From an uncultured Methanosarcinales archaeon (GTDB lineage Archaea > Nanobdellota > Nanobdellia > Woesearchaeales > GW2011-AR4): a stretch of 47,871 nt of DNA. Location of the stretch: contig CAZSIU010000003.1 in assembly GCA_964607225.1 (NCBI GenBank), positions 1 through 47,871 on the forward strand, in the 5' to 3' direction. Position numbers and translations under genes: made by a program. A model generated the notes under the pieces. That model searched no databases and was not told where the DNA came from. It saw only the letters and a program-made list of their open reading frames with translations. This document shows, piece after piece, positions 1-47,871 of the stretch. How positions within the stretch are numbered: the stretch's first letter is position 1; each line of letters begins with the position of its first letter.

Positions 1-746
1 GCTTCTTTAAGCATTAAGCCTTTCATCACAACTCCAGCAAAAATTAAAGTAAATCCAATATCACCTCCACCTAAAACAGCTACTCTAGCTTTCTTTTGTT
101 CAATTCCTTTTTCTGCTGAAACTTTACCTTTAATTAACACTTTACCTTTTCCATAAGGAATAAGCAAACCTGCAAAAATCTTTGACTTTGATTGAAACTT
201 AGCCAATTTTATCATATGCTTTGTCTTGTAAACTGCAACAAAATCATAAATTGATATTATGATTAAAAGCATAAATGCAGCAAACAAATTAATCATAGGT
301 ACAAATATTGCTGCCAAGCCACCATAAATAAAGATTTCAGAAAGATTTTGAATTATTATGTCTGGCTTGTATAATTTTAGGATTGTTATTATCAATGCAA
401 GTATTGCCGCCAAAAAATTGTTTATGATGGCTGCAAAGGCAATTGCCAAGGTAAGCCATACTGTAGCAAAAAACCATAGCTTCCATATTAATGGTTTATT
501 GAATTTCATTAAAAGCAAAACCAAAATTGTTCCAATAAAGATTGCAATTGTTATGTAAACGAAAGAAATGCTTTGATTTTTAATTTCTGGTCTTTCTATC
601 TTGTATGGTAATGGCAGCCATTCAACTTTTTTTGTTTCTATTGTTTTTTTATGATCTATGTAATGATTTATTATTAATAAGCCAGCAAACTGCGCCATGA
701 AGAAAAACAAAACTAAAGCAATTGTAACTTTAAGTGTGTGTTTCAT
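1..746 (-). CDS. Presenilin/signal-peptide-peptidase-like intramembrane aspartyl protease (GxGD type), runs off the window edge
   Basis: Manual translation from ATG at 746: MKHTLKVTIALVLFFFM...ISIYDFVAVYKTKHM...VLGGGDIGF. Has YD and GxGD catalytic motifs and many TM segments. Not in the ORF track because it is open-ended. Confidence 0.85.
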   Translation of the reverse strand, partial: MKHTLKVTIALVLFFFMAQFAGLLIINHYIDHKKTIETKKVEWLPLPYKIERPEIKNQSISFVYITIAIFIGTILVLLLMKFNKPLIWKLWFFATVWLTLAIAFAAIINNFLAAILALIITILKLYKPDIIIQNLSEIFIYGGLAAIFVPMINLFAAFMLLIIISIYDFVAVYKTKHMIKLAKFQSKSKIFAGLLIPYGKGKVLIKGKVSAEKGIEQKKARVAVLGGGDIGFTLIFAGVVMKGLMLKE

Positions 747-797
747 TTTTAAACTGAATTAGATTTTATTTTAAATATCTTTGTATTTCACTATATT

Positions 798-987
798 CTT
801 ATAAAATAGGATATTTAACTGTTAAAATAGGAAATCTAACTTATAAAATAGGAATTATACTTATTTAATTAGAAATATATCTTAAAAATTAAGAACTTTA
901 TGTTTATTTACCTATATAATAAGATAAATTTAATATATAATAAGAAGTATACCTATAAAATAAGATTTTATTACTTATATAATAAGA
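798..987. repeat. Array of nine ~14-bp motifs (consensus CTTATAWAATARGA), mostly 20-22 bp apart
   Basis: Copies start at 798, 819, 840, 860, 881, 911, 932, 952 and 974 in a very AT-rich divergent intergenic region. Confidence 0.8.
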
Positions 988-1086
988 TTATTTTGTTGGT
1001 AGACAAATATCATCAACAATATTTAGCTTCTTATACGTAAAAAATAGAAAGGTTTATATATAACTTACTTACATAGTAAGACAAAT

Positions 1087-1173
1087 ATGATAAATGTTTT
1101 TAATTTAATAAAAACCAATTCTTCTGCGTTCTATAGCTACGTTTGGGGACTCTTCATTTTGCTCTTTGCTTAA
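1087..1173 (+). CDS. Possible 28-aa hydrophobic small protein or leader peptide
   Basis: MINVFNLIKTNSSAFYSYVWGLFILLFA*; TTTATATA box at ~1053-1060. Confidence 0.3.
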   Translation: MINVFNLIKTNSSAFYSYVWGLFILLFA

Positions 1174-1237
1174 ACCATCCCTAAAATGTCCTCCAACAAA
1201 ATTTCATTTTCAATTTTAACTAGATAAAGGGATATAT

Positions 1238-1777
1238 TTGAACTTTAAAAAAGGTGAGGAAGAAGGAGATATTGATAGGATTATTTCTAAGTTTAAAGAT
1301 TTGTCAAAAGAGGATAAAATTTCTTTGATTTCTTATTTAATTAACGAGTTAAAAAGATTGCATGACGTAACTGAGCAGGAAATTCTTGGCAGAAAGGAAG
1401 TTAGCATTCCAGTTGGTGTTTTTAGCAATGATGTTTTGAGTTCACTTGAAGCAATTGTCAAATATATGAAAGAAGAGCTAAAGCTCAAATTTTCCAAAAT
1501 TGGAAAGCTGCTTAACAGAAGCAACAAAACAATTTGGGCAACTTACCATAATGCTGTCAAGAAAATGCCTTCTTCTTTTGGGACTGTTTCAAGAGAGGTT
1601 ATAATTCCTGTTTCTGCAATTTCAAATCGCTCATTTTCAACATTGGAAAGTGTTGTGGGTTTCATCAAAGACCTTGACTATTCTAATCACGAAGTTGCTG
1701 TTCTGCTGCATCGTGACGACAGAACTATCTGGACAATTTATGACAGGGTAAAAAAGAAAAGAGGCATTTTGAAATGA
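1238..1777 (+). CDS. Tandem helix-turn-helix DNA-binding protein (sigma-region-4-like duplicated domain)
   Basis: Two internal repeats: LSSLEAIVKYMKE..KFSKIGKLLNRSNKTIWATY and FSTLESVVGFIKD..SNHEVAVLLHRDDRTIWTIY. Confidence 0.7.
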   Translation: MNFKKGEEEGDIDRIISKFKDLSKEDKISLISYLINELKRLHDVTEQEILGRKEVSIPVGVFSNDVLSSLEAIVKYMKEELKLKFSKIGKLLNRSNKTIWATYHNAVKKMPSSFGTVSREVIIPVSAISNRSFSTLESVVGFIKDLDYSNHEVAVLLHRDDRTIWTIYDRVKKKRGILK

Positions 1778-2283
1778 AAAAGAAAATTAGTGGAATGCGA
1801 GTGAGCTCGTTGCGAACTCGCTCACAACTGTCTGATTTAGATGTTGTAACAGTAGCTTTTTGGGATAAAGGGAAAAATGGGAATTTGGGCAGAGGATTAG
1901 TCTTGAGGATTAAACAAAAAGAACTTGATATGATTACACCCTTCTACCTTTTGGAGCATTTAACTAAATGGAGGCACATCACCCTTAAAGAGCAAATTGA
2001 AGATTTCTACATAAAAAACAGTAGTAAGTTGCTCACAAATGAAGATGTAGATACAAAAATCGATGAATTAGGAATTGATGATATAAGGGTGTTGTTAGAA
2101 TTACAATCTAAAGGCATCAAAGAGGATGATGCTTTCATTGTTCTAGTAACTTCTATTTTTGATGCTGATTATTTGGTTACATTTAACAGAAAACATCTGA
2201 GAAACAAGGAGAAAGAAATAAACGAGGTGTTAAAGAAAAATGAACTTAGAACAATTAGGATTGTTGGACCTGAAGAGGCTTAA
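1774..2283 (+). CDS. PIN-domain ribonuclease (VapC-like); N-terminus contains an in-frame palindromic repeat
   Basis: SDLDVV near the N-terminus and DDAFIV...DYLVTFNRKHL C-terminal PIN motif; overlaps the stop of the HTH gene. Confidence 0.7.
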   Translation: MKKKISGMRVSSLRTRSQLSDLDVVTVAFWDKGKNGNLGRGLVLRIKQKELDMITPFYLLEHLTKWRHITLKEQIEDFYIKNSSKLLTNEDVDTKIDELGIDDIRVLLELQSKGIKEDDAFIVLVTSIFDADYLVTFNRKHLRNKEKEINEVLKKNELRTIRIVGPEEA

Positions 2284-2395
2284 TTTCGCGCTTTATGGTT
2301 TTGCGCCTTTCAATCCAGCTAGTAGTAATGCCTTTTTTGATTTCATCAGCCAAATCTATCAATTCCTCTGTTGTCATATTTTTTTGGTGCTTCAT
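2255..2395 (-). CDS. 46-aa small protein convergent with the PIN gene, possible antitoxin
   Basis: MKHQKNMTTEELIDLADEIKKG...; minus-strand TTTTATATA at 2418-2426 lies 23 nt before the ATG, the same spacing as other promoters here. Confidence 0.45.
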   Translation of the reverse strand: MKHQKNMTTEELIDLADEIKKGITTSWIERRKTIKREIKPLQVQQS

Positions 2396-2566
2396 ATACC
2401 AACTAAAGCTCAGCCAGTATATAAAACTTGCGCGCCTATCAGAGCTCAAAGAAGTATTCAGAAAAACCCGCTAATGACAAGCGCTCAAGGCACTGTATAA
2501 TTAGCAGATATGGGAGTATTAGGTTTGACCAATATTTAAATTTTTCGCTTGTAAAAGAGGTATAAA

Positions 2567-5500
2567 GTGATACAACAAAAGCCACATAGAATTGAAGTTT
2601 TGTTGTTTTTGATAGCTTTGGTTATTGTAGGAGCTGGGCTTTATTTCTTAGGACCATCAATAACTGGATTTGTAATTAAAGAATTTAGTTATGAAGATGA
2701 GCCAAATTTAGTTATTACAACAAGCGGCAACTATACATGGCAACTAAAAGATATCGGTGATTTAAGATATGTGAAATTTGATGGAAGCATAACAACTTAT
2801 GGCAAAGCAAGAGTTTATATTGAAGATAATGGCATTAGGTATTTGATATTTGACAGCACAAGAATTGGGGAAGAGAAGGAAGTAAAACAAAGCAATGAAA
2901 CTAGTTTAATAACAGGATTTGCAGTAAAAGAGGATAAAAAAGATGAAGGTAAAAGTGATGAAAACAAAACAGAAAGTGATGAAGAAAAGAAAAAGAAAAA
3001 CCACAAGCCAGATTGGATTGGTCCAGATGAATTTGTTATAAATGGAACTACTGCAGTCAACTTATCAAAATACTTTACAGATGAAGATAATGATGCTTTG
3101 ATTTATTCTGCTTCTGAAGTTGAAGGATTAGAAGTAACAATTAATGGTGAAATTGTAACAATAAAGCCAGCAAAAAGTGAAGATTTCAATACCACAATCA
3201 CATTTACAGCATCTGATGGTGTTGACAGCAAAAATGAAGTAGTTGATTTGATAGTTATTGTTAAGAAAAAGGAAAATAGATCTCCAATTTGGATTTCTAA
3301 TGTTGATACTTTTGTCATTGATGGTACTACTATAATAGATTTATCTCAATACTTTATTGATGAGGACAATGATAGCTTAGCTTATAGTTCTGGTTTGGTA
3401 GATAATATTACAATAACCATAAATAACAATTTAGTAACCTTAGTTCCTGCAGAAGGCTTTGCTGGAAGCGCTTCAACTGTATTCACAGCTTTTGATGGAA
3501 AGAATTTAACAATTAAGAGTGTTACTTTAATAGCTCCAGAAAAAATTATTACAGAGCCAATAAATATAACACCAATCAATCATGCTCCGAAATGGCAAGG
3601 TGTTGATTTATTTATTTTAAATAAAACATTAACAATTGATTTATCACTATATTTTGTAGATGAAGACAATGACACATTAAGCTTTAGTGTTTCTGATGCT
3701 GTTGATGTAAGCGAGAGCATTTCTGTAAATATTTTAACATTAACAACAACATTAGATAATTTCAACACAACAATTACAATAACTGCTTCAGATGGCAATT
3801 TAAGTGCAAGCAAAGAAATTAAATTAATTGTTCCATTAACACCAGCAATAATAACAAAAACAATAACTATTGACTTAGCATATAAGTCTGGCTCTATCTT
3901 TGATGCAAATGACAATGGAGAGGAAAGCATTAATGGGGTTGTTGATTTAACTGTTGAAAACACTAAGTTTAACTGGGATGCTGACAAATCAAGGCTTTGC
4001 ACAAGATGGGAAGTTTACAATGTTGAGGAAGAAAGCTTGACTACTTTCTGCAATGGAAATGCAGATTGCTGTGCATTTATTAATTTATTGCCAACTAAGC
4101 AAAATTGGGATGAGATTTATTATTCAACATTTGGCAAGGATGGAGCTGGCCACAACAATATTGTATCTGCTCAAGTGCTTTATTATGATGTTAATTTAAG
4201 CATTGATAATGTAAAATCTGATGTTTATTATTCTGAATGGGCTAACAAAAGCGTTAAGTTCTATGAGGAAGAGATTGAATTTTTTGATTTCTGCTTAGAG
4301 ACTTGCGCTTTAAGCGGTTTGAATAAAAGCTCTTATTCTTTGATATTTGAAATTGATGATGATGCTGTTTTAAGGATTGACAAGATAAAGTATGCACTAT
4401 TAGTTGATGTCAAAAATAGTGCACCTATATTGTTGCAAAATTTCACAACAATAAATATCAACAAAAATAAAAATACAACAATAAATCTTTCACAATACTT
4501 TTCTGATCCTGATGGAGATATTTTAACTTATAATTATTACAAAACTGACAACATAACAATATTATTTGAGAATGATATTGCAACTATATTGCCAGATAAA
4601 GGAATTGATGGTTTGAGGTTTACTTATTTCTTGGCAAATGATAGCCAGAACTTTATTGTTTCGAATGTTTTTGCCATTAACATCAGCCAAGAAATATTTA
4701 AGCCAAAGGTTTTTGTTGGAAAGCCAGTAAAATGGACAAGCAAAATATTGATTGATGTAAGCAACGTAAGCTCTGTCAACTTGACATTGCCAGAAACAGC
4801 AAGCAATATTACAATTAACATTCTAAACCAAACAATACAAAAAGAATTGCCTGATGAAAAAATAAAAATAATTGAAGATGGCAAAATTAAAGACAAAGAA
4901 TTATTTGAGGTTGAGAAGAAGCTTGAGAAGATTAACAAGAAAATAAGCATTTTGGAAGAGGCAAAATCAAAACAAGCATTGAAAGTTGCAGTTGATGAAG
5001 CAGAATTTAGCTTAAATGAAATTGATGCAAAATTAAATGAATTATACAATAAAAAATCAGAAATAGAATTACAGTTAAATCAGCTATTAAATGCAAATTT
5101 GATAACAGCAAATGTTGTTGCAATAACTGAAACAACAATAAATCAAACACTGCCAGTATTGTTCATTAATGAAAGCTTGACAAGAAATATTGAAATTGAG
5201 ATTTCTTATGAGACAGAAGCGCCTATTGCAATAGAGAATGAGGTTAATGCTTATACAAAACAAATAAAGGTAATTTCTGAAACAAGCTATGAGGATGTGC
5301 TTTCTTATACAACATTGAATGATGTTCCGCAACAAGCTGTTAAATTATATTGGTTAAAAGATGACGCTAAGGAATTAATTACAGATGTTCAGTACATTGA
5401 CACTAATTCCAATAATTTAATTGACAGGATAGAATGGCTCATTCCACATCTTTCTAATCAAACTTATGAGGTTAGCATTACTGTGCTTAATGTCCAAAGC

Positions 5501-5773
5501 TTCCCAACAGTTAATGGAAACTGGACTGTTGCATTTAACACAACTGGAACTGGAAATTTGACAATTTTTGCTTACAATGGGACAAGCTATGCTGAAGTTC
5601 CAGACGATAGTTCTACAATTAACGATTTAGAGTATTTGGAAACAAGATGCAATGAGCTTGTTTTGAACACCACAATTGTTTGTGCTAATGGTGAGCAGAT
5701 GCCTTATGAGGTTTACAAAATCAAGAAACGAATTGCTGAGATCAAGAAAAGATTGAATGAGCTGAATCAGTGA
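2567..5773 (+). CDS. Large membrane-anchored or secreted protein with cadherin/Ig-like repeats
   Basis: N-terminal TM followed by ITGFV; four NxxP..(I/V)(D/N)LSxYFxDxDxD repeats; coiled coils; basic coiled-coil C-terminus. Confidence 0.8.
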   Translation: MIQQKPHRIEVLLFLIALVIVGAGLYFLGPSITGFVIKEFSYEDEPNLVITTSGNYTWQLKDIGDLRYVKFDGSITTYGKARVYIEDNGIRYLIFDSTRIGEEKEVKQSNETSLITGFAVKEDKKDEGKSDENKTESDEEKKKKNHKPDWIGPDEFVINGTTAVNLSKYFTDEDNDALIYSASEVEGLEVTINGEIVTIKPAKSEDFNTTITFTASDGVDSKNEVVDLIVIVKKKENRSPIWISNVDTFVIDGTTIIDLSQYFIDEDNDSLAYSSGLVDNITITINNNLVTLVPAEGFAGSASTVFTAFDGKNLTIKSVTLIAPEKIITEPINITPINHAPKWQGVDLFILNKTLTIDLSLYFVDEDNDTLSFSVSDAVDVSESISVNILTLTTTLDNFNTTITITASDGNLSASKEIKLIVPLTPAIITKTITIDLAYKSGSIFDANDNGEESINGVVDLTVENTKFNWDADKSRLCTRWEVYNVEEESLTTFCNGNADCCAFINLLPTKQNWDEIYYSTFGKDGAGHNNIVSAQVLYYDVNLSIDNVKSDVYYSEWANKSVKFYEEEIEFFDFCLETCALSGLNKSSYSLIFEIDDDAVLRIDKIKYALLVDVKNSAPILLQNFTTININKNKNTTINLSQYFSDPDGDILTYNYYKTDNITILFENDIATILPDKGIDGLRFTYFLANDSQNFIVSNVFAINISQEIFKPKVFVGKPVKWTSKILIDVSNVSSVNLTLPETASNITINILNQTIQKELPDEKIKIIEDGKIKDKELFEVEKKLEKINKKISILEEAKSKQALKVAVDEAEFSLNEIDAKLNELYNKKSEIELQLNQLLNANLITANVVAITETTINQTLPVLFINESLTRNIEIEISYETEAPIAIENEVNAYTKQIKVISETSYEDVLSYTTLNDVPQQAVKLYWLKDDAKELITDVQYIDTNSNNLIDRIEWLIPHLSNQTYEVSITVLNVQSFPTVNGNWTVAFNTTGTGNLTIFAYNGTSYAEVPDDSSTINDLEYLETRCNELVLNTTIVCANGEQMPYEVYKIKKRIAEIKKRLNELNQ

Positions 5774-5842
5774 CATGCGAGTGAGCGGAGGAATGCGAAA
5801 GCTCGCTTTCGCTCGCTTAACTACCTGAACTCGCTCACATGT
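5773..5842. repeat. REP/MITE-like nested palindrome (ATGCGAGTGAGC...CTCGCTCACA family)
   Basis: Related to 1795-1830 and 17540-17579; the 27-bp internal part 5793-5819 is the exact reverse complement of 36229-36255. Confidence 0.7.
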
Positions 5843-5914
5843 ACCTGGGTGAGAAAATGAAAAAACAAGAAAAAGTATTTATACAACTTAAGTTGTATAT
5901 ATATACAACTAGAG

Positions 5915-6427
5915 GTGATAAATTTGATATCAAAAAACAGTAAGAGACTGAATAAGGAATTTAACTGGTGCTCAAGTAAAAATACCTTTGTTAAAGTTGG
6001 CAAAGAGAGTTATATAGACTACATGGACGAAGCTTTATCAGATTTAAACTCTGCTGCTAAAGAAGAAAATGAAAAATGGGCTATAACAAAAGCTTACCAA
6101 GCGTTGTTCTTGGCTTGTAATGCTCTGCTTGTGAGAAAGCTTGGATTTTATTCTAAAGACCATGGCTGCGTAATAGTAGCATTGCTAAAGCATAGTATTG
6201 TCACAGAAGAGAAATTGGCAAGGATAAATGCTATGCTTGAGCAAAAGAAAAAACTATTTTCAGAGCTAAGACCAAGAATGAACTTCTTTGATGAAATATC
6301 AAATATCAGAATTACAAGAAACAAGTACCTCTATCTGCCACGAACTCAGCGCAAATTAAAGGTTTCTGCAAAAGGCGTTATTGAAGAAGTCAAAGAAATA
6401 ATCAGGATTTTAGGTGAGGAAGAATGA
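5915..6427 (+). CDS. HEPN-domain protein
   Basis: W-A-I-T-K-A-Y-Q-A helix, KDHG and RNKYLY (Rx4Y) motif; overlaps the downstream nucleotidyltransferase. Confidence 0.8.
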   Translation: MINLISKNSKRLNKEFNWCSSKNTFVKVGKESYIDYMDEALSDLNSAAKEENEKWAITKAYQALFLACNALLVRKLGFYSKDHGCVIVALLKHSIVTEEKLARINAMLEQKKKLFSELRPRMNFFDEISNIRITRNKYLYLPRTQRKLKVSAKGVIEEVKEIIRILGEEE

Positions 6428-7032
6428 TTAACGGATTATCGCCATTAACAAAAAATAAGCTTGAAATTTTAAAGTATATTTATGAGAAAAAGGAAACTCA
6501 TCTTTTAGATATTGCCAAAAATTTGAAAATTCATCCATTTTCTTTACAGAAAACTTTAAAGTCGTTAAAGAGTATTCTTGAAGAGAAAAAAACAGGCAGA
6601 ACAATTGTTTTGAAGATAGATAAAAACATAAAAGATTATTTTGAGCTAATTTACATAATAGAAGATTATAAGTTAAAAAATGGCAGCAGAATATTAAAAT
6701 TATTGGTTAAGAGCCTTAAGGAATTCTTTTCTAAAGACAAAAATGTACTGGCTTGTGTTTTGTTTGGAAGCTTTGCAAGAGGCTCTTTTACTGAAGAAAG
6801 CGACATTGATTTGCTATTTGTTGTCAAATCTAAAGTTAAACAGATAGAAGAGAGATGTTCTCAGCTTTCAACTTTGCTTGGCAGAGAAATAAATCCACTT
6901 GTTATGAATGAAAGAGAGTTTAGAATTGCTTTGCAAAGTAAAGAGCCAACTATTGCATCTTTACTAGAGCCTTCTCAAAGATTGCTGATTATTGGAAAAG
7001 AATACTTTTTGAGGAATACATATGGAATATGA
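6424..7032 (+). CDS. wHTH-fused minimal nucleotidyltransferase (MNT; HEPN-MNT pair)
   Basis: LFGSFARG...SDIDLLFV pol-beta NTase motif; N-terminal winged helix. Confidence 0.85.
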   Translation: MINGLSPLTKNKLEILKYIYEKKETHLLDIAKNLKIHPFSLQKTLKSLKSILEEKKTGRTIVLKIDKNIKDYFELIYIIEDYKLKNGSRILKLLVKSLKEFFSKDKNVLACVLFGSFARGSFTEESDIDLLFVVKSKVKQIEERCSQLSTLLGREINPLVMNEREFRIALQSKEPTIASLLEPSQRLLIIGKEYFLRNTYGI

Positions 7033-8161
7033 AAAAATCTGCAAGGGATGCGGAAGCGGTAATGTAATTAAAAAGGGTAAAAGGAAAAATAAGTATGGAG
7101 TAGTGCAGAAATATTTTTGCAATAATTGCAGCAAGTATTTTATATTAAAAAAATTAGAGAAAAAGGTATATTCTGCCAAAGTAATAATACAGGCTATTAG
7201 TTATTATAATTTGGGATATAGCTTGGATGAAAGTTCTAAATTAATTAATAAAAAGTTCAAGGTTAAAGTTTCATCAAGGGCTATTAGCAATTGGCTTAAT
7301 GAATTTGAGGAGGTATGCGGTTATTACAGGATAAGGGATAAAGCAAAGGGATTATTTAAGCCAAAAGATATTATTTTCAAGAAAATATTCAGGCATTTGC
7401 AATTATATAAATTTAGGTATCACAAAGCAAAGATTGAATTTTTTGTTAATAAATATTTCAATGGATTAAAAGATTATTCGGCTGATGTTTCTAGAAATTG
7501 TCCTAATGAGTTGTTTAAAGATAGCCTTAGAAGTTCCAATATCAAGTTAGATATTGATATTAACAAAATAAAGGTTTTCAAGAAAGAGAATTATGCTTGC
7601 AAGCTTGCTTCTCTTGCTTTGGAATCTGCCAGCAAGAATTCTGAAAGGCATGATAAATTGCAGGAGTTTATGCTTGCAAATGACACATGCACAATTGCTA
7701 CAGAAGTTCCTGTTTACTTGTTTTTGAATGAAATAAAACAATATGGAGTTTTTGATTTGTTTGAAAATTCAATTAAAAATAACACATTAAACAAAAAACC
7801 CAATAATGAAAAAATATTCAAAAATAATACTGCAATTACTGGGCATATAGATTTTGTACAGCTTAAGTTTGGCTCTGTTTATGTTTTGGATTACAAGCCA
7901 GATGCTGACAGAGTTTCTGCTGTTTCACAGCTTTTTGTTTATGCTTTGGCTTTATCTGTCAGGACTGGCATTTGGCTGCGCAACTTTAGGTGTGCTTGGT
8001 TTGATGAGAATGGCTACTATGAGTTTGTGCCATCTGATATTGTTCTGAGATTTTGTAATGTTCCTCAGCATAGAGTTAGGGAGTTTTTTGTCAGGAATAA
8101 GGAAAGGAGGTATTTCACAAGCATAGAGTTTCACGAAAAAAATGAGCAAGGTGTTGAATGA
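7022..8161 (+). CDS. Zn-ribbon/HTH + PD-(D/E)XK nuclease
   Basis: CKGC..CNNC IS1-InsA-like Zn ribbon, HTH, then TEVPV...GHIDFVQ...VLDYKP nuclease motifs. Confidence 0.75.
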   Translation: MEYEKICKGCGSGNVIKKGKRKNKYGVVQKYFCNNCSKYFILKKLEKKVYSAKVIIQAISYYNLGYSLDESSKLINKKFKVKVSSRAISNWLNEFEEVCGYYRIRDKAKGLFKPKDIIFKKIFRHLQLYKFRYHKAKIEFFVNKYFNGLKDYSADVSRNCPNELFKDSLRSSNIKLDIDINKIKVFKKENYACKLASLALESASKNSERHDKLQEFMLANDTCTIATEVPVYLFLNEIKQYGVFDLFENSIKNNTLNKKPNNEKIFKNNTAITGHIDFVQLKFGSVYVLDYKPDADRVSAVSQLFVYALALSVRTGIWLRNFRCAWFDENGYYEFVPSDIVLRFCNVPQHRVREFFVRNKERRYFTSIEFHEKNEQGVE

Positions 8162-8164
8162 GGA

Positions 8165-8623
8165 TTGAGGTTGATAAAAATGCATATAGAAGTTGATCAG
8201 AGCTGGAAAATTGAACAATTAAACATGAACAGTGTAATTGCTTTTAGCAATAAAAATCAATATTCTATTTTAATTTCAAATGAGGTAAAACAAGAAGCTT
8301 ACAAATCGTATAAGGGGAAAATCAAAGAGCTGAGATATAGGTTATTCTGCATTGGAGTGTATTACTACCTAAAAGACTACATCAAAGAAAAAGAGCTGAT
8401 TACTATATGTTGTGAGTATGTAGGCAAAGAGAATCTCATTAAGTCATTTCTGCTTGACTATTTAAGAAAAGATTACCCAGCAATTGATCCAAAAATTATT
8501 CGCTTTGGCAAGATAGGCAAAAAATCGAATGCCCACGCTGTAGCGATTGATGTCTATAGAGGCAACAGAAGGCCGAATAAAATTCTATCATTAAGCGAGG
8601 TTAAAAAATGCTTAAAGAAATGA
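8165..8623 (+). CDS. Hypothetical protein, possibly DUF3800-like (RNase-H-type fold)
   Basis: N-terminal IEVDQSxK strand, ICCEY, late AHAVA helix; likely start at MHIEV (8180). The family call is tentative. Confidence 0.5.
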   Translation: MRLIKMHIEVDQSWKIEQLNMNSVIAFSNKNQYSILISNEVKQEAYKSYKGKIKELRYRLFCIGVYYYLKDYIKEKELITICCEYVGKENLIKSFLLDYLRKDYPAIDPKIIRFGKIGKKSNAHAVAIDVYRGNRRPNKILSLSEVKKCLKK

Positions 8624-8624
8624 T

Positions 8625-8712
8625 TCGGGGGGCAGGCAACACCTGCATTTTCTTCCATAACGCATACCTTTCACAGTATGTGTTGGAGGGAAAACACCCT
8701 TCATCAAGGTGT
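8625..8712. ncRNA. Candidate structured RNA directly after the 8165-8623 gene
   Basis: Hairpins GCAGG/CCTGC (8632-8646), TTTTCTTCCA.AACGCATAC/GTATGTGTTGGAGGGAAAA (8648-8694) and ACACC/GGTGT; convergent BRE/TATA at 8728-8742. Confidence 0.45.
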
Positions 8713-8926
8713 ATTAGTGATGCTTACTATAAAAAGTTTTCGTTTATGAAAACTCAAAAAGTTGCATGCGAGAACGCTCGCGTTCAACTAGGTGACGAAG
8801 ATTGCAATCAAAGTGACAAAAATTTCAAGCTTGAAGGTGATTAAAATTTCAATAGATTTAGGTGACGAAGATTTCAGATTGAGGGAAGGGTAATGAAGAA
8901 TTAGTTTTTGCAAAAGAGGCTGAAAA

Positions 8927-11900
8927 TTGATTGGTTTGAGTAAAAAAGGTGATTTGAAAAGGATTTTATGGATTTTAATAGTTGGAATGCTCTTGTTTGG
9001 GGCTTTTGCTGGGTTTTTAGTTTTTGGAGAGACAGCAGAGGAGGAAAAATTGAGATTGGAGGCGGAATTGGCGCAGCTTGAGTCGGATTTGAGTGCGATT
9101 GAGGGGGGAAGATGGGTTAATTATTCTTGTAATGTTAATCAAATATTTTTTAATAATTATAATTGTGATAATCAAATAGGGTATCATACTGTTAAAGTCT
9201 TGACTGAAGGAATACACAACCAACGGTTTAACTTTTCCAACCAGATTGCAGATGCACATAACTTGGCTTCTGTTGCTAATGTAACAACAAATGGCTCTGT
9301 TAATCAGTTTATTGATGATACAGATACTGATTTCTTGAAAGGAAATTTAAGCTTAAATGTATCAATAGCTGGAACTGGTGCAGGTGCAAATGTAACTTTA
9401 AAACCTTTTGGTGAGATAACTGCAAATGCAAGTACTGTTTTGCTGATGCACTTTAATAATGATACTGGGACTGGGGAGAGTGCTTCGTTATTCTTAGATA
9501 ATTCAACTTATGGGAATAACGGGACTTGTAGTTTAGCCAGCAACCAATGTCCTATATTTAATGAGAGTAATGCCAAGTATGGAAGAGCTGCTTTGGAATT
9601 TGATGGATTGGATGATTATTTTAACATTAGTAATAGTACTAAAGGGAAATTAAGTATGGGTAATAGTTCTTTCACTGTTGAAGCTTGGGTTAAACCAAAA
9701 AATAATATACCAAATGCTATTAATCCTATGTATATTACTAGCCAGTATTGCACAGGCGGAAACTGTCCAACAGCAGGATTCACTTGGAGTGTTACACAGA
9801 GTGGTACTGTCCGTATAGTTTTTGGAAGAGGAAGTTCTTACTCTCTTTACACAAATAAAACTATATCTGCTGGCGAATGGAGCCATATTGCAGTTAATAT
9901 TGTCAAGGTAGCAGCTCAAAGCAAAGCATACATTAATGGAATAAGCGTTAACTACACTGAGCAAAAGCCAGAAGATATAACAAATGATATAAGCCTAATT
10001 GGTACAACTAACAATAACACTGCAGTCGGGCAAATTAACCTAGAAGTTGATGGTGGAGGTAGTTTCTTTAATGGAACTATGGACGAGCTAGCAATCTGGA
10101 ATGGCTCTTTGAGTTCTGACATAATAGCAATGCATGCTGGCTATGTTATAATTGGCAACTTTACTTCTCAAGTCTTTGATGCAAATAAATCAGTACAATG
10201 GAGCTATATCTCATGGTATCAAGGAGCGGATGAAAAGGGAGTAAGCAACTTGTATCAGCAGGATTTAAGCAATGTGATTAATGCTTCAACTGTCTTGTAC
10301 ATGAAATTCAACAATGACACTTTGGAATCAGAGAGGCAATTGAATGTAACTCACAACATTTCTGCTGAAACAAATCTTGTTTTGTACATGCCGTTTGATT
10401 CGGCTAATGCAAAAGAATTGAAAGAAAATGGAAGCACTGTTTTATTGATGCATTTCAATAACAGAAGTGATTGGGGTGAAAATGATACTTTCTTTGTTGA
10501 CAATTCCACATTATTTAATAATGGGACATGCAATCTTGCTTCATCATTATGCCCATCAGTCAATACAACTGATTTCAAATTTGGAAGAGCTTCTCTAACT
10601 TTTGATGGTACTAATGATTTTGTAAATGTTAGCAGTCTGGATAATTCGACGGATTTGCCAAGTACTCTAACAACATATAGCTTTGAAACATGGTTTAAAG
10701 GATTCGGAACAAGTTCAGGAACAACTCCAGCGACTATAGGAATTCGAGATTCTACTGGAGGTAATGGTATCTTCTTAGTCGTAGAGCATAGAACAGGTGC
10801 TAGTCCTGGAATAAGTGTAAACATAAGAGACAATGCAAATACTCTCTTGAATCCTATAACAGATGTTGGAGACAAATTAACAGATAGAAATTGGCACCAT
10901 GAAGCTGTTGTTAGAGATGGCAATACAGTAAGAACATATTTAGATGGTGCTTTGATTAGCACAGCGAGTGCCACATTAGGAAATATAGGGTGGAACCAAG
11001 CTTTAATTGGCTCTAATAATGTAGGCAGTATATTTAATGGGTCATTAGACGAAGTAGCAATCTGGAACGTTTCCCTTTCATCTCAAATAATTGCACAGCA
11101 TTCCGGCTATGGAATTGACAGAAGCATTTACGGGAATAATGCCAGCTTGATGAATGGCTCTGTAATTAATTTTACTGGCAAATTCCAAGAGGCGATGCAG
11201 TTTGATGCTTTTAATGATTATGTAGAAATAAAAGATAGTGATGATTGGGGTTTTGGGACTGATGATTTTGCTATAGAGATGTGGGTTAATTCTAAAGTAC
11301 CAGTAGTCTCTGCAAATATCTACAACCTTATAAGCCAGTCCGAAAGTGCAGCTAGTAATTATTGGTCATTTAGAAAAAATGATGATGCTAATCTAAAATG
11401 GAGGTTTGAAGCTAATCCAGGGCCTTCTCTCAATGGCGGAGCAGAGACAACAATGCTAGAAATTGGGCGATGGTATCACATGGCTGTTACAAGAGTTGGT
11501 GGTACGTTGACAATATACCAAAATGGTATAGCTATTGCTAGCGGAAGTGGTGCTACTTCGATGCCAAATCTTAATGCACCATTACATATAGGATTTAGAA
11601 GAAATGTTGTTGGTGATTTCAATGGGACAATGGATGAGGTAGTAATCTGGAAGAACAAAACATTAAGTGCAGACAAAATCGCCGAGCACGCAGGCGCAAA
11701 AATAATTGATTACTCGCAATACGGCAACAATGGGACAAGAAACTTCAATTCAACAAGCGATTTCGGAAGGAACTTTACTGATGGGAAGTTTTCAAAGGCA
11801 TTGCAGTTTGATGGGGTGAATGATTTTGTGAATGTGACAAATATTACTGGACTGAACTTAAATGGAAATGCTGCAACTTTAGAGGCATGGGTAAACCCAA

Positions 11901-14900
11901 GAGCAATTACTGGGCCTCCACATACAATCATAAGAAAAGATCTCACTGGATCTGATGGTGGCTACTTCTTTGATTTTAGTAATGAAGATAACATAAGATT
12001 TTCATTAGGGGGCTTAAATGGTGGAAACCCATTGGCATCAACTCAATCTCCAACAGTTGATGAATGGAATCATATTGCTGGAACTTATGATGGCTCTGCT
12101 ATGAGGATTTTCCTAAATGGCGTGCAGATTGCATCAGTAGCAACGTCAGGAAGCATTACAACAGGCCCCGACACTACAATAATTGGAAATGATGAAGGTT
12201 TAACTACACCGGTTAATGGCACCATAGACGAACTCTCAATCTGGAATGTTTCTTTAAGTGCAGATGAAATAAGAAAGCATTACGAAAAAGGAGTTTTGAA
12301 ATTAAACTTAAGCTATAGAACTTCTCAGGATAATGTAACATTCACAGCTTGGACTTCTGTCGGAAACAATACTTTAAGCGCAATAACTTCAAATGCTATA
12401 AACAGATACTTCCAATACAAAGCTGATTTCAACACAACAGATGCAAGGTACACTCCAATATTGAACAATGTAAGCATTAATTACACAATAAGAAGCAATT
12501 TGACAATATTTGATGATACTGAATTAAGAGTTGTTATAGCAAATGAGAGATTTAACTTTACTGCTAATTTTACTGATTTTGTCAAGCCAATAAATGGAAC
12601 AAACATAAATTGTACAATTAGCTTAAACTCAACTGGCTCTTATGCAGCTCCTATTAAAATGAATTTTACTTCTCAAAATAAATATTATTATTATGAAACT
12701 TCATTTAGCAATAAAACAATTGCTAGCTTTAATGTAACTTGTGATGGAACTGCTCTTGGACATCGATTAATGAGAACAATTGATGCATTTAATGTGACTG
12801 TTGCAAGGGTTTCAAACTTTAATGGAACAACAACAGATTACAATAATTTAGCTGCATTTGATAATATTAGTAATGCAATTCTTGAAATTGTTGGCTTTGG
12901 AAGAATTACTTGGCTTAATACAATAAATATAACAGGAGCTGATTTAAACAAAAATATTAACATAAGCCAAAACAATATTGGTTTATTCCCAGAAAACTTG
13001 CACAGAACTTTAAACACATCTGCCAATATAACAATTTACAATGTGCAAAGCTTAGTAAGCCCAAGAATCTTAAGAAATAATGTAACTTGTCCAGAATCAA
13101 TTTGCACTTTAATAAGCTATAACGGAACTGCAATAACGTTTAATGTTACTTCATTCAGCAATCATTCTGTAACAAACGGAACTTTAAATATAACTGTTAA
13201 TTTGAATAATACATTAGTTTCTGCAGGCACTCCAATTCTTGTTAGTGGAAAAGCAAACTTAAGCAATGGCACAAATGTAAGCAATAATTTAATAAGATTA
13301 TTTGTTGATGGTACAGAGCAAGGCATAGGCTTAAACTTCATTGATAACTCTGATGCTGATTTCAATAAAAGCACTAATTTAAATGCAACAAGAGTAAGAG
13401 GAACTGGAAGCAATGCAAATGTAACCTTAGCTGATTGGGATTATGATCCTGATGGAAATTTAAGCGTTAATTTAACTGCTTACTGGAAGTTTGATGAGCC
13501 GACTTCTTCTAATAACAGAAGTGATTACAAAGGGAATAATAATTTAGCAACAAATTCAACAATAACAAGAGTTGATGGTGTAAGAGAAGGGGCTGCTAAT
13601 TTTACACGAACAAGGCAACAATATTTGAATATCAGCAATAACACAGATTTAAGTGTAGGGGGAAATATAAGCTTTACAATTGCTGCTTGGGTGTTTTTAG
13701 ATAGTGAAGATGTAATGTATGCTGTTTCAAAGCACAATAATGTCGCAGGTGATATGGAATGGTTTTTAAGATTTGATGGTGGAACAGATACAGATAAATT
13801 TAGGTTCCAAGTTGTTGAAGGAGCTACAACTAACAAGGATGTTACATCAACAACTACTGTTACTAATGGCACATGGTATTTCTTAGTTGCATGGTATGAC
13901 GATGATGCAAATACAATTAATCTACAAGTAGATAATAGTGTGGTTGATACAACTACTGGAATAGGTGCTCTTAACTTTACTGGTTCACCTTTCAGGATTG
14001 GAGCCTTCAGTAGAACACCATCTAATTTCTGGGACGGCCGCATCGACGAAGTAGCATTCTGGAAAAGAATATTGACACAAAAAGAAAGAAATGTATTGTA
14101 CAACGGAACTAATGCAAGCAGTTATCCATATCTATCTGGCAACACTTTCAAGCCATACAAAGGCAATTTTACAAGCCAAATTTTTGATGCTGGCAGAACA
14201 GTCAACTTCAGCTATATATCATGGTATCAAGGCGCAGATGACAAAGGAGTTAGCGCAGGCTATCAGCAGGATTTGGGTGGATTGGTTAATGCTTCAACTG
14301 TGTTGTACATGAAGTTTAACAATGACACTTTGGAATCAGAGAGGCAATTGAATGTAACTCATAATATTTCTGCAGAAACGAATCTTGTTTTGTATATGCC
14401 GTTTGATAGTGCTAGTGCTAGGGAATTAACTGCAAATGCTTCTACTGTACTTTTAATGCACTTTAATAATGTAAGTCCTGAGAATTACAACATGTCAAAC
14501 ACAACACTAATTTATGATAATTCTAGCTATGGCAATAATGGAACATTATTTTTAAACACAAGCGCTGGTAACTTTACACCAAATGGTGGCAGATTTGGAG
14601 GTGCTTTTGTGTTTGACGGAAGGGACGATTTTATCAACATTACAAGTTTAAGAGGATTTTCAAATGGAACAAATGCATCTACAATAGAGGCATGGTTTAA
14701 AGCCGATGGTTTCCCGGATGGTAGGACTACAATAGCTGGTTATGGACAAGATAGCACTAATTCACAAAGGTCATTTTACCTTGGTATTGGAACATCTGGC
14801 ACAGATCGTGTACTAAAAATTAGGACTAATGGAGATGATACTGGTGGAAATACAATAGTAAGCACAAACACATGGTATCATGCTGCGGTTGTTGATGATG

Positions 14901-17900
14901 GAACAAACATGAAGTTATATTTAAACGGAATCTTAGATGCAAGTGTTGCAAGAGTTGGAAGTGGAAAACTAGCAGAAGAAGCTTTTATAGGAAGAATTGA
15001 CCCTGGAATGGGAGAAGCTTTCTTCAACGGCACAATAGATGAAGTTGCTATTTGGAATGTCTCGTTGTCTTCAGCAATAATTGCACAGCATTCAGGTTAT
15101 GGAATTGACAGGAGCATTTATGGGAATAATGCGACTTTGATGTTTAATACAACTGTTAATCAAAGCGGTAAATTTGGAGAGGCTATGCAGTTTGGTGGAA
15201 ATGGTTTCGTTAATGTTACTCAAAGCAGTAATTGGAATTTTAGTACTAGAGATTATGCAATTGAATTTTGGGTTAAATTTAGAGGATTTGTTAATAATGT
15301 GATAATGGTAGACCTTGGAGGAGATACTAATATAGAAACCAGAGTTCAGTATGATAATGTAAATAAAAAATTTGTTGTTTATAGAGGAGGTGATTTAGTT
15401 GTTAATACAGACTGGACAGCTTCGACAGATACATGGTATCATGTTGCTGCTTCTGTAAGCAGTAATAATGTAAGAGGTTACATTGATGGATCGCAAATAG
15501 GAACAGGCAGTAACACCAGACCTGTAAACAACACACAAAACCTGATAATTGGTGCTTTTAGAAATGCAAATGGCAACTTTGTTAACGGCACAATGGACGA
15601 AGTCGCAATCTGGAACAAAACATTATCTTCTGATTTAATAGCACAGCACGCAGGCGCAAAGATTGTTGATTATTCCAATTATGGCAACAATGGAACAAGA
15701 AACTTCAATTCAACAAGCGATTTTGGAAGGAACTTCACTGATGGAAAGTTTTCAAAGGCATTGTTGTTTGATGGAAAGAATGACTGGATAAATGTTACAA
15801 ATGCTTCTGGATTAAATATAATAGGAAATTCTATAACAATGGAAGCATGGGTTTATCCCATAACAATGACCACTAATAAGGCTGGTGTTTTCAGAAAAAA
15901 TAGAGGTGGACCTGATGGTGGTTTCATCTTTGATATAGATACTGATGATGGACTCAGAATGGTTCTAAATGTATCAGGTACTCAAACATTACTAACAACT
16001 GCTGGTATTCCTCAAAATAATGTTTGGAGCCATGTTGCTGGAACTTATGATGGAACAACAATGAGGCTTTACCTAAATGGTGTACAGGTTGCTTCACAGG
16101 CATCAAGTGGCTCTATTGGTGTAAGTGATGAAAACTTAATAATAGGTAATGACCCAACTTTAGTTTCTCCATTCAACGGCACCATTGACGAAGTAGCAAT
16201 CTGGAATGTAAGCTTATCATCAGATGAAATCAGAAAACACTACGAAAAAGGAGTTTTAAAATTAAACTTAAGCTACAGGACAAGCAATGATTCAACTGCA
16301 TTTAGCCAATGGACTCCTGTGCCAAATAACACATTAAGCACAGTTGGGTTTAGCATTGCTGATGACAGCTTAATAGATGTTGTTGAGGGTGTTGTGGTTA
16401 GAAATGAAAAAATAAAAGAAAGCGGATTCCTCAACATGGCCGAGGAGTGTCGAAGTACAGATGAGAGAGGAACAAATAACTATTTAAATGTTTCGATTTT
16501 AAATTCTGATAAGTGCAAAGCCGCGGAAGCTCAACATGGCCGAGCGCCCAGTTCTCAACTGGGTGTACTGTCGAAGTACATGCGGGTTCAAAACTCTCAG
16601 CGTAGAGTTGAGAGTCCCGTCCGCGGCGCATTAAAAACTAACTCTGATAATTCTGAAAATGTTGTTGTGAAGAATGTTAATGAATCCGCTTTCTTTACAT
16701 TCTCGTCCAGCAGAAATTTAAGCTTCCTGGAGGGGAACTGTGACTTTGACATTATCTCTTCCTCTAGTGAGATCAGCAGCATAGTGCAAGGCTGCCTTGA
16801 CATGCTCCTTTGTGAGAGGTGTTATGAAGCTTGTAATTATCTCTTCAACAGGCATGCCTGCTTCCAGCATCTCCAGAACCTGCCAGACCATGATTCTGGT
16901 GCCTTTGAAAGTGGGCTTGCCATGGCAGATTTCGCTGTCCGCAACGATGTATTTGTTGATTTCGATTCTCATGATGTTGATGAGGGTAAAGGGCTATTTA
17001 AAGGTATCGAAAATCAAAGATTTTCGGGACTCCCGAAAATGCAAAGCATTTTCGATAGTATCGGAAATCAGGAAATAATCCCAATTGATGAATTCAAGAA
17101 AATCTGCCCAACACTTGACTGCAATGTAGTTGATTACATAACAGCAAAGAAGAAGATAAAAGACATTAAAGAAGGAGACATTGTTTTATCTTTGGATGAA
17201 AACTCTGGGAAATTAAAGCCTGCAAAAGTCAATGCCTTGCTTGACCATGGTATAAAACCAATATTTGAATTAAAAACAATTTCTGGCAGAGCAATAAACA
17301 CAACTGCTGAGCATCCGTATTTAGTAAAATTATATGATAAAGCTTTATGTGATAAATATGCAAATACTTTCTGGAATAAAATAAATGAAAAAGAAGAAAA
17401 CGGGTTCCATAGCCAAGCTATTGCACCCAACCAAGATCTGATTCCTTCGCGAACAAATACTATAAAACAAAACCTATTTAAATATCTTTCGGTTGAAAAT
17501 GAAGGGACGAAGCTGGGGTCGCATAGCCTGGCCAGTCGAATGCGAGTGAGCTCGTTCAAAAGCGAACTCGCTCACAACTCACTGTCAGACCGAGGATCTG
17601 ATTTCCTTCGCGGATCCGCGGGTTCAAATTCTCTCAGCAATGAGATGAATCTCCCGCCAGATGCATGCGAGTCGCTCGCATGCTCGCGACATCTACCAGC
17701 GTCAAAAATTAGTTCTGAAAATGAATTTGAGCAAAATGGCTATTGCACAAGATGGGTTGAGGCTTCAGAATTAAATGAAGGCATGGAGATTGCTGCGCCT
17801 AGGATAGAAAATGATGTTAATCAAAAAGAAAAATACAATAACAATGGTGTTTCCTTTAATGTTCCTGTTTTAGGGTCTACACTAAAACCAAGAGATTCCA

Positions 17901-20900
17901 ATACCACAACTCCGATTAATACCTTATCTATGATTTCTGATATTAAGACTCGAGTTACATCTTCTTTACCTTTGATTTTTATACGAGCTTCACCTTCGTT
18001 TAATTTAATTATACCTCCGCCTGATTCTACTTCTCTTTCAGCTAAAGCTTTAATTTCAAGTCTATCTGCTAATTCTTTTGGCAGTACTGTTAAAGTTGCG
18101 CCTGTGTCAACTAAAGCTTTGACCTTTTCAGAGTGCTTCCTTTCTAAATCAAATATTTCCGCTTCAACCCATGAATGTCCCATAAACACAAGTAACAATA
18201 ATGATATATTTAAAGATATTGTTTTTGAAAAAATTGCCTCAATTAATGCTTTTGACAAGCAGCACGTATATGACTTAAGCATTGAAGGAACAAAAAACTT
18301 CATTGCAAATGACATTATCGCTCATAATACTGCAAGATACTTCCAGTACAAAGCTGATTTCAACACAACAGACGCAAAATATTCACCGATATTGAATAAT
18401 GTAACAATTAACTATTCTGGAATATTCACTGATGCTTTTGGAAGGTATAACTTTACTATAACTGCAGGCTCAACAGCCAAAACCTATGAAGTCAAGGCAA
18501 ATACAACATTTGAAGGCTTAAATGGACAGCAAAATAATACGTTTAGGGTTACTGCAATTCCTGTAATTAACAGAAACTTTACAATTCCAACATTCCCAAG
18601 ATTTGGACAAAATGTCACTTTTGTTGTTAATGTAACAGATGCGGACAACAATATATTGTATATCAACTTCACCTTGAAGCCAGCAAATGGAAGCATAATT
18701 AACTTAACTAATGGAACAAGAGTTGGAGATTTGCACAATGTTAGCTTTAATTTAACTAACTATGGAACTTGGTTCTGGAACATAAGTTTGACAGATGCAG
18801 ATGGCTTTATTGTAAATATGACAGGAACTGGAGAGATAATTTTGATGCAGATAACTGTTAATCTGAATGCAACTTTAGTTCCTGCCTCATCTCCTATTGC
18901 TGTAAGTGGGCATATTAATTTATCTAATGGAAGCAATGTGAGCAATAATGTAATTAGTATTTTTGTAGATGGAACAGAGCAAATATCACTACATAACTTT
19001 ACTGATGATACTGATACAGATTTCAACGCTGGAACGTTCATTAATGTTTCAGTGCAAGGAACTGGAACTCTTGCTAATTTGACATTAAACAAGAATGAAA
19101 GCGGTGCCTATCCAAATATGACAGGAAACTTCACATCTCAGACATTCAATGCTGGCGGTGTGGCCAATTGGAGCTATATAAGCTGGACAGATGTTGCAAA
19201 CAACAAATATGGGCAAGATTTAGGCGATTCAATAAATGCTTCTATGGTTTTGTATATGAAGTTTAATAATGATACTTTGGAATCTGAGAGGCAGTTGAAT
19301 GTAACTCATAACATTTCTGCTGAAACTAATCTTGTTTTGTATATGCCGTTTGACAGCGCTGCTGCAAGAGAATTAACGCAGAATGCAAGCACAATTTTAT
19401 TATTACATTTCAACAACAGGAGCGATTGGGGTGAAAACAACACTTTCTTTGTTGACAATAGCACTTATAAAAATAATGGAAATTGCACTGGAACAGGCTG
19501 TCCAGCAGTTAATACAACTAATTATAAGTTTGGAGGAGCTGCTTTGACTTTTGATGGCATTAATGATTATGTTAATATTAGCGATAAAGACAGCTTGGAT
19601 GCTGTTTCTGCCTTTAACGGAACAACTGTTGAAGCGTGGGTTTATGTGGCTGGAAGCCCAACTGCAACACACCAAGTTGTGTATAAGAGTAATGCTTATT
19701 TCCTTTCGGTATTATCAGATGATACAGTAAGATTCTTAGTATATGAAGAGCCAGCTGGCAATGGTATATTTGATGCAACAACTACTACAACTATAAACAG
19801 AAATGAATGGCATCACCTTGCAGGAACATTTGATGGCTCTAATGGTAAAGTGTATATTGATGGGGCATTAGCAATAACAGATTCTGTAGACGCTGGAGAA
19901 AGGGTATATCAAAGCAATACATTCTCATTAATGATAGGTTCTGCTAATACCCTTGATGCTTTCTTCAACGGCACAATTGATGAAGTAGCAATATGGAATT
20001 TAAGCTTAAGCTCTGGAGATATTGCAAAACATTCAGGTTATGGAATTGACAGGAGCATTTACGGGAATAATGCGACAGTAATAAATGGAACAACTGTAAA
20101 CTTTACTAGTTTCAAATTTGGTGAAGCCATGACATTCGGCACAGACAATGATTTTGTCAGGATTAAAAACAATTCACTTATAACATTTGGAAATGGGGTG
20201 ACAGATAAGCCTTTCTCAATAGAAGCTTGGGTTAATTATAATCCCTCTACTGCTAGACTTGGTTGTGCAATAGCAGCAAAATCCAGCGAAGGAGGAGAGC
20301 ACGAGTATATTCTTAATAAAGATGGCGATGACAGATTGTTTTTAATCCTATATAACCGTACAGGCAATAGTGCCATCAGACGCATAGCAAATCACAATCT
20401 CACTTCATTATTAGGCAATTGGATTCATGTAGTATCAACATATGATGGAAGCAGCAGCGATACAGGAATAAAACTATATCTAAATGGTGTGCAGCTGTCC
20501 ACAACTAGTGCTAGTACAGCACCATATGTTGCCATGACTGGCAGCAGCGACTTACTGATTGGTAGATGGAGACCAGATTCCTGTAATGTCACAATAGATG
20601 AGTTTGCCATTTGGAATACTACTTTAACCCCAGACAAAATCTCAGAACACGCAGGCGCAAAAATTGTTGATTACTCGCAATACGGCAACAATGGAACAAG
20701 AAACTTTAATTCAACCTCTGACTTTGGAAGGAACTTTACAACAAATGCTAAATTTGGAAAGGCTTTGGTGTTTGATGGGGTTAATGATTATGTGAATGTT
20801 ACTGATTTACCCTCAATGAACGCTTTAACTCTTGAAGTATGGATTAATCCTAGCGATGTTTCAACTAATAATGTTATACTCGGTCATAATTTAGCTGGCA

Positions 20901-23900
20901 ACAATAATGGAGATGTGAATTTTATAGTTAAAACAGACGGGAAACTATATTTCCTTTTGAGTGACGGAACTTCAGAAACAGAAATTAATACAAACACAAT
21001 ATTAAATACAAATACATGGTATTATACTGCTGCAACTTATTCTGGCTCAACAATGACGATTTATCTTAATGGTCTAGCCGAAGTTACAGGCACAATTAGC
21101 AATGCAAATCCTTTTGCTTTTTCTGGTAATCCAAATGTAGGAGGAGATATAGATGGTAAATCAAACTTCTTCAACGGCACCATTGACGAACTCTCAATCT
21201 GGAACGTTTCTATTGAGTCAAGCTTAATTGCACAGCACGCCCAAAGAGGCTTAACAAATCTAAGCATTTATTACTCTGCTTCAAATGACTCAACAACATG
21301 GTCAGATTGGACAAGGGCAACGAATAATACTTTGACAGCAGTTGGATTTTCAATTGCAGATGACAGCTTGGTTGATGTTGTGGATTATGTTGTTGTTAGA
21401 AATGATGTAATTAATGATAATTATTCAACATCAAACAATCTTTTAATGTCGTCAGTTGATAATATATCAATTTCAGATTGTTCTTTGAACCTTTTTTCAT
21501 TGGACCAAATAGCGCAGTCAGAGGCTAATGCCAATGCAAAATATGGCATATCCTTGGAATGCCCAGCCAATAACTTCAAAGCTTTGGATTCAAACTTCTT
21601 AAATTCGGATCTGGGAACAACATCAGTTATTTCAGACAATAAAGCAAATGATATTATAAACTCTAAACCGCCTATGCCGCAAAACTTGCAGATTCTTTGT
21701 TTAAGCTTATATAATTCATCCAGCGCAAAATCAGGAACAATCAATTTAGCTCCTTTAAGATACGCAGATTTAAGCAAATTCCTTGTAAAAGATTCAGGCT
21801 TAAAAAATGAGAATAAAACACTGGCATCAACAACAATCAATCTCATCTGCAATGCTCCAAATTATGGCATGTATCTTTTAGCCAAGTTGTCTCTATATTC
21901 TTCCACAAGTTCTGAGAAGTTATCATCAGTAAGCTTGCTTTTCTTTAATATATCATCAACTGCCTTAAACAAGAGCAATATTTTAAGTTTCTCCTCTACA
22001 GCGCTCCTTAATAATGATTTAGTAGCGGACTTATTAAGCTCGTCCCCAATAATTTCATTAAATCTATCAGGAATTTCAATCCTTAATTCAGCCATTTTAA
22101 TATCACCTAAAGAAACCAATGAAAATGCATATTTAAAGGTTGTGGTTAATAGTAAGGATTTAAAAGAAAATAATGAAAAAGAAGAAAATCAGGCACGTAG
22201 CTTGGATAAAACTTCTGTTTGGCGAACGGAGATTTTAAACGAATTCTTTGTGGATTCGGAAACTACCAAAACTCACACTGTAAGTAGCAATAAACAAGAC
22301 AAATATAAAAATCTTTCGGTTTTAGATTCAGACTATTCAATAATCCCAATTGATGAATTCAAGCAAATTTGCCCAAGCATTGATTGCGGTGTTGTTGATT
22401 ACATAACAACAAAGAAAAAAATCAAGGATGTTAAAGAAGATGATTATGTATTAAGCTTGGATGAGAAAACTGGAAAAATAGTTCCAGCAAAAGTCAATGC
22501 CTTGCTTGACCATGGTATAAAACCAATATTTGAATTAAAAACAATTTCTGGCAGAGCAATAAACACAACTGCTGAGCATCCGTATTTAGTAAAATTATAT
22601 GATAAAGCTTTATGTGATAAATATGCAAATACTTTCTGGAATAGAAACACATTAACGGATATAAAATCAACAATAACGACTTCTGAAAGTATCAAAAATA
22701 ATGAATTTGATGAAAAAGACTATTGCACAAGATGGGTTGAAGTAAGCGAATTAAAAAAAGAGATGGAAATAGCTGTACCTTATTATAAAACAGGCGCTGT
22801 TAAATGGGAGAAGATTGCTTTTATAACTACTTTAGACGAGCAGCATGTCTATGATTTAGCGATTGAAGGCACTCAAAACTTCATTGCAAATGATATAATT
22901 GCGCATAACACTGCAAGATACTTCAGATACCTAGCAAAATTCAACACAAGCAATTCTAATTTAAGCCCAATATTAAATGATGTAACAATTAATTACACAG
23001 GCATATTCACAGATAACTTTGGAAATTACAACTATACATTTAATGCTCCAACTACTGCAACAACTTACACTGTTAAGGTTAATGCAACAAGCAACAACAT
23101 TCCAGGAGAAGCTTTAACTACATTTAGAGTAACTGCAATTCCTGTAATTAACACAAACTTTACAATTCCAACATTCCCAATGTTTAACAGAGATGTAACT
23201 ATTGTTGCAAATGTAACTGATGCAGACAATACAATTGTTTATGTTAACTTTACTTTATATGCTCCAAATGGAAGCATAATTAACTTAACAAATAGCTCAA
23301 GAGTTGGTGACTTGCATAATGCAAGCTTTAATCTAACAAGCTATGGAACTTGGAGATGGAATATTACTGTATTTGACAGTGATGGATTTTTGGTTAATTC
23401 AAGTTCAACAGGAGAAATAATTTTAATGCAGATAACAGAAAACTTCAATGTAACAGCAACTGAAGCTAATGCATCCATCTCTGTTTCTGGGCATGTTAAT
23501 TTAAGCAATGGGACAAATGTAAGTGATTCTTTAATTAGTATTTTCTTTAATGAGGTTTTGATGGGAATAAATAACTTGACACCTGTTGGAAATTATAAGC
23601 AGAAGCAGTTTGTTGATGATAGTGATAGTGATTTCTTGAAAGGAAATTTAAGCATTAATTCAAGGGTTGTTGGAACTGGTGCTGGTGCGAATGTTACAAT
23701 AAACATAAGCTCATTGCAAAACCAAACTCAAAACATACAGCAAAGAGGCATTACTGTAAACGCTTCAACTATTTTATATCTAAGATTTGAAGAGGGGACT
23801 GGGCAGTATGCGAATGACAGCTCTCAATATGGAAATAATGGAACATTTGGAGCAACAACTGCATCTGCAAGCGATGATCCTGTATGGAATTCAAGTGCTA

Positions 23901-26900
23901 AATTTGGAAGTTTTGGAGTGAGTTTCAATACAAATGATTTTGTGAATATTAGTGATAGCAATAGTTTGGATGTCGTAGGCAATTTGAGTATCGAAGCTTG
24001 GATTAAACCAAATTCACTTAGTGCTTCTGGTAGAGCGATGCTAGTCGATAAGGCAGATTACCCAACTGCTAATGATGTTGGTTACACAATATTTTTGGAT
24101 CCTAGTGGCTCTAATTTAATTATTAATGGATTTATTGCTAACTCTGGCGGTTCTTGTCAAATAACTGGAACACAAGCTTTTACTTCAAATGAATGGCATC
24201 ATGTAGCATTTACCTATGATGGTGTAAGAGGCAGAACTTATGTTGATGGACTTACTGACACTGATTCCGCATGTACACAAAGTCCAGCAGCAAATGCTGT
24301 GCATTTAACTGTTGGTATGACTAGTGATGCTAGGAATTTCTACAACGGCACAATAGATGAAGTAGGGATATGGAATATAAGTCTTGATAATGCAACAATC
24401 TTACAACACTACCAACTCGGCTGGGGTTACTTTAATACTTCAAACTTCACAAGCCAAGTCTTTGATGCAAATGCAGTTGTGAACTGGAGCTATATTTCAT
24501 GGTATCAAGGCGCTGATGACAAGGGAATAAGCAATTTATATCAGCAGGATTTGAGCAATGTGATTAATGCTTCAACTGTTCTTTACATGAAGTTCAACAA
24601 TGACACTTTAGAATCAGAGAGGCAGTTGAATGCAACTCATAATATTTCTGCTGAAACAAATCTTGTTTTGTACATGCCGTTTGATTCTGCTAATGCTAGA
24701 GAATTGAAAGAAAATGGAAGCACTGTTTTATTGATGCATTTCAATAATGATACAGGAACTGGGGAGAATGCAAGTTTGTTTTTGAGCAACGCTACATTTA
24801 GTAATGTTACAAATGGAACTTGCAATCTTGCCTCAGGTTTCTGTCCAGTATTCAATAAGTCAAATGCAAGATTAGGAGCAGCTGCTTTAGAGTTTGATGG
24901 AGTGGATGATGTGGTTAATACAACATTCAAACCGAAAAACATGTTAGGAACAAATAAATCATTTAGCATATCCTTATGGACTTTCCTTAAGAGTGCTAAG
25001 AATCAAAACTTTATACATACACCTGTAGGAGATGGAGGAGATAGATTTTATTTTATAGTAGATACTGGTACATACATTATTGGATTAGGAAGTCAATTTA
25101 AAGATACTGGCATAGTGCCAGTAACAGGCTTCTGGCAACATTTGGTTGTCACTTGGAATGGAAGCAGCTCTCTTAAGCTATATGTTGATGGTGCTCTAAG
25201 AAAAGAAGAGTCTTATACTGGAGACGGGCAGCCTGCAAATGGTAATATGGTAATAGGTGCTAGTGCTAGCGATGGTTCTCTTGTAATAAACGGCACCATA
25301 GACGAAGTCGCAATCTGGAACATTTCGCTTTCATCAGGAGACATAGCAAAACATTCTGGTTATGGAATTGACAGGAGCATTTATGGGAATAATGCAACAT
25401 TGATGAATGGAACTATTGTAAACCAAAGCGGTAAGTTTTTTGAGGCAATGCAGTTTGATGGAAAAGGAGATTTTGTTAATTTATCAAATGATAGTGATTT
25501 TAATTTTGGAACAGGAGAGTTTGCAGTTGAATTTTGGATGAAAACAACTGATACTTCTGATAATTCTTTGATTGATAAATCTATTTCTGAATCTCCTTTC
25601 AGTGGATGGTATTTCTACTTTAGGGGTGCAGGTGACATTGATTTTTTCGCAAACAATGATGCCAATACTCTGGATGGAAAAATTAAAACAAATGATGGTA
25701 ACTGGCATCATATAACTGCAACAAGAAGGGGTACTACTAGTTATTTATATGTTGATGCTGTATTAGATGTAAGTGCAGCTCATTCTTCAAATGATAATAC
25801 TGCCGCGGCTCTATTAATAGGTACACAACGTAGCTCTGCTCTTTTCTTCAACGGCACAATGGACGAAGTAGCAATCTGGAACAAATCCTTATCTTCTGAT
25901 TTAATAGCACAGCACGCAGGCGCAAAAATAATTGATTATTCGCAATACGGCAATAATGGAACGAGGAATTTCAATTCATCTTCAGACTTTGGAAGGAATT
26001 TCACAGACGGAAAGTTTTCAAAGGCGTTGTTGTTTGATGCTATAAATGACTATGTTAATGTAAGTGATAGTAGTAGTTTAGATATTAATAATAGTCTTAC
26101 TATTGAAGCATGGGTTAAATTTGATGGACTACCTAATGATAATATGAATATAGTTTCAAAAGGTGATACAAGTATTGCCAATTATAATTATAATATTAGG
26201 ACCAACCTAGCACAATTAGATTATGCGTGGAAATGTTGTGGAACTACTGATAATGTATATAGAACAACAAGTAGTGTCCTTACAACAGGTGTATGGACAC
26301 ATATTGCTGCAACGCATGTAAGTGGGAACACACCAAAAATCTATATAAATGGAATTGAACAATCAGCTAGTATTACAAGTGGTGCTGCTACTACCCCTTT
26401 AAATTACAGCGCTGATCATCTATATATTGGTAGTAGAGGAAGGAATGAAGCTAGTGGTGCTTTCGTGAACGGCACCATTGACGAAGTAGCAATCTGGAAC
26501 ATTTCATTATCAGAATCAGAAATAAGAAAACATTATGAAAAAGGAGTTTTGAAGTTAAACTTAAGCTACAGAACAAGCAATGATAGCACTACATTTAGCC
26601 AATGGTATGGTGCGGGAAATAACACTTTAAGCACTGTTGGGTTGTGTGTTGCTGAAGACAGCTTGATAACATTGGCAAATGGTTCAAAGAAAAAGATAAA
26701 AGAAATTCAAGAAGGGGAGTATGTGCAATCTCTTGATGAAAAGACTGGTAAAATTGTTACAAATAAAGTAAATGCTTTGTTGGATATGGGCAATAAGACA
26801 GTATACCAATTAACAACGGAATCTGGAAGAGCTATAAACACGACAAAAGAGCATCCTTATTTGATTAGAATTTACAAAAATTCGAATTCATCGGGAAGAA

Positions 26901-29900
26901 GTTTAATAACTTTGCCCTCAATTTCTTCAGGAGAATGCTGCTTTAGCAATTTAGAGATTGAGCGTTTCTGTGCTTCCAAGTCTTTTGCACGGATTCTTAA
27001 TAGCCAAATTCCAAAGTGCTTAGAAGAAGCAAATTGCTCATCTGTAAAATGTTTGTCACGTGTAATCAGTAATCTTTGCTCTGATAAAGTCAGTTCAAAT
27101 ACTTCTCCATTCTCAATACCCTTAGGAGATAATTTAACGTCATGTCCTAATTTGGATAAGAAAGAAAATAAGCCTCTATGCACATTTTCATCAAATAAAA
27201 ACTTCATTTTAGGCAGGGACAAGTTCGAAACTTCTTTCTGTGAGTTGAGCAGCAAACTGCAAAGCTGCTTTGATGTGCTTTTTAATCAAGGAAGGGTATG
27301 CTTCAAGGATTTCTTTTGCAGTAGCTCCATCTTCGAGCATTTCCAGAACTATCGAAACCATGATTCTTGTACCTTTGAAAGTAGGCTGTCCATGGCAAAT
27401 ATTGGAATCAACAACGATATAATCATTAATTTCGATTCTCATGAAATAAATAATGATAGTTCAGTATTTAAATATTACGAAAATAATAGTGCTTCTCTGC
27501 TTGAGCTAAAAGACGAGCTCATAGAAATTAATAATGTTACAGCTAAATGGGTTAGAGTAAATCAGTTAAAAAAGGGAATGGAAATTGCTGTTCCTGATTA
27601 TGAATCAAATACAATAAAGTGGGAGAAAATAGTATCAATTAATGTTTTAGAGCCACAGCACGTCTATGACTTAAGCATTGAAGGTACTAAAAACTTCATT
27701 GCAAATGACATTATTGCGCACAATACAGGAAGATACTTCCAGTACAAAGCAGACTTCAATACAACTGATGCAAGATATTCTCCAATTCTAAATAATGTAA
27801 CAATTAACTATTCTGGCATATTTACAGATGCTTTTGGCAACTATAATTATACTTTTAGAGCTCCATCAAGTGGTTCTTATTCAATTAAAGTTAATGCAAC
27901 TTATGCAAATATTTCAGGAGAAGCATTTACAACATTGCAAATAGACACATCTGCTCCAAGGATTAACTTTACAAGGCCAACTCCTGCAAATAACTCAAGA
28001 GCAGTTGGAAATGCACAAAAAATAAACATAAGCATTACAGATAATGCTGTAAGCAGATGCACATTGCAAGTTCATAATGGAACCGACAATGCAACAAATT
28101 TCACAATGGAAATAAGAGGCTTAAACTGTAATGTAACTATAACAACACTTGATGGCTACAACTATACTTTAAAGGCTTATGCAACAGACACTGCTGGAAA
28201 TGAGAATTCAACTGAAAACCATACATTTAGAGAAAACACAAAACCAGAAATTCCAACTTTAAATGCTCCTGCAAACAACTCAAGATTATTAACAACAAGT
28301 GTTATATTAAATTACACTACAAATGACAATGATACAGACAATGTAAATTACATTGTTTACTTTGACACAAGCACAAACCCAACAACAATTGTATATAGAA
28401 GCACTTCAAAAACATTTGTTGTTTCAACAACAAGAGGCACAACTTACTTTTGGAAAGTGCAAGCAGATGATACTTTTGAGAACTCAAGCAACTCAACAAT
28501 AAGGCAATTCACTATCAACTCATTACCTCCAACACCATTAATAATAACCCCAAATTTAACAGGAATACAGCTTAGAGGCTCTCAAACTTATAATGTAAGC
28601 TGGGTTAATTCAACAAGCGATGCAGAAGGTGACCAAGTAAATATCAGCTTATATTATTCAACAGATTCTGGACTTACATATCCTAATTTTATAACTAGCA
28701 ATCTAACCAATAATGGCACATATGGTTGGCTAGTGCCAAGCATTGACAGCAACAAAGCAAGAATAAAAGCAATTGCAACTGATAGCTATGAAACTAGTGA
28801 AGATACTAGCGATAATGATTTCACTATTGACAGCACTGCTCCTACAATAACTCTAGACAATCCGCCAAATGGAAGCAGCTTTAATAATGGAACCTTCATT
28901 AACTTAACAATAACAGATAATTTAGTTGGTGGAATAAATGTAAGCTGGAACAACAATAGCTATGTTGGTGCTCCAAACAGGACTGACTTCAATGGAACTT
29001 ATGACATCAACACAACTGATTGGCAAGTTGGAGAGGTTAATATTAGCGTTTATGCAAATGACAGTGTAGGCAACTTAGCAACTGCTTACTTTAGGTTTAG
29101 TATAACAGATGTACAACCAGTTGTCACCTTCAATGCTCCATCTCCAAATCAAGTAATAAGAGCTACTTTTAGAGTAAATGTAAGCTCAACTTCACAACTT
29201 GATGATGCTGCTTTTGTTAATTTCACCTATGAAGGCGCAACACAAAACTTTACAATGACTCAAGCTGGAAATGATTATTTCTATGACTTTGATACAACAA
29301 CTGTTGCAGATAGGCAAAGAAGGCTTTCTGTTTATGGAAACAATTCTGCTGGAACTGTTGTAAGAGCTGATATATTTGCAACTATTGACAATACTGCACC
29401 TGCAATAAGGCTAGACTCTCCAGCCAATGACACTTGGAAGAATTCAAGCGTTACATTTGTTTATGTACCGAATGATGTAACAACAAGCATTGTAAATTGC
29501 TCATTGATAATTAATGGAACAATAAACAGAACCAATAGCAGTATTTCAGAAGGGATAGAGAACTTATTCAGCAATGTTGTCTTTGGAGACGGCATCTATA
29601 GATGGGATGTTAATTGCACCGACACAATTGGCAATAATGGCAGCAATGGAACTGCAAGGCTATTAAAAATTGATACAATAATACCAACAATTACGTTGCT
29701 AGACCCACCAAATGACACATCAATAAGAGGCAACAAAACAATTAACTTTTCTGTAACAGACTCTGGAGGAGCTGGTATTGCTAATCTAACTTGGAGCAGC
29801 AATTACTTATTGGACCAGACATCATTTATTGGGACTTATGGCATCAACACAAGTGAATTCCCAGAAGGAAAAACAAACATTACAATAGTTGCAAACGATT

Positions 29901-32461
29901 CAGCTGGCAACAAAGTAACATTAGTGCTGACTTACATTATTGACATAACTCCGCCTCTTGTAACTTTCAACAAGCCATCTCCAAGACAGGTTGTGAGGGG
30001 AATTTTCAGAGTTAATATAACAGCAACAGATGCGTTAAGCAATGTTTCTAGCTTGTTATTTGCATTTAATGGAAGCTCAAACTTTACAATGAACAGAACA
30101 TCTCCAGAGGTTACAAGTGATTATTTCTTTGACTGGAACACAACAAATGCATCAGATAAAGAATACGTATTAAAGATATTTGGAAATGACACAGCAGGCA
30201 ACATTAAATTTGAGCCAAGGCTTGCAATTGTTGATAATACAGCTCCTGCAATAAGGCTTGACAGTCCGTCTAATAACACATTCAGCAAAACAAGGCTTAA
30301 CACATTCACATTTACTGTTTCAGAGCTTAACAATTTAAACAACTGCACATTACTTATTAATGGAAGCATTAATTCAACAATAACATCTCCAATCAAAGGT
30401 GAAAATAGCTTTAGTGTTAATTTGAATGATGCTCTTTATAGATGGACTGTTAATTGCTCTGATGAAGCTGTTGATGTTAATGGCACTAAAAATGTTGGAA
30501 CAAACTCAACAGAGCTATTGATCAGCATTGATACTGTTAATCCACAAATAAATATGTCAGTAAATGACACTTCTATTGTACAAGGAGATGTTGTAAATGT
30601 AACAGCAAATGTGAGCGATAACATTGGTTTGAGCTTCTGTCAGTTTGTTATAAATGAAACAGGTTCAAAGCAGTTCTTTAACAAGAGTGTTACAGGCACA
30701 GGTGATCAGTGCTCGCAAAACTTCACTTTAAGAATAGCAGGCACTGCTAATTTCACAGTTATTGTTAACGATACTGCGAATAACTTAAACCAGAGTGAAA
30801 GAATAGTAAATGTTAGTGATATAACACCGCCTCAAATAAATATGTCATTAAACGACACAATAATCGAGTTAAATGAAATCGTAAATGTAACAGCAAATAT
30901 AAGCGATAACATTGGTTTGAGCTTCTGTCAATTCATAATAAATCAAACTGGCTCTAAAGAGTACTTAAACAAAAGCATTAGCGGAGCAAATGACCAATGC
31001 TCGCAAATTTTTAATATAACACTTGATGCTGGCAATGTCATTAATTTCACAGTTATTGTGAATGACACTGCTAACAACAAAAACCAAAGCGAAATAATAG
31101 CAACTATTAATGATACAACATCACCAATTTTGGAAAGCATTTCCTTGTCATCTACCTCAATCACTTCTGGCTCTACATTAAAGCTAAGAATAAAATGCAT
31201 AGACAATTCCTCAAATCTAGCTCAGATTAATTTCACTTTACAAAGCCCAACAGGCAAGCTATTGAATAGAAGCTCTCCAGATTACTTTACAATACCTTCT
31301 GTAAAATCTTACATACTAAATTATACAATATTTGAAAAGAATGAATCTAGCGAAATAGGAACTTGGAATGTTACAGCAGTTGGATGCAAAGATAACTACA
31401 CTAATTCAATTTACAACACAACAACAGCTTTAACATTCACTGTAACATCAGCTCCAAGTCCTGCACCAAGCGCTGGAGCAGCTGGTGCAGGTGCTGGTGG
31501 TGGAGGAGGTGCACCATTTCCAGTATTTGAAGAAGAAAAAGTAAAAGAATTTAGCTTAAGCACAATCTCTATAAAAGAGCAATTGGCATTAGGTATTGCA
31601 AAAACAAGAACAATCACAATAAAGAATACTGGAAAAGATTCTTTAAGCTTTAATCTAAACGTAGTTACTGTTAATGACTTTGTTTTCTTATCAGATACAA
31701 GCTTCAGCTTAAATGCTGGAGAAGAAAAAACCATTGAAGCCAACATAATCGGTAAAAAGTTAGGCTCTTACTTTGGAGATATAGAAATTACAGCAGATGG
31801 CATCAAGAAAACAATTACAGTTATTGTTGAGGTTGAATCTGAGCAAGTTTTATTTGATGCAAAGATAGACATTCCATCTGCTTACAAAGAAGTTCAAGCT
31901 GGAGATGACTTGAAAGCACAGATAACATTGCTCAATGTAGGTCCTCCAAGAAAAGTTGATGTTACAACAACATACATTATAAAAGACAAGCTTGGCAATA
32001 TTGTTTATGAAGGCTCAGAAACATTTGCTGTTGAAAAGCAAACTTCTTTTGTCAAATCATTCAAAATACCAACTAACTTACAGCCTGGCGATTATCTTGC
32101 AATCATTGAGGTAAGATATGCAGATTCATTTGCTGTTTCAAGTGAATTATTTAGAGTTGTGCCAGAAGAAGAAACAATAGTTGAGAAAGCTGTTAAATCA
32201 AACAAAGTGATAATGTCAGTTTTAATTATTTTTGTTGGCTTGACATTCTTATTTGTTTATTTATTGGTTCCGAAAGTAATGATCCCTAAAGTTGTAAAGC
32301 TTGAAAATACACTTAATAAAATAAAAGGTGCTATTGCAAGAAATGACATTGAAAGTGCTAAGAAGATGTACATAAAAGCAAGAAAAATTTATATGACAAT
32401 GAAAATAAAAGACAAGAAGTCTTATAAGGAATTAATTAAGTTGTACAATAAGCTAAGGTGA
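8927..32461 (+). CDS. Giant (7844 aa) secreted, C-terminally anchored surface protein with ~15 LamG/concanavalin-like domains, Ig-like repeats and three inteins
   Basis: Signal-like N-terminus, repeated F(N)GT(I/M)DE(V/L)AIWN LamG motif, D(T/N)TxP Ig repeats, Gly-rich linker, C-terminal TM, abundant N-x-S/T sequons. Confidence 0.9.
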   Translation: MIGLSKKGDLKRILWILIVGMLLFGAFAGFLVFGETAEEEKLRLEAELAQLESDLSAIEGGRWVNYSCNVNQIFFNNYNCDNQIGYHTVKVLTEGIHNQRFNFSNQIADAHNLASVANVTTNGSVNQFIDDTDTDFLKGNLSLNVSIAGTGAGANVTLKPFGEITANASTVLLMHFNNDTGTGESASLFLDNSTYGNNGTCSLASNQCPIFNESNAKYGRAALEFDGLDDYFNISNSTKGKLSMGNSSFTVEAWVKPKNNIPNAINPMYITSQYCTGGNCPTAGFTWSVTQSGTVRIVFGRGSSYSLYTNKTISAGEWSHIAVNIVKVAAQSKAYINGISVNYTEQKPEDITNDISLIGTTNNNTAVGQINLEVDGGGSFFNGTMDELAIWNGSLSSDIIAMHAGYVIIGNFTSQVFDANKSVQWSYISWYQGADEKGVSNLYQQDLSNVINASTVLYMKFNNDTLESERQLNVTHNISAETNLVLYMPFDSANAKELKENGSTVLLMHFNNRSDWGENDTFFVDNSTLFNNGTCNLASSLCPSVNTTDFKFGRASLTFDGTNDFVNVSSLDNSTDLPSTLTTYSFETWFKGFGTSSGTTPATIGIRDSTGGNGIFLVVEHRTGASPGISVNIRDNANTLLNPITDVGDKLTDRNWHHEAVVRDGNTVRTYLDGALISTASATLGNIGWNQALIGSNNVGSIFNGSLDEVAIWNVSLSSQIIAQHSGYGIDRSIYGNNASLMNGSVINFTGKFQEAMQFDAFNDYVEIKDSDDWGFGTDDFAIEMWVNSKVPVVSANIYNLISQSESAASNYWSFRKNDDANLKWRFEANPGPSLNGGAETTMLEIGRWYHMAVTRVGGTLTIYQNGIAIASGSGATSMPNLNAPLHIGFRRNVVGDFNGTMDEVVIWKNKTLSADKIAEHAGAKIIDYSQYGNNGTRNFNSTSDFGRNFTDGKFSKALQFDGVNDFVNVTNITGLNLNGNAATLEAWVNPRAITGPPHTIIRKDLTGSDGGYFFDFSNEDNIRFSLGGLNGGNPLASTQSPTVDEWNHIAGTYDGSAMRIFLNGVQIASVATSGSITTGPDTTIIGNDEGLTTPVNGTIDELSIWNVSLSADEIRKHYEKGVLKLNLSYRTSQDNVTFTAWTSVGNNTLSAITSNAINRYFQYKADFNTTDARYTPILNNVSINYTIRSNLTIFDDTELRVVIANERFNFTANFTDFVKPINGTNINCTISLNSTGSYAAPIKMNFTSQNKYYYYETSFSNKTIASFNVTCDGTALGHRLMRTIDAFNVTVARVSNFNGTTTDYNNLAAFDNISNAILEIVGFGRITWLNTINITGADLNKNINISQNNIGLFPENLHRTLNTSANITIYNVQSLVSPRILRNNVTCPESICTLISYNGTAITFNVTSFSNHSVTNGTLNITVNLNNTLVSAGTPILVSGKANLSNGTNVSNNLIRLFVDGTEQGIGLNFIDNSDADFNKSTNLNATRVRGTGSNANVTLADWDYDPDGNLSVNLTAYWKFDEPTSSNNRSDYKGNNNLATNSTITRVDGVREGAANFTRTRQQYLNISNNTDLSVGGNISFTIAAWVFLDSEDVMYAVSKHNNVAGDMEWFLRFDGGTDTDKFRFQVVEGATTNKDVTSTTTVTNGTWYFLVAWYDDDANTINLQVDNSVVDTTTGIGALNFTGSPFRIGAFSRTPSNFWDGRIDEVAFWKRILTQKERNVLYNGTNASSYPYLSGNTFKPYKGNFTSQIFDAGRTVNFSYISWYQGADDKGVSAGYQQDLGGLVNASTVLYMKFNNDTLESERQLNVTHNISAETNLVLYMPFDSASARELTANASTVLLMHFNNVSPENYNMSNTTLIYDNSSYGNNGTLFLNTSAGNFTPNGGRFGGAFVFDGRDDFINITSLRGFSNGTNASTIEAWFKADGFPDGRTTIAGYGQDSTNSQRSFYLGIGTSGTDRVLKIRTNGDDTGGNTIVSTNTWYHAAVVDDGTNMKLYLNGILDASVARVGSGKLAEEAFIGRIDPGMGEAFFNGTIDEVAIWNVSLSSAIIAQHSGYGIDRSIYGNNATLMFNTTVNQSGKFGEAMQFGGNGFVNVTQSSNWNFSTRDYAIEFWVKFRGFVNNVIMVDLGGDTNIETRVQYDNVNKKFVVYRGGDLVVNTDWTASTDTWYHVAASVSSNNVRGYIDGSQIGTGSNTRPVNNTQNLIIGAFRNANGNFVNGTMDEVAIWNKTLSSDLIAQHAGAKIVDYSNYGNNGTRNFNSTSDFGRNFTDGKFSKALLFDGKNDWINVTNASGLNIIGNSITMEAWVYPITMTTNKAGVFRKNRGGPDGGFIFDIDTDDGLRMVLNVSGTQTLLTTAGIPQNNVWSHVAGTYDGTTMRLYLNGVQVASQASSGSIGVSDENLIIGNDPTLVSPFNGTIDEVAIWNVSLSSDEIRKHYEKGVLKLNLSYRTSNDSTAFSQWTPVPNNTLSTVGFSIADDSLIDVVEGVVVRNEKIKESGFLNMAEECRSTDERGTNNYLNVSILNSDKCKAAEAQHGRAPSSQLGVLSKYMRVQNSQRRVESPVRGALKTNSDNSENVVVKNVNESAFFTFSSSRNLSFLEGNCDFDIISSSSEISSIVQGCLDMLLCERCYEACNYLFNRHACFQHLQNLPDHDSGAFESGLAMADFAVRNDVFVDFDSHDVDEGKGLFKGIENQRFSGLPKMQSIFDSIGNQEIIPIDEFKKICPTLDCNVVDYITAKKKIKDIKEGDIVLSLDENSGKLKPAKVNALLDHGIKPIFELKTISGRAINTTAEHPYLVKLYDKALCDKYANTFWNKINEKEENGFHSQAIAPNQDLIPSRTNTIKQNLFKYLSVENEGTKLGSHSLASRMRVSSFKSELAHNSLSDRGSDFLRGSAGSNSLSNEMNLPPDACESLACSRHLPASKISSENEFEQNGYCTRWVEASELNEGMEIAAPRIENDVNQKEKYNNNGVSFNVPVLGSTLKPRDSNTTTPINTLSMISDIKTRVTSSLPLIFIRASPSFNLIIPPPDSTSLSAKALISSLSANSFGSTVKVAPVSTKALTFSECFLSKSNISASTHECPINTSNNNDIFKDIVFEKIASINAFDKQHVYDLSIEGTKNFIANDIIAHNTARYFQYKADFNTTDAKYSPILNNVTINYSGIFTDAFGRYNFTITAGSTAKTYEVKANTTFEGLNGQQNNTFRVTAIPVINRNFTIPTFPRFGQNVTFVVNVTDADNNILYINFTLKPANGSIINLTNGTRVGDLHNVSFNLTNYGTWFWNISLTDADGFIVNMTGTGEIILMQITVNLNATLVPASSPIAVSGHINLSNGSNVSNNVISIFVDGTEQISLHNFTDDTDTDFNAGTFINVSVQGTGTLANLTLNKNESGAYPNMTGNFTSQTFNAGGVANWSYISWTDVANNKYGQDLGDSINASMVLYMKFNNDTLESERQLNVTHNISAETNLVLYMPFDSAAARELTQNASTILLLHFNNRSDWGENNTFFVDNSTYKNNGNCTGTGCPAVNTTNYKFGGAALTFDGINDYVNISDKDSLDAVSAFNGTTVEAWVYVAGSPTATHQVVYKSNAYFLSVLSDDTVRFLVYEEPAGNGIFDATTTTTINRNEWHHLAGTFDGSNGKVYIDGALAITDSVDAGERVYQSNTFSLMIGSANTLDAFFNGTIDEVAIWNLSLSSGDIAKHSGYGIDRSIYGNNATVINGTTVNFTSFKFGEAMTFGTDNDFVRIKNNSLITFGNGVTDKPFSIEAWVNYNPSTARLGCAIAAKSSEGGEHEYILNKDGDDRLFLILYNRTGNSAIRRIANHNLTSLLGNWIHVVSTYDGSSSDTGIKLYLNGVQLSTTSASTAPYVAMTGSSDLLIGRWRPDSCNVTIDEFAIWNTTLTPDKISEHAGAKIVDYSQYGNNGTRNFNSTSDFGRNFTTNAKFGKALVFDGVNDYVNVTDLPSMNALTLEVWINPSDVSTNNVILGHNLAGNNNGDVNFIVKTDGKLYFLLSDGTSETEINTNTILNTNTWYYTAATYSGSTMTIYLNGLAEVTGTISNANPFAFSGNPNVGGDIDGKSNFFNGTIDELSIWNVSIESSLIAQHAQRGLTNLSIYYSASNDSTTWSDWTRATNNTLTAVGFSIADDSLVDVVDYVVVRNDVINDNYSTSNNLLMSSVDNISISDCSLNLFSLDQIAQSEANANAKYGISLECPANNFKALDSNFLNSDLGTTSVISDNKANDIINSKPPMPQNLQILCLSLYNSSSAKSGTINLAPLRYADLSKFLVKDSGLKNENKTLASTTINLICNAPNYGMYLLAKLSLYSSTSSEKLSSVSLLFFNISSTALNKSNILSFSSTALLNNDLVADLLSSSPIISLNLSGISILNSAILISPKETNENAYLKVVVNSKDLKENNEKEENQARSLDKTSVWRTEILNEFFVDSETTKTHTVSSNKQDKYKNLSVLDSDYSIIPIDEFKQICPSIDCGVVDYITTKKKIKDVKEDDYVLSLDEKTGKIVPAKVNALLDHGIKPIFELKTISGRAINTTAEHPYLVKLYDKALCDKYANTFWNRNTLTDIKSTITTSESIKNNEFDEKDYCTRWVEVSELKKEMEIAVPYYKTGAVKWEKIAFITTLDEQHVYDLAIEGTQNFIANDIIAHNTARYFRYLAKFNTSNSNLSPILNDVTINYTGIFTDNFGNYNYTFNAPTTATTYTVKVNATSNNIPGEALTTFRVTAIPVINTNFTIPTFPMFNRDVTIVANVTDADNTIVYVNFTLYAPNGSIINLTNSSRVGDLHNASFNLTSYGTWRWNITVFDSDGFLVNSSSTGEIILMQITENFNVTATEANASISVSGHVNLSNGTNVSDSLISIFFNEVLMGINNLTPVGNYKQKQFVDDSDSDFLKGNLSINSRVVGTGAGANVTINISSLQNQTQNIQQRGITVNASTILYLRFEEGTGQYANDSSQYGNNGTFGATTASASDDPVWNSSAKFGSFGVSFNTNDFVNISDSNSLDVVGNLSIEAWIKPNSLSASGRAMLVDKADYPTANDVGYTIFLDPSGSNLIINGFIANSGGSCQITGTQAFTSNEWHHVAFTYDGVRGRTYVDGLTDTDSACTQSPAANAVHLTVGMTSDARNFYNGTIDEVGIWNISLDNATILQHYQLGWGYFNTSNFTSQVFDANAVVNWSYISWYQGADDKGISNLYQQDLSNVINASTVLYMKFNNDTLESERQLNATHNISAETNLVLYMPFDSANARELKENGSTVLLMHFNNDTGTGENASLFLSNATFSNVTNGTCNLASGFCPVFNKSNARLGAAALEFDGVDDVVNTTFKPKNMLGTNKSFSISLWTFLKSAKNQNFIHTPVGDGGDRFYFIVDTGTYIIGLGSQFKDTGIVPVTGFWQHLVVTWNGSSSLKLYVDGALRKEESYTGDGQPANGNMVIGASASDGSLVINGTIDEVAIWNISLSSGDIAKHSGYGIDRSIYGNNATLMNGTIVNQSGKFFEAMQFDGKGDFVNLSNDSDFNFGTGEFAVEFWMKTTDTSDNSLIDKSISESPFSGWYFYFRGAGDIDFFANNDANTLDGKIKTNDGNWHHITATRRGTTSYLYVDAVLDVSAAHSSNDNTAAALLIGTQRSSALFFNGTMDEVAIWNKSLSSDLIAQHAGAKIIDYSQYGNNGTRNFNSSSDFGRNFTDGKFSKALLFDAINDYVNVSDSSSLDINNSLTIEAWVKFDGLPNDNMNIVSKGDTSIANYNYNIRTNLAQLDYAWKCCGTTDNVYRTTSSVLTTGVWTHIAATHVSGNTPKIYINGIEQSASITSGAATTPLNYSADHLYIGSRGRNEASGAFVNGTIDEVAIWNISLSESEIRKHYEKGVLKLNLSYRTSNDSTTFSQWYGAGNNTLSTVGLCVAEDSLITLANGSKKKIKEIQEGEYVQSLDEKTGKIVTNKVNALLDMGNKTVYQLTTESGRAINTTKEHPYLIRIYKNSNSSGRSLITLPSISSGECCFSNLEIERFCASKSFARILNSQIPKCLEEANCSSVKCLSRVISNLCSDKVSSNTSPFSIPLGDNLTSCPNLDKKENKPLCTFSSNKNFILGRDKFETSFCELSSKLQSCFDVLFNQGRVCFKDFFCSSSIFEHFQNYRNHDSCTFESRLSMANIGINNDIIINFDSHEINNDSSVFKYYENNSASLLELKDELIEINNVTAKWVRVNQLKKGMEIAVPDYESNTIKWEKIVSINVLEPQHVYDLSIEGTKNFIANDIIAHNTGRYFQYKADFNTTDARYSPILNNVTINYSGIFTDAFGNYNYTFRAPSSGSYSIKVNATYANISGEAFTTLQIDTSAPRINFTRPTPANNSRAVGNAQKINISITDNAVSRCTLQVHNGTDNATNFTMEIRGLNCNVTITTLDGYNYTLKAYATDTAGNENSTENHTFRENTKPEIPTLNAPANNSRLLTTSVILNYTTNDNDTDNVNYIVYFDTSTNPTTIVYRSTSKTFVVSTTRGTTYFWKVQADDTFENSSNSTIRQFTINSLPPTPLIITPNLTGIQLRGSQTYNVSWVNSTSDAEGDQVNISLYYSTDSGLTYPNFITSNLTNNGTYGWLVPSIDSNKARIKAIATDSYETSEDTSDNDFTIDSTAPTITLDNPPNGSSFNNGTFINLTITDNLVGGINVSWNNNSYVGAPNRTDFNGTYDINTTDWQVGEVNISVYANDSVGNLATAYFRFSITDVQPVVTFNAPSPNQVIRATFRVNVSSTSQLDDAAFVNFTYEGATQNFTMTQAGNDYFYDFDTTTVADRQRRLSVYGNNSAGTVVRADIFATIDNTAPAIRLDSPANDTWKNSSVTFVYVPNDVTTSIVNCSLIINGTINRTNSSISEGIENLFSNVVFGDGIYRWDVNCTDTIGNNGSNGTARLLKIDTIIPTITLLDPPNDTSIRGNKTINFSVTDSGGAGIANLTWSSNYLLDQTSFIGTYGINTSEFPEGKTNITIVANDSAGNKVTLVLTYIIDITPPLVTFNKPSPRQVVRGIFRVNITATDALSNVSSLLFAFNGSSNFTMNRTSPEVTSDYFFDWNTTNASDKEYVLKIFGNDTAGNIKFEPRLAIVDNTAPAIRLDSPSNNTFSKTRLNTFTFTVSELNNLNNCTLLINGSINSTITSPIKGENSFSVNLNDALYRWTVNCSDEAVDVNGTKNVGTNSTELLISIDTVNPQINMSVNDTSIVQGDVVNVTANVSDNIGLSFCQFVINETGSKQFFNKSVTGTGDQCSQNFTLRIAGTANFTVIVNDTANNLNQSERIVNVSDITPPQINMSLNDTIIELNEIVNVTANISDNIGLSFCQFIINQTGSKEYLNKSISGANDQCSQIFNITLDAGNVINFTVIVNDTANNKNQSEIIATINDTTSPILESISLSSTSITSGSTLKLRIKCIDNSSNLAQINFTLQSPTGKLLNRSSPDYFTIPSVKSYILNYTIFEKNESSEIGTWNVTAVGCKDNYTNSIYNTTTALTFTVTSAPSPAPSAGAAGAGAGGGGGAPFPVFEEEKVKEFSLSTISIKEQLALGIAKTRTITIKNTGKDSLSFNLNVVTVNDFVFLSDTSFSLNAGEEKTIEANIIGKKLGSYFGDIEITADGIKKTITVIVEVESEQVLFDAKIDIPSAYKEVQAGDDLKAQITLLNVGPPRKVDVTTTYIIKDKLGNIVYEGSETFAVEKQTSFVKSFKIPTNLQPGDYLAIIEVRYADSFAVSSELFRVVPEEETIVEKAVKSNKVIMSVLIIFVGLTFLFVYLLVPKVMIPKVVKLENTLNKIKGAIARNDIESAKKMYIKARKIYMTMKIKDKKSYKELIKLYNKLR
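16415..16458 (-). ncRNA. Predicted ~45-nt antisense small RNA complementary to the adjacent tRNA-like gene
   Basis: Minus-strand BRE/TATA (CGAAACATTTAAATA, 16481-16495) and oligo-T terminator; 15-nt match to the D-arm and 11-12-nt match to the variable arm. Confidence 0.6.
16520..16628 (+). tRNA. tRNA-like gene: anticodon CTC, long variable arm, G73, 22-nt T-loop intron (16593-16614)
   Basis: Acceptor GCCGCGG/CCGCGGC; D GCTC/GAGC; anticodon stem CCCAG/CTGGG with loop TTCTCAA; V-arm TGTACT/AGTACA; T GCGGG/CCCGT, spliced loop TTCAAAT. A rather than U at position 8. Confidence 0.75.
16680..16722 (-). pseudogene. Truncated DUF5615 (PIN-like) toxin remnant
   Basis: LKFLLDENVKK right after the DUF433 gene matches MKFLFDENVHR of the intact copy in intein 3; similarity stops after about 12 codons. 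Confidence 0.6.
16718..16972 (-). CDS. DUF433 antitoxin-like protein nested antisense in intein 1
   Basis: ICHGKPTFKGTRIMVWQVLEML signature; TTTAAATA on - strand at 16995-17002, 23 nt upstream of the ATG. Confidence 0.85.
   Translation of the reverse strand: MRIEINKYIVADSEICHGKPTFKGTRIMVWQVLEMLEAGMPVEEIITSFITPLTKEHVKAALHYAADLTRGRDNVKVTVPLQEA
17012..17066. repeat. Palindromic repeat (TTTTCG...CGAAAAT family)
   Basis: ATTTTCGGGACTCCCGAAAAT and GCATTTTCGA; similar units at ~42977-43029 and ~46921-46975. Confidence 0.5.
17395..17454 (-). ncRNA. Predicted ~55-nt antisense small RNA complementary to the second tRNA-like element
   Basis: Minus-strand CCGAAAGATATTTAAATA (17475-17492) and T-rich terminator; 17435-17451 matches the variable arm 17595-17612 with one gap; CATAGCC matches the D-arm; own hairpin GGGT..ATAGC/GCTAT..ACCC. 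Confidence 0.55.
17512..17701 (+). tRNA. Second, degenerate tRNA-like element with a perfect BHB T-loop intron (17629-17651); anticodon unresolved
   Basis: GCTGG../CCAGC-G ends; V-arm GGATCTG/CGGATCC; T-arm GCGGG-TTCAAA[intron]T-CCCGC; anticodon arm and 3' acceptor interrupted by palindromic repeats. Confidence 0.55.
17821..18183 (-). CDS. Clan AA (retropepsin-like) aspartyl protease nested antisense in intein 1
   Basis: MGHSWVEAEI...ALVDTGATLTVLP...LIGVVVLESLGFSVDP; TTTAAATATA on - strand ~23 nt upstream of ATG 18183. Confidence 0.85.
   Translation of the reverse strand: MGHSWVEAEIFDLERKHSEKVKALVDTGATLTVLPKELADRLEIKALAEREVESGGGIIKLNEGEARIKIKGKEDVTRVLISEIIDKVLIGVVVLESLGFSVDPKTGTLKETPLLLYFSF
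21421..21846 (-). CDS. PIN-domain toxin nested antisense in intein 2
   Basis: IVVDASVLFS...LDEL...KDMPYFALAL..IWSNEKRFK; GGAG Shine-Dalgarno before ATG 21846. Confidence 0.85.
   Translation of the reverse strand: MRLIVVDASVLFSFFKPESFTRNLLKSAYLKGAKLIVPDFALDELYKLKQRICKFCGIGGLEFIISFALLSEITDVVPRSEFKKFESKALKLLAGHSKDMPYFALALASDCAIWSNEKRFKEQSEIDILSTDDIKRLFDVE
21862..22095 (-). CDS. Putative antitoxin upstream of the PIN toxin
   Basis: MAELRIEIPD...LKKSKLTDD; AGGTGA SD and TTTAAATAT (22129-22137) on the - strand. Confidence 0.75.
   Translation of the reverse strand: MAELRIEIPDRFNEIIGDELNKSATKSLLRSAVEEKLKILLLFKAVDDILKKSKLTDDNFSELVEEYRDNLAKRYMP
22170..22282 (-). ncRNA. Candidate ~100-nt small RNA inside intein 2
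   Basis: Minus-strand CCGAAAGATTTTTATA (22304-22319) and the same TTTTCTTCTTTTTCATT terminator as the 17395-17454 unit. Confidence 0.35.
26872..27207 (-). CDS. DUF5615 (Mut7-C/PIN-like) toxin nested antisense in intein 3
   Basis: MKFLFDENV...LGHDV...RLLITRDKHF...GIWLLR. Confidence 0.85.
   Translation of the reverse strand: MKFLFDENVHRGLFSFLSKLGHDVKLSPKGIENGEVFELTLSEQRLLITRDKHFTDEQFASSKHFGIWLLRIRAKDLEAQKRSISKLLKQHSPEEIEGKVIKLLPDEFEFL
27209..27442 (-). CDS. DUF433 antitoxin-like protein nested antisense in intein 3
   Basis: ICHGQPTFKGTRIMVS...ILEAYPSL; TATTTAAATA at 27465-27474, 23 nt upstream. Confidence 0.85.
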   Translation of the reverse strand: MRIEINDYIVVDSNICHGQPTFKGTRIMVSIVLEMLEDGATAKEILEAYPSLIKKHIKAALQFAAQLTERSFELVPA

Positions 32462-32584
32462 ATCAACCGAAATATATTTAAAGTTAGTTCTTACATTACT
32501 GTTACACTACAAAAAAAGAGGTGAATTTTTTGGATTTTGGTGTTTTATTTAGATTTATAATCTCTGATTTCTTTGTAGAGGTGA

Positions 32585-35500
32585 ATGGCTTTGGCATTTA
32601 AGAGATATATTTACAAGCATGGAAAAAAGCTTGGCCCTTATTATTATGAGAATATTCGTGGCCCAGATGGAAAAGTCAAAACAATTTATGTTGGCACAAA
32701 TCCAAGTCATCATCCACAGCATATAATAAGAAAGCCATTGTTTTTTTTGATTATTGTTTTGCTACTTATCTTGATCCTAGGTGGTTCTTTATTTTTGCTG
32801 CAGAATAAAGCATACTTGATAAAAAAGGTAAGAGTTCAAGAACCGGATTTCAACATTGACCAGCTCTTGCTTAAGGTCTTGGTAAGAAGCAACGAATTTC
32901 TGGAAAAGCAAGTAAGGGTAATGAATACTGGGGATGAGCAATCAACAATAAATGTTGAGGTTCAAGGCTTATTTGATATTGTAAAAATTGACTCAAATTC
33001 TTTTACAATAAAGCCAGGACAAACAAAGATTTTGAGCTTAAATTTCTCTTCTTATAATGAAGAGCAAAAAATAGAGCATCATCCTGGTGTTTATGTTGGC
33101 AAGCTTATTGTTAGTTCTGAAAAGGCATCTAGAGAAGTTCCAATAGTTGTTGAGATTGAAACAAAGAACGTTCTTTTTGATATGAACCTCAACCCAGTGG
33201 CTATTGAGAGAAAGGTTAAGCAAGGTAGCGATACAACAATAGAAGTTAGGTTGTTCAATCTTCAAAGCATTGAGTCTGCAAATGTAGATGTTGAGTATTT
33301 TGTCAAGGATATGAATGGCAACACTATACAAACAGAGAGCGAAACTGTTGTTGTAAAAACTCAAGCATCTTTCTTCAAGACTATATCTATACCTAGCAAT
33401 TTAAAGCCTGGCCCATATGTTTTTGCAGGCTTAGCAAGATTTGGCAACTCAATTGGAACATCAAGCTATTTGTTTGATGTGATTGGCCCAGAAGCAGAAG
33501 CAAGCTTTATTCAGTTCTGCAAAAATAGTGTGCTATGCTTAGGCTTGTCAATAACAACTTTGCTTTTATTATTTGCTTTAATGGCTTATCTATACTTCTT
33601 TGTTGGAGCTTATTTGTATGAGAAAGTTACTGGAGTAGTCACTATACCAAGAAAGAAAGAAGAAGAGATTGAAGAAGAAAGCGTATTTGACAAAATAAGA
33701 AATAAAATTGAAGAATGGAAGGCTGAACGAGAAGCAAGAAAGGCTGAAAAGGAAGAATTTGAAGGAAAAGATGAATTGCTAAGATTAGCAGAAGAAAGAA
33801 AAAAAGTATTGGCAAAGCCAAGCAAAAAGCTAAGCAAATTTTATGAAGTTCTAGATCAAGCAAAAGATGCTATTAACAAAAAGAACATTTCTGAAGTAAA
33901 AAAGCTTTATGTCAAAGCAAATGACTTTTACATTAATTTGCCAGATAAAGAAAAACAACAAGCTTATAGGAAGTTATTGGAGTTGTACAAGCAAAAAAAC
34001 TTGCTTGCAAAGGAATTTGAAAAAGAAGAGAAAATAAGACAAAAAGAAGAAAAAAGAAAGGCAGAGATAGAAAGTAAAAAGGAAGAGGCGTTAAGAAAGC
34101 AGAGAGAGCTTGAAGCGAAAAAGGTAGGAGAGGAAGAAAAAAGAAGAAAGCAAGAGGAATTAAAGAGGCAAAAAGAATTTGAAAGGCAAAAAGCTGTGGA
34201 AGAAAGTAAAATAAGAGAAGAGAAATTAACAAAGCAAAAAGAAGAGGAGCAAAGAAAAGCTTTAGAGGGAAAAAGGGAACTTGAAGAAGAAAGAAAAAGA
34301 AGAGAAGAACAGGAAAAATTACAGAAAGAGCTTGAAAAGCAAAGGCAAGAGCAGCTTAAAGCCCAAAAGCTTGAGACAATAAAGCAGATTGAGAGCAAGC
34401 TAATAAAAAATAAAGAAACGATAGAGCAGCTTAAATCTGAATTAAGGAAATTAGAAGAAGATAAAAATATTTTATCTAAGAAAATTGATGAAATTGAATC
34501 TGACTCAAGTAAAATTGATGATGAAATTCTTGAAAAATCCAAGCAGATTGATGAGATAAACGAACAAAAGAGTTCTTTATTGAGTACTTACAAGAAGCAG
34601 ATTGAAGAGTTAAATGAAAAGCAGGAAGCTGAAAAAATTACTAGAGGCTTAAAAATAAGAGAGTTGAGAGCTAAGTTAGCAGAAAAGCAACAAGCTTTAA
34701 TGAGAGAGCTTGAGGAAGAGCTAAGCAAGCTTGGTCCTGCCAAGAGAAAGAAAACAGAGAAATGGAGAAGGATGGAGCTAAAGGCGAAGCTAAAGCTTGA
34801 TGAGCATGATTTTGAAGAGGAAATTAAAAAATTAGAAAGCAGGACAACTGATGAAAAGAAAGCAATTGAGGATAATTACAAGAGTTCTTTAAAAGAAATA
34901 AACAAAAAGCAGAATGAAATTAAGATAAAAATTTCTGATTTGGAAAAAGAAAAAGAGCAAATAATACTTGAGAAAGGCAGTATTCCAAAAGAATTGCAAA
35001 ACAAAAACAATCAAATACAAAAAATAAATCAGCAGCTTGAATATCTTGAAAAAGAAAGAGAACAGCTTAATGCAGAGCTACTAAAGACTAAGTCAGAGTT
35101 GTCTAAATTCAAGGGATTTTTCAGCACTATAATTTCAAGCTATAAAGAAAAGGCTCAAAGAAGAAAAGAATCAAAAGAAGAAATAAAAAGGCTAAAGCAA
35201 GAAGAAAAGCTAAAGCGTGAAGAGGAAAAGAGAAAAGCTAAAGAAGAAAAATTAAGGTTTGAAGAAGTAAAGGGAAAAGAAGAAAAAATAAGCTTGGGAG
35301 AAATTGAGCTGGAAGAATTAGAAGAAAAAAAGCCAGCAGAAAAGAAACCAAGCTTCTTTAAAAGGTTGTTCAAGAAAAAGCCAGAGCTTAAATTAGAGCT
35401 CGAGGAAGAGCCAATTGCAGAAGAAAAATTCTTTGGAAAAACAAAAACAGAGAAAGAAGAAGTTAAAGAAATAAAAGAACTTGAAGAAGAAAAAGAAAAA

Positions 35501-35893
35501 ATAGAAGAGAAAAAGCCAGTAAGCGAGTTAGAAGAGCTAGAAGAAGCGATAAGAGGCTTAGGCTTGTTTAAAAAAATAGAGAAGGAAAAGATTGGCAAAG
35601 CGAAGCCTGAAGAAATTAAATTAATTGAAGAGAAAAAGCCAAGCATATTTGGAAAACTGTTCAAAAAAGAAAAAATAACAGAAATTCCTATAAAAAAAGA
35701 AAAAACAAAAAGCAAAAAGCTTGAGAAATGTCAAAAAGCATTAGATGAAGTGAAAGAATTAATTGCCAAAAATGATATTACTAAGGCAAAGAAGCTTTAT
35801 GTCAAGGCAAGAGAACTTTATGTTGGTTTAAACTCTGAAGAGAAAAAAGAGCTTTATAATAAACTAATGGAGTTGTACAATAAACTAAGATAG
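32585..35893 (+). CDS. Membrane protein with extracellular Ig-like domains and a long cytoplasmic coiled coil
   Basis: GPYYY N-terminal motif, two TMs flanking a beta-rich region, K/E-rich coiled coil, two helical end-repeats; GAGGTG SD. Confidence 0.8.
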   Translation: MALAFKRYIYKHGKKLGPYYYENIRGPDGKVKTIYVGTNPSHHPQHIIRKPLFFLIIVLLLILILGGSLFLLQNKAYLIKKVRVQEPDFNIDQLLLKVLVRSNEFLEKQVRVMNTGDEQSTINVEVQGLFDIVKIDSNSFTIKPGQTKILSLNFSSYNEEQKIEHHPGVYVGKLIVSSEKASREVPIVVEIETKNVLFDMNLNPVAIERKVKQGSDTTIEVRLFNLQSIESANVDVEYFVKDMNGNTIQTESETVVVKTQASFFKTISIPSNLKPGPYVFAGLARFGNSIGTSSYLFDVIGPEAEASFIQFCKNSVLCLGLSITTLLLLFALMAYLYFFVGAYLYEKVTGVVTIPRKKEEEIEEESVFDKIRNKIEEWKAEREARKAEKEEFEGKDELLRLAEERKKVLAKPSKKLSKFYEVLDQAKDAINKKNISEVKKLYVKANDFYINLPDKEKQQAYRKLLELYKQKNLLAKEFEKEEKIRQKEEKRKAEIESKKEEALRKQRELEAKKVGEEEKRRKQEELKRQKEFERQKAVEESKIREEKLTKQKEEEQRKALEGKRELEEERKRREEQEKLQKELEKQRQEQLKAQKLETIKQIESKLIKNKETIEQLKSELRKLEEDKNILSKKIDEIESDSSKIDDEILEKSKQIDEINEQKSSLLSTYKKQIEELNEKQEAEKITRGLKIRELRAKLAEKQQALMRELEEELSKLGPAKRKKTEKWRRMELKAKLKLDEHDFEEEIKKLESRTTDEKKAIEDNYKSSLKEINKKQNEIKIKISDLEKEKEQIILEKGSIPKELQNKNNQIQKINQQLEYLEKEREQLNAELLKTKSELSKFKGFFSTIISSYKEKAQRRKESKEEIKRLKQEEKLKREEEKRKAKEEKLRFEEVKGKEEKISLGEIELEELEEKKPAEKKPSFFKRLFKKKPELKLELEEEPIAEEKFFGKTKTEKEEVKEIKELEEEKEKIEEKKPVSELEELEEAIRGLGLFKKIEKEKIGKAKPEEIKLIEEKKPSIFGKLFKKEKITEIPIKKEKTKSKKLEKCQKALDEVKELIAKNDITKAKKLYVKARELYVGLNSEEKKELYNKLMELYNKLR

Positions 35894-35907
35894 ATAAAAA
35901 ATAATTT

Positions 35908-36117
35908 TTATCTTAAAGAATCTTCAATTGGCTTTTTTGATTGCTTAACCTCTTTTTGCAAATCAACTCCAAGCTCTTGCAAGTTTTTGATGTGCATCTG
36001 CATCAATTGCTCAACTATTGATAGTATCTTAAGCATCTCTTCCCTCTCTTTTGCTAATGTTGTTAATGCTCCTTTATGGAAGCCAATCTGCTCGTCCTTG
36101 CTTATGTCCTTTGGCAT
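35908..36117 (-). CDS. Small hypothetical coiled-coil protein
   Basis: 69-aa ORF with a minus-strand TATA-like box at ~36140-36147. Confidence 0.7.
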   Translation of the reverse strand: MPKDISKDEQIGFHKGALTTLAKEREEMLKILSIVEQLMQMHIKNLQELGVDLQKEVKQSKKPIEDSLR

Positions 36118-36322
36118 TAGAGAAATTAAAAAGAATTAGTATTTAATGGTTTCTGATTTGTCAAAAACCGCAATTTATATAAGAGTACACATTGCTATCG
36201 CAAATGTTATCAGCGGTTTTTGCCCGAATAAGCGAGCGAAAGCGAGCTTTCGCATGTCACTGCTCAGAAATTTATAATTTCTGACATAAACATTTTTAAA
36301 AATATGGCAATTCCATTATTTT

Positions 36323-37228
36323 ATGACACGAATTTTAGGCATTGTCAAAGAAGGAAAGCTTATTCCAGAAGCGCTTTGGCAGAAATTTGTAAAAGGCTTA
36401 GAAAATAACTTTGATAATTTAGAAACGAACAATGAGAGGGCAAAAAGAGAATTGACTGAAGCGATAGTCCAAGCAGTTAAAAAGAGAATAATACCAAAAT
36501 TTGGAATTTTATTTAGCGGAGGAGTTGATAGCTCTTTAATAGCCTTTGTTGCAAAAAAGCTTAATTGTAAATTTACTTGTTATACTGTTGGAATTCAAGG
36601 TTCTGATGATATTGAATGGGCTAAAAAGGTTGCTGATGAATATGGCTTTAATTTTAAATACAAGCTTTTAAGCTTAGAAGAGCTTGAAAATATCGTGAAA
36701 AATGCAGTTAAAATTCTTAATGATGCAGATATTGTAAAAGTAAGTGTTGGTTCTGTCTTATATGCAGGTGGAAAGCTTGCTTTAGCCGATAACAACAATG
36801 TTTTGTTTGGGGGCTTAGGAAGCGAGGAGATATTTGCAGGCTATCAAAGGCATGAAGATGCTTTAAAAAATGGGATGGAAGCTTTGCACAAAGAATGCTG
36901 GAATGGATTAAAGCAGATGTGGAGCAGGGATTTGACAAGGGATTTCACAATTGCAAAGCATCTCGGCTTAGATTTAAGAACACCATTTCTTGATAAAGAA
37001 CTGGTAAAAGTGGCTATGAGCATACACCCAATGTACAAGCTGGACAAATATAACAAAAAAATAATTTTAAGAGAAGCAGCTGAATTTATTGGCTTAAAGA
37101 AGGAATTTGCATGGCGCAAAAAGCAAGCTGCTCAATATGGCAGTAATTTTGTAAATGGAATCGATAAATTGGCAAAGAAAAATGGATTTAAGTTAAAAAA
37201 AGACTATTTGCAGAGCTTGTTAAGATAA
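36323..37228 (+). CDS. Asparagine-synthetase C-terminal-domain protein (PP-loop ATPase, no glutaminase domain)
   Basis: LFSGGVDSS, GLGSEEIFAGY, RTPFLD, RKKQAAQYGS. Confidence 0.85.
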   Translation: MTRILGIVKEGKLIPEALWQKFVKGLENNFDNLETNNERAKRELTEAIVQAVKKRIIPKFGILFSGGVDSSLIAFVAKKLNCKFTCYTVGIQGSDDIEWAKKVADEYGFNFKYKLLSLEELENIVKNAVKILNDADIVKVSVGSVLYAGGKLALADNNNVLFGGLGSEEIFAGYQRHEDALKNGMEALHKECWNGLKQMWSRDLTRDFTIAKHLGLDLRTPFLDKELVKVAMSIHPMYKLDKYNKKIILREAAEFIGLKKEFAWRKKQAAQYGSNFVNGIDKLAKKNGFKLKKDYLQSLLR

Positions 37229-37267
37229 TTTTTATGTTTTTTTATTGGATTTTTAATGTCTCAATCT

Positions 37268-37408
37268 GCCTTCGGCAAATTCTTGTGCTCGGCGTCACTT
37301 TCCTGTCATTATCGTGACGCCTCGCAATTTATTGTAATTTATACGAGGCGAAAATTTAATGGCAGTAAAATTTTCGCCGAGTGTAAAATTTGTCGGCGAA
37401 GCCGACGG
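37268..37408. repeat. Cluster of GC-rich hairpins between convergent genes
   Basis: GGCGTCAC/GTGACGCC, GGCGAAAATTT/AAATTTTCGCC, GTCGGC/GCCGAC. Confidence 0.55.
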
Positions 37409-37443
37409 ATTGATTTTTTAATAAAATAATTGAAAATAAATCT

Positions 37444-39207
37444 TTAAATTCCCCACATTGAATTTTTTTGCCTCATTATCTCTGCAATCTCTTTCAATAT
37501 GCTTATTTCTTCATGTGTTAAATATTTCTTGAATTCCTTTAGTTTTCTGAACTGCTCTTCTGGTATTGCTGAATACAATATGTCTTCTTCATGAATTTGT
37601 CTGCCTATTGTTACATTTGGCAAAGAAACAGCTACTTGCTTGCCTTTCTCTGCTTTTTCAATGTTTTCCTGCTCTATTTGTATGCTTTTTGCTTCTGTTA
37701 TTGTAATGCCATCTTTCTTCATCAGGGGGGTACCTACATTTAATGTCCCTGATAAGATGTCAACTCCAACAATAGCTGGGTTATTTTGCCTAAAAACATA
37801 GCCTTTCATAATTTGTATTTTGCATGGTCTATGTAAGCCTTCAATTTCTTTTGCTTCTACCTCTTTTCTTGTTTCTTCCTGCCATTTCTCAAAATCCTCA
37901 ATAAGCTTGTATATTACATTATTGCTCAGCACTTTTACATTTTGATGCACTTTAACATCTTGCATCAGCTCAACATTAAAGCCAAGAACAGCTGCTTGCA
38001 AAGGCTCTTTCTCATAATTTGCTTCTGCATCACTTATATCTTTTTTTGAGATGTTGCCTATGCTTGCTTTCTTAATGTCAATATTTTTTTCTTTCAATAT
38101 TTTTATCAGAGCTTCTAATGAGCCGAGAGAATCTGCTTTTATTACAATTCCTTGCTTGTCTGTCTCTATTAATACTTCTTCAACCTCTTTTTGAATTTCT
38201 TCCTTTACTTTTTCTACTTCACTAACTAAGCAACTCCTTAATGGCATCCCTGCAACAACACCGTTAAGCTCAGGTGCAGCTATTTTCACTCCAGTTGCAG
38301 CTGACACCTCTTCAACAGCTTTGAACTTTGCTTTTTTGTCCCGCATCTCTTCTAAAGGCATTGGCTCAAACAACGCTTTTACCTTTGTAACAACTGGTTC
38401 CACTAACGAGCCAATAACTATTGTGTCATTTTGCTTTAGAGAACCATCATAAATAATTACATCAATTGTTATGCCAAGCCCTTTTTCTTCCTTCACTTCA
38501 AGCACAGTACCTTTTGTATTTCCTTTGGTATCAACCTCCAGGCTTTCTTCAAGGAATTTTTGAGACAAACCTGCTAATACCATCAAAAGTTCTGCTAACC
38601 CTTCGCTAGTTTTTGCAGATATTGGAATAATGGCAATCTGTTTTGTATAATCTTCAACTCTATCAAATCTTTCCGAATTGAAACCAAACTCACTAAGCTT
38701 GCCAACAACTTCATAAAGCTTCCTCTCAAGAAGCAAAATAGTATTTTCACTCTGCTTTTTTATGCTTTCTAGTAACGGAATTTTTGAGTTTGATTGCCAT
38801 GCTGGCAACAAATCAATCTTGTTTAATGCTACAACAAAAGGCGTTTTGTATTGCTTAAGTATGTCTATGCATTCTTCTGTTTGAAGCTTTACACTCTCGT
38901 TAATATCAACAACTAGTATCGCTATATCAGCAAGATTGCCGCCTCTTTTTCTAAGATTTGTGAATGCTGCATGGCCTGGAGTATCAATTATAACAAATCC
39001 TGGTATCTTAATAGCAAACTTATATTTCTCAAGTAAATTACCACAAATTTTCTTTATAGTGCTCATTGGTATCAAAGAACAGCCAATGCTTTGGGTTATT
39101 TTGCCTGGCTCTGACTCGAGGATAGCAGTACCTCTAATCGTATCTAATAGCTGTGTTTTTCCTGAATCGACATTGCCAACAACAGTAATTATAAGTTGAC
39201 GTATCAT
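37444..39207 (-). CDS. infB: Translation initiation factor aIF5B (IF-2)
   Basis: GNVDSGKT, ITQSIG, IDTPGHAAF, NKID, KADSLGSLEAL. Confidence 0.95.
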   Translation of the reverse strand: MIRQLIITVVGNVDSGKTQLLDTIRGTAILESEPGKITQSIGCSLIPMSTIKKICGNLLEKYKFAIKIPGFVIIDTPGHAAFTNLRKRGGNLADIAILVVDINESVKLQTEECIDILKQYKTPFVVALNKIDLLPAWQSNSKIPLLESIKKQSENTILLLERKLYEVVGKLSEFGFNSERFDRVEDYTKQIAIIPISAKTSEGLAELLMVLAGLSQKFLEESLEVDTKGNTKGTVLEVKEEKGLGITIDVIIYDGSLKQNDTIVIGSLVEPVVTKVKALFEPMPLEEMRDKKAKFKAVEEVSAATGVKIAAPELNGVVAGMPLRSCLVSEVEKVKEEIQKEVEEVLIETDKQGIVIKADSLGSLEALIKILKEKNIDIKKASIGNISKKDISDAEANYEKEPLQAAVLGFNVELMQDVKVHQNVKVLSNNVIYKLIEDFEKWQEETRKEVEAKEIEGLHRPCKIQIMKGYVFRQNNPAIVGVDILSGTLNVGTPLMKKDGITITEAKSIQIEQENIEKAEKGKQVAVSLPNVTIGRQIHEEDILYSAIPEEQFRKLKEFKKYLTHEEISILKEIAEIMRQKNSMWGI

Positions 39208-39479
39208 TTTTAATCAAAGCAAAGTAAAGCTAATATATTTTTAAACTTATGCCAATAATGCAAATTCGTATACGAATTTGCGGGTTGAAAAATTGCACTA
39301 TCAATTTGTCAATAAGAAAACATTTTTATTAGAAATAAAAGTTCTTTTTGGTTATGTATAAAATTATGATTTTTGGTTTTCTAATATATATTTTCGTATA
39401 GCACTGGACATGCTCACGTATAATATTTAAACCCAAAATCATTTACATAGTTTCAACCAAGAGAAAGTCGATGATTTAA

Positions 39480-41033
39480 ATGAAATCAATTAATCAAAAG
39501 TTAAATAATGTGAATTTTTTAGAAGTAGAAAAATTATCAAAAAATGATAAAGCTACTTTAATAAACGAAACTTCAGTTTATAAAGAATATGCAATCTTAA
39601 AAGATAGTGCTTTAATTTCTGATGAACATTTTGATTTAATCCAAATTCCTAATCTAAGGATTTATGCTGGAAATCTATTAAAATCGATAAGATTGAAATT
39701 AAATTTAACTCAAAAAGAATTTGCTAGAAAATACAAGGTTTCAAAATCTGCTTTAATGCATTGGGAACATAATAGGTCTGCAATAGCTTTAAACACCCTT
39801 GTAGATATAGCAAAAGAAATAGTTTTAACTAAGAAAGATATATACAAATTTATACGAGAAAGAAAAATTTTAACAAAAAAAGGGATTAATTTATTTTTTA
39901 AATATGGATATTTTATTGAAATTTTGCCATTTATTTCTATAAGAAGTAAAAATATTCTAATTATTAAGCAAACTGGTAAAGAATATGTTAAAAAAATCTC
40001 AGAATTATTTAATCTAAAAATTTATTATTCAACTAATAAGCAGTTTGTGATTAATAATGCAGATTTATATAACTTCTTAATTACTTTTTTTGATATAAAA
40101 ATAGACCTAAAAATTAACTTACCTCAGACAAAATTCATTAAAAATTTGAACAATATAGACTTAAGAAAAGCAGTAATATGCCCCTTGTTACAAACAGATG
40201 GTTCTGGTGGTTTAGATAAAAGAAAAAATCTATACGTTGCGTCTTTTAAGAATATAAGTAAAGAATTGCATGATATTTTTGTAGACTCCATTTATGAAAC
40301 TTATGATGGATTTTTGCCAGGATCGTATTTATTAAAAGATAGTATTAAAGATGATAAATATACTGAATGTTATGTAACAAAATATTTTGGAAAACTATTC
40401 CAACCATTATATAAGGATTTAATAAAACTTTGTGGTAATTTTAAAACTTCTAAATGTCATTCTCAAAGTAGTGAAGATTACGAAAAAGAGGATAAGCCTC
40501 ATTTAGATTATCTTCTAAATGCTAAAGAGTTTGAAAAAATTGTTGCATTAAGAATTTGGGCAAGTACAGAAGGAGCAATAATTCCTATGAGAAGAAATAA
40601 AGGGGGTTTGATCGTACCTAAATTGCAGATTTCTTGTTCAAATAAAGATTTACTATTTCAGTTACAAAAGATTGCAACAAGCATAGGTTTGCATTTCACA
40701 GTTAGAAACGAAAAAGGTACAGGTTATAAATGTCTTTATAATATGGCTGTTTCATGTGCTTTATCATTTCTTAAGTTAGGAGGTTTTGTAGATGGAGTTA
40801 AAATATCTAAAAGTAGTAAATATTATGAAGGAGTCAATAAGCAAGATTTAGTTTATGCTACTTTAGAACATATGATTAAAGAAAGAAAAGATGCTTCTCT
40901 AAGAAAATTGCCTATTGTAAAGGTTCATGAATTAATTCGAAATCTAGCTGAAAATAAACAATTCAAAAACTTGAACTATTATATTAAATTCTTTTCTCAG
41001 AATGATAAGGTGCTAAAATGCCTGGTTTGTTAA
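39480..41033 (+). CDS. XRE-HTH plus degenerate double LAGLIDADG-like protein
   Basis: IRLKLNLTQKEFA..WE HTH; ICPLLQTDGS and LRIWASTEGAI resemble LAGLIDADG helices. Confidence 0.6.
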   Translation: MKSINQKLNNVNFLEVEKLSKNDKATLINETSVYKEYAILKDSALISDEHFDLIQIPNLRIYAGNLLKSIRLKLNLTQKEFARKYKVSKSALMHWEHNRSAIALNTLVDIAKEIVLTKKDIYKFIRERKILTKKGINLFFKYGYFIEILPFISIRSKNILIIKQTGKEYVKKISELFNLKIYYSTNKQFVINNADLYNFLITFFDIKIDLKINLPQTKFIKNLNNIDLRKAVICPLLQTDGSGGLDKRKNLYVASFKNISKELHDIFVDSIYETYDGFLPGSYLLKDSIKDDKYTECYVTKYFGKLFQPLYKDLIKLCGNFKTSKCHSQSSEDYEKEDKPHLDYLLNAKEFEKIVALRIWASTEGAIIPMRRNKGGLIVPKLQISCSNKDLLFQLQKIATSIGLHFTVRNEKGTGYKCLYNMAVSCALSFLKLGGFVDGVKISKSSKYYEGVNKQDLVYATLEHMIKERKDASLRKLPIVKVHELIRNLAENKQFKNLNYYIKFFSQNDKVLKCLVC

Positions 41034-41041
41034 ATTTCCCA

Positions 41042-42076
41042 ATGAAAAAAATAAAAGAAAGCTCTGCAGAAATATTCATACCTGCCGAAGAAAAAGTTTC
41101 CAAGCAACTTCCAGTATTTTATAATCCTGCTATGGAATTAAATCGTGATATAACAATACTATTATTACAACAATTTCCGCCCATGAACCTTTGCGATCCT
41201 TTAGCAGCAAGCGGAATAAGGGCGATAAGGTTTGCTAAAGAATTGAAGTATGAGCATATCACAGCAAATGATGTAAACAAAAAGGCAGTTGCTCTGATAA
41301 GGAAAAATATGAGATATAATAAAGTTAACTTTGAAGTTTATAAAAAGGATGCTAACTTATTACTTTTAGAATCTTTTGGGTTTGACTTTATAGATTTGGA
41401 TGTATTTGGCTCGCCTAATTTTATGTTAGATAGTGCCTGCAAGAGACTTGCAAGGGACGGAATTCTAGCAGTTACAGCGACTGACACATCTGCTTTATGC
41501 GGCACATCTCCAAAAGCTTGCTTAAGAAAGTATTGGGCAATGCCAAAAAAAGATGCTATAATGCACGAAACTGGATTAAGAATTCTAATAAGAAAGATTC
41601 AATTAGTTGCTTCACAATACGATAAAGCTCTTTTGCCAATTTTTTCATATTCAAAAGAACACTACATGCGAGTTTTTTTGAAAAATGAAAAAGGAAAGAA
41701 TAAAGTCGATGAGATTTTAAAGCAGCATGGATTTTTTAACGATGCAGGTCCAATGTGGCTTGGAAGGTTATGGAATAAGAATTTAACTAATAAAATATAT
41801 AATAATGCCCTAAAAAATATAATATTCAATAAAAATAAAGAACTAATAAAATTTTTAAAAATAATAAAAGAAGAATCAAAAATAAATGCAGTTGGGTTTT
41901 ATGATTTACATGATATTTGTGAAACAAGCAAAATAAAGCGTTTACAAAAAAAAGAATTTATAATAAATAGAATTAAAAAAGCTGGTTATCAAGCGAGTGA
42001 AACTCATTTCAAGGGAGAAGGAATAAGAAGTAATATCCCGATTAATAGATTAGTTAATTTAATGAGAAATAAATAG
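41042..42076 (+). CDS. trm1: tRNA (guanine-26 N2)-dimethyltransferase
   Basis: VFYNPAMELNRD, AASGIRAIR, IDLDVFGSP, TATD, HETGLRIL, GPMWLG. Confidence 0.92.
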   Translation: MKKIKESSAEIFIPAEEKVSKQLPVFYNPAMELNRDITILLLQQFPPMNLCDPLAASGIRAIRFAKELKYEHITANDVNKKAVALIRKNMRYNKVNFEVYKKDANLLLLESFGFDFIDLDVFGSPNFMLDSACKRLARDGILAVTATDTSALCGTSPKACLRKYWAMPKKDAIMHETGLRILIRKIQLVASQYDKALLPIFSYSKEHYMRVFLKNEKGKNKVDEILKQHGFFNDAGPMWLGRLWNKNLTNKIYNNALKNIIFNKNKELIKFLKIIKEESKINAVGFYDLHDICETSKIKRLQKKEFIINRIKKAGYQASETHFKGEGIRSNIPINRLVNLMRNK

Positions 42077-42107
42077 ATTTTTATATATGTGATTACAAAA
42101 AGTTAAT

Positions 42108-42833
42108 ATGAAAAACAAAACCATTCTAAATATAATAGTATTTTTGATTATTGTTTCTATATTTATAGTTGGGTGTAAAGTTGAGCAAAAAGAAACTATA
42201 GAGACAATAGAAGAAGTTGTTGCTACTGGAGCACTTGTAGTTGAGTCATCACCAAGCTTAGCACAAGTTTACATTGGTGAAGAATATAGAGGAGATACGC
42301 CTCTTAGTTTGTATAACATACCTGTCGGACAATATGATATAACTGTTAAGAAAGAGGGCTTTGTGGATTTCAAAAAGACAATTAATATAAAAGTCGGTAG
42401 AACAGAAGAAATTGATGCAACATTGACACCTGTAGTTAAACCTGAAGCTGAAGAGAAAAAACCAGAAGAACCAACAGAAAAAATGCCTGAAACCCCGGCT
42501 AAGCTAAACAAGATTAAATTAAGCAGTTTTGCAATGTACTATGACTTTGATAAAATGGAGTTTACAGAGCTTAGAACAGAAGGAAGCGACTTATTTTCAA
42601 GAAAATACGACACATATGTTCACTTTACTGCATTAACGCCAACAAAAATAAATGTCATTAATAAGCCAATAAATGAAATTGAGAGAGAAGACTGTATTTT
42701 TGGAGATACTACAGTTACATCAGTTTTTTCTGTACAAACTCTTTGCATCAAAACTGGTTCAGGCATTATTTTAGCAATAGGAGGCATTTGGCAAACAATG
42801 CCAACTGAGATAGAATATGTGCAATTTAGTTGA
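42108..42833 (+). CDS. PEGA-domain lipoprotein
   Basis: IVGC lipobox; LVVESSPSLAQVYIG..GDTPL..GQYDITVKKEGF. Confidence 0.85.
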   Translation: MKNKTILNIIVFLIIVSIFIVGCKVEQKETIETIEEVVATGALVVESSPSLAQVYIGEEYRGDTPLSLYNIPVGQYDITVKKEGFVDFKKTINIKVGRTEEIDATLTPVVKPEAEEKKPEEPTEKMPETPAKLNKIKLSSFAMYYDFDKMEFTELRTEGSDLFSRKYDTYVHFTALTPTKINVINKPINEIEREDCIFGDTTVTSVFSVQTLCIKTGSGIILAIGGIWQTMPTEIEYVQFS

Positions 42834-43074
42834 ACAATTAAATTTTAATTAACAAACATGCGACCCTTTTTCTGCTTTAGCTATATGGGTGCCCCGCCAA
42901 TCTGTCGCACTAGAATGCTGGGTTTTATAGTGCCATAAACAGAAATGGTTTACTTTCTTCATGCCTATTTTAAAATGTCGATAAATGCGTCGCATTTTCG
43001 ATCATGTTCGAAAATCTTCGATTTTCGACAAGTCATTCCGTTTTTGTTGATTTAGTTGTAGAAAATTAAATAAT

Positions 43075-43353
43075 TCAGCCAATAGCCCTTCTAACATCAG
43101 TCACTTCAACAGATTCAACACCGCTAATTTGGATGATTTTGTTTTCTAAAGTTTCTGTATTTCCCTTGCTTTCATCCATAACAAAAATTATATTTAATGC
43201 TTTTAACCCAAATGCTATTGGTTCTATGCTTGTCTTGAACTCTTTAGAGTTGCAAAAATCAACAATCTCTTTTTTTGCCTCAGCTTCTACCTTAGAAAGA
43301 TCCACATCAGTGCTTTGAGGCATTATTCTGAGACTAATAACAACATTAGCCAT
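43075..43353 (-). CDS. ef1b: Archaeal elongation factor 1-beta
   Basis: RIMPQS..DL, EPIAFGLKAL, GVESVEV. Confidence 0.92.
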   Translation of the reverse strand: MANVVISLRIMPQSTDVDLSKVEAEAKKEIVDFCNSKEFKTSIEPIAFGLKALNIIFVMDESKGNTETLENKIIQISGVESVEVTDVRRAIG

Positions 43354-43354
43354 G

Positions 43355-43531
43355 TTAACCAGGACCTTCAAAATTGCAATTTGTACACTTGTATTTTGCA
43401 GCTATCTCCCTGCAATGATAGCATCTGACTATTTCTACTTTGCCGCATTTAGGACACATAAAGCGAGTAGAACCAATTGTATTTGTAATCCTTTTTTTGC
43501 AAGATGTGCATACTGCTTGCTTTTCTGCCAT
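43355..43531 (-). CDS. 58-aa Zn-ribbon protein (DUF1610-like), conserved upstream of EF-1beta
   Basis: Manual translation MAEKQAVCTSC...FMCPKCG..IVRCYHCR...YKCTNCNFEGPG; below the ORF-track cutoff. Confidence 0.9.
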   Translation of the reverse strand: MAEKQAVCTSCKKRITNTIGSTRFMCPKCGKVEIVRCYHCREIAAKYKCTNCNFEGPG

Positions 43532-43698
43532 TTTATTGATTTAGAATTTGAGAATAATTTAAAAAGGTTGTTGTTTTAGATTATTTTTCAATTTTTGGTT
43601 TTTGTGATATCTTTATTAATGTGAATTTAAAGTTGTTTTTTATATTTTTATATTCTTTCTTAACGCAATAAAATCTATTTTAAAAAAACCAATAACTA

Positions 43699-44796
43699 TT
43701 ATTCAATCGAAATTCTTCTTTCTTCTTCATTTACTTTAAAAATCTCTCCAAGAAACTGTTGTATAGTATAAATATTAGTTCTACAATGATTTGTTATTTC
43801 AGAAACTTTCACTATAGAATTCCCAATTAATGCCATAAAAGGCAAAATCTGATCAGCTAAATGCCTGTCAACAGGTGCTTTGCTTTCAATTTCTTTGATT
43901 AAATTTTTAGCAGCTTCTTCTCCAACAATCTCTGCTCTTTTTCCTTGCTCACCTAATGAATCAGCACCAATCCTTATTGGATTGTTTTCATCAATATCTT
44001 CTTTATTTTTTGAAAATATTGCCCAAAGTGTAATGCCAGAGCCTGGTGATAAAGTATCTTGATATTGTGTTGTTATTTGAATTGGTACATCGTATTTTTG
44101 TTTTAATATTGATAGTGTAGATTCTGCTTGACGTTCTGCTACTTTTGCAATTTGTAAATTTCTAGATGCATGAGAAATTCCTTTTATTTGAATTAAATAA
44201 TACTGTTCAATTAAATTATATTTATGTACATTTTGTTTTAAGTAACTATGAAATTCTTCAAAACTAGAAAAATCACTTAGCTTATATTTTGGATTTATTT
44301 TGATTTCAACTTTGCCGTTACCTTTTGGATAGTAGCCTCTTCTCAACAATTTCGCTTCTATTTTTGCAAATCTTTGAAGTTGTGGTAATAAGACATTATT
44401 AAAGTAATCAAATGGTTGGCTCCATTTTGAATCACTTCCGCCGATTAGGTCTATTGTTATTGGTTTTGACACAAACATTGCTGGCAGCAATAAAGCCTGC
44501 ATTAATAATGTAATAGAACCAGCTGTTTCTATGTCTATATTCAAATTTTTAGCAACTAGTTTTTTTGGATAATATTTCAAATATAAAGAGCCAAGTTCTG
44601 CTCCTTCTGCATCTGCATCACATAATTCTTGTAATGATTTAACACAATACAAATGTTGATTTTTTAATCCAGAGTCTTTGCGTCCTTTTCTAATGTCAAA
44701 TATTTCAAATGGTTTTTGAGTTATTGTTGAGAGAGCTAAAGCTACTCTGACTATAGCGCCACCTCCTTCCAAATAAGCACCGTCTATTTTAATCAT
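43699..44796 (-). CDS. rtcA: RNA 3'-terminal phosphate cyclase
   Basis: IDGAYLEGGG, GLKNQH, RGYYPKGNG, VDRHLADQ. Confidence 0.92.
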   Translation of the reverse strand: MIKIDGAYLEGGGAIVRVALALSTITQKPFEIFDIRKGRKDSGLKNQHLYCVKSLQELCDADAEGAELGSLYLKYYPKKLVAKNLNIDIETAGSITLLMQALLLPAMFVSKPITIDLIGGSDSKWSQPFDYFNNVLLPQLQRFAKIEAKLLRRGYYPKGNGKVEIKINPKYKLSDFSSFEEFHSYLKQNVHKYNLIEQYYLIQIKGISHASRNLQIAKVAERQAESTLSILKQKYDVPIQITTQYQDTLSPGSGITLWAIFSKNKEDIDENNPIRIGADSLGEQGKRAEIVGEEAAKNLIKEIESKAPVDRHLADQILPFMALIGNSIVKVSEITNHCRTNIYTIQQFLGEIFKVNEEERRISIE

Positions 44797-44831
44797 AAAA
44801 TAAAAGAAAAATCAGCCAATTATAAATCTTA

Positions 44832-45086
44832 TCAAATATTTTGCACATCAGTCAAGCCTGCGTCCAAGTCACCAAGCTCGTCTGTGCCTAAGTCTTTTTC
44901 AACGGTGTCAACATTATTCAAGTCATTGCCAACTGCGTCCACAACAGCTTCTCCTGTTGCTGGCGCTTTCTCCATAACATCTGTTTTCTTTTCCATCACA
45001 TCCTGCTTAGCCTGCTGACATGCAGCAATAGAAATGACAATTAGAACAAAAAATAAAAACAAAATTTTTTTCATTTTATCTACCAC
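44832..45086 (-). CDS. Small acidic lipoprotein
   Basis: MKKIL..IAAC lipobox. Confidence 0.7.
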   Translation of the reverse strand: MVDKMKKILFLFFVLIVISIAACQQAKQDVMEKKTDVMEKAPATGEAVVDAVGNDLNNVDTVEKDLGTDELGDLDAGLTDVQNI

Positions 45087-45149
45087 TTTTAAGACTCTGT
45101 TTTCTTTTAATATTTAAACTTTTCTTTAAAAAATAAATAAAAAAATAAA

Positions 45150-46628
45150 CTAAGTTGTTGCTGTTGTTTCAGTCTCTTGAGCAACTTCAACTTCAACATC
45201 TGCTGAGATGTCTGCATCAGGCATTGCTTCTTTAATCTTCTTGACTATTGTCTTCAATATGTCATGCGCTTCCTTTATGGCTTCTCTTGCCTCTTTAAGC
45301 AGCACCTTTGCCTCGTCTGCAAATGCCTTTATCTGCTCTTCTGTTGCATTGCCCGCTTTTAAGTCAAGAGCTGCATACAATTTGTCTTGTGCCTGTGAGT
45401 ACTTGTCTTTTGCCAAGGAAATTTTCTCGCTGAATGCAGATACCTCTGCATCTACATCAACTTCTATGCCTTGTTCTTTTGCCTTAGCCAATACATGGTC
45501 GAGCCTTTTCTCAAGGACAATGCCACGATTGACAAGCCCTTCTACTCTTGCAGATACAACTCTTTCAGTATGCAATCTTATAATATGTTTTAGCTTCTTC
45601 CACTTGTCATGTAGCTTTTTTGCTATCTCTTTAACCTGCTCTTTGGTTGTTGCTGCCTGTGCATCTGCTTTTATTTGGTTTATTTCAGCAATCTGCGCAT
45701 CTATCTCTGCAACAATCTTTGCTTCTCTGTCTTCGGCAATGTTCTCGCTTTCCTGCACCTTGGCTTTTATCTTCTCAAGATGACTTATTAATGCATCAGC
45801 CGTATGCAGCACATAATCTTTAGCGTGCTCCAAGGTTGCTTTTTCATCTTTTTTGTCTCTTGCTTCCTTTAGCTTGTCTCTTGCTTCTTTCAACTCGTCA
45901 TTAGCCAACTTAAACTCTTCCTTTGCCTTATCAAATCTTTCTCTCAATTGAACAAGCCTTGCTTCTGGAACATCTCTTCTATCTAAATCCTCAGCATTTT
46001 TAACTTTTACAACTTTGATTGCTCTAAGCTCTGCTTTAAGCCTTGCAGAATCCTTTTCAACAATCTCTTTTAACCTTGATCTTCCTAAAACCGCAACCTT
46101 TTCTATATCCGTTTCATTCAAGTCAGCAACCTTCTCAAGCTTCTCTTTTTCAAGCTTAGCAAGCCTTTTGAGCTTTTCCTCATTAAGTTTTGATATTCTT
46201 TCGAGTCTTTCCTTTTTTAATTCAGCAATTTTTTCGAGATTTTTTATGTCTAATGTAGCTAATCTTTCTATCTGCCTTTTGTCGAGCTCTGCAATCTTTT
46301 GCAGCCTGTCATTGCTTAAATTAGAAATCCTGTTTAACTTTTCTGAATCTAAAGCTTCAATCTTGATCCTGTGCTCTTCCCTAAGAACTTTTATTCTTTC
46401 AAGATTGGCTTTTCTTCTTTCCTCTGCCTTTACTCTTATTTCTGCCCTTGTCTCTGCTTTGTCATCTTTAATTTCCTCCCTTATTCTTATTTCAGTTTTT
46501 GTTTCTGTACTATCATCTTTAGTTTCTTCCTGTATTCTGATTTCTGTTCTAGTGTCCTGTGCAAAAGCCAGAGGCACTAAACTAAAAATAAACATAGCAA
46601 TTAACGCAAATGCAATAGTCTTTTTCAT
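45150..46628 (-). CDS. Secreted helical/coiled-coil protein with ~11-aa repeats
   Basis: Signal peptide MKKTIAF..LAFA; LxKIAxLxxxx repeats; GGAGG SD. Confidence 0.8.
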   Translation of the reverse strand: MKKTIAFALIAMFIFSLVPLAFAQDTRTEIRIQEETKDDSTETKTEIRIREEIKDDKAETRAEIRVKAEERRKANLERIKVLREEHRIKIEALDSEKLNRISNLSNDRLQKIAELDKRQIERLATLDIKNLEKIAELKKERLERISKLNEEKLKRLAKLEKEKLEKVADLNETDIEKVAVLGRSRLKEIVEKDSARLKAELRAIKVVKVKNAEDLDRRDVPEARLVQLRERFDKAKEEFKLANDELKEARDKLKEARDKKDEKATLEHAKDYVLHTADALISHLEKIKAKVQESENIAEDREAKIVAEIDAQIAEINQIKADAQAATTKEQVKEIAKKLHDKWKKLKHIIRLHTERVVSARVEGLVNRGIVLEKRLDHVLAKAKEQGIEVDVDAEVSAFSEKISLAKDKYSQAQDKLYAALDLKAGNATEEQIKAFADEAKVLLKEAREAIKEAHDILKTIVKKIKEAMPDADISADVEVEVAQETETTATT

Positions 46629-47108
46629 TTTGACAACCTCCAATCTTAATTTTAAATTTGATTTTATTAAATCTTGGAGATGTGTAAGATTATTTTATTT
46701 ATAAATAAACTTTTTTTATTGGTAAATTAAAGAATTTTTATTTGTTTTAAAACTTTACAAAGCTTTATTCTGCCTTCTTTTGCTTTAAAAAGTTAATCTA
46801 AGTCTTTTTTGAACTTAAAAAGATTAAAAATTATTTTTAAACATCAAAATTCCATTTATGTATCATAAGTAGTTTACGTATAGCTACATATTACATGGAA
46901 TTTGGATGTATACGAAAAACAAAGTTTTTCGGATATTCAAAAATCTTTGATTTTTGCATATGCTCAAAAACCAGCAATTTATAAAGTGGAATTTTGTAGT
47001 GTCCAAAACCACTGAATGTGCTAGTAACATAATCATGCCACCCATCTATGATTGGTGGTTTTTGACATTTCGCTATATTTTTATAGCTATAAAAATTACC
47101 AAGTACTT

Positions 47109-47795
47109 ATGAATAAATTTAAGATTTTGGCTTATTTATTTACAGCTTTATTTTTACTTAGTTTTGTGAACGCAGCCACAATCCATGGCACAATATACGA
47201 TTTGTCTTTGAAAAAAATAAATAATGCAAGAGTTGAAATTAATACATCACCAAAGCAATTTCTAATTGCTCAGAATGGAACTTACTCATTTAATGTTCCA
47301 AATGGAGCTTATACAATAAAAGCGCAGCTAATACAAAAAAATACAGTTATTGCTTTAGTACAGGAAAATATAACAATAAAGCAAGATGGCACTTATGTGC
47401 TTGACTTAATTTTGTTTCCAGATATTGAAGAAGGAGTTGAAGAGATTGAAATTGATGTAAATGAAAATATAGTTGAAACTAAGAAAAATAAAAATACTTT
47501 AATTGGTTCTATTTTGTTGCTTACATTAGGAATTACTTTAATGATTATATATTATTTCAAAAAAATAGAAAAACAGGAAAAAGAAAGTCCGAAAGAAGAA
47601 TACGAAGATGATTTACAACAAATAATAAAAATAATAAAGCAAGAAGGAGGCAGAACAACTCAAAAAGAGATAAGAAAACAAATTCCATTGTCAGAAGCGA
47701 AGATAAGCTTGATGATAGCTGAGCTTGAGCATAAGGGAATTATTGAGAAAATCAAGAAAGGAAGGGGGAATATAATTATTTTGAAGAAAAAATAA
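47109..47795 (+). CDS. Single-pass membrane protein with N-terminal beta domain and C-terminal winged HTH
   Basis: Signal peptide, ATIHGTIYD, TM, GGRTTQKEIR..LSEAKISLMIAELE..GRGN. Confidence 0.8.
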   Translation: MNKFKILAYLFTALFLLSFVNAATIHGTIYDLSLKKINNARVEINTSPKQFLIAQNGTYSFNVPNGAYTIKAQLIQKNTVIALVQENITIKQDGTYVLDLILFPDIEEGVEEIEIDVNENIVETKKNKNTLIGSILLLTLGITLMIIYYFKKIEKQEKESPKEEYEDDLQQIIKIIKQEGGRTTQKEIRKQIPLSEAKISLMIAELEHKGIIEKIKKGRGNIIILKKK

Positions 47796-47803
47796 AAACA
47801 AAA

Positions 47804-47871
47804 ATGAGATTCAAGAAAATAAAAGATACTTATTTCATTAGACTAGAAAGAGGAGAAAAAATAATTGAAAC
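47804..47871 (+). CDS. Probable PPC/DUF296 protein, 5' fragment
   Basis: MRFKKIKDTYFIRLERGEKIIE. Confidence 0.6.
   Translation, partial: MRFKKIKDTYFIRLERGEKIIE

Follow-up and report, generated by a model that had tools for sequence, protein, structure and literature searches.

The stretch of DNA analysed here (the window, 47,871 nucleotides) carries a giant ORF whose predicted product is a surface protein with N-terminal and C-terminal membrane segments and three inteins. In-frame stops are absent from this ORF, against a mean of 596 in shuffled sequences. Two islands of foreign genes break up the Hint domain of intein 1, and a class-II tRNA gene with the anticodon CUC is nested there, along with a second class-II tRNA gene and antisense protein-coding genes. 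The features are as follows.

8927..32461, + strand: giant ORF of 7,844 codons, LamG/Ig-repeat surface protein (Laminin_G_3, E 1.1e-179; Big_7)
16352..18328, + strand: intein 1, from Ser1 to the HN before Thr+1 (Intein_splicing hit at E 2.2e-20; compared with inteins 2 and 3)
16415..16459, + strand: decayed partial copy of the tRNA's own 5' part, with pseudo-acceptor, D arm and 3' strand of the variable arm (direct repeats D12 and D20)
16481..16489, + strand: TATA-like box followed by TTTCG, kept ahead of the tRNA in every copy of the module
16520..16628, + strand: class-II tRNA gene with G73, A8 and anticodon CUC (123.9 bits to covariance model R1; fold; ARAGORN without the insert)
16520-16526/16621-16627, + strand: acceptor stem, 7 bp
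16529-16545, + strand: D arm, after A8 and A9
16554..16556, + strand: anticodon CUC in the 7-nt loop UUCUCAA, with U33 and A37
16564-16580, + strand: variable arm, 6-bp stem and 5-nt loop
16593..16614, + strand: 22-nt hairpin within the T-loop, presumed intron at about position 59/60 (fold; ARAGORN call on the insert-free sequence)
16628, + strand: discriminator G (G73)
16674..16696, no strand: right arm of a 23-nt inverted repeat, 91% complementary, whose left arm (16415-16437) is the 5' end of the tRNA module
16687..16752, - strand: remnant of a DUF5615 (Mut7-C/PIN-like) toxin gene that retains its first ~12-20 codons (BLASTP hit to the intact DUF5615 in intein 3, E 1e-6)
16718..16972, - strand: DUF433 (antitoxin-type) gene, antisense and codon-for-codon opposite the giant ORF frame (E 4.2e-19)
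17400..17483, + strand: partial self-copy and TATA-like box of a second tRNA module
17512..17701, + strand: second nested class-II tRNA gene, anticodon GAG, G73
17821..18315, - strand: retropepsin-like aspartyl protease ORF, antisense, inside intein 1 (gag-asp_proteas, E 5e-9; DTGA motif)

Intein 1 possesses a Hint/splicing domain, Ser at position 1, a TxxH motif and a terminal HN followed by Thr+1. The initial annotation had placed the tRNA within the open frame of this intein, and the coordinates bear this out, as 16520-16628 lies inside 16352-18328 in the frame of 8927-32461. Of 2000 shuffles, 18 left the tRNA module stop-free in the host frame, and none did so for the whole island. In addition, contigs from two public DNA runs agree with the window without any difference over 16177-16718 (X1) and 16299-16613 (X2), covering the extein, the intein start and the tRNA, and since these independent contigs span the nesting, it is not an assembly chimera. 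One X1 contig contains a joint, with short sides, that skips 16372-17282, and it may represent a related intein without the island; this joint was left out of account. No RNA run containing the locus was found.

The 23-nt inverted repeat is specific to the window, being absent downstream of the orthologous copy in the sister genome G001, and the DUF5615 remnant breaks off where this repeat begins. Intact PIN_2 and DUF433/DUF5615 pairs are carried by inteins 2 and 3. The second nested tRNA gene has an uninterrupted orthologue in a sister genome; in the window it is interrupted not only in the T-loop but also in the D region (about 17535-17582) and the 3' acceptor strand (about 17660-17695).

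The initial annotation described a full cloverleaf with a 6-bp variable arm, a G discriminator, CTC at 16554-16556 and an atypical A8, and all of these are present. In addition to the 7-bp acceptor stem, the gene has a 4-bp D stem with a 9-nt D loop, a 5-bp anticodon stem and a 5-bp T stem with UUCRA, and the bases for tertiary interactions are in place (G18G19, U54U55C56, A58 and A15:U48). The variable arm, 18 nt long, forms its own stem-loop with two compensatory pairs among the copies, as in class-II tRNAs. The fold energy of 16520-16628 is -56.5 kcal/mol against -34.5 +/- 3.6 for shuffled sequences (n=200; z = -6.1), and no shuffle equalled it. The acceptor/T branch folds as 7/5; A8:U65 could replace the G49:U65 wobble to give 8/4, and these positions are invariant in three copies. 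A8 stands instead of the near-universal U8. No oligo-T tract was found 3' of the gene, whereas the canonical tRNAs of the same genome do have one. Archaeal tRNA-Sec has a UCA anticodon and a 9/4 branch, and the gene, which has neither, is not a tRNA-Sec.

The T arm does not have the plain 5+7+5 arrangement, as a 22-nt hairpin sits in the T-loop. Removal of 16593-16614 leaves a 7-nt T-loop, UUCAAAU, and on the sequence from which the insert had been cut by script, ARAGORN calls an 88-nt tRNA(ctc); the same treatment yields a tRNA call in all four orthologues. On the whole window, ARAGORN reports no tRNA and Rfam nothing at its gathering score. The match of the uncut gene to RF00005 is partial, with 13.7 bits over model positions 9-63 only, below the gathering score of 29 bits. 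These misses are explained by the hairpin in the T-loop and are not evidence against a tRNA.

Such inserts occur in 88 of the 90 class-II genes that we fetched from the genus and also in many class-I tRNAs. The hairpins of the orthologues differ in sequence, and both fold. In archaeal bulge-helix-bulge introns, a 4-bp helix flanked by two 3-nt bulges marks the ends of the insert. Around the T-loop insert no canonical structure of this kind could be placed by hand for splice positions 56/57 and 59/60, and the minimum-energy fold has a single 6-nt bulge and a 9-bp hairpin. The splicing endonuclease EndA was found in three of the four genomes searched. Nearly all tRNAs of this genome bear such inserts, and from this we infer that the insert would be spliced out.

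BLAST recovered orthologues in 2 of 60 relatives, with 75-78% identity. Those in the sister genomes G005 (CUC) and G001 (GUC) lie outside any long ORF and share the upstream module, and an intact orthologue from another genus (G118) has the Phe anticodon GAA and lies inside a giant ORF. When covariance model R1 was run on 43 genomes of the genus, the three best scores were 131.7, 130.1 and 123.9 bits, and all non-seed matches remained at or below 86. An intact copy is therefore present in only 3 of these 43 genomes, and a fourth genome, G004, has a decayed copy in the same kind of place. All 81 pair cells (27 pairs in three copies) are standard, against only 37-61% of cells in slid controls, and three pairs have changed on both sides; this covariation comes from only three sequences, and the observed score was reached in 10 of 500 shuffles. 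Taken together with the fold, the conserved pairing indicates that 16520-16628 is very probably a real RNA gene under structural selection.

The four copies differ in their surroundings: that of G001 lies between genes, that of G005 follows metabolic-looking ORFs, that of the window is in an intein and that of G118 in a linker of another giant ORF. The neighbours of the G001 copy, a 193-aa ORF and a gene for an RnfD/NqrB-like membrane protein, include no toxin or antitoxin gene, and the stretches read around the G005 and G118 copies likewise contain no toxin-antitoxin neighbours. The intergenic copies (G001 and G005) have stops in the frame that is open in the window. Common to all orthologues are the decayed upstream self-copy, the first 18 nt of which (16415-16432) are identical in four of four genomes, and the TATA-like box, which is presumably an archaeal promoter. 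As the orthologous anticodons differ (CUC, CUC, GUC and GAA), the anticodon is uncoupled from the tRNA body. Pattern scans of public genomes and metagenomes gave no new member, and scans of viral contigs gave no match; the hits L078, in a GC-rich bacterial coding region, and L081 are chance pattern matches, and L082 corresponds to other class-II tRNAs.

The gene is a member of an accessory lineage of G73 class-II tRNA genes in a Woesearchaeota-type DPANN genus, represented here by the 90 fetched genes of this one genus. G73 is found in 89 of the 90, most of which have Leu anticodons (63/90), while 16 of the 90 have anticodons of neither Leu nor Ser. Twenty lie inside long ORFs, all 20 on the sense strand, and the longest opposite-strand frame over any of the 90 measures 150 codons. 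In addition, orthologous giant proteins of three genomes have the module at the same linker position with different tRNAs. The nested tRNA is one case of a wider, apparently undescribed habit of this archaeal group. The initial description of the gene remains sound in itself, but it had missed the T-loop insert, the upstream module, the orthologues with GUC and GAA and the genus-wide population.

The initial view that a class-II (Ser/Leu-shaped) body carries a Glu anticodon is upheld, while the three functions first suggested for it, those of a missense tRNA, a nuclease decoy and a non-translational RNA, are hypothetical. The normal tRNA-Glu(CUC) of the organism is a different gene (G000:C19:8019-8141), which is class I with A73; the nested gene lacks both this class-I body and its short variable region. 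A canonical tRNA-Leu of the genus is likewise rejected, as the canonical Leu genes (C157, C17, C71 and L113) all have A73 and a common variable-loop motif, whereas 16520-16628 has G73 and a different variable loop. On canonical tRNAs, R1 gives 41.7 and 45.3 bits for Ser genes and 18.7, 18.6 and 6.9 bits for Leu genes, so that no Leu gene exceeds 18.7 bits. SerRS recognizes G73 and a long variable arm and does not read the anticodon. The gene carries both elements, which discriminate weakly, with G73 in 89 of the 90 class-II genes; the G discriminator therefore does not set Ser-type genes apart within this population, whereas canonical Leu genes have A73. One SerRS was found in each of five genomes (in G000 on C123) and one LeuRS in each of four of the five (in G000 on C76), and no second SerRS or LeuRS gene that might serve the G73 population was found in the genomes searched. 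Overall, the gene is probably transcribed and matured as a tRNA, and its product is quite possibly charged with Ser or Leu rather than Glu, while a measurable contribution to missense translation is unlikely.

We tentatively favour the explanation that 16520-16628 is a genuine accessory class-II tRNA-type RNA gene, the core of a module nested in intein 1, and not a chance fold. The module would consist of the decayed copy of its own 5' part, the TATA-like box and the tRNA with its T-loop hairpin, travelling together, and it may have entered an insertion-tolerant loop of intein 1, replacing the body of the DUF5615 toxin gene. The DNA would then do double duty, encoding the tRNA and also supplying stop-free filler codons whose product leaves with the intein on protein splicing. 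Transcription would start from the module's own promoter, the T-loop insert would be removed by the machinery that must process most tRNAs of the organism, and the 88-nt product might be charged by an anticodon-blind synthetase, either SerRS (through G73 and the variable arm) or LeuRS, the latter being a candidate because most relatives carry Leu anticodons. As such charging ignores the anticodon, GAG codons would receive Ser or Leu in place of Glu, should the product take part in translation. Counting against this explanation are the lack of a placeable bulge-helix-bulge, A8, the lack of an oligo-T tract, and the rarity of the gene (3/43) with its decay in a fourth genome. This rarity and decay fit a dispensable or selfish element.

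They would also suit a relic, that is, a once-functional module that was inserted into the intein and now persists only as filler without stops, while its anticodon drifts unread. The decayed G004 copy in the same kind of place, the differing anticodons, the atypical A8 and the stump of the neighbouring toxin gene all agree with decay. However, all 27 pairs are intact in all three copies, with three compensatory pairs, the promoter-like box and the 18-nt upstream block are conserved, a perfect cloverleaf has been kept despite the need to remain stop-free, and the orthologue in another genus is intact as well, which makes a relic unlikely. Alternatively, decoding may be irrelevant and the tRNA may act in cis on the giant gene, either as punctuation at which tRNA-processing enzymes cut, and so limit or divide, the 23-kb mRNA, or as a leader, removed by cleavage, of a transcript that starts inside the gene and covers its downstream part. 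The exclusive sense orientation of the 20 embedded genes, the opposite frames of at most 150 codons, the shared linker position with different tRNAs in giant proteins of three genomes and the freedom of the anticodon to vary are what such an element would display. The closest orthologues (G001 and G005), however, lie outside long ORFs and yet have the same upstream module, and a purely structural role would not conserve Leu anticodons in 63 of 90 relatives, so that we regard a cis-acting role as rather improbable. For the population as a whole, those 63 genes also argue for normal decoding, which counts against the favoured explanation.

An orthodox extra tRNA-Glu (tRNA-Asp in G001) with an odd body would require GluRS or AspRS to recognize the anticodon together with G73 while disregarding the long arm. 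The usual identity set of AspRS is G73 and GUC, which the G001 copy fits, a point against the favoured explanation, and the anticodon loop is canonical (U33 and A37). Nevertheless, class-I tRNA-Glu(CUC) and tRNA-Asp(GUC) already exist in the genus, the G118 orthologue has GAA, and the gene shares its body, insert and upstream module with the Leu/Ser-shaped population; we consider such a role very unlikely. The same holds for a link to toxin-antitoxin systems, in which the tRNA would serve a PIN/Mut7-C-type RNase toxin as decoy or as replacement substrate, or take part in cassette mobility. Such a link has been proposed for some bacterial allo-tRNAs, whose genes often lie near such systems (Mukai et al., NAR 2017, PMC5389517), and the tRNA occupies the very site at which a DUF433/DUF5615 pair loses the rest of its DUF5615 gene, in a protein whose other two inteins carry intact pairs. 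The partner toxin in the window is destroyed, however, and such genes are lacking around the orthologues, both beside the G001 copy and in the stretches read for G005 and G118.

Several known systems resemble parts of the favoured arrangement, that of an accessory tRNA-type gene in an intein. Archaeal tRNA genes disrupted by introns at non-canonical positions are known, and they resemble the present case in the T-loop insert, in the presence of multiple inserts per gene and in the encoded EndA, but here no canonical bulge-helix-bulge could be placed by hand at the T-loop insert. Inteins with a nested homing-endonuclease gene are also known; similarly, intein 1 holds foreign coding capacity in a loop of its Hint domain that would be removed by protein splicing. 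Unlike in those inteins, the cargo is a sense tRNA gene with a promoter-like box together with antisense toxin-antitoxin and protease genes, and the intein frame is merely kept stop-free across it.

Bacterial allo-tRNAs have a long variable arm, G73 and mostly non-Ser anticodons, with GUC among the predominant ones (Mukai et al., NAR 2017, PMC5389517). Their defining traits are an acceptor/T branch of 8/4 or 9/3 and a D stem that is long and capped by a tetraloop, along with a lengthened anticodon stem, and their genes often adjoin transposon-related ORFs or toxin-antitoxin genes. The authors regard some of them as missense suppressors and others as perhaps outside translation (PMC5389517). 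The nested gene shares with allo-tRNAs the long variable arm, G73, a non-Ser anticodon and toxin-antitoxin neighbours. It differs in being archaeal and in its 4-bp D stem, 9-nt D loop, 5-bp anticodon stem and, unless A8 pairs with U65, a 7/5 fold, and its T-loop insert, upstream self-copy and ORF nesting set it apart as well. The nev-tRNAs of nematodes (Hamashima et al., NAR 2012, PMC3333845) are class-II tRNAs with anticodons of neither Leu nor Ser; they derive from tRNA-Leu, are charged with Leu whatever their anticodon and can misdecode a sense codon in vitro. A comparable shift of anticodon on a class-II body is apparent in the genus (63/90 Leu, 16/90 neither Leu nor Ser). Unlike nev-tRNAs, which are eukaryotic, nematode-specific, of Leu-type discriminator and not nested in genes, the class-II genes here have G73, with canonical Leu genes having A73.

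A literature search found no report of an intact, promoter-bearing tRNA gene within the frame translated for an intein or a giant ORF, next to antisense protein genes across which the sense strand is likewise kept free of stops, and nothing relevant was found on tRNA genes in inteins or in Woesearchaeota. Nesting in an intein beside antisense toxin-antitoxin genes thus appears to be undescribed. Inteins and giant-protein linkers can act as gene nests, and here one stretch of DNA is under the constraints of RNA structure and of an open frame at once. More broadly, giant surface-protein genes and their inteins in this Woesearchaeota-type lineage might be heritable nests for independently transcribed accessory class-II tRNA genes and for antisense toxin-antitoxin genes, a proposal that we hold to be quite improbable. 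If it were true, an anticodon-blind Ser/Leu identity would be kept while the anticodon shifts away from Leu, to those of Ile, Phe, Val, Asp and Glu, and the resulting programmed low-level missense, here Ser or Leu at GAG codons, could add variety to the surface proteins in whose genes the tRNAs are nested.

Class-II tRNAs whose anticodon contradicts the body are known from nematodes, yeasts and some bacteria and are natural raw material of genetic-code change, and the present genes would extend them to DPANN archaea. The series of orthologues with differing anticodons on one body is well suited to charging tests. In addition, standard tRNA finders report only 12 tRNAs in this genome because of the T-loop inserts, and given these inserts, neither the tRNA complements nor the codon reassignments called for such archaea can be relied on.

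At 16520-16628, every part of a class-II cloverleaf can be read from the sequence, arranged as follows.

16520-16628, + strand, class-II cloverleaf
16520-16526 with 16621-16627, + strand, acceptor stem
16554-16556, + strand, anticodon CUC, on a 5-bp anticodon stem with the loop UUCUCAA
16593-16614, + strand, 22-nt hairpin insert in the T-loop
16628, + strand, discriminator G (G73)

The D stem has 4 bp and a 9-nt loop with GG and is preceded by A8 A9, the variable arm comprises 18 nt with a 6-bp stem, and the T stem is GCGGG/CCCGU. The initial annotation had proposed a full cloverleaf; its class-II parts are all present and the T-loop hairpin had been overlooked, while the 6-bp variable arm, the G discriminator, CTC at 16554-16556 and A8 were each recovered. 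Because the hairpin interrupts the T-loop, ARAGORN reported 0 tRNAs and Rfam gave no match at the gathering score on the window, and RF00005 reached no more than 13.7 bits on the gene, in an alignment confined to model positions 9-63. Once the insert had been cut out by script, ARAGORN reported an 88-nt tRNA(ctc) with the 7-nt T-loop UUCAAAU. The native 112-nt stretch has a folding energy of -56.5 kcal/mol, compared with -34.5 +/- 3.6 for 200 shuffles (z = -6.1), none of which folded equally well (0/200).

The 321-nt region around the gene is single-copy in its own genome, and a BLAST search of 60 relatives yielded full-length matches in two genomes of the same genus (G005:C69, 78% identity; G001:C3, 75%). 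When 43 genomes of the genus were searched with the covariance model R1, these three ranked at the top (131.7, 130.1 and 123.9 bits), and all matches outside the seed alignment scored at most 86 bits. Standard pairs occupy 81/81 pair cells in the three sequences, three pairs are altered on both sides, and pairing falls to 37-61% in a slid-partner control; covariation among only three sequences may be regarded as supportive of structural constraint, not decisive. The T-loop hairpins of the orthologues are unrelated in sequence, and both fold. We consider it highly probable that 16520-16628 is an RNA gene whose structure is constrained by selection.

The three copies carry the anticodons CUC, GUC and CUC, and in another genus (G118) a gene that shares their acceptor, A8, T stem and G73 has GAA; the anticodon of this lineage is uncoupled from the tRNA body. 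The G001 copy is intergenic, flanked by an unassigned ORF and an RnfD/NqrB-like gene, the G005 copy lies at a contig end downstream of ordinary ORFs, a fourth genome (G004) has a decayed copy within a long ORF, and the G118 gene lies within an ORF open over the entire 3.1-kb locus. The gene moves between contexts as a module, which in all copies has the same order: a decayed duplicate of the 5' part of the tRNA itself, a TATA-like box that is a putative promoter, TTTCG and the tRNA. The self-copy comprises a pseudo-acceptor, a D arm with a compensated stem and a variable-arm strand, and resembles the tRNA of its own genome in each genome. All four genomes agree exactly over the module's first 18 nt, and the remainder is 20-25% different. 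Further class-II genes of the genus have this architecture too, the starts being 114-128 nt apart (self-copies are seen, for example, at L034:750-784/865-899, L052:1382-1411/1497-1526 and 17400-17455 of the window), and among the non-Ser genes each self-copy follows the sequence of the gene to which it belongs.

The position assigned to the gene, in the open frame of intein 1, is confirmed by the following features.

8927-32461, + strand, ORF of 7,844 codons for a LamG/Ig-repeat surface protein (Laminin_G_3, E 1.1e-179)
16352-18328, + strand, intein 1
16718-16972, - strand, DUF433 gene in intein 1 (E 4.2e-19)
17512-17701, + strand, second nested class-II tRNA in intein 1, anticodon GAG, G73
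17821-18315, - strand, retropepsin-like protease gene in intein 1 (E 5e-9)
21350-22909, + strand, intein 2
21424-21861 and 21865-22188, - strand, PIN_2 protein gene and upstream small ORF in intein 2
26645-27724, + strand, intein 3
26875-27285 and 27212-27460, - strand, intact DUF433/DUF5615 pair in intein 3

Every intein contains islands in which the sense translation is noise-like and real proteins are encoded antisense. The giant frame is stop-free over every island, as in 0/2000 shuffles for each, and the remaining two sense frames contain 8-37 stops. The toxin-antitoxin modules of the three inteins occupy the usual place of the homing endonuclease. The DUF5615 toxin gene of intein 1 is reduced to its first codons (BLASTP against the intact copy, E 1e-6), and this remnant ends at the start of a 23-nt inverted repeat whose other arm forms the 5' end of the tRNA module. 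The nesting does not stem from a chimera, because independent contigs from two public DNA runs agree, covering 16177-16718 and 16299-16613 without difference. One DNA contig of run X1 joins 16372 to 17282, omitting the first island of intein 1, and is a weakly supported candidate for a related intein that lacks this island. The peptide read across the tRNA gene would be removed together with the intein, so that the nesting would be free of cost to the host protein while no stop arises. The second nested gene likewise comes with a partial self-copy and a TATA-like box; relative to an uninterrupted orthologue in G001 (L062), it has two additional inserts, in the D region and the 3' acceptor strand.

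Within the genus, R1 has about 155 matches, of which 94 distinct ones, mostly above about 43 bits, were fetched and aligned; the census refers to these, duplicates L058 and L073 having been removed. Class II accounts for 90/94, with G73 in 89/90 and a T-loop insert in 88/90. Leu-type anticodons predominate (63/90: CAA 18, GAG 16, CAG 12, UAA 12, AAG 3, UAG 2), followed by anticodons of neither Leu nor Ser (16/90: GAU 6, AUC 3, CUC 2, GAC 2, GAA 2, GUC 1) and Ser-type anticodons (10/90), and one (1/90) is unreadable because of an interrupting insert. An upstream self-copy of at least 9 exact nt was found, where enough upstream sequence was available, in 51/59 Leu-type, 15/16 other and 0/9 Ser-type genes, a pattern that might reflect an origin by tandem duplication, gene conversion or a function as a binding site. 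Same-strand frames of at least 298 codons, or open over the whole fetched locus, enclose 20/90 genes, L138 being doubtful as its frame begins only 36 nt upstream; the longest opposite-strand frame over the 90 genes has 150 codons. Modules are embedded in related inteins of G020 and G003 (L034, L040), in the same Hint loops as in the window. One orthologous linker position of another giant protein holds a module with a different tRNA in each of G012 (L031, CAG), G004 (L052, a decayed odd copy plus UAA) and G118 (L159, GAA); the hosts are orthologous giant surface proteins from three genomes and two genera. AUC, GAU, GAC or GAA anticodons occur on several different class-II G73 bodies (odd-anticodon loci include L121, L127, L142, L126, L132, L049 and L148, and further L051, L125, L135, L149, L067 and L129), and 3/3 AUC genes as well as 2/2 GAU genes of the GCTGGGT family lie within long ORFs.

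Canonical tRNA-Leu genes coexist with this G73 population and have A73, a common variable-loop motif and no upstream self-copy; they are C157, C17 and C71 of the window's genome, with anticodons GAG, CAA and UAG when read through introns, and L113 of G020. Under R1, canonical Ser tRNAs freed of inserts score 41.7 and 45.3 bits, and canonical Leu tRNAs 18.7, 18.6 and 6.9 bits. A single SerRS was found in 5/5 genomes searched and a single LeuRS in 4/5, so the extra population is not explained by a spare synthetase. In a stem-matching scan, nearly all tRNAs of the genome, class I included, have T-loop inserts of 20-80 nt. ARAGORN and RF00005 each report only 12 tRNAs in this 70%-complete genome, where the scan shows many more, whose T-loop inserts measure 22-83 nt and which have multiple inserts per gene; because such inserts hide tRNAs from standard finders, standard tRNA counts are unreliable for the group.

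We propose that the gene would be transcribed from its own TATA-like box and that its T-loop insert would be excised, since nearly all tRNAs of the genome have such inserts and EndA is present (3/4 genomes searched). Charging would be by a synthetase blind to the anticodon. By identity rules, G73 and the variable arm suggest SerRS, and LeuRS is suggested by the gene's descent from a population in which Leu anticodons predominate; both are candidates, and we choose neither. If the RNA reached the ribosome, GAG would be read as a non-Glu residue with either enzyme.

Among the alternatives, a decaying relic is unlikely; decay is evident in the G004 copy, and pairing is complete in the three top copies. 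With the gene inside the giant frame here and between genes in G001, a role in cis, as an element for processing the giant mRNA, seems somewhat less probable still. A partnership with the toxin-antitoxin genes, whose remnant adjoins the module in intein 1, is quite improbable. An orthodox Glu or Asp tRNA with an odd body is just as hard to credit, since the genome has its own class-I tRNA-Glu(CUC) with A73 (C19:8019-8141) and G020 a class-I tRNA-Asp(GUC).

The nearest known kinds are bacterial allo-tRNAs and nematode nev-tRNAs. Allo-tRNAs combine G73 with a long variable arm and bear anticodons other than those for Ser, GUC predominant among them; they are frequent beside toxin-antitoxin systems, some perhaps being non-translational (PMC5389517). 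The 16520-16628 gene differs from them in their defining D arm, and their 8/4 branch would be a possible fold of it, with A8 paired to U65. The nev-tRNAs are class II, tRNA-Leu-derived and Leu-charged, with Gly or Ile anticodons (PMC3333845). In the literature searched, neither the nesting of tRNA genes in inteins or giant ORFs nor the presence of such tRNAs in DPANN archaea was described.

In addition, the 1.06-Mb genome contains 37 copies of a palindromic, GC-rich repeat (about 45-60 nt; core GCGAGTGAGC ... GCTCAC), located at intergenic sites, in the D region and the variable arm of tRNA genes and within a nested tRNA of the window; in the window it occurs at 1797, 5777 and 17542, and it resembles a family of small mobile hairpins or mini-introns. 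Downstream of the giant ORF, the ORF at 32585-35893(+) has strong purine and A-over-T skew at 34001-36000 (AT skew 0.49 and 0.40; GC skew 0.46 and 0.29).

What the first reader, a model, noticed from the sequence alone, without database searches (positions are those of the whole stretch)
16415..16628. tRNA plus divergent anti-tRNA small RNA: candidate all-RNA toxin-antitoxin pair
Seen: a minus-strand BRE/TATA (16481-16495) predicts a start near 16458, giving GUACUUCGACACUCCUCGGCCAUGUUGAGGAAUCCGC-UUUCUUUU. Its 5' tail is complementary to the tRNA variable arm (TGTCGAAGTAC). Its hairpin UCCUC/GAGGA presents a loop complementary to the D-loop (15-nt match, 16430-16444 vs 16530-16544). The anticodon arm and both acceptor strands are absent, so this is not a simple duplication. 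Inference: a purpose-built antisense inhibitor of a toxic or mistranslating tRNA, consistent with its protein-TA neighbours.
Basis: partly seen in the sequence, partly recalled or inferred. Interest (0 to 1): 0.9.

Follow-up and report, generated by a model that had tools for sequence, protein, structure and literature searches.

The report
tRNA gene with its own antisense RNA
An unusual long-armed archaeal tRNA gene sits back to back with a tiny gene for an RNA complementary to that same tRNA, and the same pairing recurs at dozens of similar tRNA genes across a whole archaeal order, suggesting a previously undescribed way of keeping odd tRNAs in check.

Summary
16520-16628 (+) is a real class II-shaped tRNA gene with G73 and anticodon CUC. 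Standard tools miss it because of a 22-nt T-loop intron with a canonical bulge-helix-bulge. 16422-16459 is a partial copy of it: acceptor nucleotides 4-8, the D arm, and the 3' half of the variable arm. The copy lies about 22 nt from a BRE/TATA that fires leftwards in this genome, and it ends in an oligo-T tract. This predicts a minus-strand RNA of about 45-50 nt.

In the loci sampled from the genus and order, 56 of 59 G73 long-arm tRNAs with non-serine anticodons carry such a copy. None of 17 serine tRNAs does, and none of 8 canonical A73 leucine tRNA loci does. The copies track their own tRNA. Their mismatches are strongly biased towards changes that keep G·U pairing with a minus-strand transcript.

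The tRNAs resemble bacterial allo-tRNAs. A dedicated antisense repressor of a possibly mis-decoding tRNA is the best reading. Neither toxicity nor toxin-antitoxin behaviour is shown, and no RNA data exist.

In this window the unit lies inside an intein of a 7844-aa ORF, replacing a toxin gene.

The parts
16410..16421 (-). Oligo-T tract (A-rich on the + strand), the predicted terminator of the antisense RNA
   Evidence: Sequence. An A-run of at least 4 lies just left of the copy in 26 of 27 related loci.
16422..16459 (-). Body of the predicted antisense RNA. It is a partial copy, in + sense, of the tRNA: positions 4-8, the D arm (16430-16444) and the 3' half of the variable arm (16448-16459).
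   Evidence: 35 matches, 2 mismatches, z 6.6. Predicted heterodimer gain is -30.6 kcal/mol with tRNA nucleotides 1-62, against a shuffle mean of -7.3 (sd 3.0).
16481..16496 (-). Archaeal TATA box (16481-16489) plus BRE (16490-16496, read on the minus strand). This is the promoter of the antisense RNA. The same TATA may also serve the tRNA, whose 5' end lies 30 nt away.
   Evidence: Genome-wide polarity test. It matches the BRE/TATA consensus of this genome's ordinary tRNA genes. In relatives the TATA lies 20-25 nt from the copy's edge in 23 of 26 loci.
16520..16628 (+). Class II-shaped tRNA gene. Acceptor GCCGCGG/CCGCGGC, A8, discriminator G73, anticodon CTC at 16554-16556, variable arm 16564-16580.
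   Evidence: Covariance model R1 scores it 111.9 bits. ARAGORN calls it after intron removal. Orthologues in G005 and G001 show compensatory changes in the anticodon stem, variable arm and intron hairpin.
16593..16614 (+). 22-nt intron between tRNA positions 59 and 60, with a bulge-helix-bulge motif. The 4-bp central helix is UUCA/UGAG, flanked by the 3-nt bulges AAA and AGU.
   Evidence: Read from the sequence. Its removal yields an ARAGORN tRNA. All 60 non-serine family members carry a T-loop insert. The 3' part of the insert is conserved across members (TGA[GA]A[GT]T-like).
16682..16696 (+). Inverted 15-nt copy of 16415-16429, the 3' end of the antisense RNA gene, lying at the right edge of the unit
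   Evidence: (23 nt at 91%). It is not seen at the G001 or G005 loci. Unexplained.
16687..16725 (-). 13-codon remnant of a DUF5615 (PIN-like toxin) gene, cut off by the unit
   Evidence: tblastn against the intact copy in intein 3: 8 of 13 identical, E 0.003.
16718..16972 (-). DUF433 gene, the usual antitoxin-type partner of DUF5615. It has its own BRE/TATA near 16993-17010.
   Evidence: Pfam PF04255, E 3.4e-19. Sequence.
16352..18328 (+). Intein 1 of the giant ORF 8927..32461. It contains the unit, and its reading frame stays open throughout.
   Evidence: Pfam Intein_splicing, E 5.5e-20. 0 stops in frame against 15-94 in the other five frames. Boundaries.

Best explanation
The locus is a divergent pair of RNA genes.

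Rightwards it encodes an intron-containing, long-variable-arm tRNA with G73 and the non-serine, non-leucine anticodon CUC. This is an archaeal counterpart of bacterial allo-tRNAs.

Leftwards, from a consensus BRE/TATA, it encodes an RNA of about 45-50 nt that ends in oligo-U. This RNA is the reverse complement of tRNA positions 4-8, the D arm and the 3' half of the variable arm.

Proposed mechanism:
- The small RNA is made a few dozen nucleotides from the tRNA gene and pairs with the 5' two-thirds of the nascent or unfolded tRNA.
- Pairing prevents acceptor-stem, D-arm and variable-arm formation, and so prevents processing, charging and use of the tRNA.
- It therefore acts as a dedicated, sequence-matched repressor of a tRNA whose body and anticodon do not match.

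Shown here: the sequence features, their conservation, the covariation, and the substitution pattern expected of RNA-RNA pairing.

Inferred: that the RNA is made, that it pairs in vivo, that pairing is inhibitory, and that the tRNA would mis-decode.
For: 1. Promoter polarity and spacing.
- The motif fires away from its TTTCG side in this genome (40 of 87 sites).
- In relatives the TATA lies 20-25 nt from the copy's 3' edge in 23 of 26 loci, while its distance to the tRNA varies from 6 to 37 nt. In 7 loci that distance is 15 nt or less, too short for a tRNA promoter.

2. Terminator. An A-run of at least 4 lies left of the copy in 26 of 27 loci.

3. Specific association.
- A copy is present at 56 of 59 G73 long-arm tRNAs with non-serine anticodons and at 0 of 17 with serine anticodons (Fisher p 3e-14; loci are not independent).
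- None of 8 canonical A73 tRNA-Leu loci reaches the criterion.
- In the window's own genome only this tRNA, out of 24 candidates, has a copy.

4. Covariation.
- The three orthologues (G000, G005, G001) differ at D-loop and variable-arm positions, and each copy follows its own tRNA.
- A tRNA is the best partner of its own copy in 21 of 27 loci, with 1 tie.
- Where orthologues differ in anticodon (GAG, CAG, GAC, GAU, UAG), the copy carries the same change.

5. Mismatch spectrum fits pairing of a minus-strand transcript with the tRNA.
- tRNA G against copy A occurs at 96 of 573 sites, versus tRNA C against copy T at 18 of 536 (p 3e-14).
- tRNA T against copy C occurs at 56 of 453 sites, versus tRNA A against copy G at 5 of 438 (p 2e-12).
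- The bias holds in both loops and stems. The tRNA bases concerned are in Watson-Crick pairs (24 of 25 and 11 of 13), so the tRNA's own wobble tolerance does not explain it.

6. Thermodynamics. The predicted duplex gains -14.7 kcal/mol even against the folded pre-tRNA, and z is -7.8 against shuffles.

7. The tRNA itself is under structural selection, shown by compensatory changes. U33 is kept in 54 of 56 family members and a purine at position 37 in 55 of 56.

8. Canonical A73 tRNA-Leu(GAG) coexists in 5 of 5 relatives tested and in G000. The family is therefore an extra set of tRNAs.
Against: - No transcript data. No RNA run is listed for this sequence, so neither the small RNA nor the tRNA is shown to be expressed.
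- The mismatch bias could also arise from transcription-associated deamination of the non-template strand. That would still imply minus-strand transcription, but not selection for pairing.
- Short-patch gene conversion could produce the covariation.
- Whether the tRNA is charged with serine is unknown. 56 of 59 family anticodons have A35 (Leu 39, Ile 8, Phe 5, Val 2). This would fit a leucine-like cargo, in which case most members would decode correctly and need no repressor.
- The window's tRNA lacks the G30-C40 pair listed as a serine element.
- 3 of 59 non-serine members have no copy.
- The loci share ancestry, so the p-values overstate the support.
Confidence: 0.5

Rival explanations
1. 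An all-RNA toxin-antitoxin (addiction) module. The tRNA is a stable toxin that mistranslates abundant codons. The antisense RNA is an unstable antitoxin. Loss of the DNA, for example of the intein that carries it, kills or slows the cell.
For: - The unit occupies the slot of a DUF5615 toxin gene next to its DUF433 partner inside an intein.
- Sister inteins carry protein toxin-antitoxin genes in the same slot.
- The same intein family in 3 other genomes also carries such tRNA units.
- The family is multi-copy (9 non-serine members in G001) and its anticodons change between orthologues.
- Bacterial allo-tRNAs are reported near toxin-antitoxin systems, and two variants killed E. coli (passages of PMC5389517).
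Against: - Most units lie among housekeeping genes. Only 2 of 126 flanking ORFs are PIN domains and 2 are inteins.
- The family is conserved across an order, which looks like vertical inheritance of a useful function.
- Nothing is known about the relative stability of the two RNAs or about toxicity.
Confidence: 0.15
2. The antisense RNA helps rather than hinders. It holds the 5' two-thirds of a hard-to-fold pre-tRNA (long arm plus T-loop intron) until the 3' part is made, or it exposes a nucleotide for modification.
For: - A conserved mismatch lies opposite tRNA position 10 (G to C in 11 of 27 copies).
- All 60 non-serine members carry T-loop introns.
- The pair is conserved over an order.
Against: - 10 of 17 serine tRNAs, and many other tRNAs of this genome, also have T-loop introns but no copy.
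- There are no C/D or H/ACA boxes. Rfam gives only DdR5 at 17.3 bits against a cut-off of 70.
- Pairing covers the acceptor strand, which must be free in a mature tRNA.
Confidence: 0.15
3. The copy is a decaying partial duplicate kept similar by gene conversion or templated repair, and the leftward promoter is incidental. Or the sense copy acts in cis within a long pre-tRNA leader.
For: - The copy and the tRNA are direct repeats 60-100 nt apart.
- Which tRNA parts are kept differs between paralogue groups.
- In one group a second TATA 32-44 nt upstream of the copy would place the sense copy in the pre-tRNA leader.
Against: - The internal deletion persists in three species while flanking segments of only 12-15 nt covary. 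These segments are very short for conversion tracts.
- Similarity is patchy rather than uniform.
- The promoter is positioned relative to the copy, not the tRNA.
- The strand-asymmetric mismatch spectrum is not expected from conversion alone.
- The window's group has no upstream + strand promoter.
Confidence: 0.12

Closest known systems
Bacterial allo-tRNAs (Mukai et al. 2017, PMC5389517; review PMC7609411; passages read)
   Same: - Long variable arm and G73.
- Anticodons that do not match the serine-like body. GUC is among the commonest 8/4 allo-tRNA anticodons, and the G001 orthologue here has GUC.
- Found near toxin-antitoxin genes and mobile DNA.
- Suspected to be missense suppressors or regulatory RNAs.
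- The window's tRNA can be drawn in an 8/4 form (A8-U65).
   Different: - Archaeal rather than bacterial.
- Most members here are 7/5; only 4 of 56 allow an 8/4 drawing.
- They carry a spliceable T-loop intron.
- Anticodons are almost all NAN.
- Each gene has a cognate antisense RNA gene. 'Antisense' occurs 0 times in either paper.
- The supplementary figures of PMC5389517 showing the loci could not be seen.
Type I toxin-antitoxin systems and cis- or trans-encoded antisense small RNAs
   Same: A small, promoter-to-terminator antisense RNA is encoded beside its target, with extended complementarity.
   Different: The target is a tRNA, not an mRNA for a toxic peptide. The genes diverge and do not overlap. 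No toxicity is shown.
Archaeal C/D box guide RNAs that target tRNAs
   Same: Small archaeal RNAs with two stretches of 12-15 nt complementary to one tRNA.
   Different: There are no C, D, C' or D' boxes and no room for them, because the RNA starts at the edge of the complementarity. The two complementary stretches abut each other.
Nematode V-arm tRNAs with non-Leu/Ser anticodons (nev-tRNAs; recalled, seen only as a reference-list entry in PMC5389517)
   Same: Class II bodies carrying anticodons of other amino acids.
   Different: Eukaryotic, and no antisense partner is reported. This comparison rests on recall.

Membership tests
tRNA (canonical cloverleaf, Rfam RF00005) | 7-bp acceptor stem, D arm with G18 G19, 5-bp anticodon stem with a 7-nt loop (U33, purine 37), T arm with a TTCAAAT loop | tested here: met
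   Read from the sequence. ARAGORN calls an 88-nt tRNA(ctc) after intron removal. R1 scores it 111.9 bits.
tRNA (canonical cloverleaf, Rfam RF00005) | Reaches the Rfam gathering score, or an ARAGORN call, on the genomic sequence | tested here: not met
   13.7 bits against a cut-off of 29. ARAGORN finds 0 genes. The T-loop intron is the cause.
tRNA (canonical cloverleaf, Rfam RF00005) | U8 and A14 | tested here: not met
   Position 8 is A in the window group. A14 is present in the window, but the G005 orthologue has G14.
Archaeal tRNA intron (bulge-helix-bulge) | Two 3-nt bulges on opposite strands separated by a 4-bp helix, whose removal gives a 7-nt T loop | tested here: met
   Central helix UUCA/UGAG, bulges AAA and AGU, intron 16593-16614. 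The geometry rule is recalled from the literature.
Allo-tRNA | Long variable arm and discriminator G73 or U73 | tested here: met
   17-nt variable arm and G73. G73 in 77 of 77 family rows.
Allo-tRNA | 12-bp acceptor branch arranged as 8/4 or 9/3 | tested here: inconclusive
   Either A8-U65 (8/4) or G49·U65 (7/5) can be drawn. This A/G/T combination occurs in 4 of 56 loci; the rest are 7/5.
Allo-tRNA | Non-serine anticodon on a serine-identity body, charged with serine | not testable with these tools
   The anticodon is CUC. G1-C72 and G73 are present, but the window's tRNA has A30-U40 rather than G30-C40. Charging needs an assay.
tRNA-Ser | Serine anticodon (NGA or GCU) | tested here: not met
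   CTC at 16554-16556.
Canonical archaeal tRNA-Leu | Discriminator A73 | tested here: not met
   The window's tRNA has G73. A73 tRNA-Leu(GAG) exists separately in G000 (C157) and in 5 of 5 relatives.
Type I toxin-antitoxin | Antisense RNA complementary to the toxin's RNA | tested here: met
   35 matching positions out of 37 aligned.
Type I toxin-antitoxin | The toxin is a small protein; the antitoxin RNA is less stable than the toxin mRNA; loss of the pair is harmful | tested here: not met
   The target is a tRNA, not a peptide gene. Stability and harm cannot be tested here.
C/D box sRNA | Boxes C (RUGAUGA) and D (CUGA) flanking the guide sequences | tested here: not met
   None in the minus strand 16459-16410. 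The best snoRNA-type Rfam match is 17.3 bits against a cut-off of 70, E 8.2.

The most novel reading that the evidence does not exclude
An order-wide family of all-RNA modules. Serine-identity tRNAs carrying anticodons for abundant hydrophobic (or, here, acidic) codons act as latent mistranslators or toxins. Each is held silent by its own co-evolving antisense RNA. The modules are also used as cargo, alongside protein toxin-antitoxin genes, by inteins that keep their host's giant reading frame open.
Probability: 0.2. Interest if true: 0.95.

Novelty: categorically new. Interest (0 to 1): 0.86.

Why it matters
If the antisense RNA is real, it is the first case I could find of tRNA genes that each carry a dedicated, co-evolving anti-tRNA gene. 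Searches, and passages of PMC5389517, PMC7609411 and PMC3388794, found nothing like it.

It would matter for three reasons.
- It would extend allo-tRNA-like, body/anticodon-mismatched tRNAs to Archaea.
- It would offer an explanation of how cells tolerate such tRNAs.
- It would make regulated or selfish mistranslation directly testable.

It also shows that standard tRNA finders miss a large share of tRNA genes in these small-genome groundwater archaea.

Tried and rejected
- **Expression data.** No RNA holder is listed for the stretch, so expression could not be examined.
- **Assembly chimera.** Rejected. Contigs from runs X1 and X2 cover 16177-16766 without differences. The joint 16275 to 18335 in that call has short sides (24 and 43 letters) and may come from the intein-free module 1, so it is not counted as an intein-free allele.
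- **C/D box guide.** Rejected, because there are no boxes.
- **Trans bulge-helix-bulge formed by the duplex.** Considered, but the mismatches do not give offset 3-nt bulges.
- **Leader removal without RNase P.** Rejected. RNase P RNA was found in 4 of 5 genomes searched (3 over the cut-off; none found in the 70%-complete G000).
- **Anticodon-loop inversion.** The window's loop is the reverse complement of a Leu GAG loop. Dropped, because any loop with U33 and A37 gives a valid-looking reverse complement.
- **Transposon with terminal inverted repeats.** The 15-nt inverted repeat exists only in this window.
- **Second LeuRS or SerRS for the family.** Each of 5 genomes has one SerRS over the cut-off and one best LeuRS-like ORF. 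The weaker hits are presumably other class I synthetases.
- **Decoding G000 C71 by a deletion scan.** The result was ambiguous. My readings of C71 as tRNA-Leu(UAG) and of C17 as tRNA-Leu(CAA) are by eye only.
- **Crude regex for promoter and terminator.** Unreliable, and replaced.
Full report
**What is at the coordinates**

The + strand 16520-16628 folds as a class II-shaped tRNA. Its features are:
- acceptor GCCGCGG/CCGCGGC;
- A8 and A9;
- D arm GCTC-AACATGGCC-GAGC;
- anticodon stem CCCAG/CTGGG with loop TTCTCAA (U33, anticodon CUC, A37);
- a 17-nt variable arm;
- T stem GCGGG/CCCGT;
- discriminator G73.

A 29-nt stretch replaces the 7-nt T loop. It forms a textbook bulge-helix-bulge: a 4-bp helix UUCA/UGAG between the 3-nt bulges AAA and AGU. 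This places a 22-nt intron (16593-16614) between positions 59 and 60.

The intron explains why standard tools miss the gene. ARAGORN finds nothing, Rfam finds nothing at gathering thresholds, and the tRNA model gives only 13.7 bits. With the intron removed in silico, ARAGORN calls an 88-nt tRNA(ctc). T-loop and multiple introns are common in this 1.06-Mb, 33% GC, 70%-complete genome. ARAGORN finds 12 tRNAs there and Rfam 14, while an intron-tolerant scan of my own shows more.

**The upstream element**

16422-16459 repeats, in the same sense, three parts of the tRNA:
- positions 4-8;
- the D arm, 15 of 15 identical;
- the 3' half of the variable arm, 12 of 12 identical.

It omits the anticodon arm. 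It is preceded by an A-rich tract, which is an oligo-T run on the minus strand. About 22 nt to its right lies TATTTAAAT followed by GTTTCG.

Read on the minus strand, this is CGAAAC-ATTTAAATA, the same BRE/TATA consensus as that of the genome's ordinary tRNA genes. A genome-wide test fixes its polarity. At 40 of 87 such sites a start codon on the other strand lies 22-26 nt beyond the TATA, on the side away from TTTCG. The TTTCG side shows no peak.

Contigs from two runs cover 16177-16766 without a difference, so the arrangement is not an assembly artefact.

**Relatives**

A DNA search of 61 related genomes found the same architecture at free-standing loci in G005 and G001. A covariance model built from 8 such tRNAs hit 41 of 43 genomes of the genus. 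It also hit 92 of 121 genomes sampled from the order. That tally includes two unpublished genomes, G142 and G161, and nothing else in this report rests on them.

I examined 77 distinct G73 hits. One, L031, had too little upstream sequence and was left out. The results were:
- 59 carry non-serine anticodons: Leu 39, Ile 8, Phe 5, Val 2, Asp/Glu 3. Of these, 56 have an upstream partial copy that no shuffle out of 200 matches.
- 17 carry serine anticodons, and none has a copy (Fisher p 3e-14, with related loci counted as if independent).
- Canonical A73 tRNA-Leu genes coexist with this family: G000 C157, and 5 of 5 relatives called Leu(gag) by ARAGORN. None of the 8 such loci reaches the criterion for a copy.

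**Is the copy read as a minus-strand RNA that pairs with the tRNA?**

Four lines of evidence say yes.

1. *Spacing.* The TATA lies 20-25 nt from the copy's 3' edge in 23 of 26 loci. Its distance to the tRNA ranges from 6 to 37 nt. An A-run lies left of the copy in 26 of 27 loci.

2. *Covariation.* The three orthologues of the window's tRNA differ at D-loop and variable-arm positions, with up to three states per site, and each copy follows its own tRNA. Across 27 loci a tRNA is the single best partner of its own copy in 21, with 1 tie. In the group whose copies include the anticodon arm, the copy carries the same anticodon change as its tRNA.

3. *Mismatch spectrum.* The mismatches are strongly one-sided in the way G·U pairing predicts.
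   - tRNA G against copy A occurs at 96 of 573 sites, versus tRNA C against copy T at 18 of 536.
   - tRNA T against copy C occurs at 56 of 453 sites, versus tRNA A against copy G at 5 of 438.
   - The 27 genus loci alone give 47/292 versus 12/278 and 27/228 versus 4/236.
   - The bias holds in both loops and stems. The tRNA bases concerned are almost always in Watson-Crick pairs, so the tRNA's own wobble tolerance does not explain it.

4. *Thermodynamics.* The duplex is predicted to form even against the folded pre-tRNA (-14.7 kcal/mol; z -7.8 against shuffles).

Caveats:
- Transcription-linked deamination could add to the mismatch bias.
- Short-patch conversion could add to the covariation.
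- The loci share ancestry.
- No RNA data exist.

**What kind of tRNA is it?**

The family members have G73 (77 of 77), G1-C72 (76 of 77) and mostly G30-C40 (47 of 60, against 16 of 17 true serine tRNAs). Their variable regions have a median length of 17 nt. One paralogue group shares its acceptor and T stems with tRNA-Ser(UGA).

Passages of PMC9976931 state the following:
- serine identity rests on the long arm and G73 and ignores the anticodon;
- G73 is an anti-determinant for Haloferax LeuRS;

By those rules these tRNAs would put serine at Leu, Ile, Phe or Val codons, and at Glu codons in this window. This matches the description of bacterial allo-tRNAs (PMC5389517 and PMC7609411, passages read): long arm, G73 or U73, diverse non-serine anticodons including GUC, insertion of serine in E. 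coli, and location near toxin-antitoxin genes.

Three points argue against a simple mistranslation reading:
- 56 of 59 anticodons have A35, which would also fit a leucine-like cargo;
- the window's tRNA lacks G30-C40;
- each of 5 genomes tested has just one SerRS and one LeuRS-like gene.

The anticodon loops are kept canonical (U33 in 54 of 56, purine 37 in 55 of 56). This argues for use in decoding.

**Mechanism and rivals**

The best reading (0.5) is a dedicated antisense repressor that pairs with the nascent tRNA's 5' two-thirds and blocks folding, processing and charging. The rivals are:
- a true addiction module (0.15);
- a folding or modification helper (0.15);
- a converted pseudo-copy or a cis-acting leader element (0.12).

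The toxin-antitoxin reading gains from context but not from neighbours in general. At 36 other loci, only 2 of 126 flanking ORFs are PIN domains, and most are housekeeping genes.

**Context in this window**

The unit lies inside intein 1 (16352-18328) of a 7844-aa LamG-repeat ORF. The reading frame has no stop through the small-RNA gene, the promoter, the tRNA, or the minus-strand DUF433 and retropepsin-like genes. The other five frames have 15-94 stops.

The unit truncates a DUF5615 toxin gene after 13 codons. Inteins 2 and 3 carry PIN_2, and DUF5615 plus DUF433, in antisense. Synonymous resampling gives P(no sense-frame stop) of 0.013, 0.18, 0.15 and 0.11 for the four antisense genes.

The same intein family in G020, G003 and G004 also carries such tRNA units, co-oriented with an open host frame. 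Inteins in this lineage thus appear to carry cargo, and the RNA pair travels in the same slot as protein toxin-antitoxin genes.

**Literature**

Five searches and the passages read found none of the following:
- a tRNA gene with a dedicated antisense partner;
- archaeal allo-tRNA-like families;
- antisense genes inside inteins.

The locus figures in the supplements of PMC5389517 might bear on the toxin-antitoxin association.

Noticed in passing
window 8927-32461; inteins 16352-18328, 21350-22909, 26645-27724: A 7844-aa ORF has three inteins at the same site of its repeat modules. Each holds minus-strand genes: DUF433, a DUF5615 remnant and a retropepsin-like gene; PIN_2; DUF5615 plus a DUF433-like gene. 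The sense frame has 0 stops throughout. Synonymous resampling gives P(no stop) of 0.013-0.18 per gene.
   Followed up: partly
L032 (G020:C57) 876-987 and 1501-1610; L039 (G003:C57) 1501-1609; L046 (G004:C109) 1501-1612: The same intein family in three other genomes carries the same kind of tRNA/antisense units on the host ORF's own strand, with the host frame open (0 stops over 3110 and 3060 nt; an 897-aa open frame).
   Followed up: partly
window 16415-16429 and 16682-16696: A perfect 15-nt inverted repeat brackets the unit. The right copy lies at the junction with the truncated toxin gene. It is absent at the orthologous loci in G001 and G005.
   Followed up: partly
whole genome G000 (e.g. 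C15:429-576, C17:7707-7916, C18:3200-3375, C21:7409-7525, C157:2459-2579): Many tRNA genes carry T-loop (59/60) and multiple introns. ARAGORN finds 12 and Rfam 14 tRNAs in the 70%-complete genome. C157 becomes tRNA-Leu(gag) only after two inserts are removed.
   Followed up: partly
loci L023/L071, L051, L075, L081, L082, L086, L088, L092 (Ile); L070, L072, L073, L087 (Phe); L050, L096 (Val): Long-variable-arm G73 tRNAs with isoleucine, phenylalanine or valine anticodons occur in many families of the order, each with an antisense copy.
   Followed up: partly
G000 C23:~6300, C68, C111, C35:2546-2650, C21:7300-7408: Repeated GGCGAGG...CCGAGC hairpin elements lie just downstream of consensus promoters and next to some tRNA genes. 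Their nature is unknown.
   Followed up: no
whole genome G000: The promoter consensus is CGAAAC + (T)ATTTAAATA. Start codons lie 22-26 nt from the TATA at 40 of 87 sites, which suggests mostly leaderless mRNAs.
   Followed up: partly
window 16512-16756: A contig from run X4 shows a strain variant of the tRNA, with indels at 16567, 16570 and 16577 in the variable arm. Whether its antisense copy covaries could not be seen.
   Followed up: no
L097 (G099:C24), upstream of 3240-3323: A tRNA-Ser(UGA) is preceded by a copy of its own first 14 nt and by a repeated 18-nt motif. This differs from the antisense-copy architecture.
   Followed up: no

Follow-up and report, generated by a model that had tools for sequence, protein, structure and literature searches.

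Giant surface-protein genes in DPANN archaea of the Woesearchaeota type contain one family of inteins, the loops of which have probably been colonised by transparent antisense cassettes. The permissive loops lie at three sites of the intein: site A follows block A, site B follows block B and site C follows MEIAVP. Most cassettes are type II toxin-antitoxin pairs (DUF433 with DUF5615, or a small antitoxin with PIN_2), and a protease gene and tRNA-like elements occur as well. Protein-coding cassettes always occupy the opposite strand and have their own TATA promoter, and they are ‘ambigrammatic’ in that the codon choice of the cargo leaves one antisense frame free of stops. Because of this frame, a ribosome would read the host gene straight across the cassette, producing a meaningless loop that protein splicing would then remove along with the intein, so that the host protein would be unharmed. 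Inteins would be a site where even junk peptide is removed, and perhaps the best hiding place for such cassettes. Any benefit to the host or to the intein can only be guessed at; it might be protection from deletion, either through toxin-antitoxin addiction or through a tRNA gene that is perhaps the sole copy. No precedent for antisense toxin-antitoxin genes inside inteins was found in the literature searched, where the arrangement appears to be undescribed.

The host gene, its inteins and their cargo

In the window (the whole stretch of 47,871 nt analysed here), the host gene (8927-32461, plus strand) is a single ORF of 7,844 codons without internal stop that encodes a giant LamG-repeat surface protein, with eight Laminin_G_3 matches in the scanned part of the product (Pfam, E 2e-184). 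Three stretches of this ORF match Pfam Intein_splicing (region E 2.7e-62), and their plus-strand coordinates are exactly those that an earlier, sequence-only reading had assigned to three inteins. Intein 1 (16352-18328; 659 aa; GF/SIADDSL ... IIAHN/T) has Ser1, a TTAEH block B and three insertions; intein 2 (21350-22909; 520 aa; GF/SIADDSL ... AHN/T) has one insertion, at site A; and intein 3 (26645-27724; 360 aa; GL/CVAEDSL ... AHN/T) has Cys1 and one insertion, at site B. That reading had noted an absence of LAGLIDADG, and Pfam agrees, with no match to LAGLIDADG, HNH or other endonuclease families in the window region (E<=0.01). Intein 3 was modelled with confidence in its core (pLDDT 63-84) and without it at residues 78-287, and in the PDB the model matches DnaB mini-inteins best (prob 1.00). 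On the basis of class-1 motifs and a predicted Hint fold, all three elements are identified as class-1 inteins; intein 1, with an insertion in its first hairpin and three in total, may fail to splice. Inteins fill three of four paralogous sites within the gene, and the exteins, once rejoined, resemble its first repeat, which is itself intein-less.

Intein 1 has the most complex cargo. Its site A insertion, in the hairpin after block A (16385-17131, plus strand; 249 host codons, 0 stops), contains a minus-strand DUF433 gene, a predicted antitoxin (16718-16972; Pfam E 3.4e-19), codon-aligned antisense to the host frame and preceded by a TATA box, TTTAAATA (16995-17002, minus strand), ending 22 nt before its ATG. 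The insertion also retains the N-terminal end of a DUF5615 toxin gene (16696-16752, minus strand; ..KLKFLLDENV). This remnant of about 20 codons was recognised by eye against the intact copy at 26872-27207 and is truncated by a 282-nt inverted-repeat element (16415-16696; 23-nt inverted repeats, 91% complementary). This element holds a tRNA-like gene (16520-16631, plus strand), and a dispersed palindromic repeat, R2 (17004-17059), with copies on 11 other contigs, lies further along the insertion. The site B insertion, after block B (17381-17713, plus strand), is GC-rich, strongly folding and tRNA-like, and includes a second dispersed repeat, R1 (17531-17587, plus strand), which on contig C86 interrupts the D loop of a tRNA gene as an intron. 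The site C insertion, after MEIAAP (17801-18214, plus strand; 138 host codons, 0 stops), carries a minus-strand gene for a retropepsin-like clan-AA aspartic protease (E 5e-9), listed as an ORF at 17821-18315, the first 44 codons of which are merely the antisense of the intein C-terminus. Read from an internal Met (17821-18183), the protease scores 57.1 bits against TIGR03698 (cut-off 57.35), and its TTTAAATA box (18207-18214, minus strand) ends 23 nt before the ATG. The sequence-only reading had also placed RNAs within the inteins, and this stands in part: 16520-16631 folds as a cloverleaf, and when the T loop is shortened by about 21 nt ARAGORN calls it tRNA-Glu(CTC), extra arm included, a verdict given for 54 of 3,512 deletion variants, but Rfam and ARAGORN found no RNA gene in the unaltered window.

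The site A insertion of intein 2 (21383-22396, plus strand) holds a 750-nt cassette between copies of a direct repeat of ~31 nt at 21389 and 22139. Within it, on the minus strand, are a PIN_2 toxin gene (21421-21852; Pfam E 1.5e-13) and its small partner, a putative antitoxin (21862-22119, probable start ATG 22095) that belongs to no Pfam family and the homologues of which in relatives weakly resemble VapB. Its TTTAAATA box (22130-22137, minus strand) ends 34 nt before the ATG, just upstream of which is GGTGAT. The insertion of intein 3 (26882-27535, plus strand) spans 218 host codons without a stop, modelled at pLDDT 23-49, and carries minus-strand genes for a Mut7-C-like PIN toxin of family DUF5615 (26872-27255, probable start ATG 27207; Pfam E 2.1e-15) and for DUF433 (27209-27442; Pfam E 7e-22), the latter with a TTTAAATA box at 27465-27472 (minus strand) ending 22 nt before the ATG. 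The antisense units proposed from the letters alone (DUF433, aspartyl protease, antitoxin with PIN, DUF433 with DUF5615) are recovered by Pfam at E 5e-9 to 7e-22, save the antitoxin, and the minus-strand TATA box proposed for each unit is present as well. Across the window and its relatives a TATA box precedes 15 of 15 first cargo genes, and the spacer from box to ATG is 22 nt in all five DUF433 genes.

Recurrence in related genomes and outside inteins

Among 43 genomes in the genus, 11 have the intein family, and a survey of inteins for antisense ORFs and variable cargo, as the sequence-only reading had proposed, found the arrangement recurring in independently assembled relatives. Fourteen of 21 intein copies are complete and stop-free; all 14 match Intein_splicing, have invariant Ser/Cys1, TTxxHPY and HN/T, and list no endonuclease family (E<=0.001), and 12 of them contain family-assigned antisense genes. 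Five of the 21 copies are disrupted by a frameshift or by loss of block B or the N-terminus, and therefore the open frame is not always kept and its maintenance is not absolute; broken versions with the N and C halves of the intein in different frames are seen in relatives (L016-L019, L026). At 23 related loci all 74 cargo matches are antisense to the intein; the other 54 loci, mostly bacterial inteins of housekeeping genes, gave no cargo match. Related loci come from MAGs named as Candidatus Woesearchaeota and Nanoarchaeota, in keeping with the DPANN host guessed in the sequence-only reading. Members of the family reside in several different surface-protein genes, and the cargo families are matched by Pfam in relatives as well. 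The PIN pair occupies site A in intein 2 of the window, site B in L020 and L025 and site C in L013, L023 and L024, and DUF433/DUF5615 occurs at all three sites, in intein-less ORFs and in leaders. Cargo varies among inteins at an identical extein site, and the intein of L028 has no nuclease among its cargo. Cassettes can also occur in tandem, with repeated junctions spaced 789, 759, 681 and 807 nt apart, and at L082 the stop-free frame across 12 antisense genes exceeds 2,057 codons.

The sequence-only reading had treated the intein as a landing pad. Inteins are indeed a favoured site, though they do not cause the stop-free strand: cassettes also occur in intein-less ORFs and in 5' leaders of giant genes, and the genome of the window has a PIN cassette outside any intein (C37; 310 stop-free antisense codons). 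Among 29 DUF433 genes examined in the genus, 16 have an antisense frame open for at least 200 codons: five in inteins, five in giant-protein ORFs without a Pfam Hint, two within an unrelated ORF and four as an upstream ORF before a giant gene. For the 5.8-kb intein-free stretches of relatives, a distant or degenerate Hint domain could be missed, as only ~3 kb was viewed. Leader ORFs over cassettes comprise four of 226-246 codons and one of 186 (L035). Non-intein copies share their antisense phase with homologous intein cassettes. An open antisense frame is not a general trait of DUF433 genes: elsewhere in the phylum it reaches at least 200 codons in 5 of 25, and in none of 10 at locus GC <= 0.35. 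In a database search the host-frame junk peptide matched 151 representative proteins at E <= 1e-3, and 60 of 150 of these representatives are free-standing ORFs of 200-299 aa, three of the 60 with intein motifs. There is no transposase or integrase beside the cassettes. The direct repeats flanking leader sites are short (9-12 nt) and A-rich; the long ones (39-45 nt) could stem from unequal recombination instead of insertion.

These observations bear on the possibility that ordinary toxin-antitoxin modules landed in neutral inteins, with the open frame reflecting a survivor filter at that single site and addiction having replaced homing. The missing endonuclease families in all 14 complete inteins and the exclusively antisense, family-assigned cargo in 12 of them are what this would predict, and yet we consider it unlikely, because homologous stop-free cassettes exist outside inteins (C37, the leaders, five giant and two other ORFs), where an intein-only filter fails as an explanation, and because so few of the free-standing junk-peptide representatives have intein motifs. 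Since the cassettes are antisense with open frames outside inteins too, the stop-free strand is a property of the cassette, and transparency is either adaptive for the cassettes or the mark of a filter that all of them have passed.

The open host frame and selection on both strands

As had been claimed, the host frame is stop-free through the inserts, with 0 stops over 1,054 inserted codons, for which the two remaining sense frames have 65 and 128. Antisense frames of the genome's long ORFs contain 3.5-6.6 stops per 100 codons, and given this background ~28 stops are expected across the six cargo genes. When cargo codons were synonymously reshuffled, the product of the six zero-stop fractions was ~7e-8, and the codons proved biased towards stop avoidance in the host frame; a chance origin of the stop-free frame is excluded. 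The same pattern extends to the 14 complete inteins, which have 0 stops in 6,269 host-frame codons, compared with 448 and 715 for their other sense frames. In four of the six cargo genes of the window the third codon positions of the two strands fall together (offset 1), and this antisense phase is the one with the lowest stop density (3.5%).

The host frame may alternatively not be one protein, being expressed in pieces (as a split intein, a fractured gene or by C-terminal cleavage only), or the inserts may be cut from the RNA, for example by tRNA-splicing endonuclease acting on tRNA-intron-like repeats. The relatives with intein halves in different frames (L016-L019, L026) would fit, as would R1, the tRNA intron found within insertion B of intein 1, and passages of PMC2677866 describe fractured genes in which the two halves of a split intein enclose a free-standing gene. 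Expression in pieces or RNA removal is nevertheless improbable, as neither requires an open frame, yet stops are absent from those 6,269 codons and the 2,057 at L082 and are avoided in the codon bias of the cargo; R1, moreover, accounts for just 57 of 3,162 inserted nucleotides.

Selection appears to act on both strands. Median pN/pS is 0.24 in the Hint cores (91 pairs), and for DUF433 it is 0.11-0.58 in the cargo frame and 0.8-1.4 in the host frame at the same place, ratios which indicate that the Hint cores and the DUF433 cargo are both under purifying selection. Comparison of the window with L060 gave 13 synonymous and 8 non-synonymous codon changes in DUF433, and 27 and 9 in DUF5615, for which, as for PIN, cargo and host-frame selection are inseparable because third codon positions of both strands coincide; none of the 101 substitutions creates a host-frame stop. 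That the minus-strand genes exist by chance or are relics in decay, with the intein and host frame alone of importance, is very improbable. The truncated toxin gene in intein 1 (16696-16752) and the lack of a Pfam family for the PIN pair's antitoxin point that way, but the proposal is contradicted by the Pfam matches (E 5e-9 to 7e-22), by purifying selection on the DUF433 cargo frame and mostly synonymous changes in DUF5615, by promoter boxes conserved at fixed spacing and by intact genes in many genomes.

We give still less credence to the cargo nucleases (PIN, DUF5615, RelE-like) being trans-encoded homing nucleases for the intein: endonuclease-less inteins do fill three of four paralogous sites and several surface-protein genes, but different cargo occurs at an identical extein site, the L028 intein has no nuclease, and passages of PMC2701414 and PMC5499597 present these families as RNases of toxin-antitoxin systems or as predicted toxins. 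The assembly itself was checked against public-run contigs, of which those from two runs span extein, intein 2 and its cargo without difference; no RNA run contained the stretch. An assembly chimera or sequencing artefact in the repetitive 23-kb gene is exceedingly improbable, for although the window comes from a 170-contig MAG and public-run contigs are fragmentary over 16352-17884 (one with a variant at 17534-17617), identical contigs, from runs that belong to one study and may include the source sample, join extein, intein and cargo for inteins 2 and 3 and, for intein 1, cover its cargo-to-extein end, and 10 other genomes of the genus and further named MAGs have a like architecture.

Comparison with known systems

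The colonised inteins share with canonical inteins and mini-inteins an in-frame Hint domain bearing blocks A, B, F and G, tolerance of a large insertion behind block B, and (predicted here) removal by protein splicing. They differ in that the insert comprises independent opposite-strand genes instead of a sense-strand protein domain, its host-frame reading being structureless in the model (pLDDT 23-49), in having two further insertion sites, and in residing in variable surface proteins instead of conserved replication enzymes. In some group I introns, likewise, a homing-endonuclease gene lies on the antisense strand, so that these too are self-removing elements hosting a gene in opposite orientation. 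Their removal takes place at the RNA level, and therefore such a gene needs no open host frame.

Fractured genes, as described in passages of PMC2677866 (2009), also have, inside an intein coding region, a separate gene under control elements of its own. There, however, the intein and host gene are split into two ORFs and the guest is a homing endonuclease, whereas here the ORF is continuous and the guests are antisense toxin-antitoxin or other genes; those passages make no mention of opposite-strand genes. R1, R2 and the inverted-repeat element of intein 1 recall Rickettsia palindromic elements and intragenic MITEs, but the Rickettsia elements are ~150 bp and gene-less (PMC10969869), in contrast to cassettes of ~680-810 nt with whole operons on the other strand. 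A stop-free reverse-complement frame over real coding sequence is also found in ambigrammatic narnaviruses, where, according to portions of bioRxiv 10.1101/761890 and PMC8155312, it apparently encodes no functional protein; those are RNA virus genomes, whereas these are cellular DNA cassettes, the open strand of which would serve a host gene that reads through. Finally, the pairs resemble type II toxin-antitoxin modules such as DUF433 (COG2442) with PIN-like toxins and VapBC, as outlined in passages of PMC2701414 and PMC5499597, in being small and adjacent or overlapping, in having the antitoxin in the leading position and in sharing a promoter, but are nested antisense in another ORF that constrains their codon usage.

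The giant ORF, its inteins and their antisense cargo

The 47.9-kb window, one contig of a genome of 170 contigs and 1.06 Mb, holds a single open frame of 7,844 codons on the plus strand (8927-32461) that is made up of LamG-type repeats, with eight Laminin_G_3 stretches matched by Pfam in the part scanned. Three plus-strand elements within this ORF match the Pfam intein splicing domain: intein 1 (16352-18328) and intein 2 (21350-22909), both beginning GF/SIADDSL (the slash marks the intein border), and intein 3 (26645-27724), beginning GL/CVAEDSL; all three end IIAHN/T. Block A supplies an N-terminal Ser (inteins 1 and 2) or Cys (intein 3) nucleophile, with D5, S6 and L7 invariant in 14 copies of the family, block B reads NTTAEHPY or NTTKEHPY, with T66, T67, H70, P71 and Y72 invariant across the copies compared, and each window intein closes with His-Asn followed by a +1 Thr (H359 and N360 invariant in the 14 copies). 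Profile PF14890 is matched by 14/14 inteins and scores 80.7 bits on intein 3 against a cut-off of 35.8, and a Pfam scan of the window region and the 14 inteins found no endonuclease family on the host frame, that is, the reading frame of the giant ORF through the insertions. The paralogous place in the first LamG super-repeat is intein-less and reads ..NNTLSAITSNAINRYFQYKADF.., to which the predicted spliced product, ..NNTLSTVGF-TARYFQYKADF.., is close, so that the flanks would join to uninterrupted host sequence.

Alignment of the three inteins gives a common core of ~170 residues that is interrupted at three points. Inteins 1 and 2 have an insertion at site A, within the hairpin that follows block A; inteins 1 and 3 have one at site B, which follows block B; and intein 1 has another at site C, after MEIA(A/V)P. 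In the AF2 model of intein 3, residues 1-77 and 288-349 are confident (core pLDDT 63-84) and the insertion is not (pLDDT 23-49); its top Foldseek matches in the PDB are the DnaB mini-inteins 4o1r and 1mi8 (prob 1.00), with TM-scores that are low because of the 210-residue insert. A split intein or fractured gene was considered and rejected, the window ORF being continuous and the halves lying in separate ORFs only in some relatives. By their blocks, profile, modelled fold and joining flanks the three elements classify as class 1, Hint-fold inteins that are predicted to splice.

The insertions carry genes on the minus strand: DUF433 (16718-16972) and a retropepsin-like aspartic protease (17821-18315) in intein 1, PIN_2 (21421-21852) with a small partner upstream of it (21862-22119) in intein 2, and DUF5615 (26872-27255) with DUF433 (27209-27442) in intein 3. 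The sequence-only reading had described three inteins lacking LAGLIDADG over exactly this span (16352-27724) and had recognised the same genes antisense within them; this observation is confirmed, with Pfam matches for every gene except the antitoxin partner. For its first 44 codons the protease ORF is no more than the antisense of the intein C-terminus, and from an internal Met the protein scores 57.1 bits with the clan-AA protease model, whose cut-off is 57.35. An archaeal-type TATA box, TTTAAATA, precedes each cargo unit, as had been claimed, and the claimed spacing of 23 nt to the ATG holds for the protease, while the box ends 22 nt before the ATG of both DUF433 genes. For the antitoxin of the PIN pair it ends 34 nt before the ATG, which has GGTGAT immediately upstream.

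The layout of the pairs is that of type II toxin-antitoxin (TA) modules, DUF433/PIN-like or VapBC-like, a predicted activity here: DUF433 and DUF5615 overlap by 47 nt, antitoxin and PIN_2 are separated by 9 nt, and the same pairs recur in relatives. Two earlier accounts (PMC2701414, PMC5499597) describe DUF433 (COG2442) as a predicted antitoxin to toxins of the PIN family, and PIN domains of the Mut7-C-like kind as predicted toxins. NCBIfam assigns no name to the PIN, DUF433 and DUF5615 proteins, giving only VapB and YafQ matches below threshold. A remnant of a DUF5615 gene, its first ~20 codons (..KLKFLLDENV), also survives in intein 1 (16696-16752, minus strand), cut off by a 282-nt element with 23-nt inverted repeats at its ends; no inverted repeats bound the gene cassettes themselves.

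Four public DNA runs of one groundwater metagenome study, among which may be the source sample, have contigs over the region; no RNA run was listed for it. Identical contigs span extein, intein and cargo of intein 2 (21175-22516) in two runs, bridge extein, intein and cargo of intein 3 (26539-27675) in one run, and bridge cargo, intein end and extein at the end of intein 1 (17884-20059) in one run; coverage of 16352-17884 is fragmentary only. The nested arrangement is not an artefact, and it is not unique.

A stop-free frame over coding sequence on the other strand

The five insertions add 1,054 codons to the host frame with 0 stops, the other two sense frames having 65 and 128; over the 14 inteins, none of the 6,269 host codons is a stop, and the other frames have 448 and 715. 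Chance would have to supply this openness from a background in which antisense stops per 100 codons are 6.0, 3.5 and 6.6 by phase, and open 100-codon antisense windows number 11, 77 and 2 of ~1,590 (447 long ORFs of the window's genome). At these densities the six cargo genes together would be expected to hold ~28 stops. The codons of both DUF433 genes are in register with those of the host frame, so that the two genes must avoid TTA, CTA and TCA, in a genome where TTA supplies 36% of the codons for Leu and TCA 27% of those for Ser. The four other cargo genes lie in the phase in which third positions coincide, where, by derivation, host stops arise solely from cargo NNY-TAY or NNT-CAN. When synonymous codons are reshuffled, the share of trials in which the host frame stays open is, for the six cargo genes in turn, 1.4%, 18%, 20%, 54%, 10% and 0.25%, a product of ~7e-8. 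The cargo is thus ambigrammatic: opposite real coding sequence, its reverse complement has a frame free of stops to a degree that exceeds chance. Overlapping open frames of at least 75 codons, listed across the whole genome, came to 961 pairs, a set too unspecific for use.

Both strands bear marks of selection. Purifying selection on the catalytic blocks of the inteins is shown by their Hint cores (90 codons), which have a median pN/pS of 0.24 (range 0.10-0.38, 91 pairs). For DUF433, pN/pS is 0.11-0.58 in its own (cargo) frame and 0.8-1.4 in the host frame. Between the window and the related locus L060, which align without gaps over 749 nt at 86.5% identity, DUF433 has 13 synonymous and 8 non-synonymous codon changes in its own frame and 6 and 15 in the host frame, DUF5615 has 27 and 9, and the 101 substitutions create 0 host-frame stops. 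For PIN and DUF5615, pN/pS has no power to separate the strands because third codon positions coincide.

Cassettes within and outside inteins of related genomes

The intein family is present in 11/43 genomes of the genus, and among 16 other families of the order, one genome sampled each, there was a single weak match. The loci fetched contain 21 intein C-termini, belonging to 14 inteins that are complete, in frame and stop-free (three in the window, 11 in relatives), two cut by contig ends and five disrupted (L016 by a frameshift, L017 and L018 by loss of block B and a frameshift, L019 and L026 by loss of the N-terminal part and stops). L017 and L018 are two inteins of one gene in a 93%-complete, 8-contig genome and share the same block B loss and frameshift with the DUF433 cargo intact, a lesion that either gene conversion between the copies or shared pseudogenisation may have produced.

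Family-assigned antisense genes, for which the sequence-only reading had proposed a survey, occur in 12/14 complete inteins: a PIN_2 pair in six, DUF5615 with DUF433 in four, DUF433 and the protease in window intein 1, and a DUF2283 pair plus a RelE/YafQ-like pair in one. Of the remaining two, one has a 108-aa ORF without a family, and the other, in L028, has no protein gene and a sense-strand tRNA-Leu(CAG). A wider scan with one genome per species gave 79 loci, a set that may overlap the genus set, and cargo queries matched 23/79 of them with 74 matches, 74/74 antisense to the intein; 15 further rows were set aside in which the spurious N-terminus of the protease ORF matched the antisense of the intein C-terminus. 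The close loci are recorded under Candidatus Woesearchaeota and Nanoarchaeota MAGs. The other 54 loci gave no cargo match; most hold bacterial inteins that interrupt housekeeping genes, their C-exteins being of the type SIEQDA or CIYQEQ.

The largest array is in locus L082, which is open through all of its 2,412 codons (1-7236); the 2,057 codons before the intein C-terminus cover 12 antisense genes, and the intein, whose N-terminus lies beyond the locus, is longer than those 2,057 codons. Its cassettes stand in tandem, with 117-nt conserved junctions recurring at spacings of 789 and 759 nt, and a 39-nt intein segment encoding VSELKEGMEIAVP is triplicated at spacings of 681 and 807 nt. With an integron-type cassette array in view, the ORFs of the loci were inspected, and no integrase was noticed beside the 117-nt junctions or the ~31-nt repeats of intein 2.

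Inteins had been proposed as neutral landing pads for TA modules, and cargo does sit in stop-free inteins; the same cassettes, however, also lie outside them, so that this interpretation is partly supported and has to be broadened. On contig C37 of the window's own genome an antitoxin and PIN pair (4641-5570) lies outside any intein, immediately behind the start codon of a giant surface gene whose 5' end is duplicated over ~45 nt on the flanks of the cassette. The antisense frame of the pair is open over 310 codons and has ATGA start/stop overlaps with both neighbours. The PIN pair on contig C16 has 5, 4 and 6 antisense stops. DUF433 has 49 matching places in 24/43 genus genomes, and a genus survey that returned 30 loci placed 29 distinct genes, of which 16 have an antisense frame open over at least 200 codons, four over 120-199 codons and nine a shorter or closed one. 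Of the 16 open genes, five are in inteins, five in giant surface-protein ORFs without a Pfam Hint domain (L041, with a block-B remnant only, and L042, L043, L045 and L056 at one common site), two inside an ORF with a PD-(D/E)XK domain (L050, L051), and four form an upstream ORF, 226-246 codons long, immediately ahead of a giant surface gene (L030, L036, L038, L054). In these last four the upstream ORF opens with 6-12 nt copied from the start region of the giant gene, and in L030, L038 and L054 it ends a few nt from, or at most 14 nt past, the ATG of that gene. Outside the genus, 5/25 DUF433 genes (16 genomes) are open over at least 200 codons, and 0/10 at a locus GC of 0.35 or less. The cassettes are therefore not tied to inteins, the same families occurring at sites A, B and C and elsewhere. 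One of the five open genes outside the genus, in L162, comes from a different family of the order; its DUF433 protein is 94% identical to that of the window, and the gene runs antisense within an ORF exceeding 1,057 codons, a hint that the cassette or the intein has recently moved between families by horizontal transfer.

The junk peptide of intein 3, the host-frame translation of its insertion, has 151 matching representatives in the database at E <= 1e-3, of which 63 reach E <= 1e-10. Among the 150 matches listed, 60 are 200-299 aa long and 63 at least 300 aa, 20 of the latter with intein motifs; of eight long matches scanned, four have a weak or near-threshold Hint/intein match and four have none.

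A possible composite element, tRNA-like sequences and small repeats

The cassettes come with promoters of their own, lie antisense and, by their choice of codons, leave one antisense frame without stops. Host mRNA would then be translated through the cassette and splicing would remove the resulting loop; at intein-less sites the junk peptide may remain as a linker or act as a coupled upstream ORF. The archaeal termination factor acts on untranslated RNA, and the open frame may be needed against polarity on the downstream giant gene. Conceivably, TA addiction, or possibly a single-copy tRNA gene, shields the intein and its gene from deletion. We tentatively propose, giving it slightly less than an even chance, an ambigrammatic lineage of cassettes (TA pairs, perhaps tRNA genes) in translated DNA of DPANN archaea, whose antisense strand, selected to be stop-free, would allow them to nest inside ORFs, inteins and translated leaders while causing neither polarity nor truncation. 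Together with inteins that lack an endonuclease, such cassettes would form a composite selfish element, the intein hiding the cassette and the cassette making intein and giant gene hard to lose, and arrays would build up in a single intein, to at least 12 genes in L082.

The arrangement combines known kinds, namely intein, toxin-antitoxin module, in-frame selfish DNA and antiparallel overlap. Its closest precedents are endonuclease-bearing inteins, fractured genes (PMC2677866), in-frame Rickettsia palindromic elements (PMC10969869) and ambigrammatic narnaviruses, none of which unites an uninterrupted intein ORF with complete antisense operons as here. Genes encoded antisense within inteins had no description in the literature searched. 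To our knowledge inteins have been thought to carry homing endonucleases only, or nothing; those described here are containers for whole operons on the other strand, one stretch of DNA serving two reading directions under two kinds of selection. This suggests that selfish TA modules may persist in very compact genomes through translational transparency inside genes, and that inteins may be retained by means other than homing. The inteins are also a natural test of tolerance for unstructured insertion at three sites, of use for intein engineering, and a warning for annotation, as a long ORF labelled 'hypothetical' in a genome of this kind can be just the opposite strand of a TA cassette.

The GC content of 16001-17000 is 0.417 against ~0.33 around it, coinciding with a tRNA-like element and the DUF433 gene that avoids TTA, CTA and TCA. 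Rfam (15500-28500, E <= 1) returned nothing but one sub-threshold snoRNA match, ARAGORN called no tRNA on the window as it stands, and its relaxed calls were implausible only and were discarded. A partial second copy of the tRNA-like element (16430-16470; D arm and extra arm, no anticodon arm) lies ~90 nt upstream of the full one, and a putative second tRNA-like stretch lies at 17505-17700 in intein 1. L028 has a similar partial copy upstream of its tRNA-Leu(CAG), which is intact (1130-1215) on the sense strand inside the intein ORF. A 97%-identical counterpart (contig C25 of the related genome G015, 14542-14620) is again within an intein, and BLAST matched no second copy of this tRNA in either genome (99% complete for that of L028, 92% for the other).

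Two small repeats lie in frame in intein 1 and, with the 282-nt element, are candidates for in-frame elements of the MITE or RPE type. R1 (~55 nt; 17531-17587) is found on 23 contigs, and on contig C86 of the same genome (3955-4190) it occupies the D loop of what seems to be a tRNA gene with three introns (D, anticodon and T loops), which fits the very few ARAGORN tRNAs of this genome; R1 has the look of a mobile family of tRNA introns that can also enter an ORF without breaking its frame. R2 (17004-17059), a palindromic repeat of ~50 nt with core TTTTCGGGACTCCCGAAAA and copies on 11 other contigs, is placed between the DUF433 promoter and the intein core.
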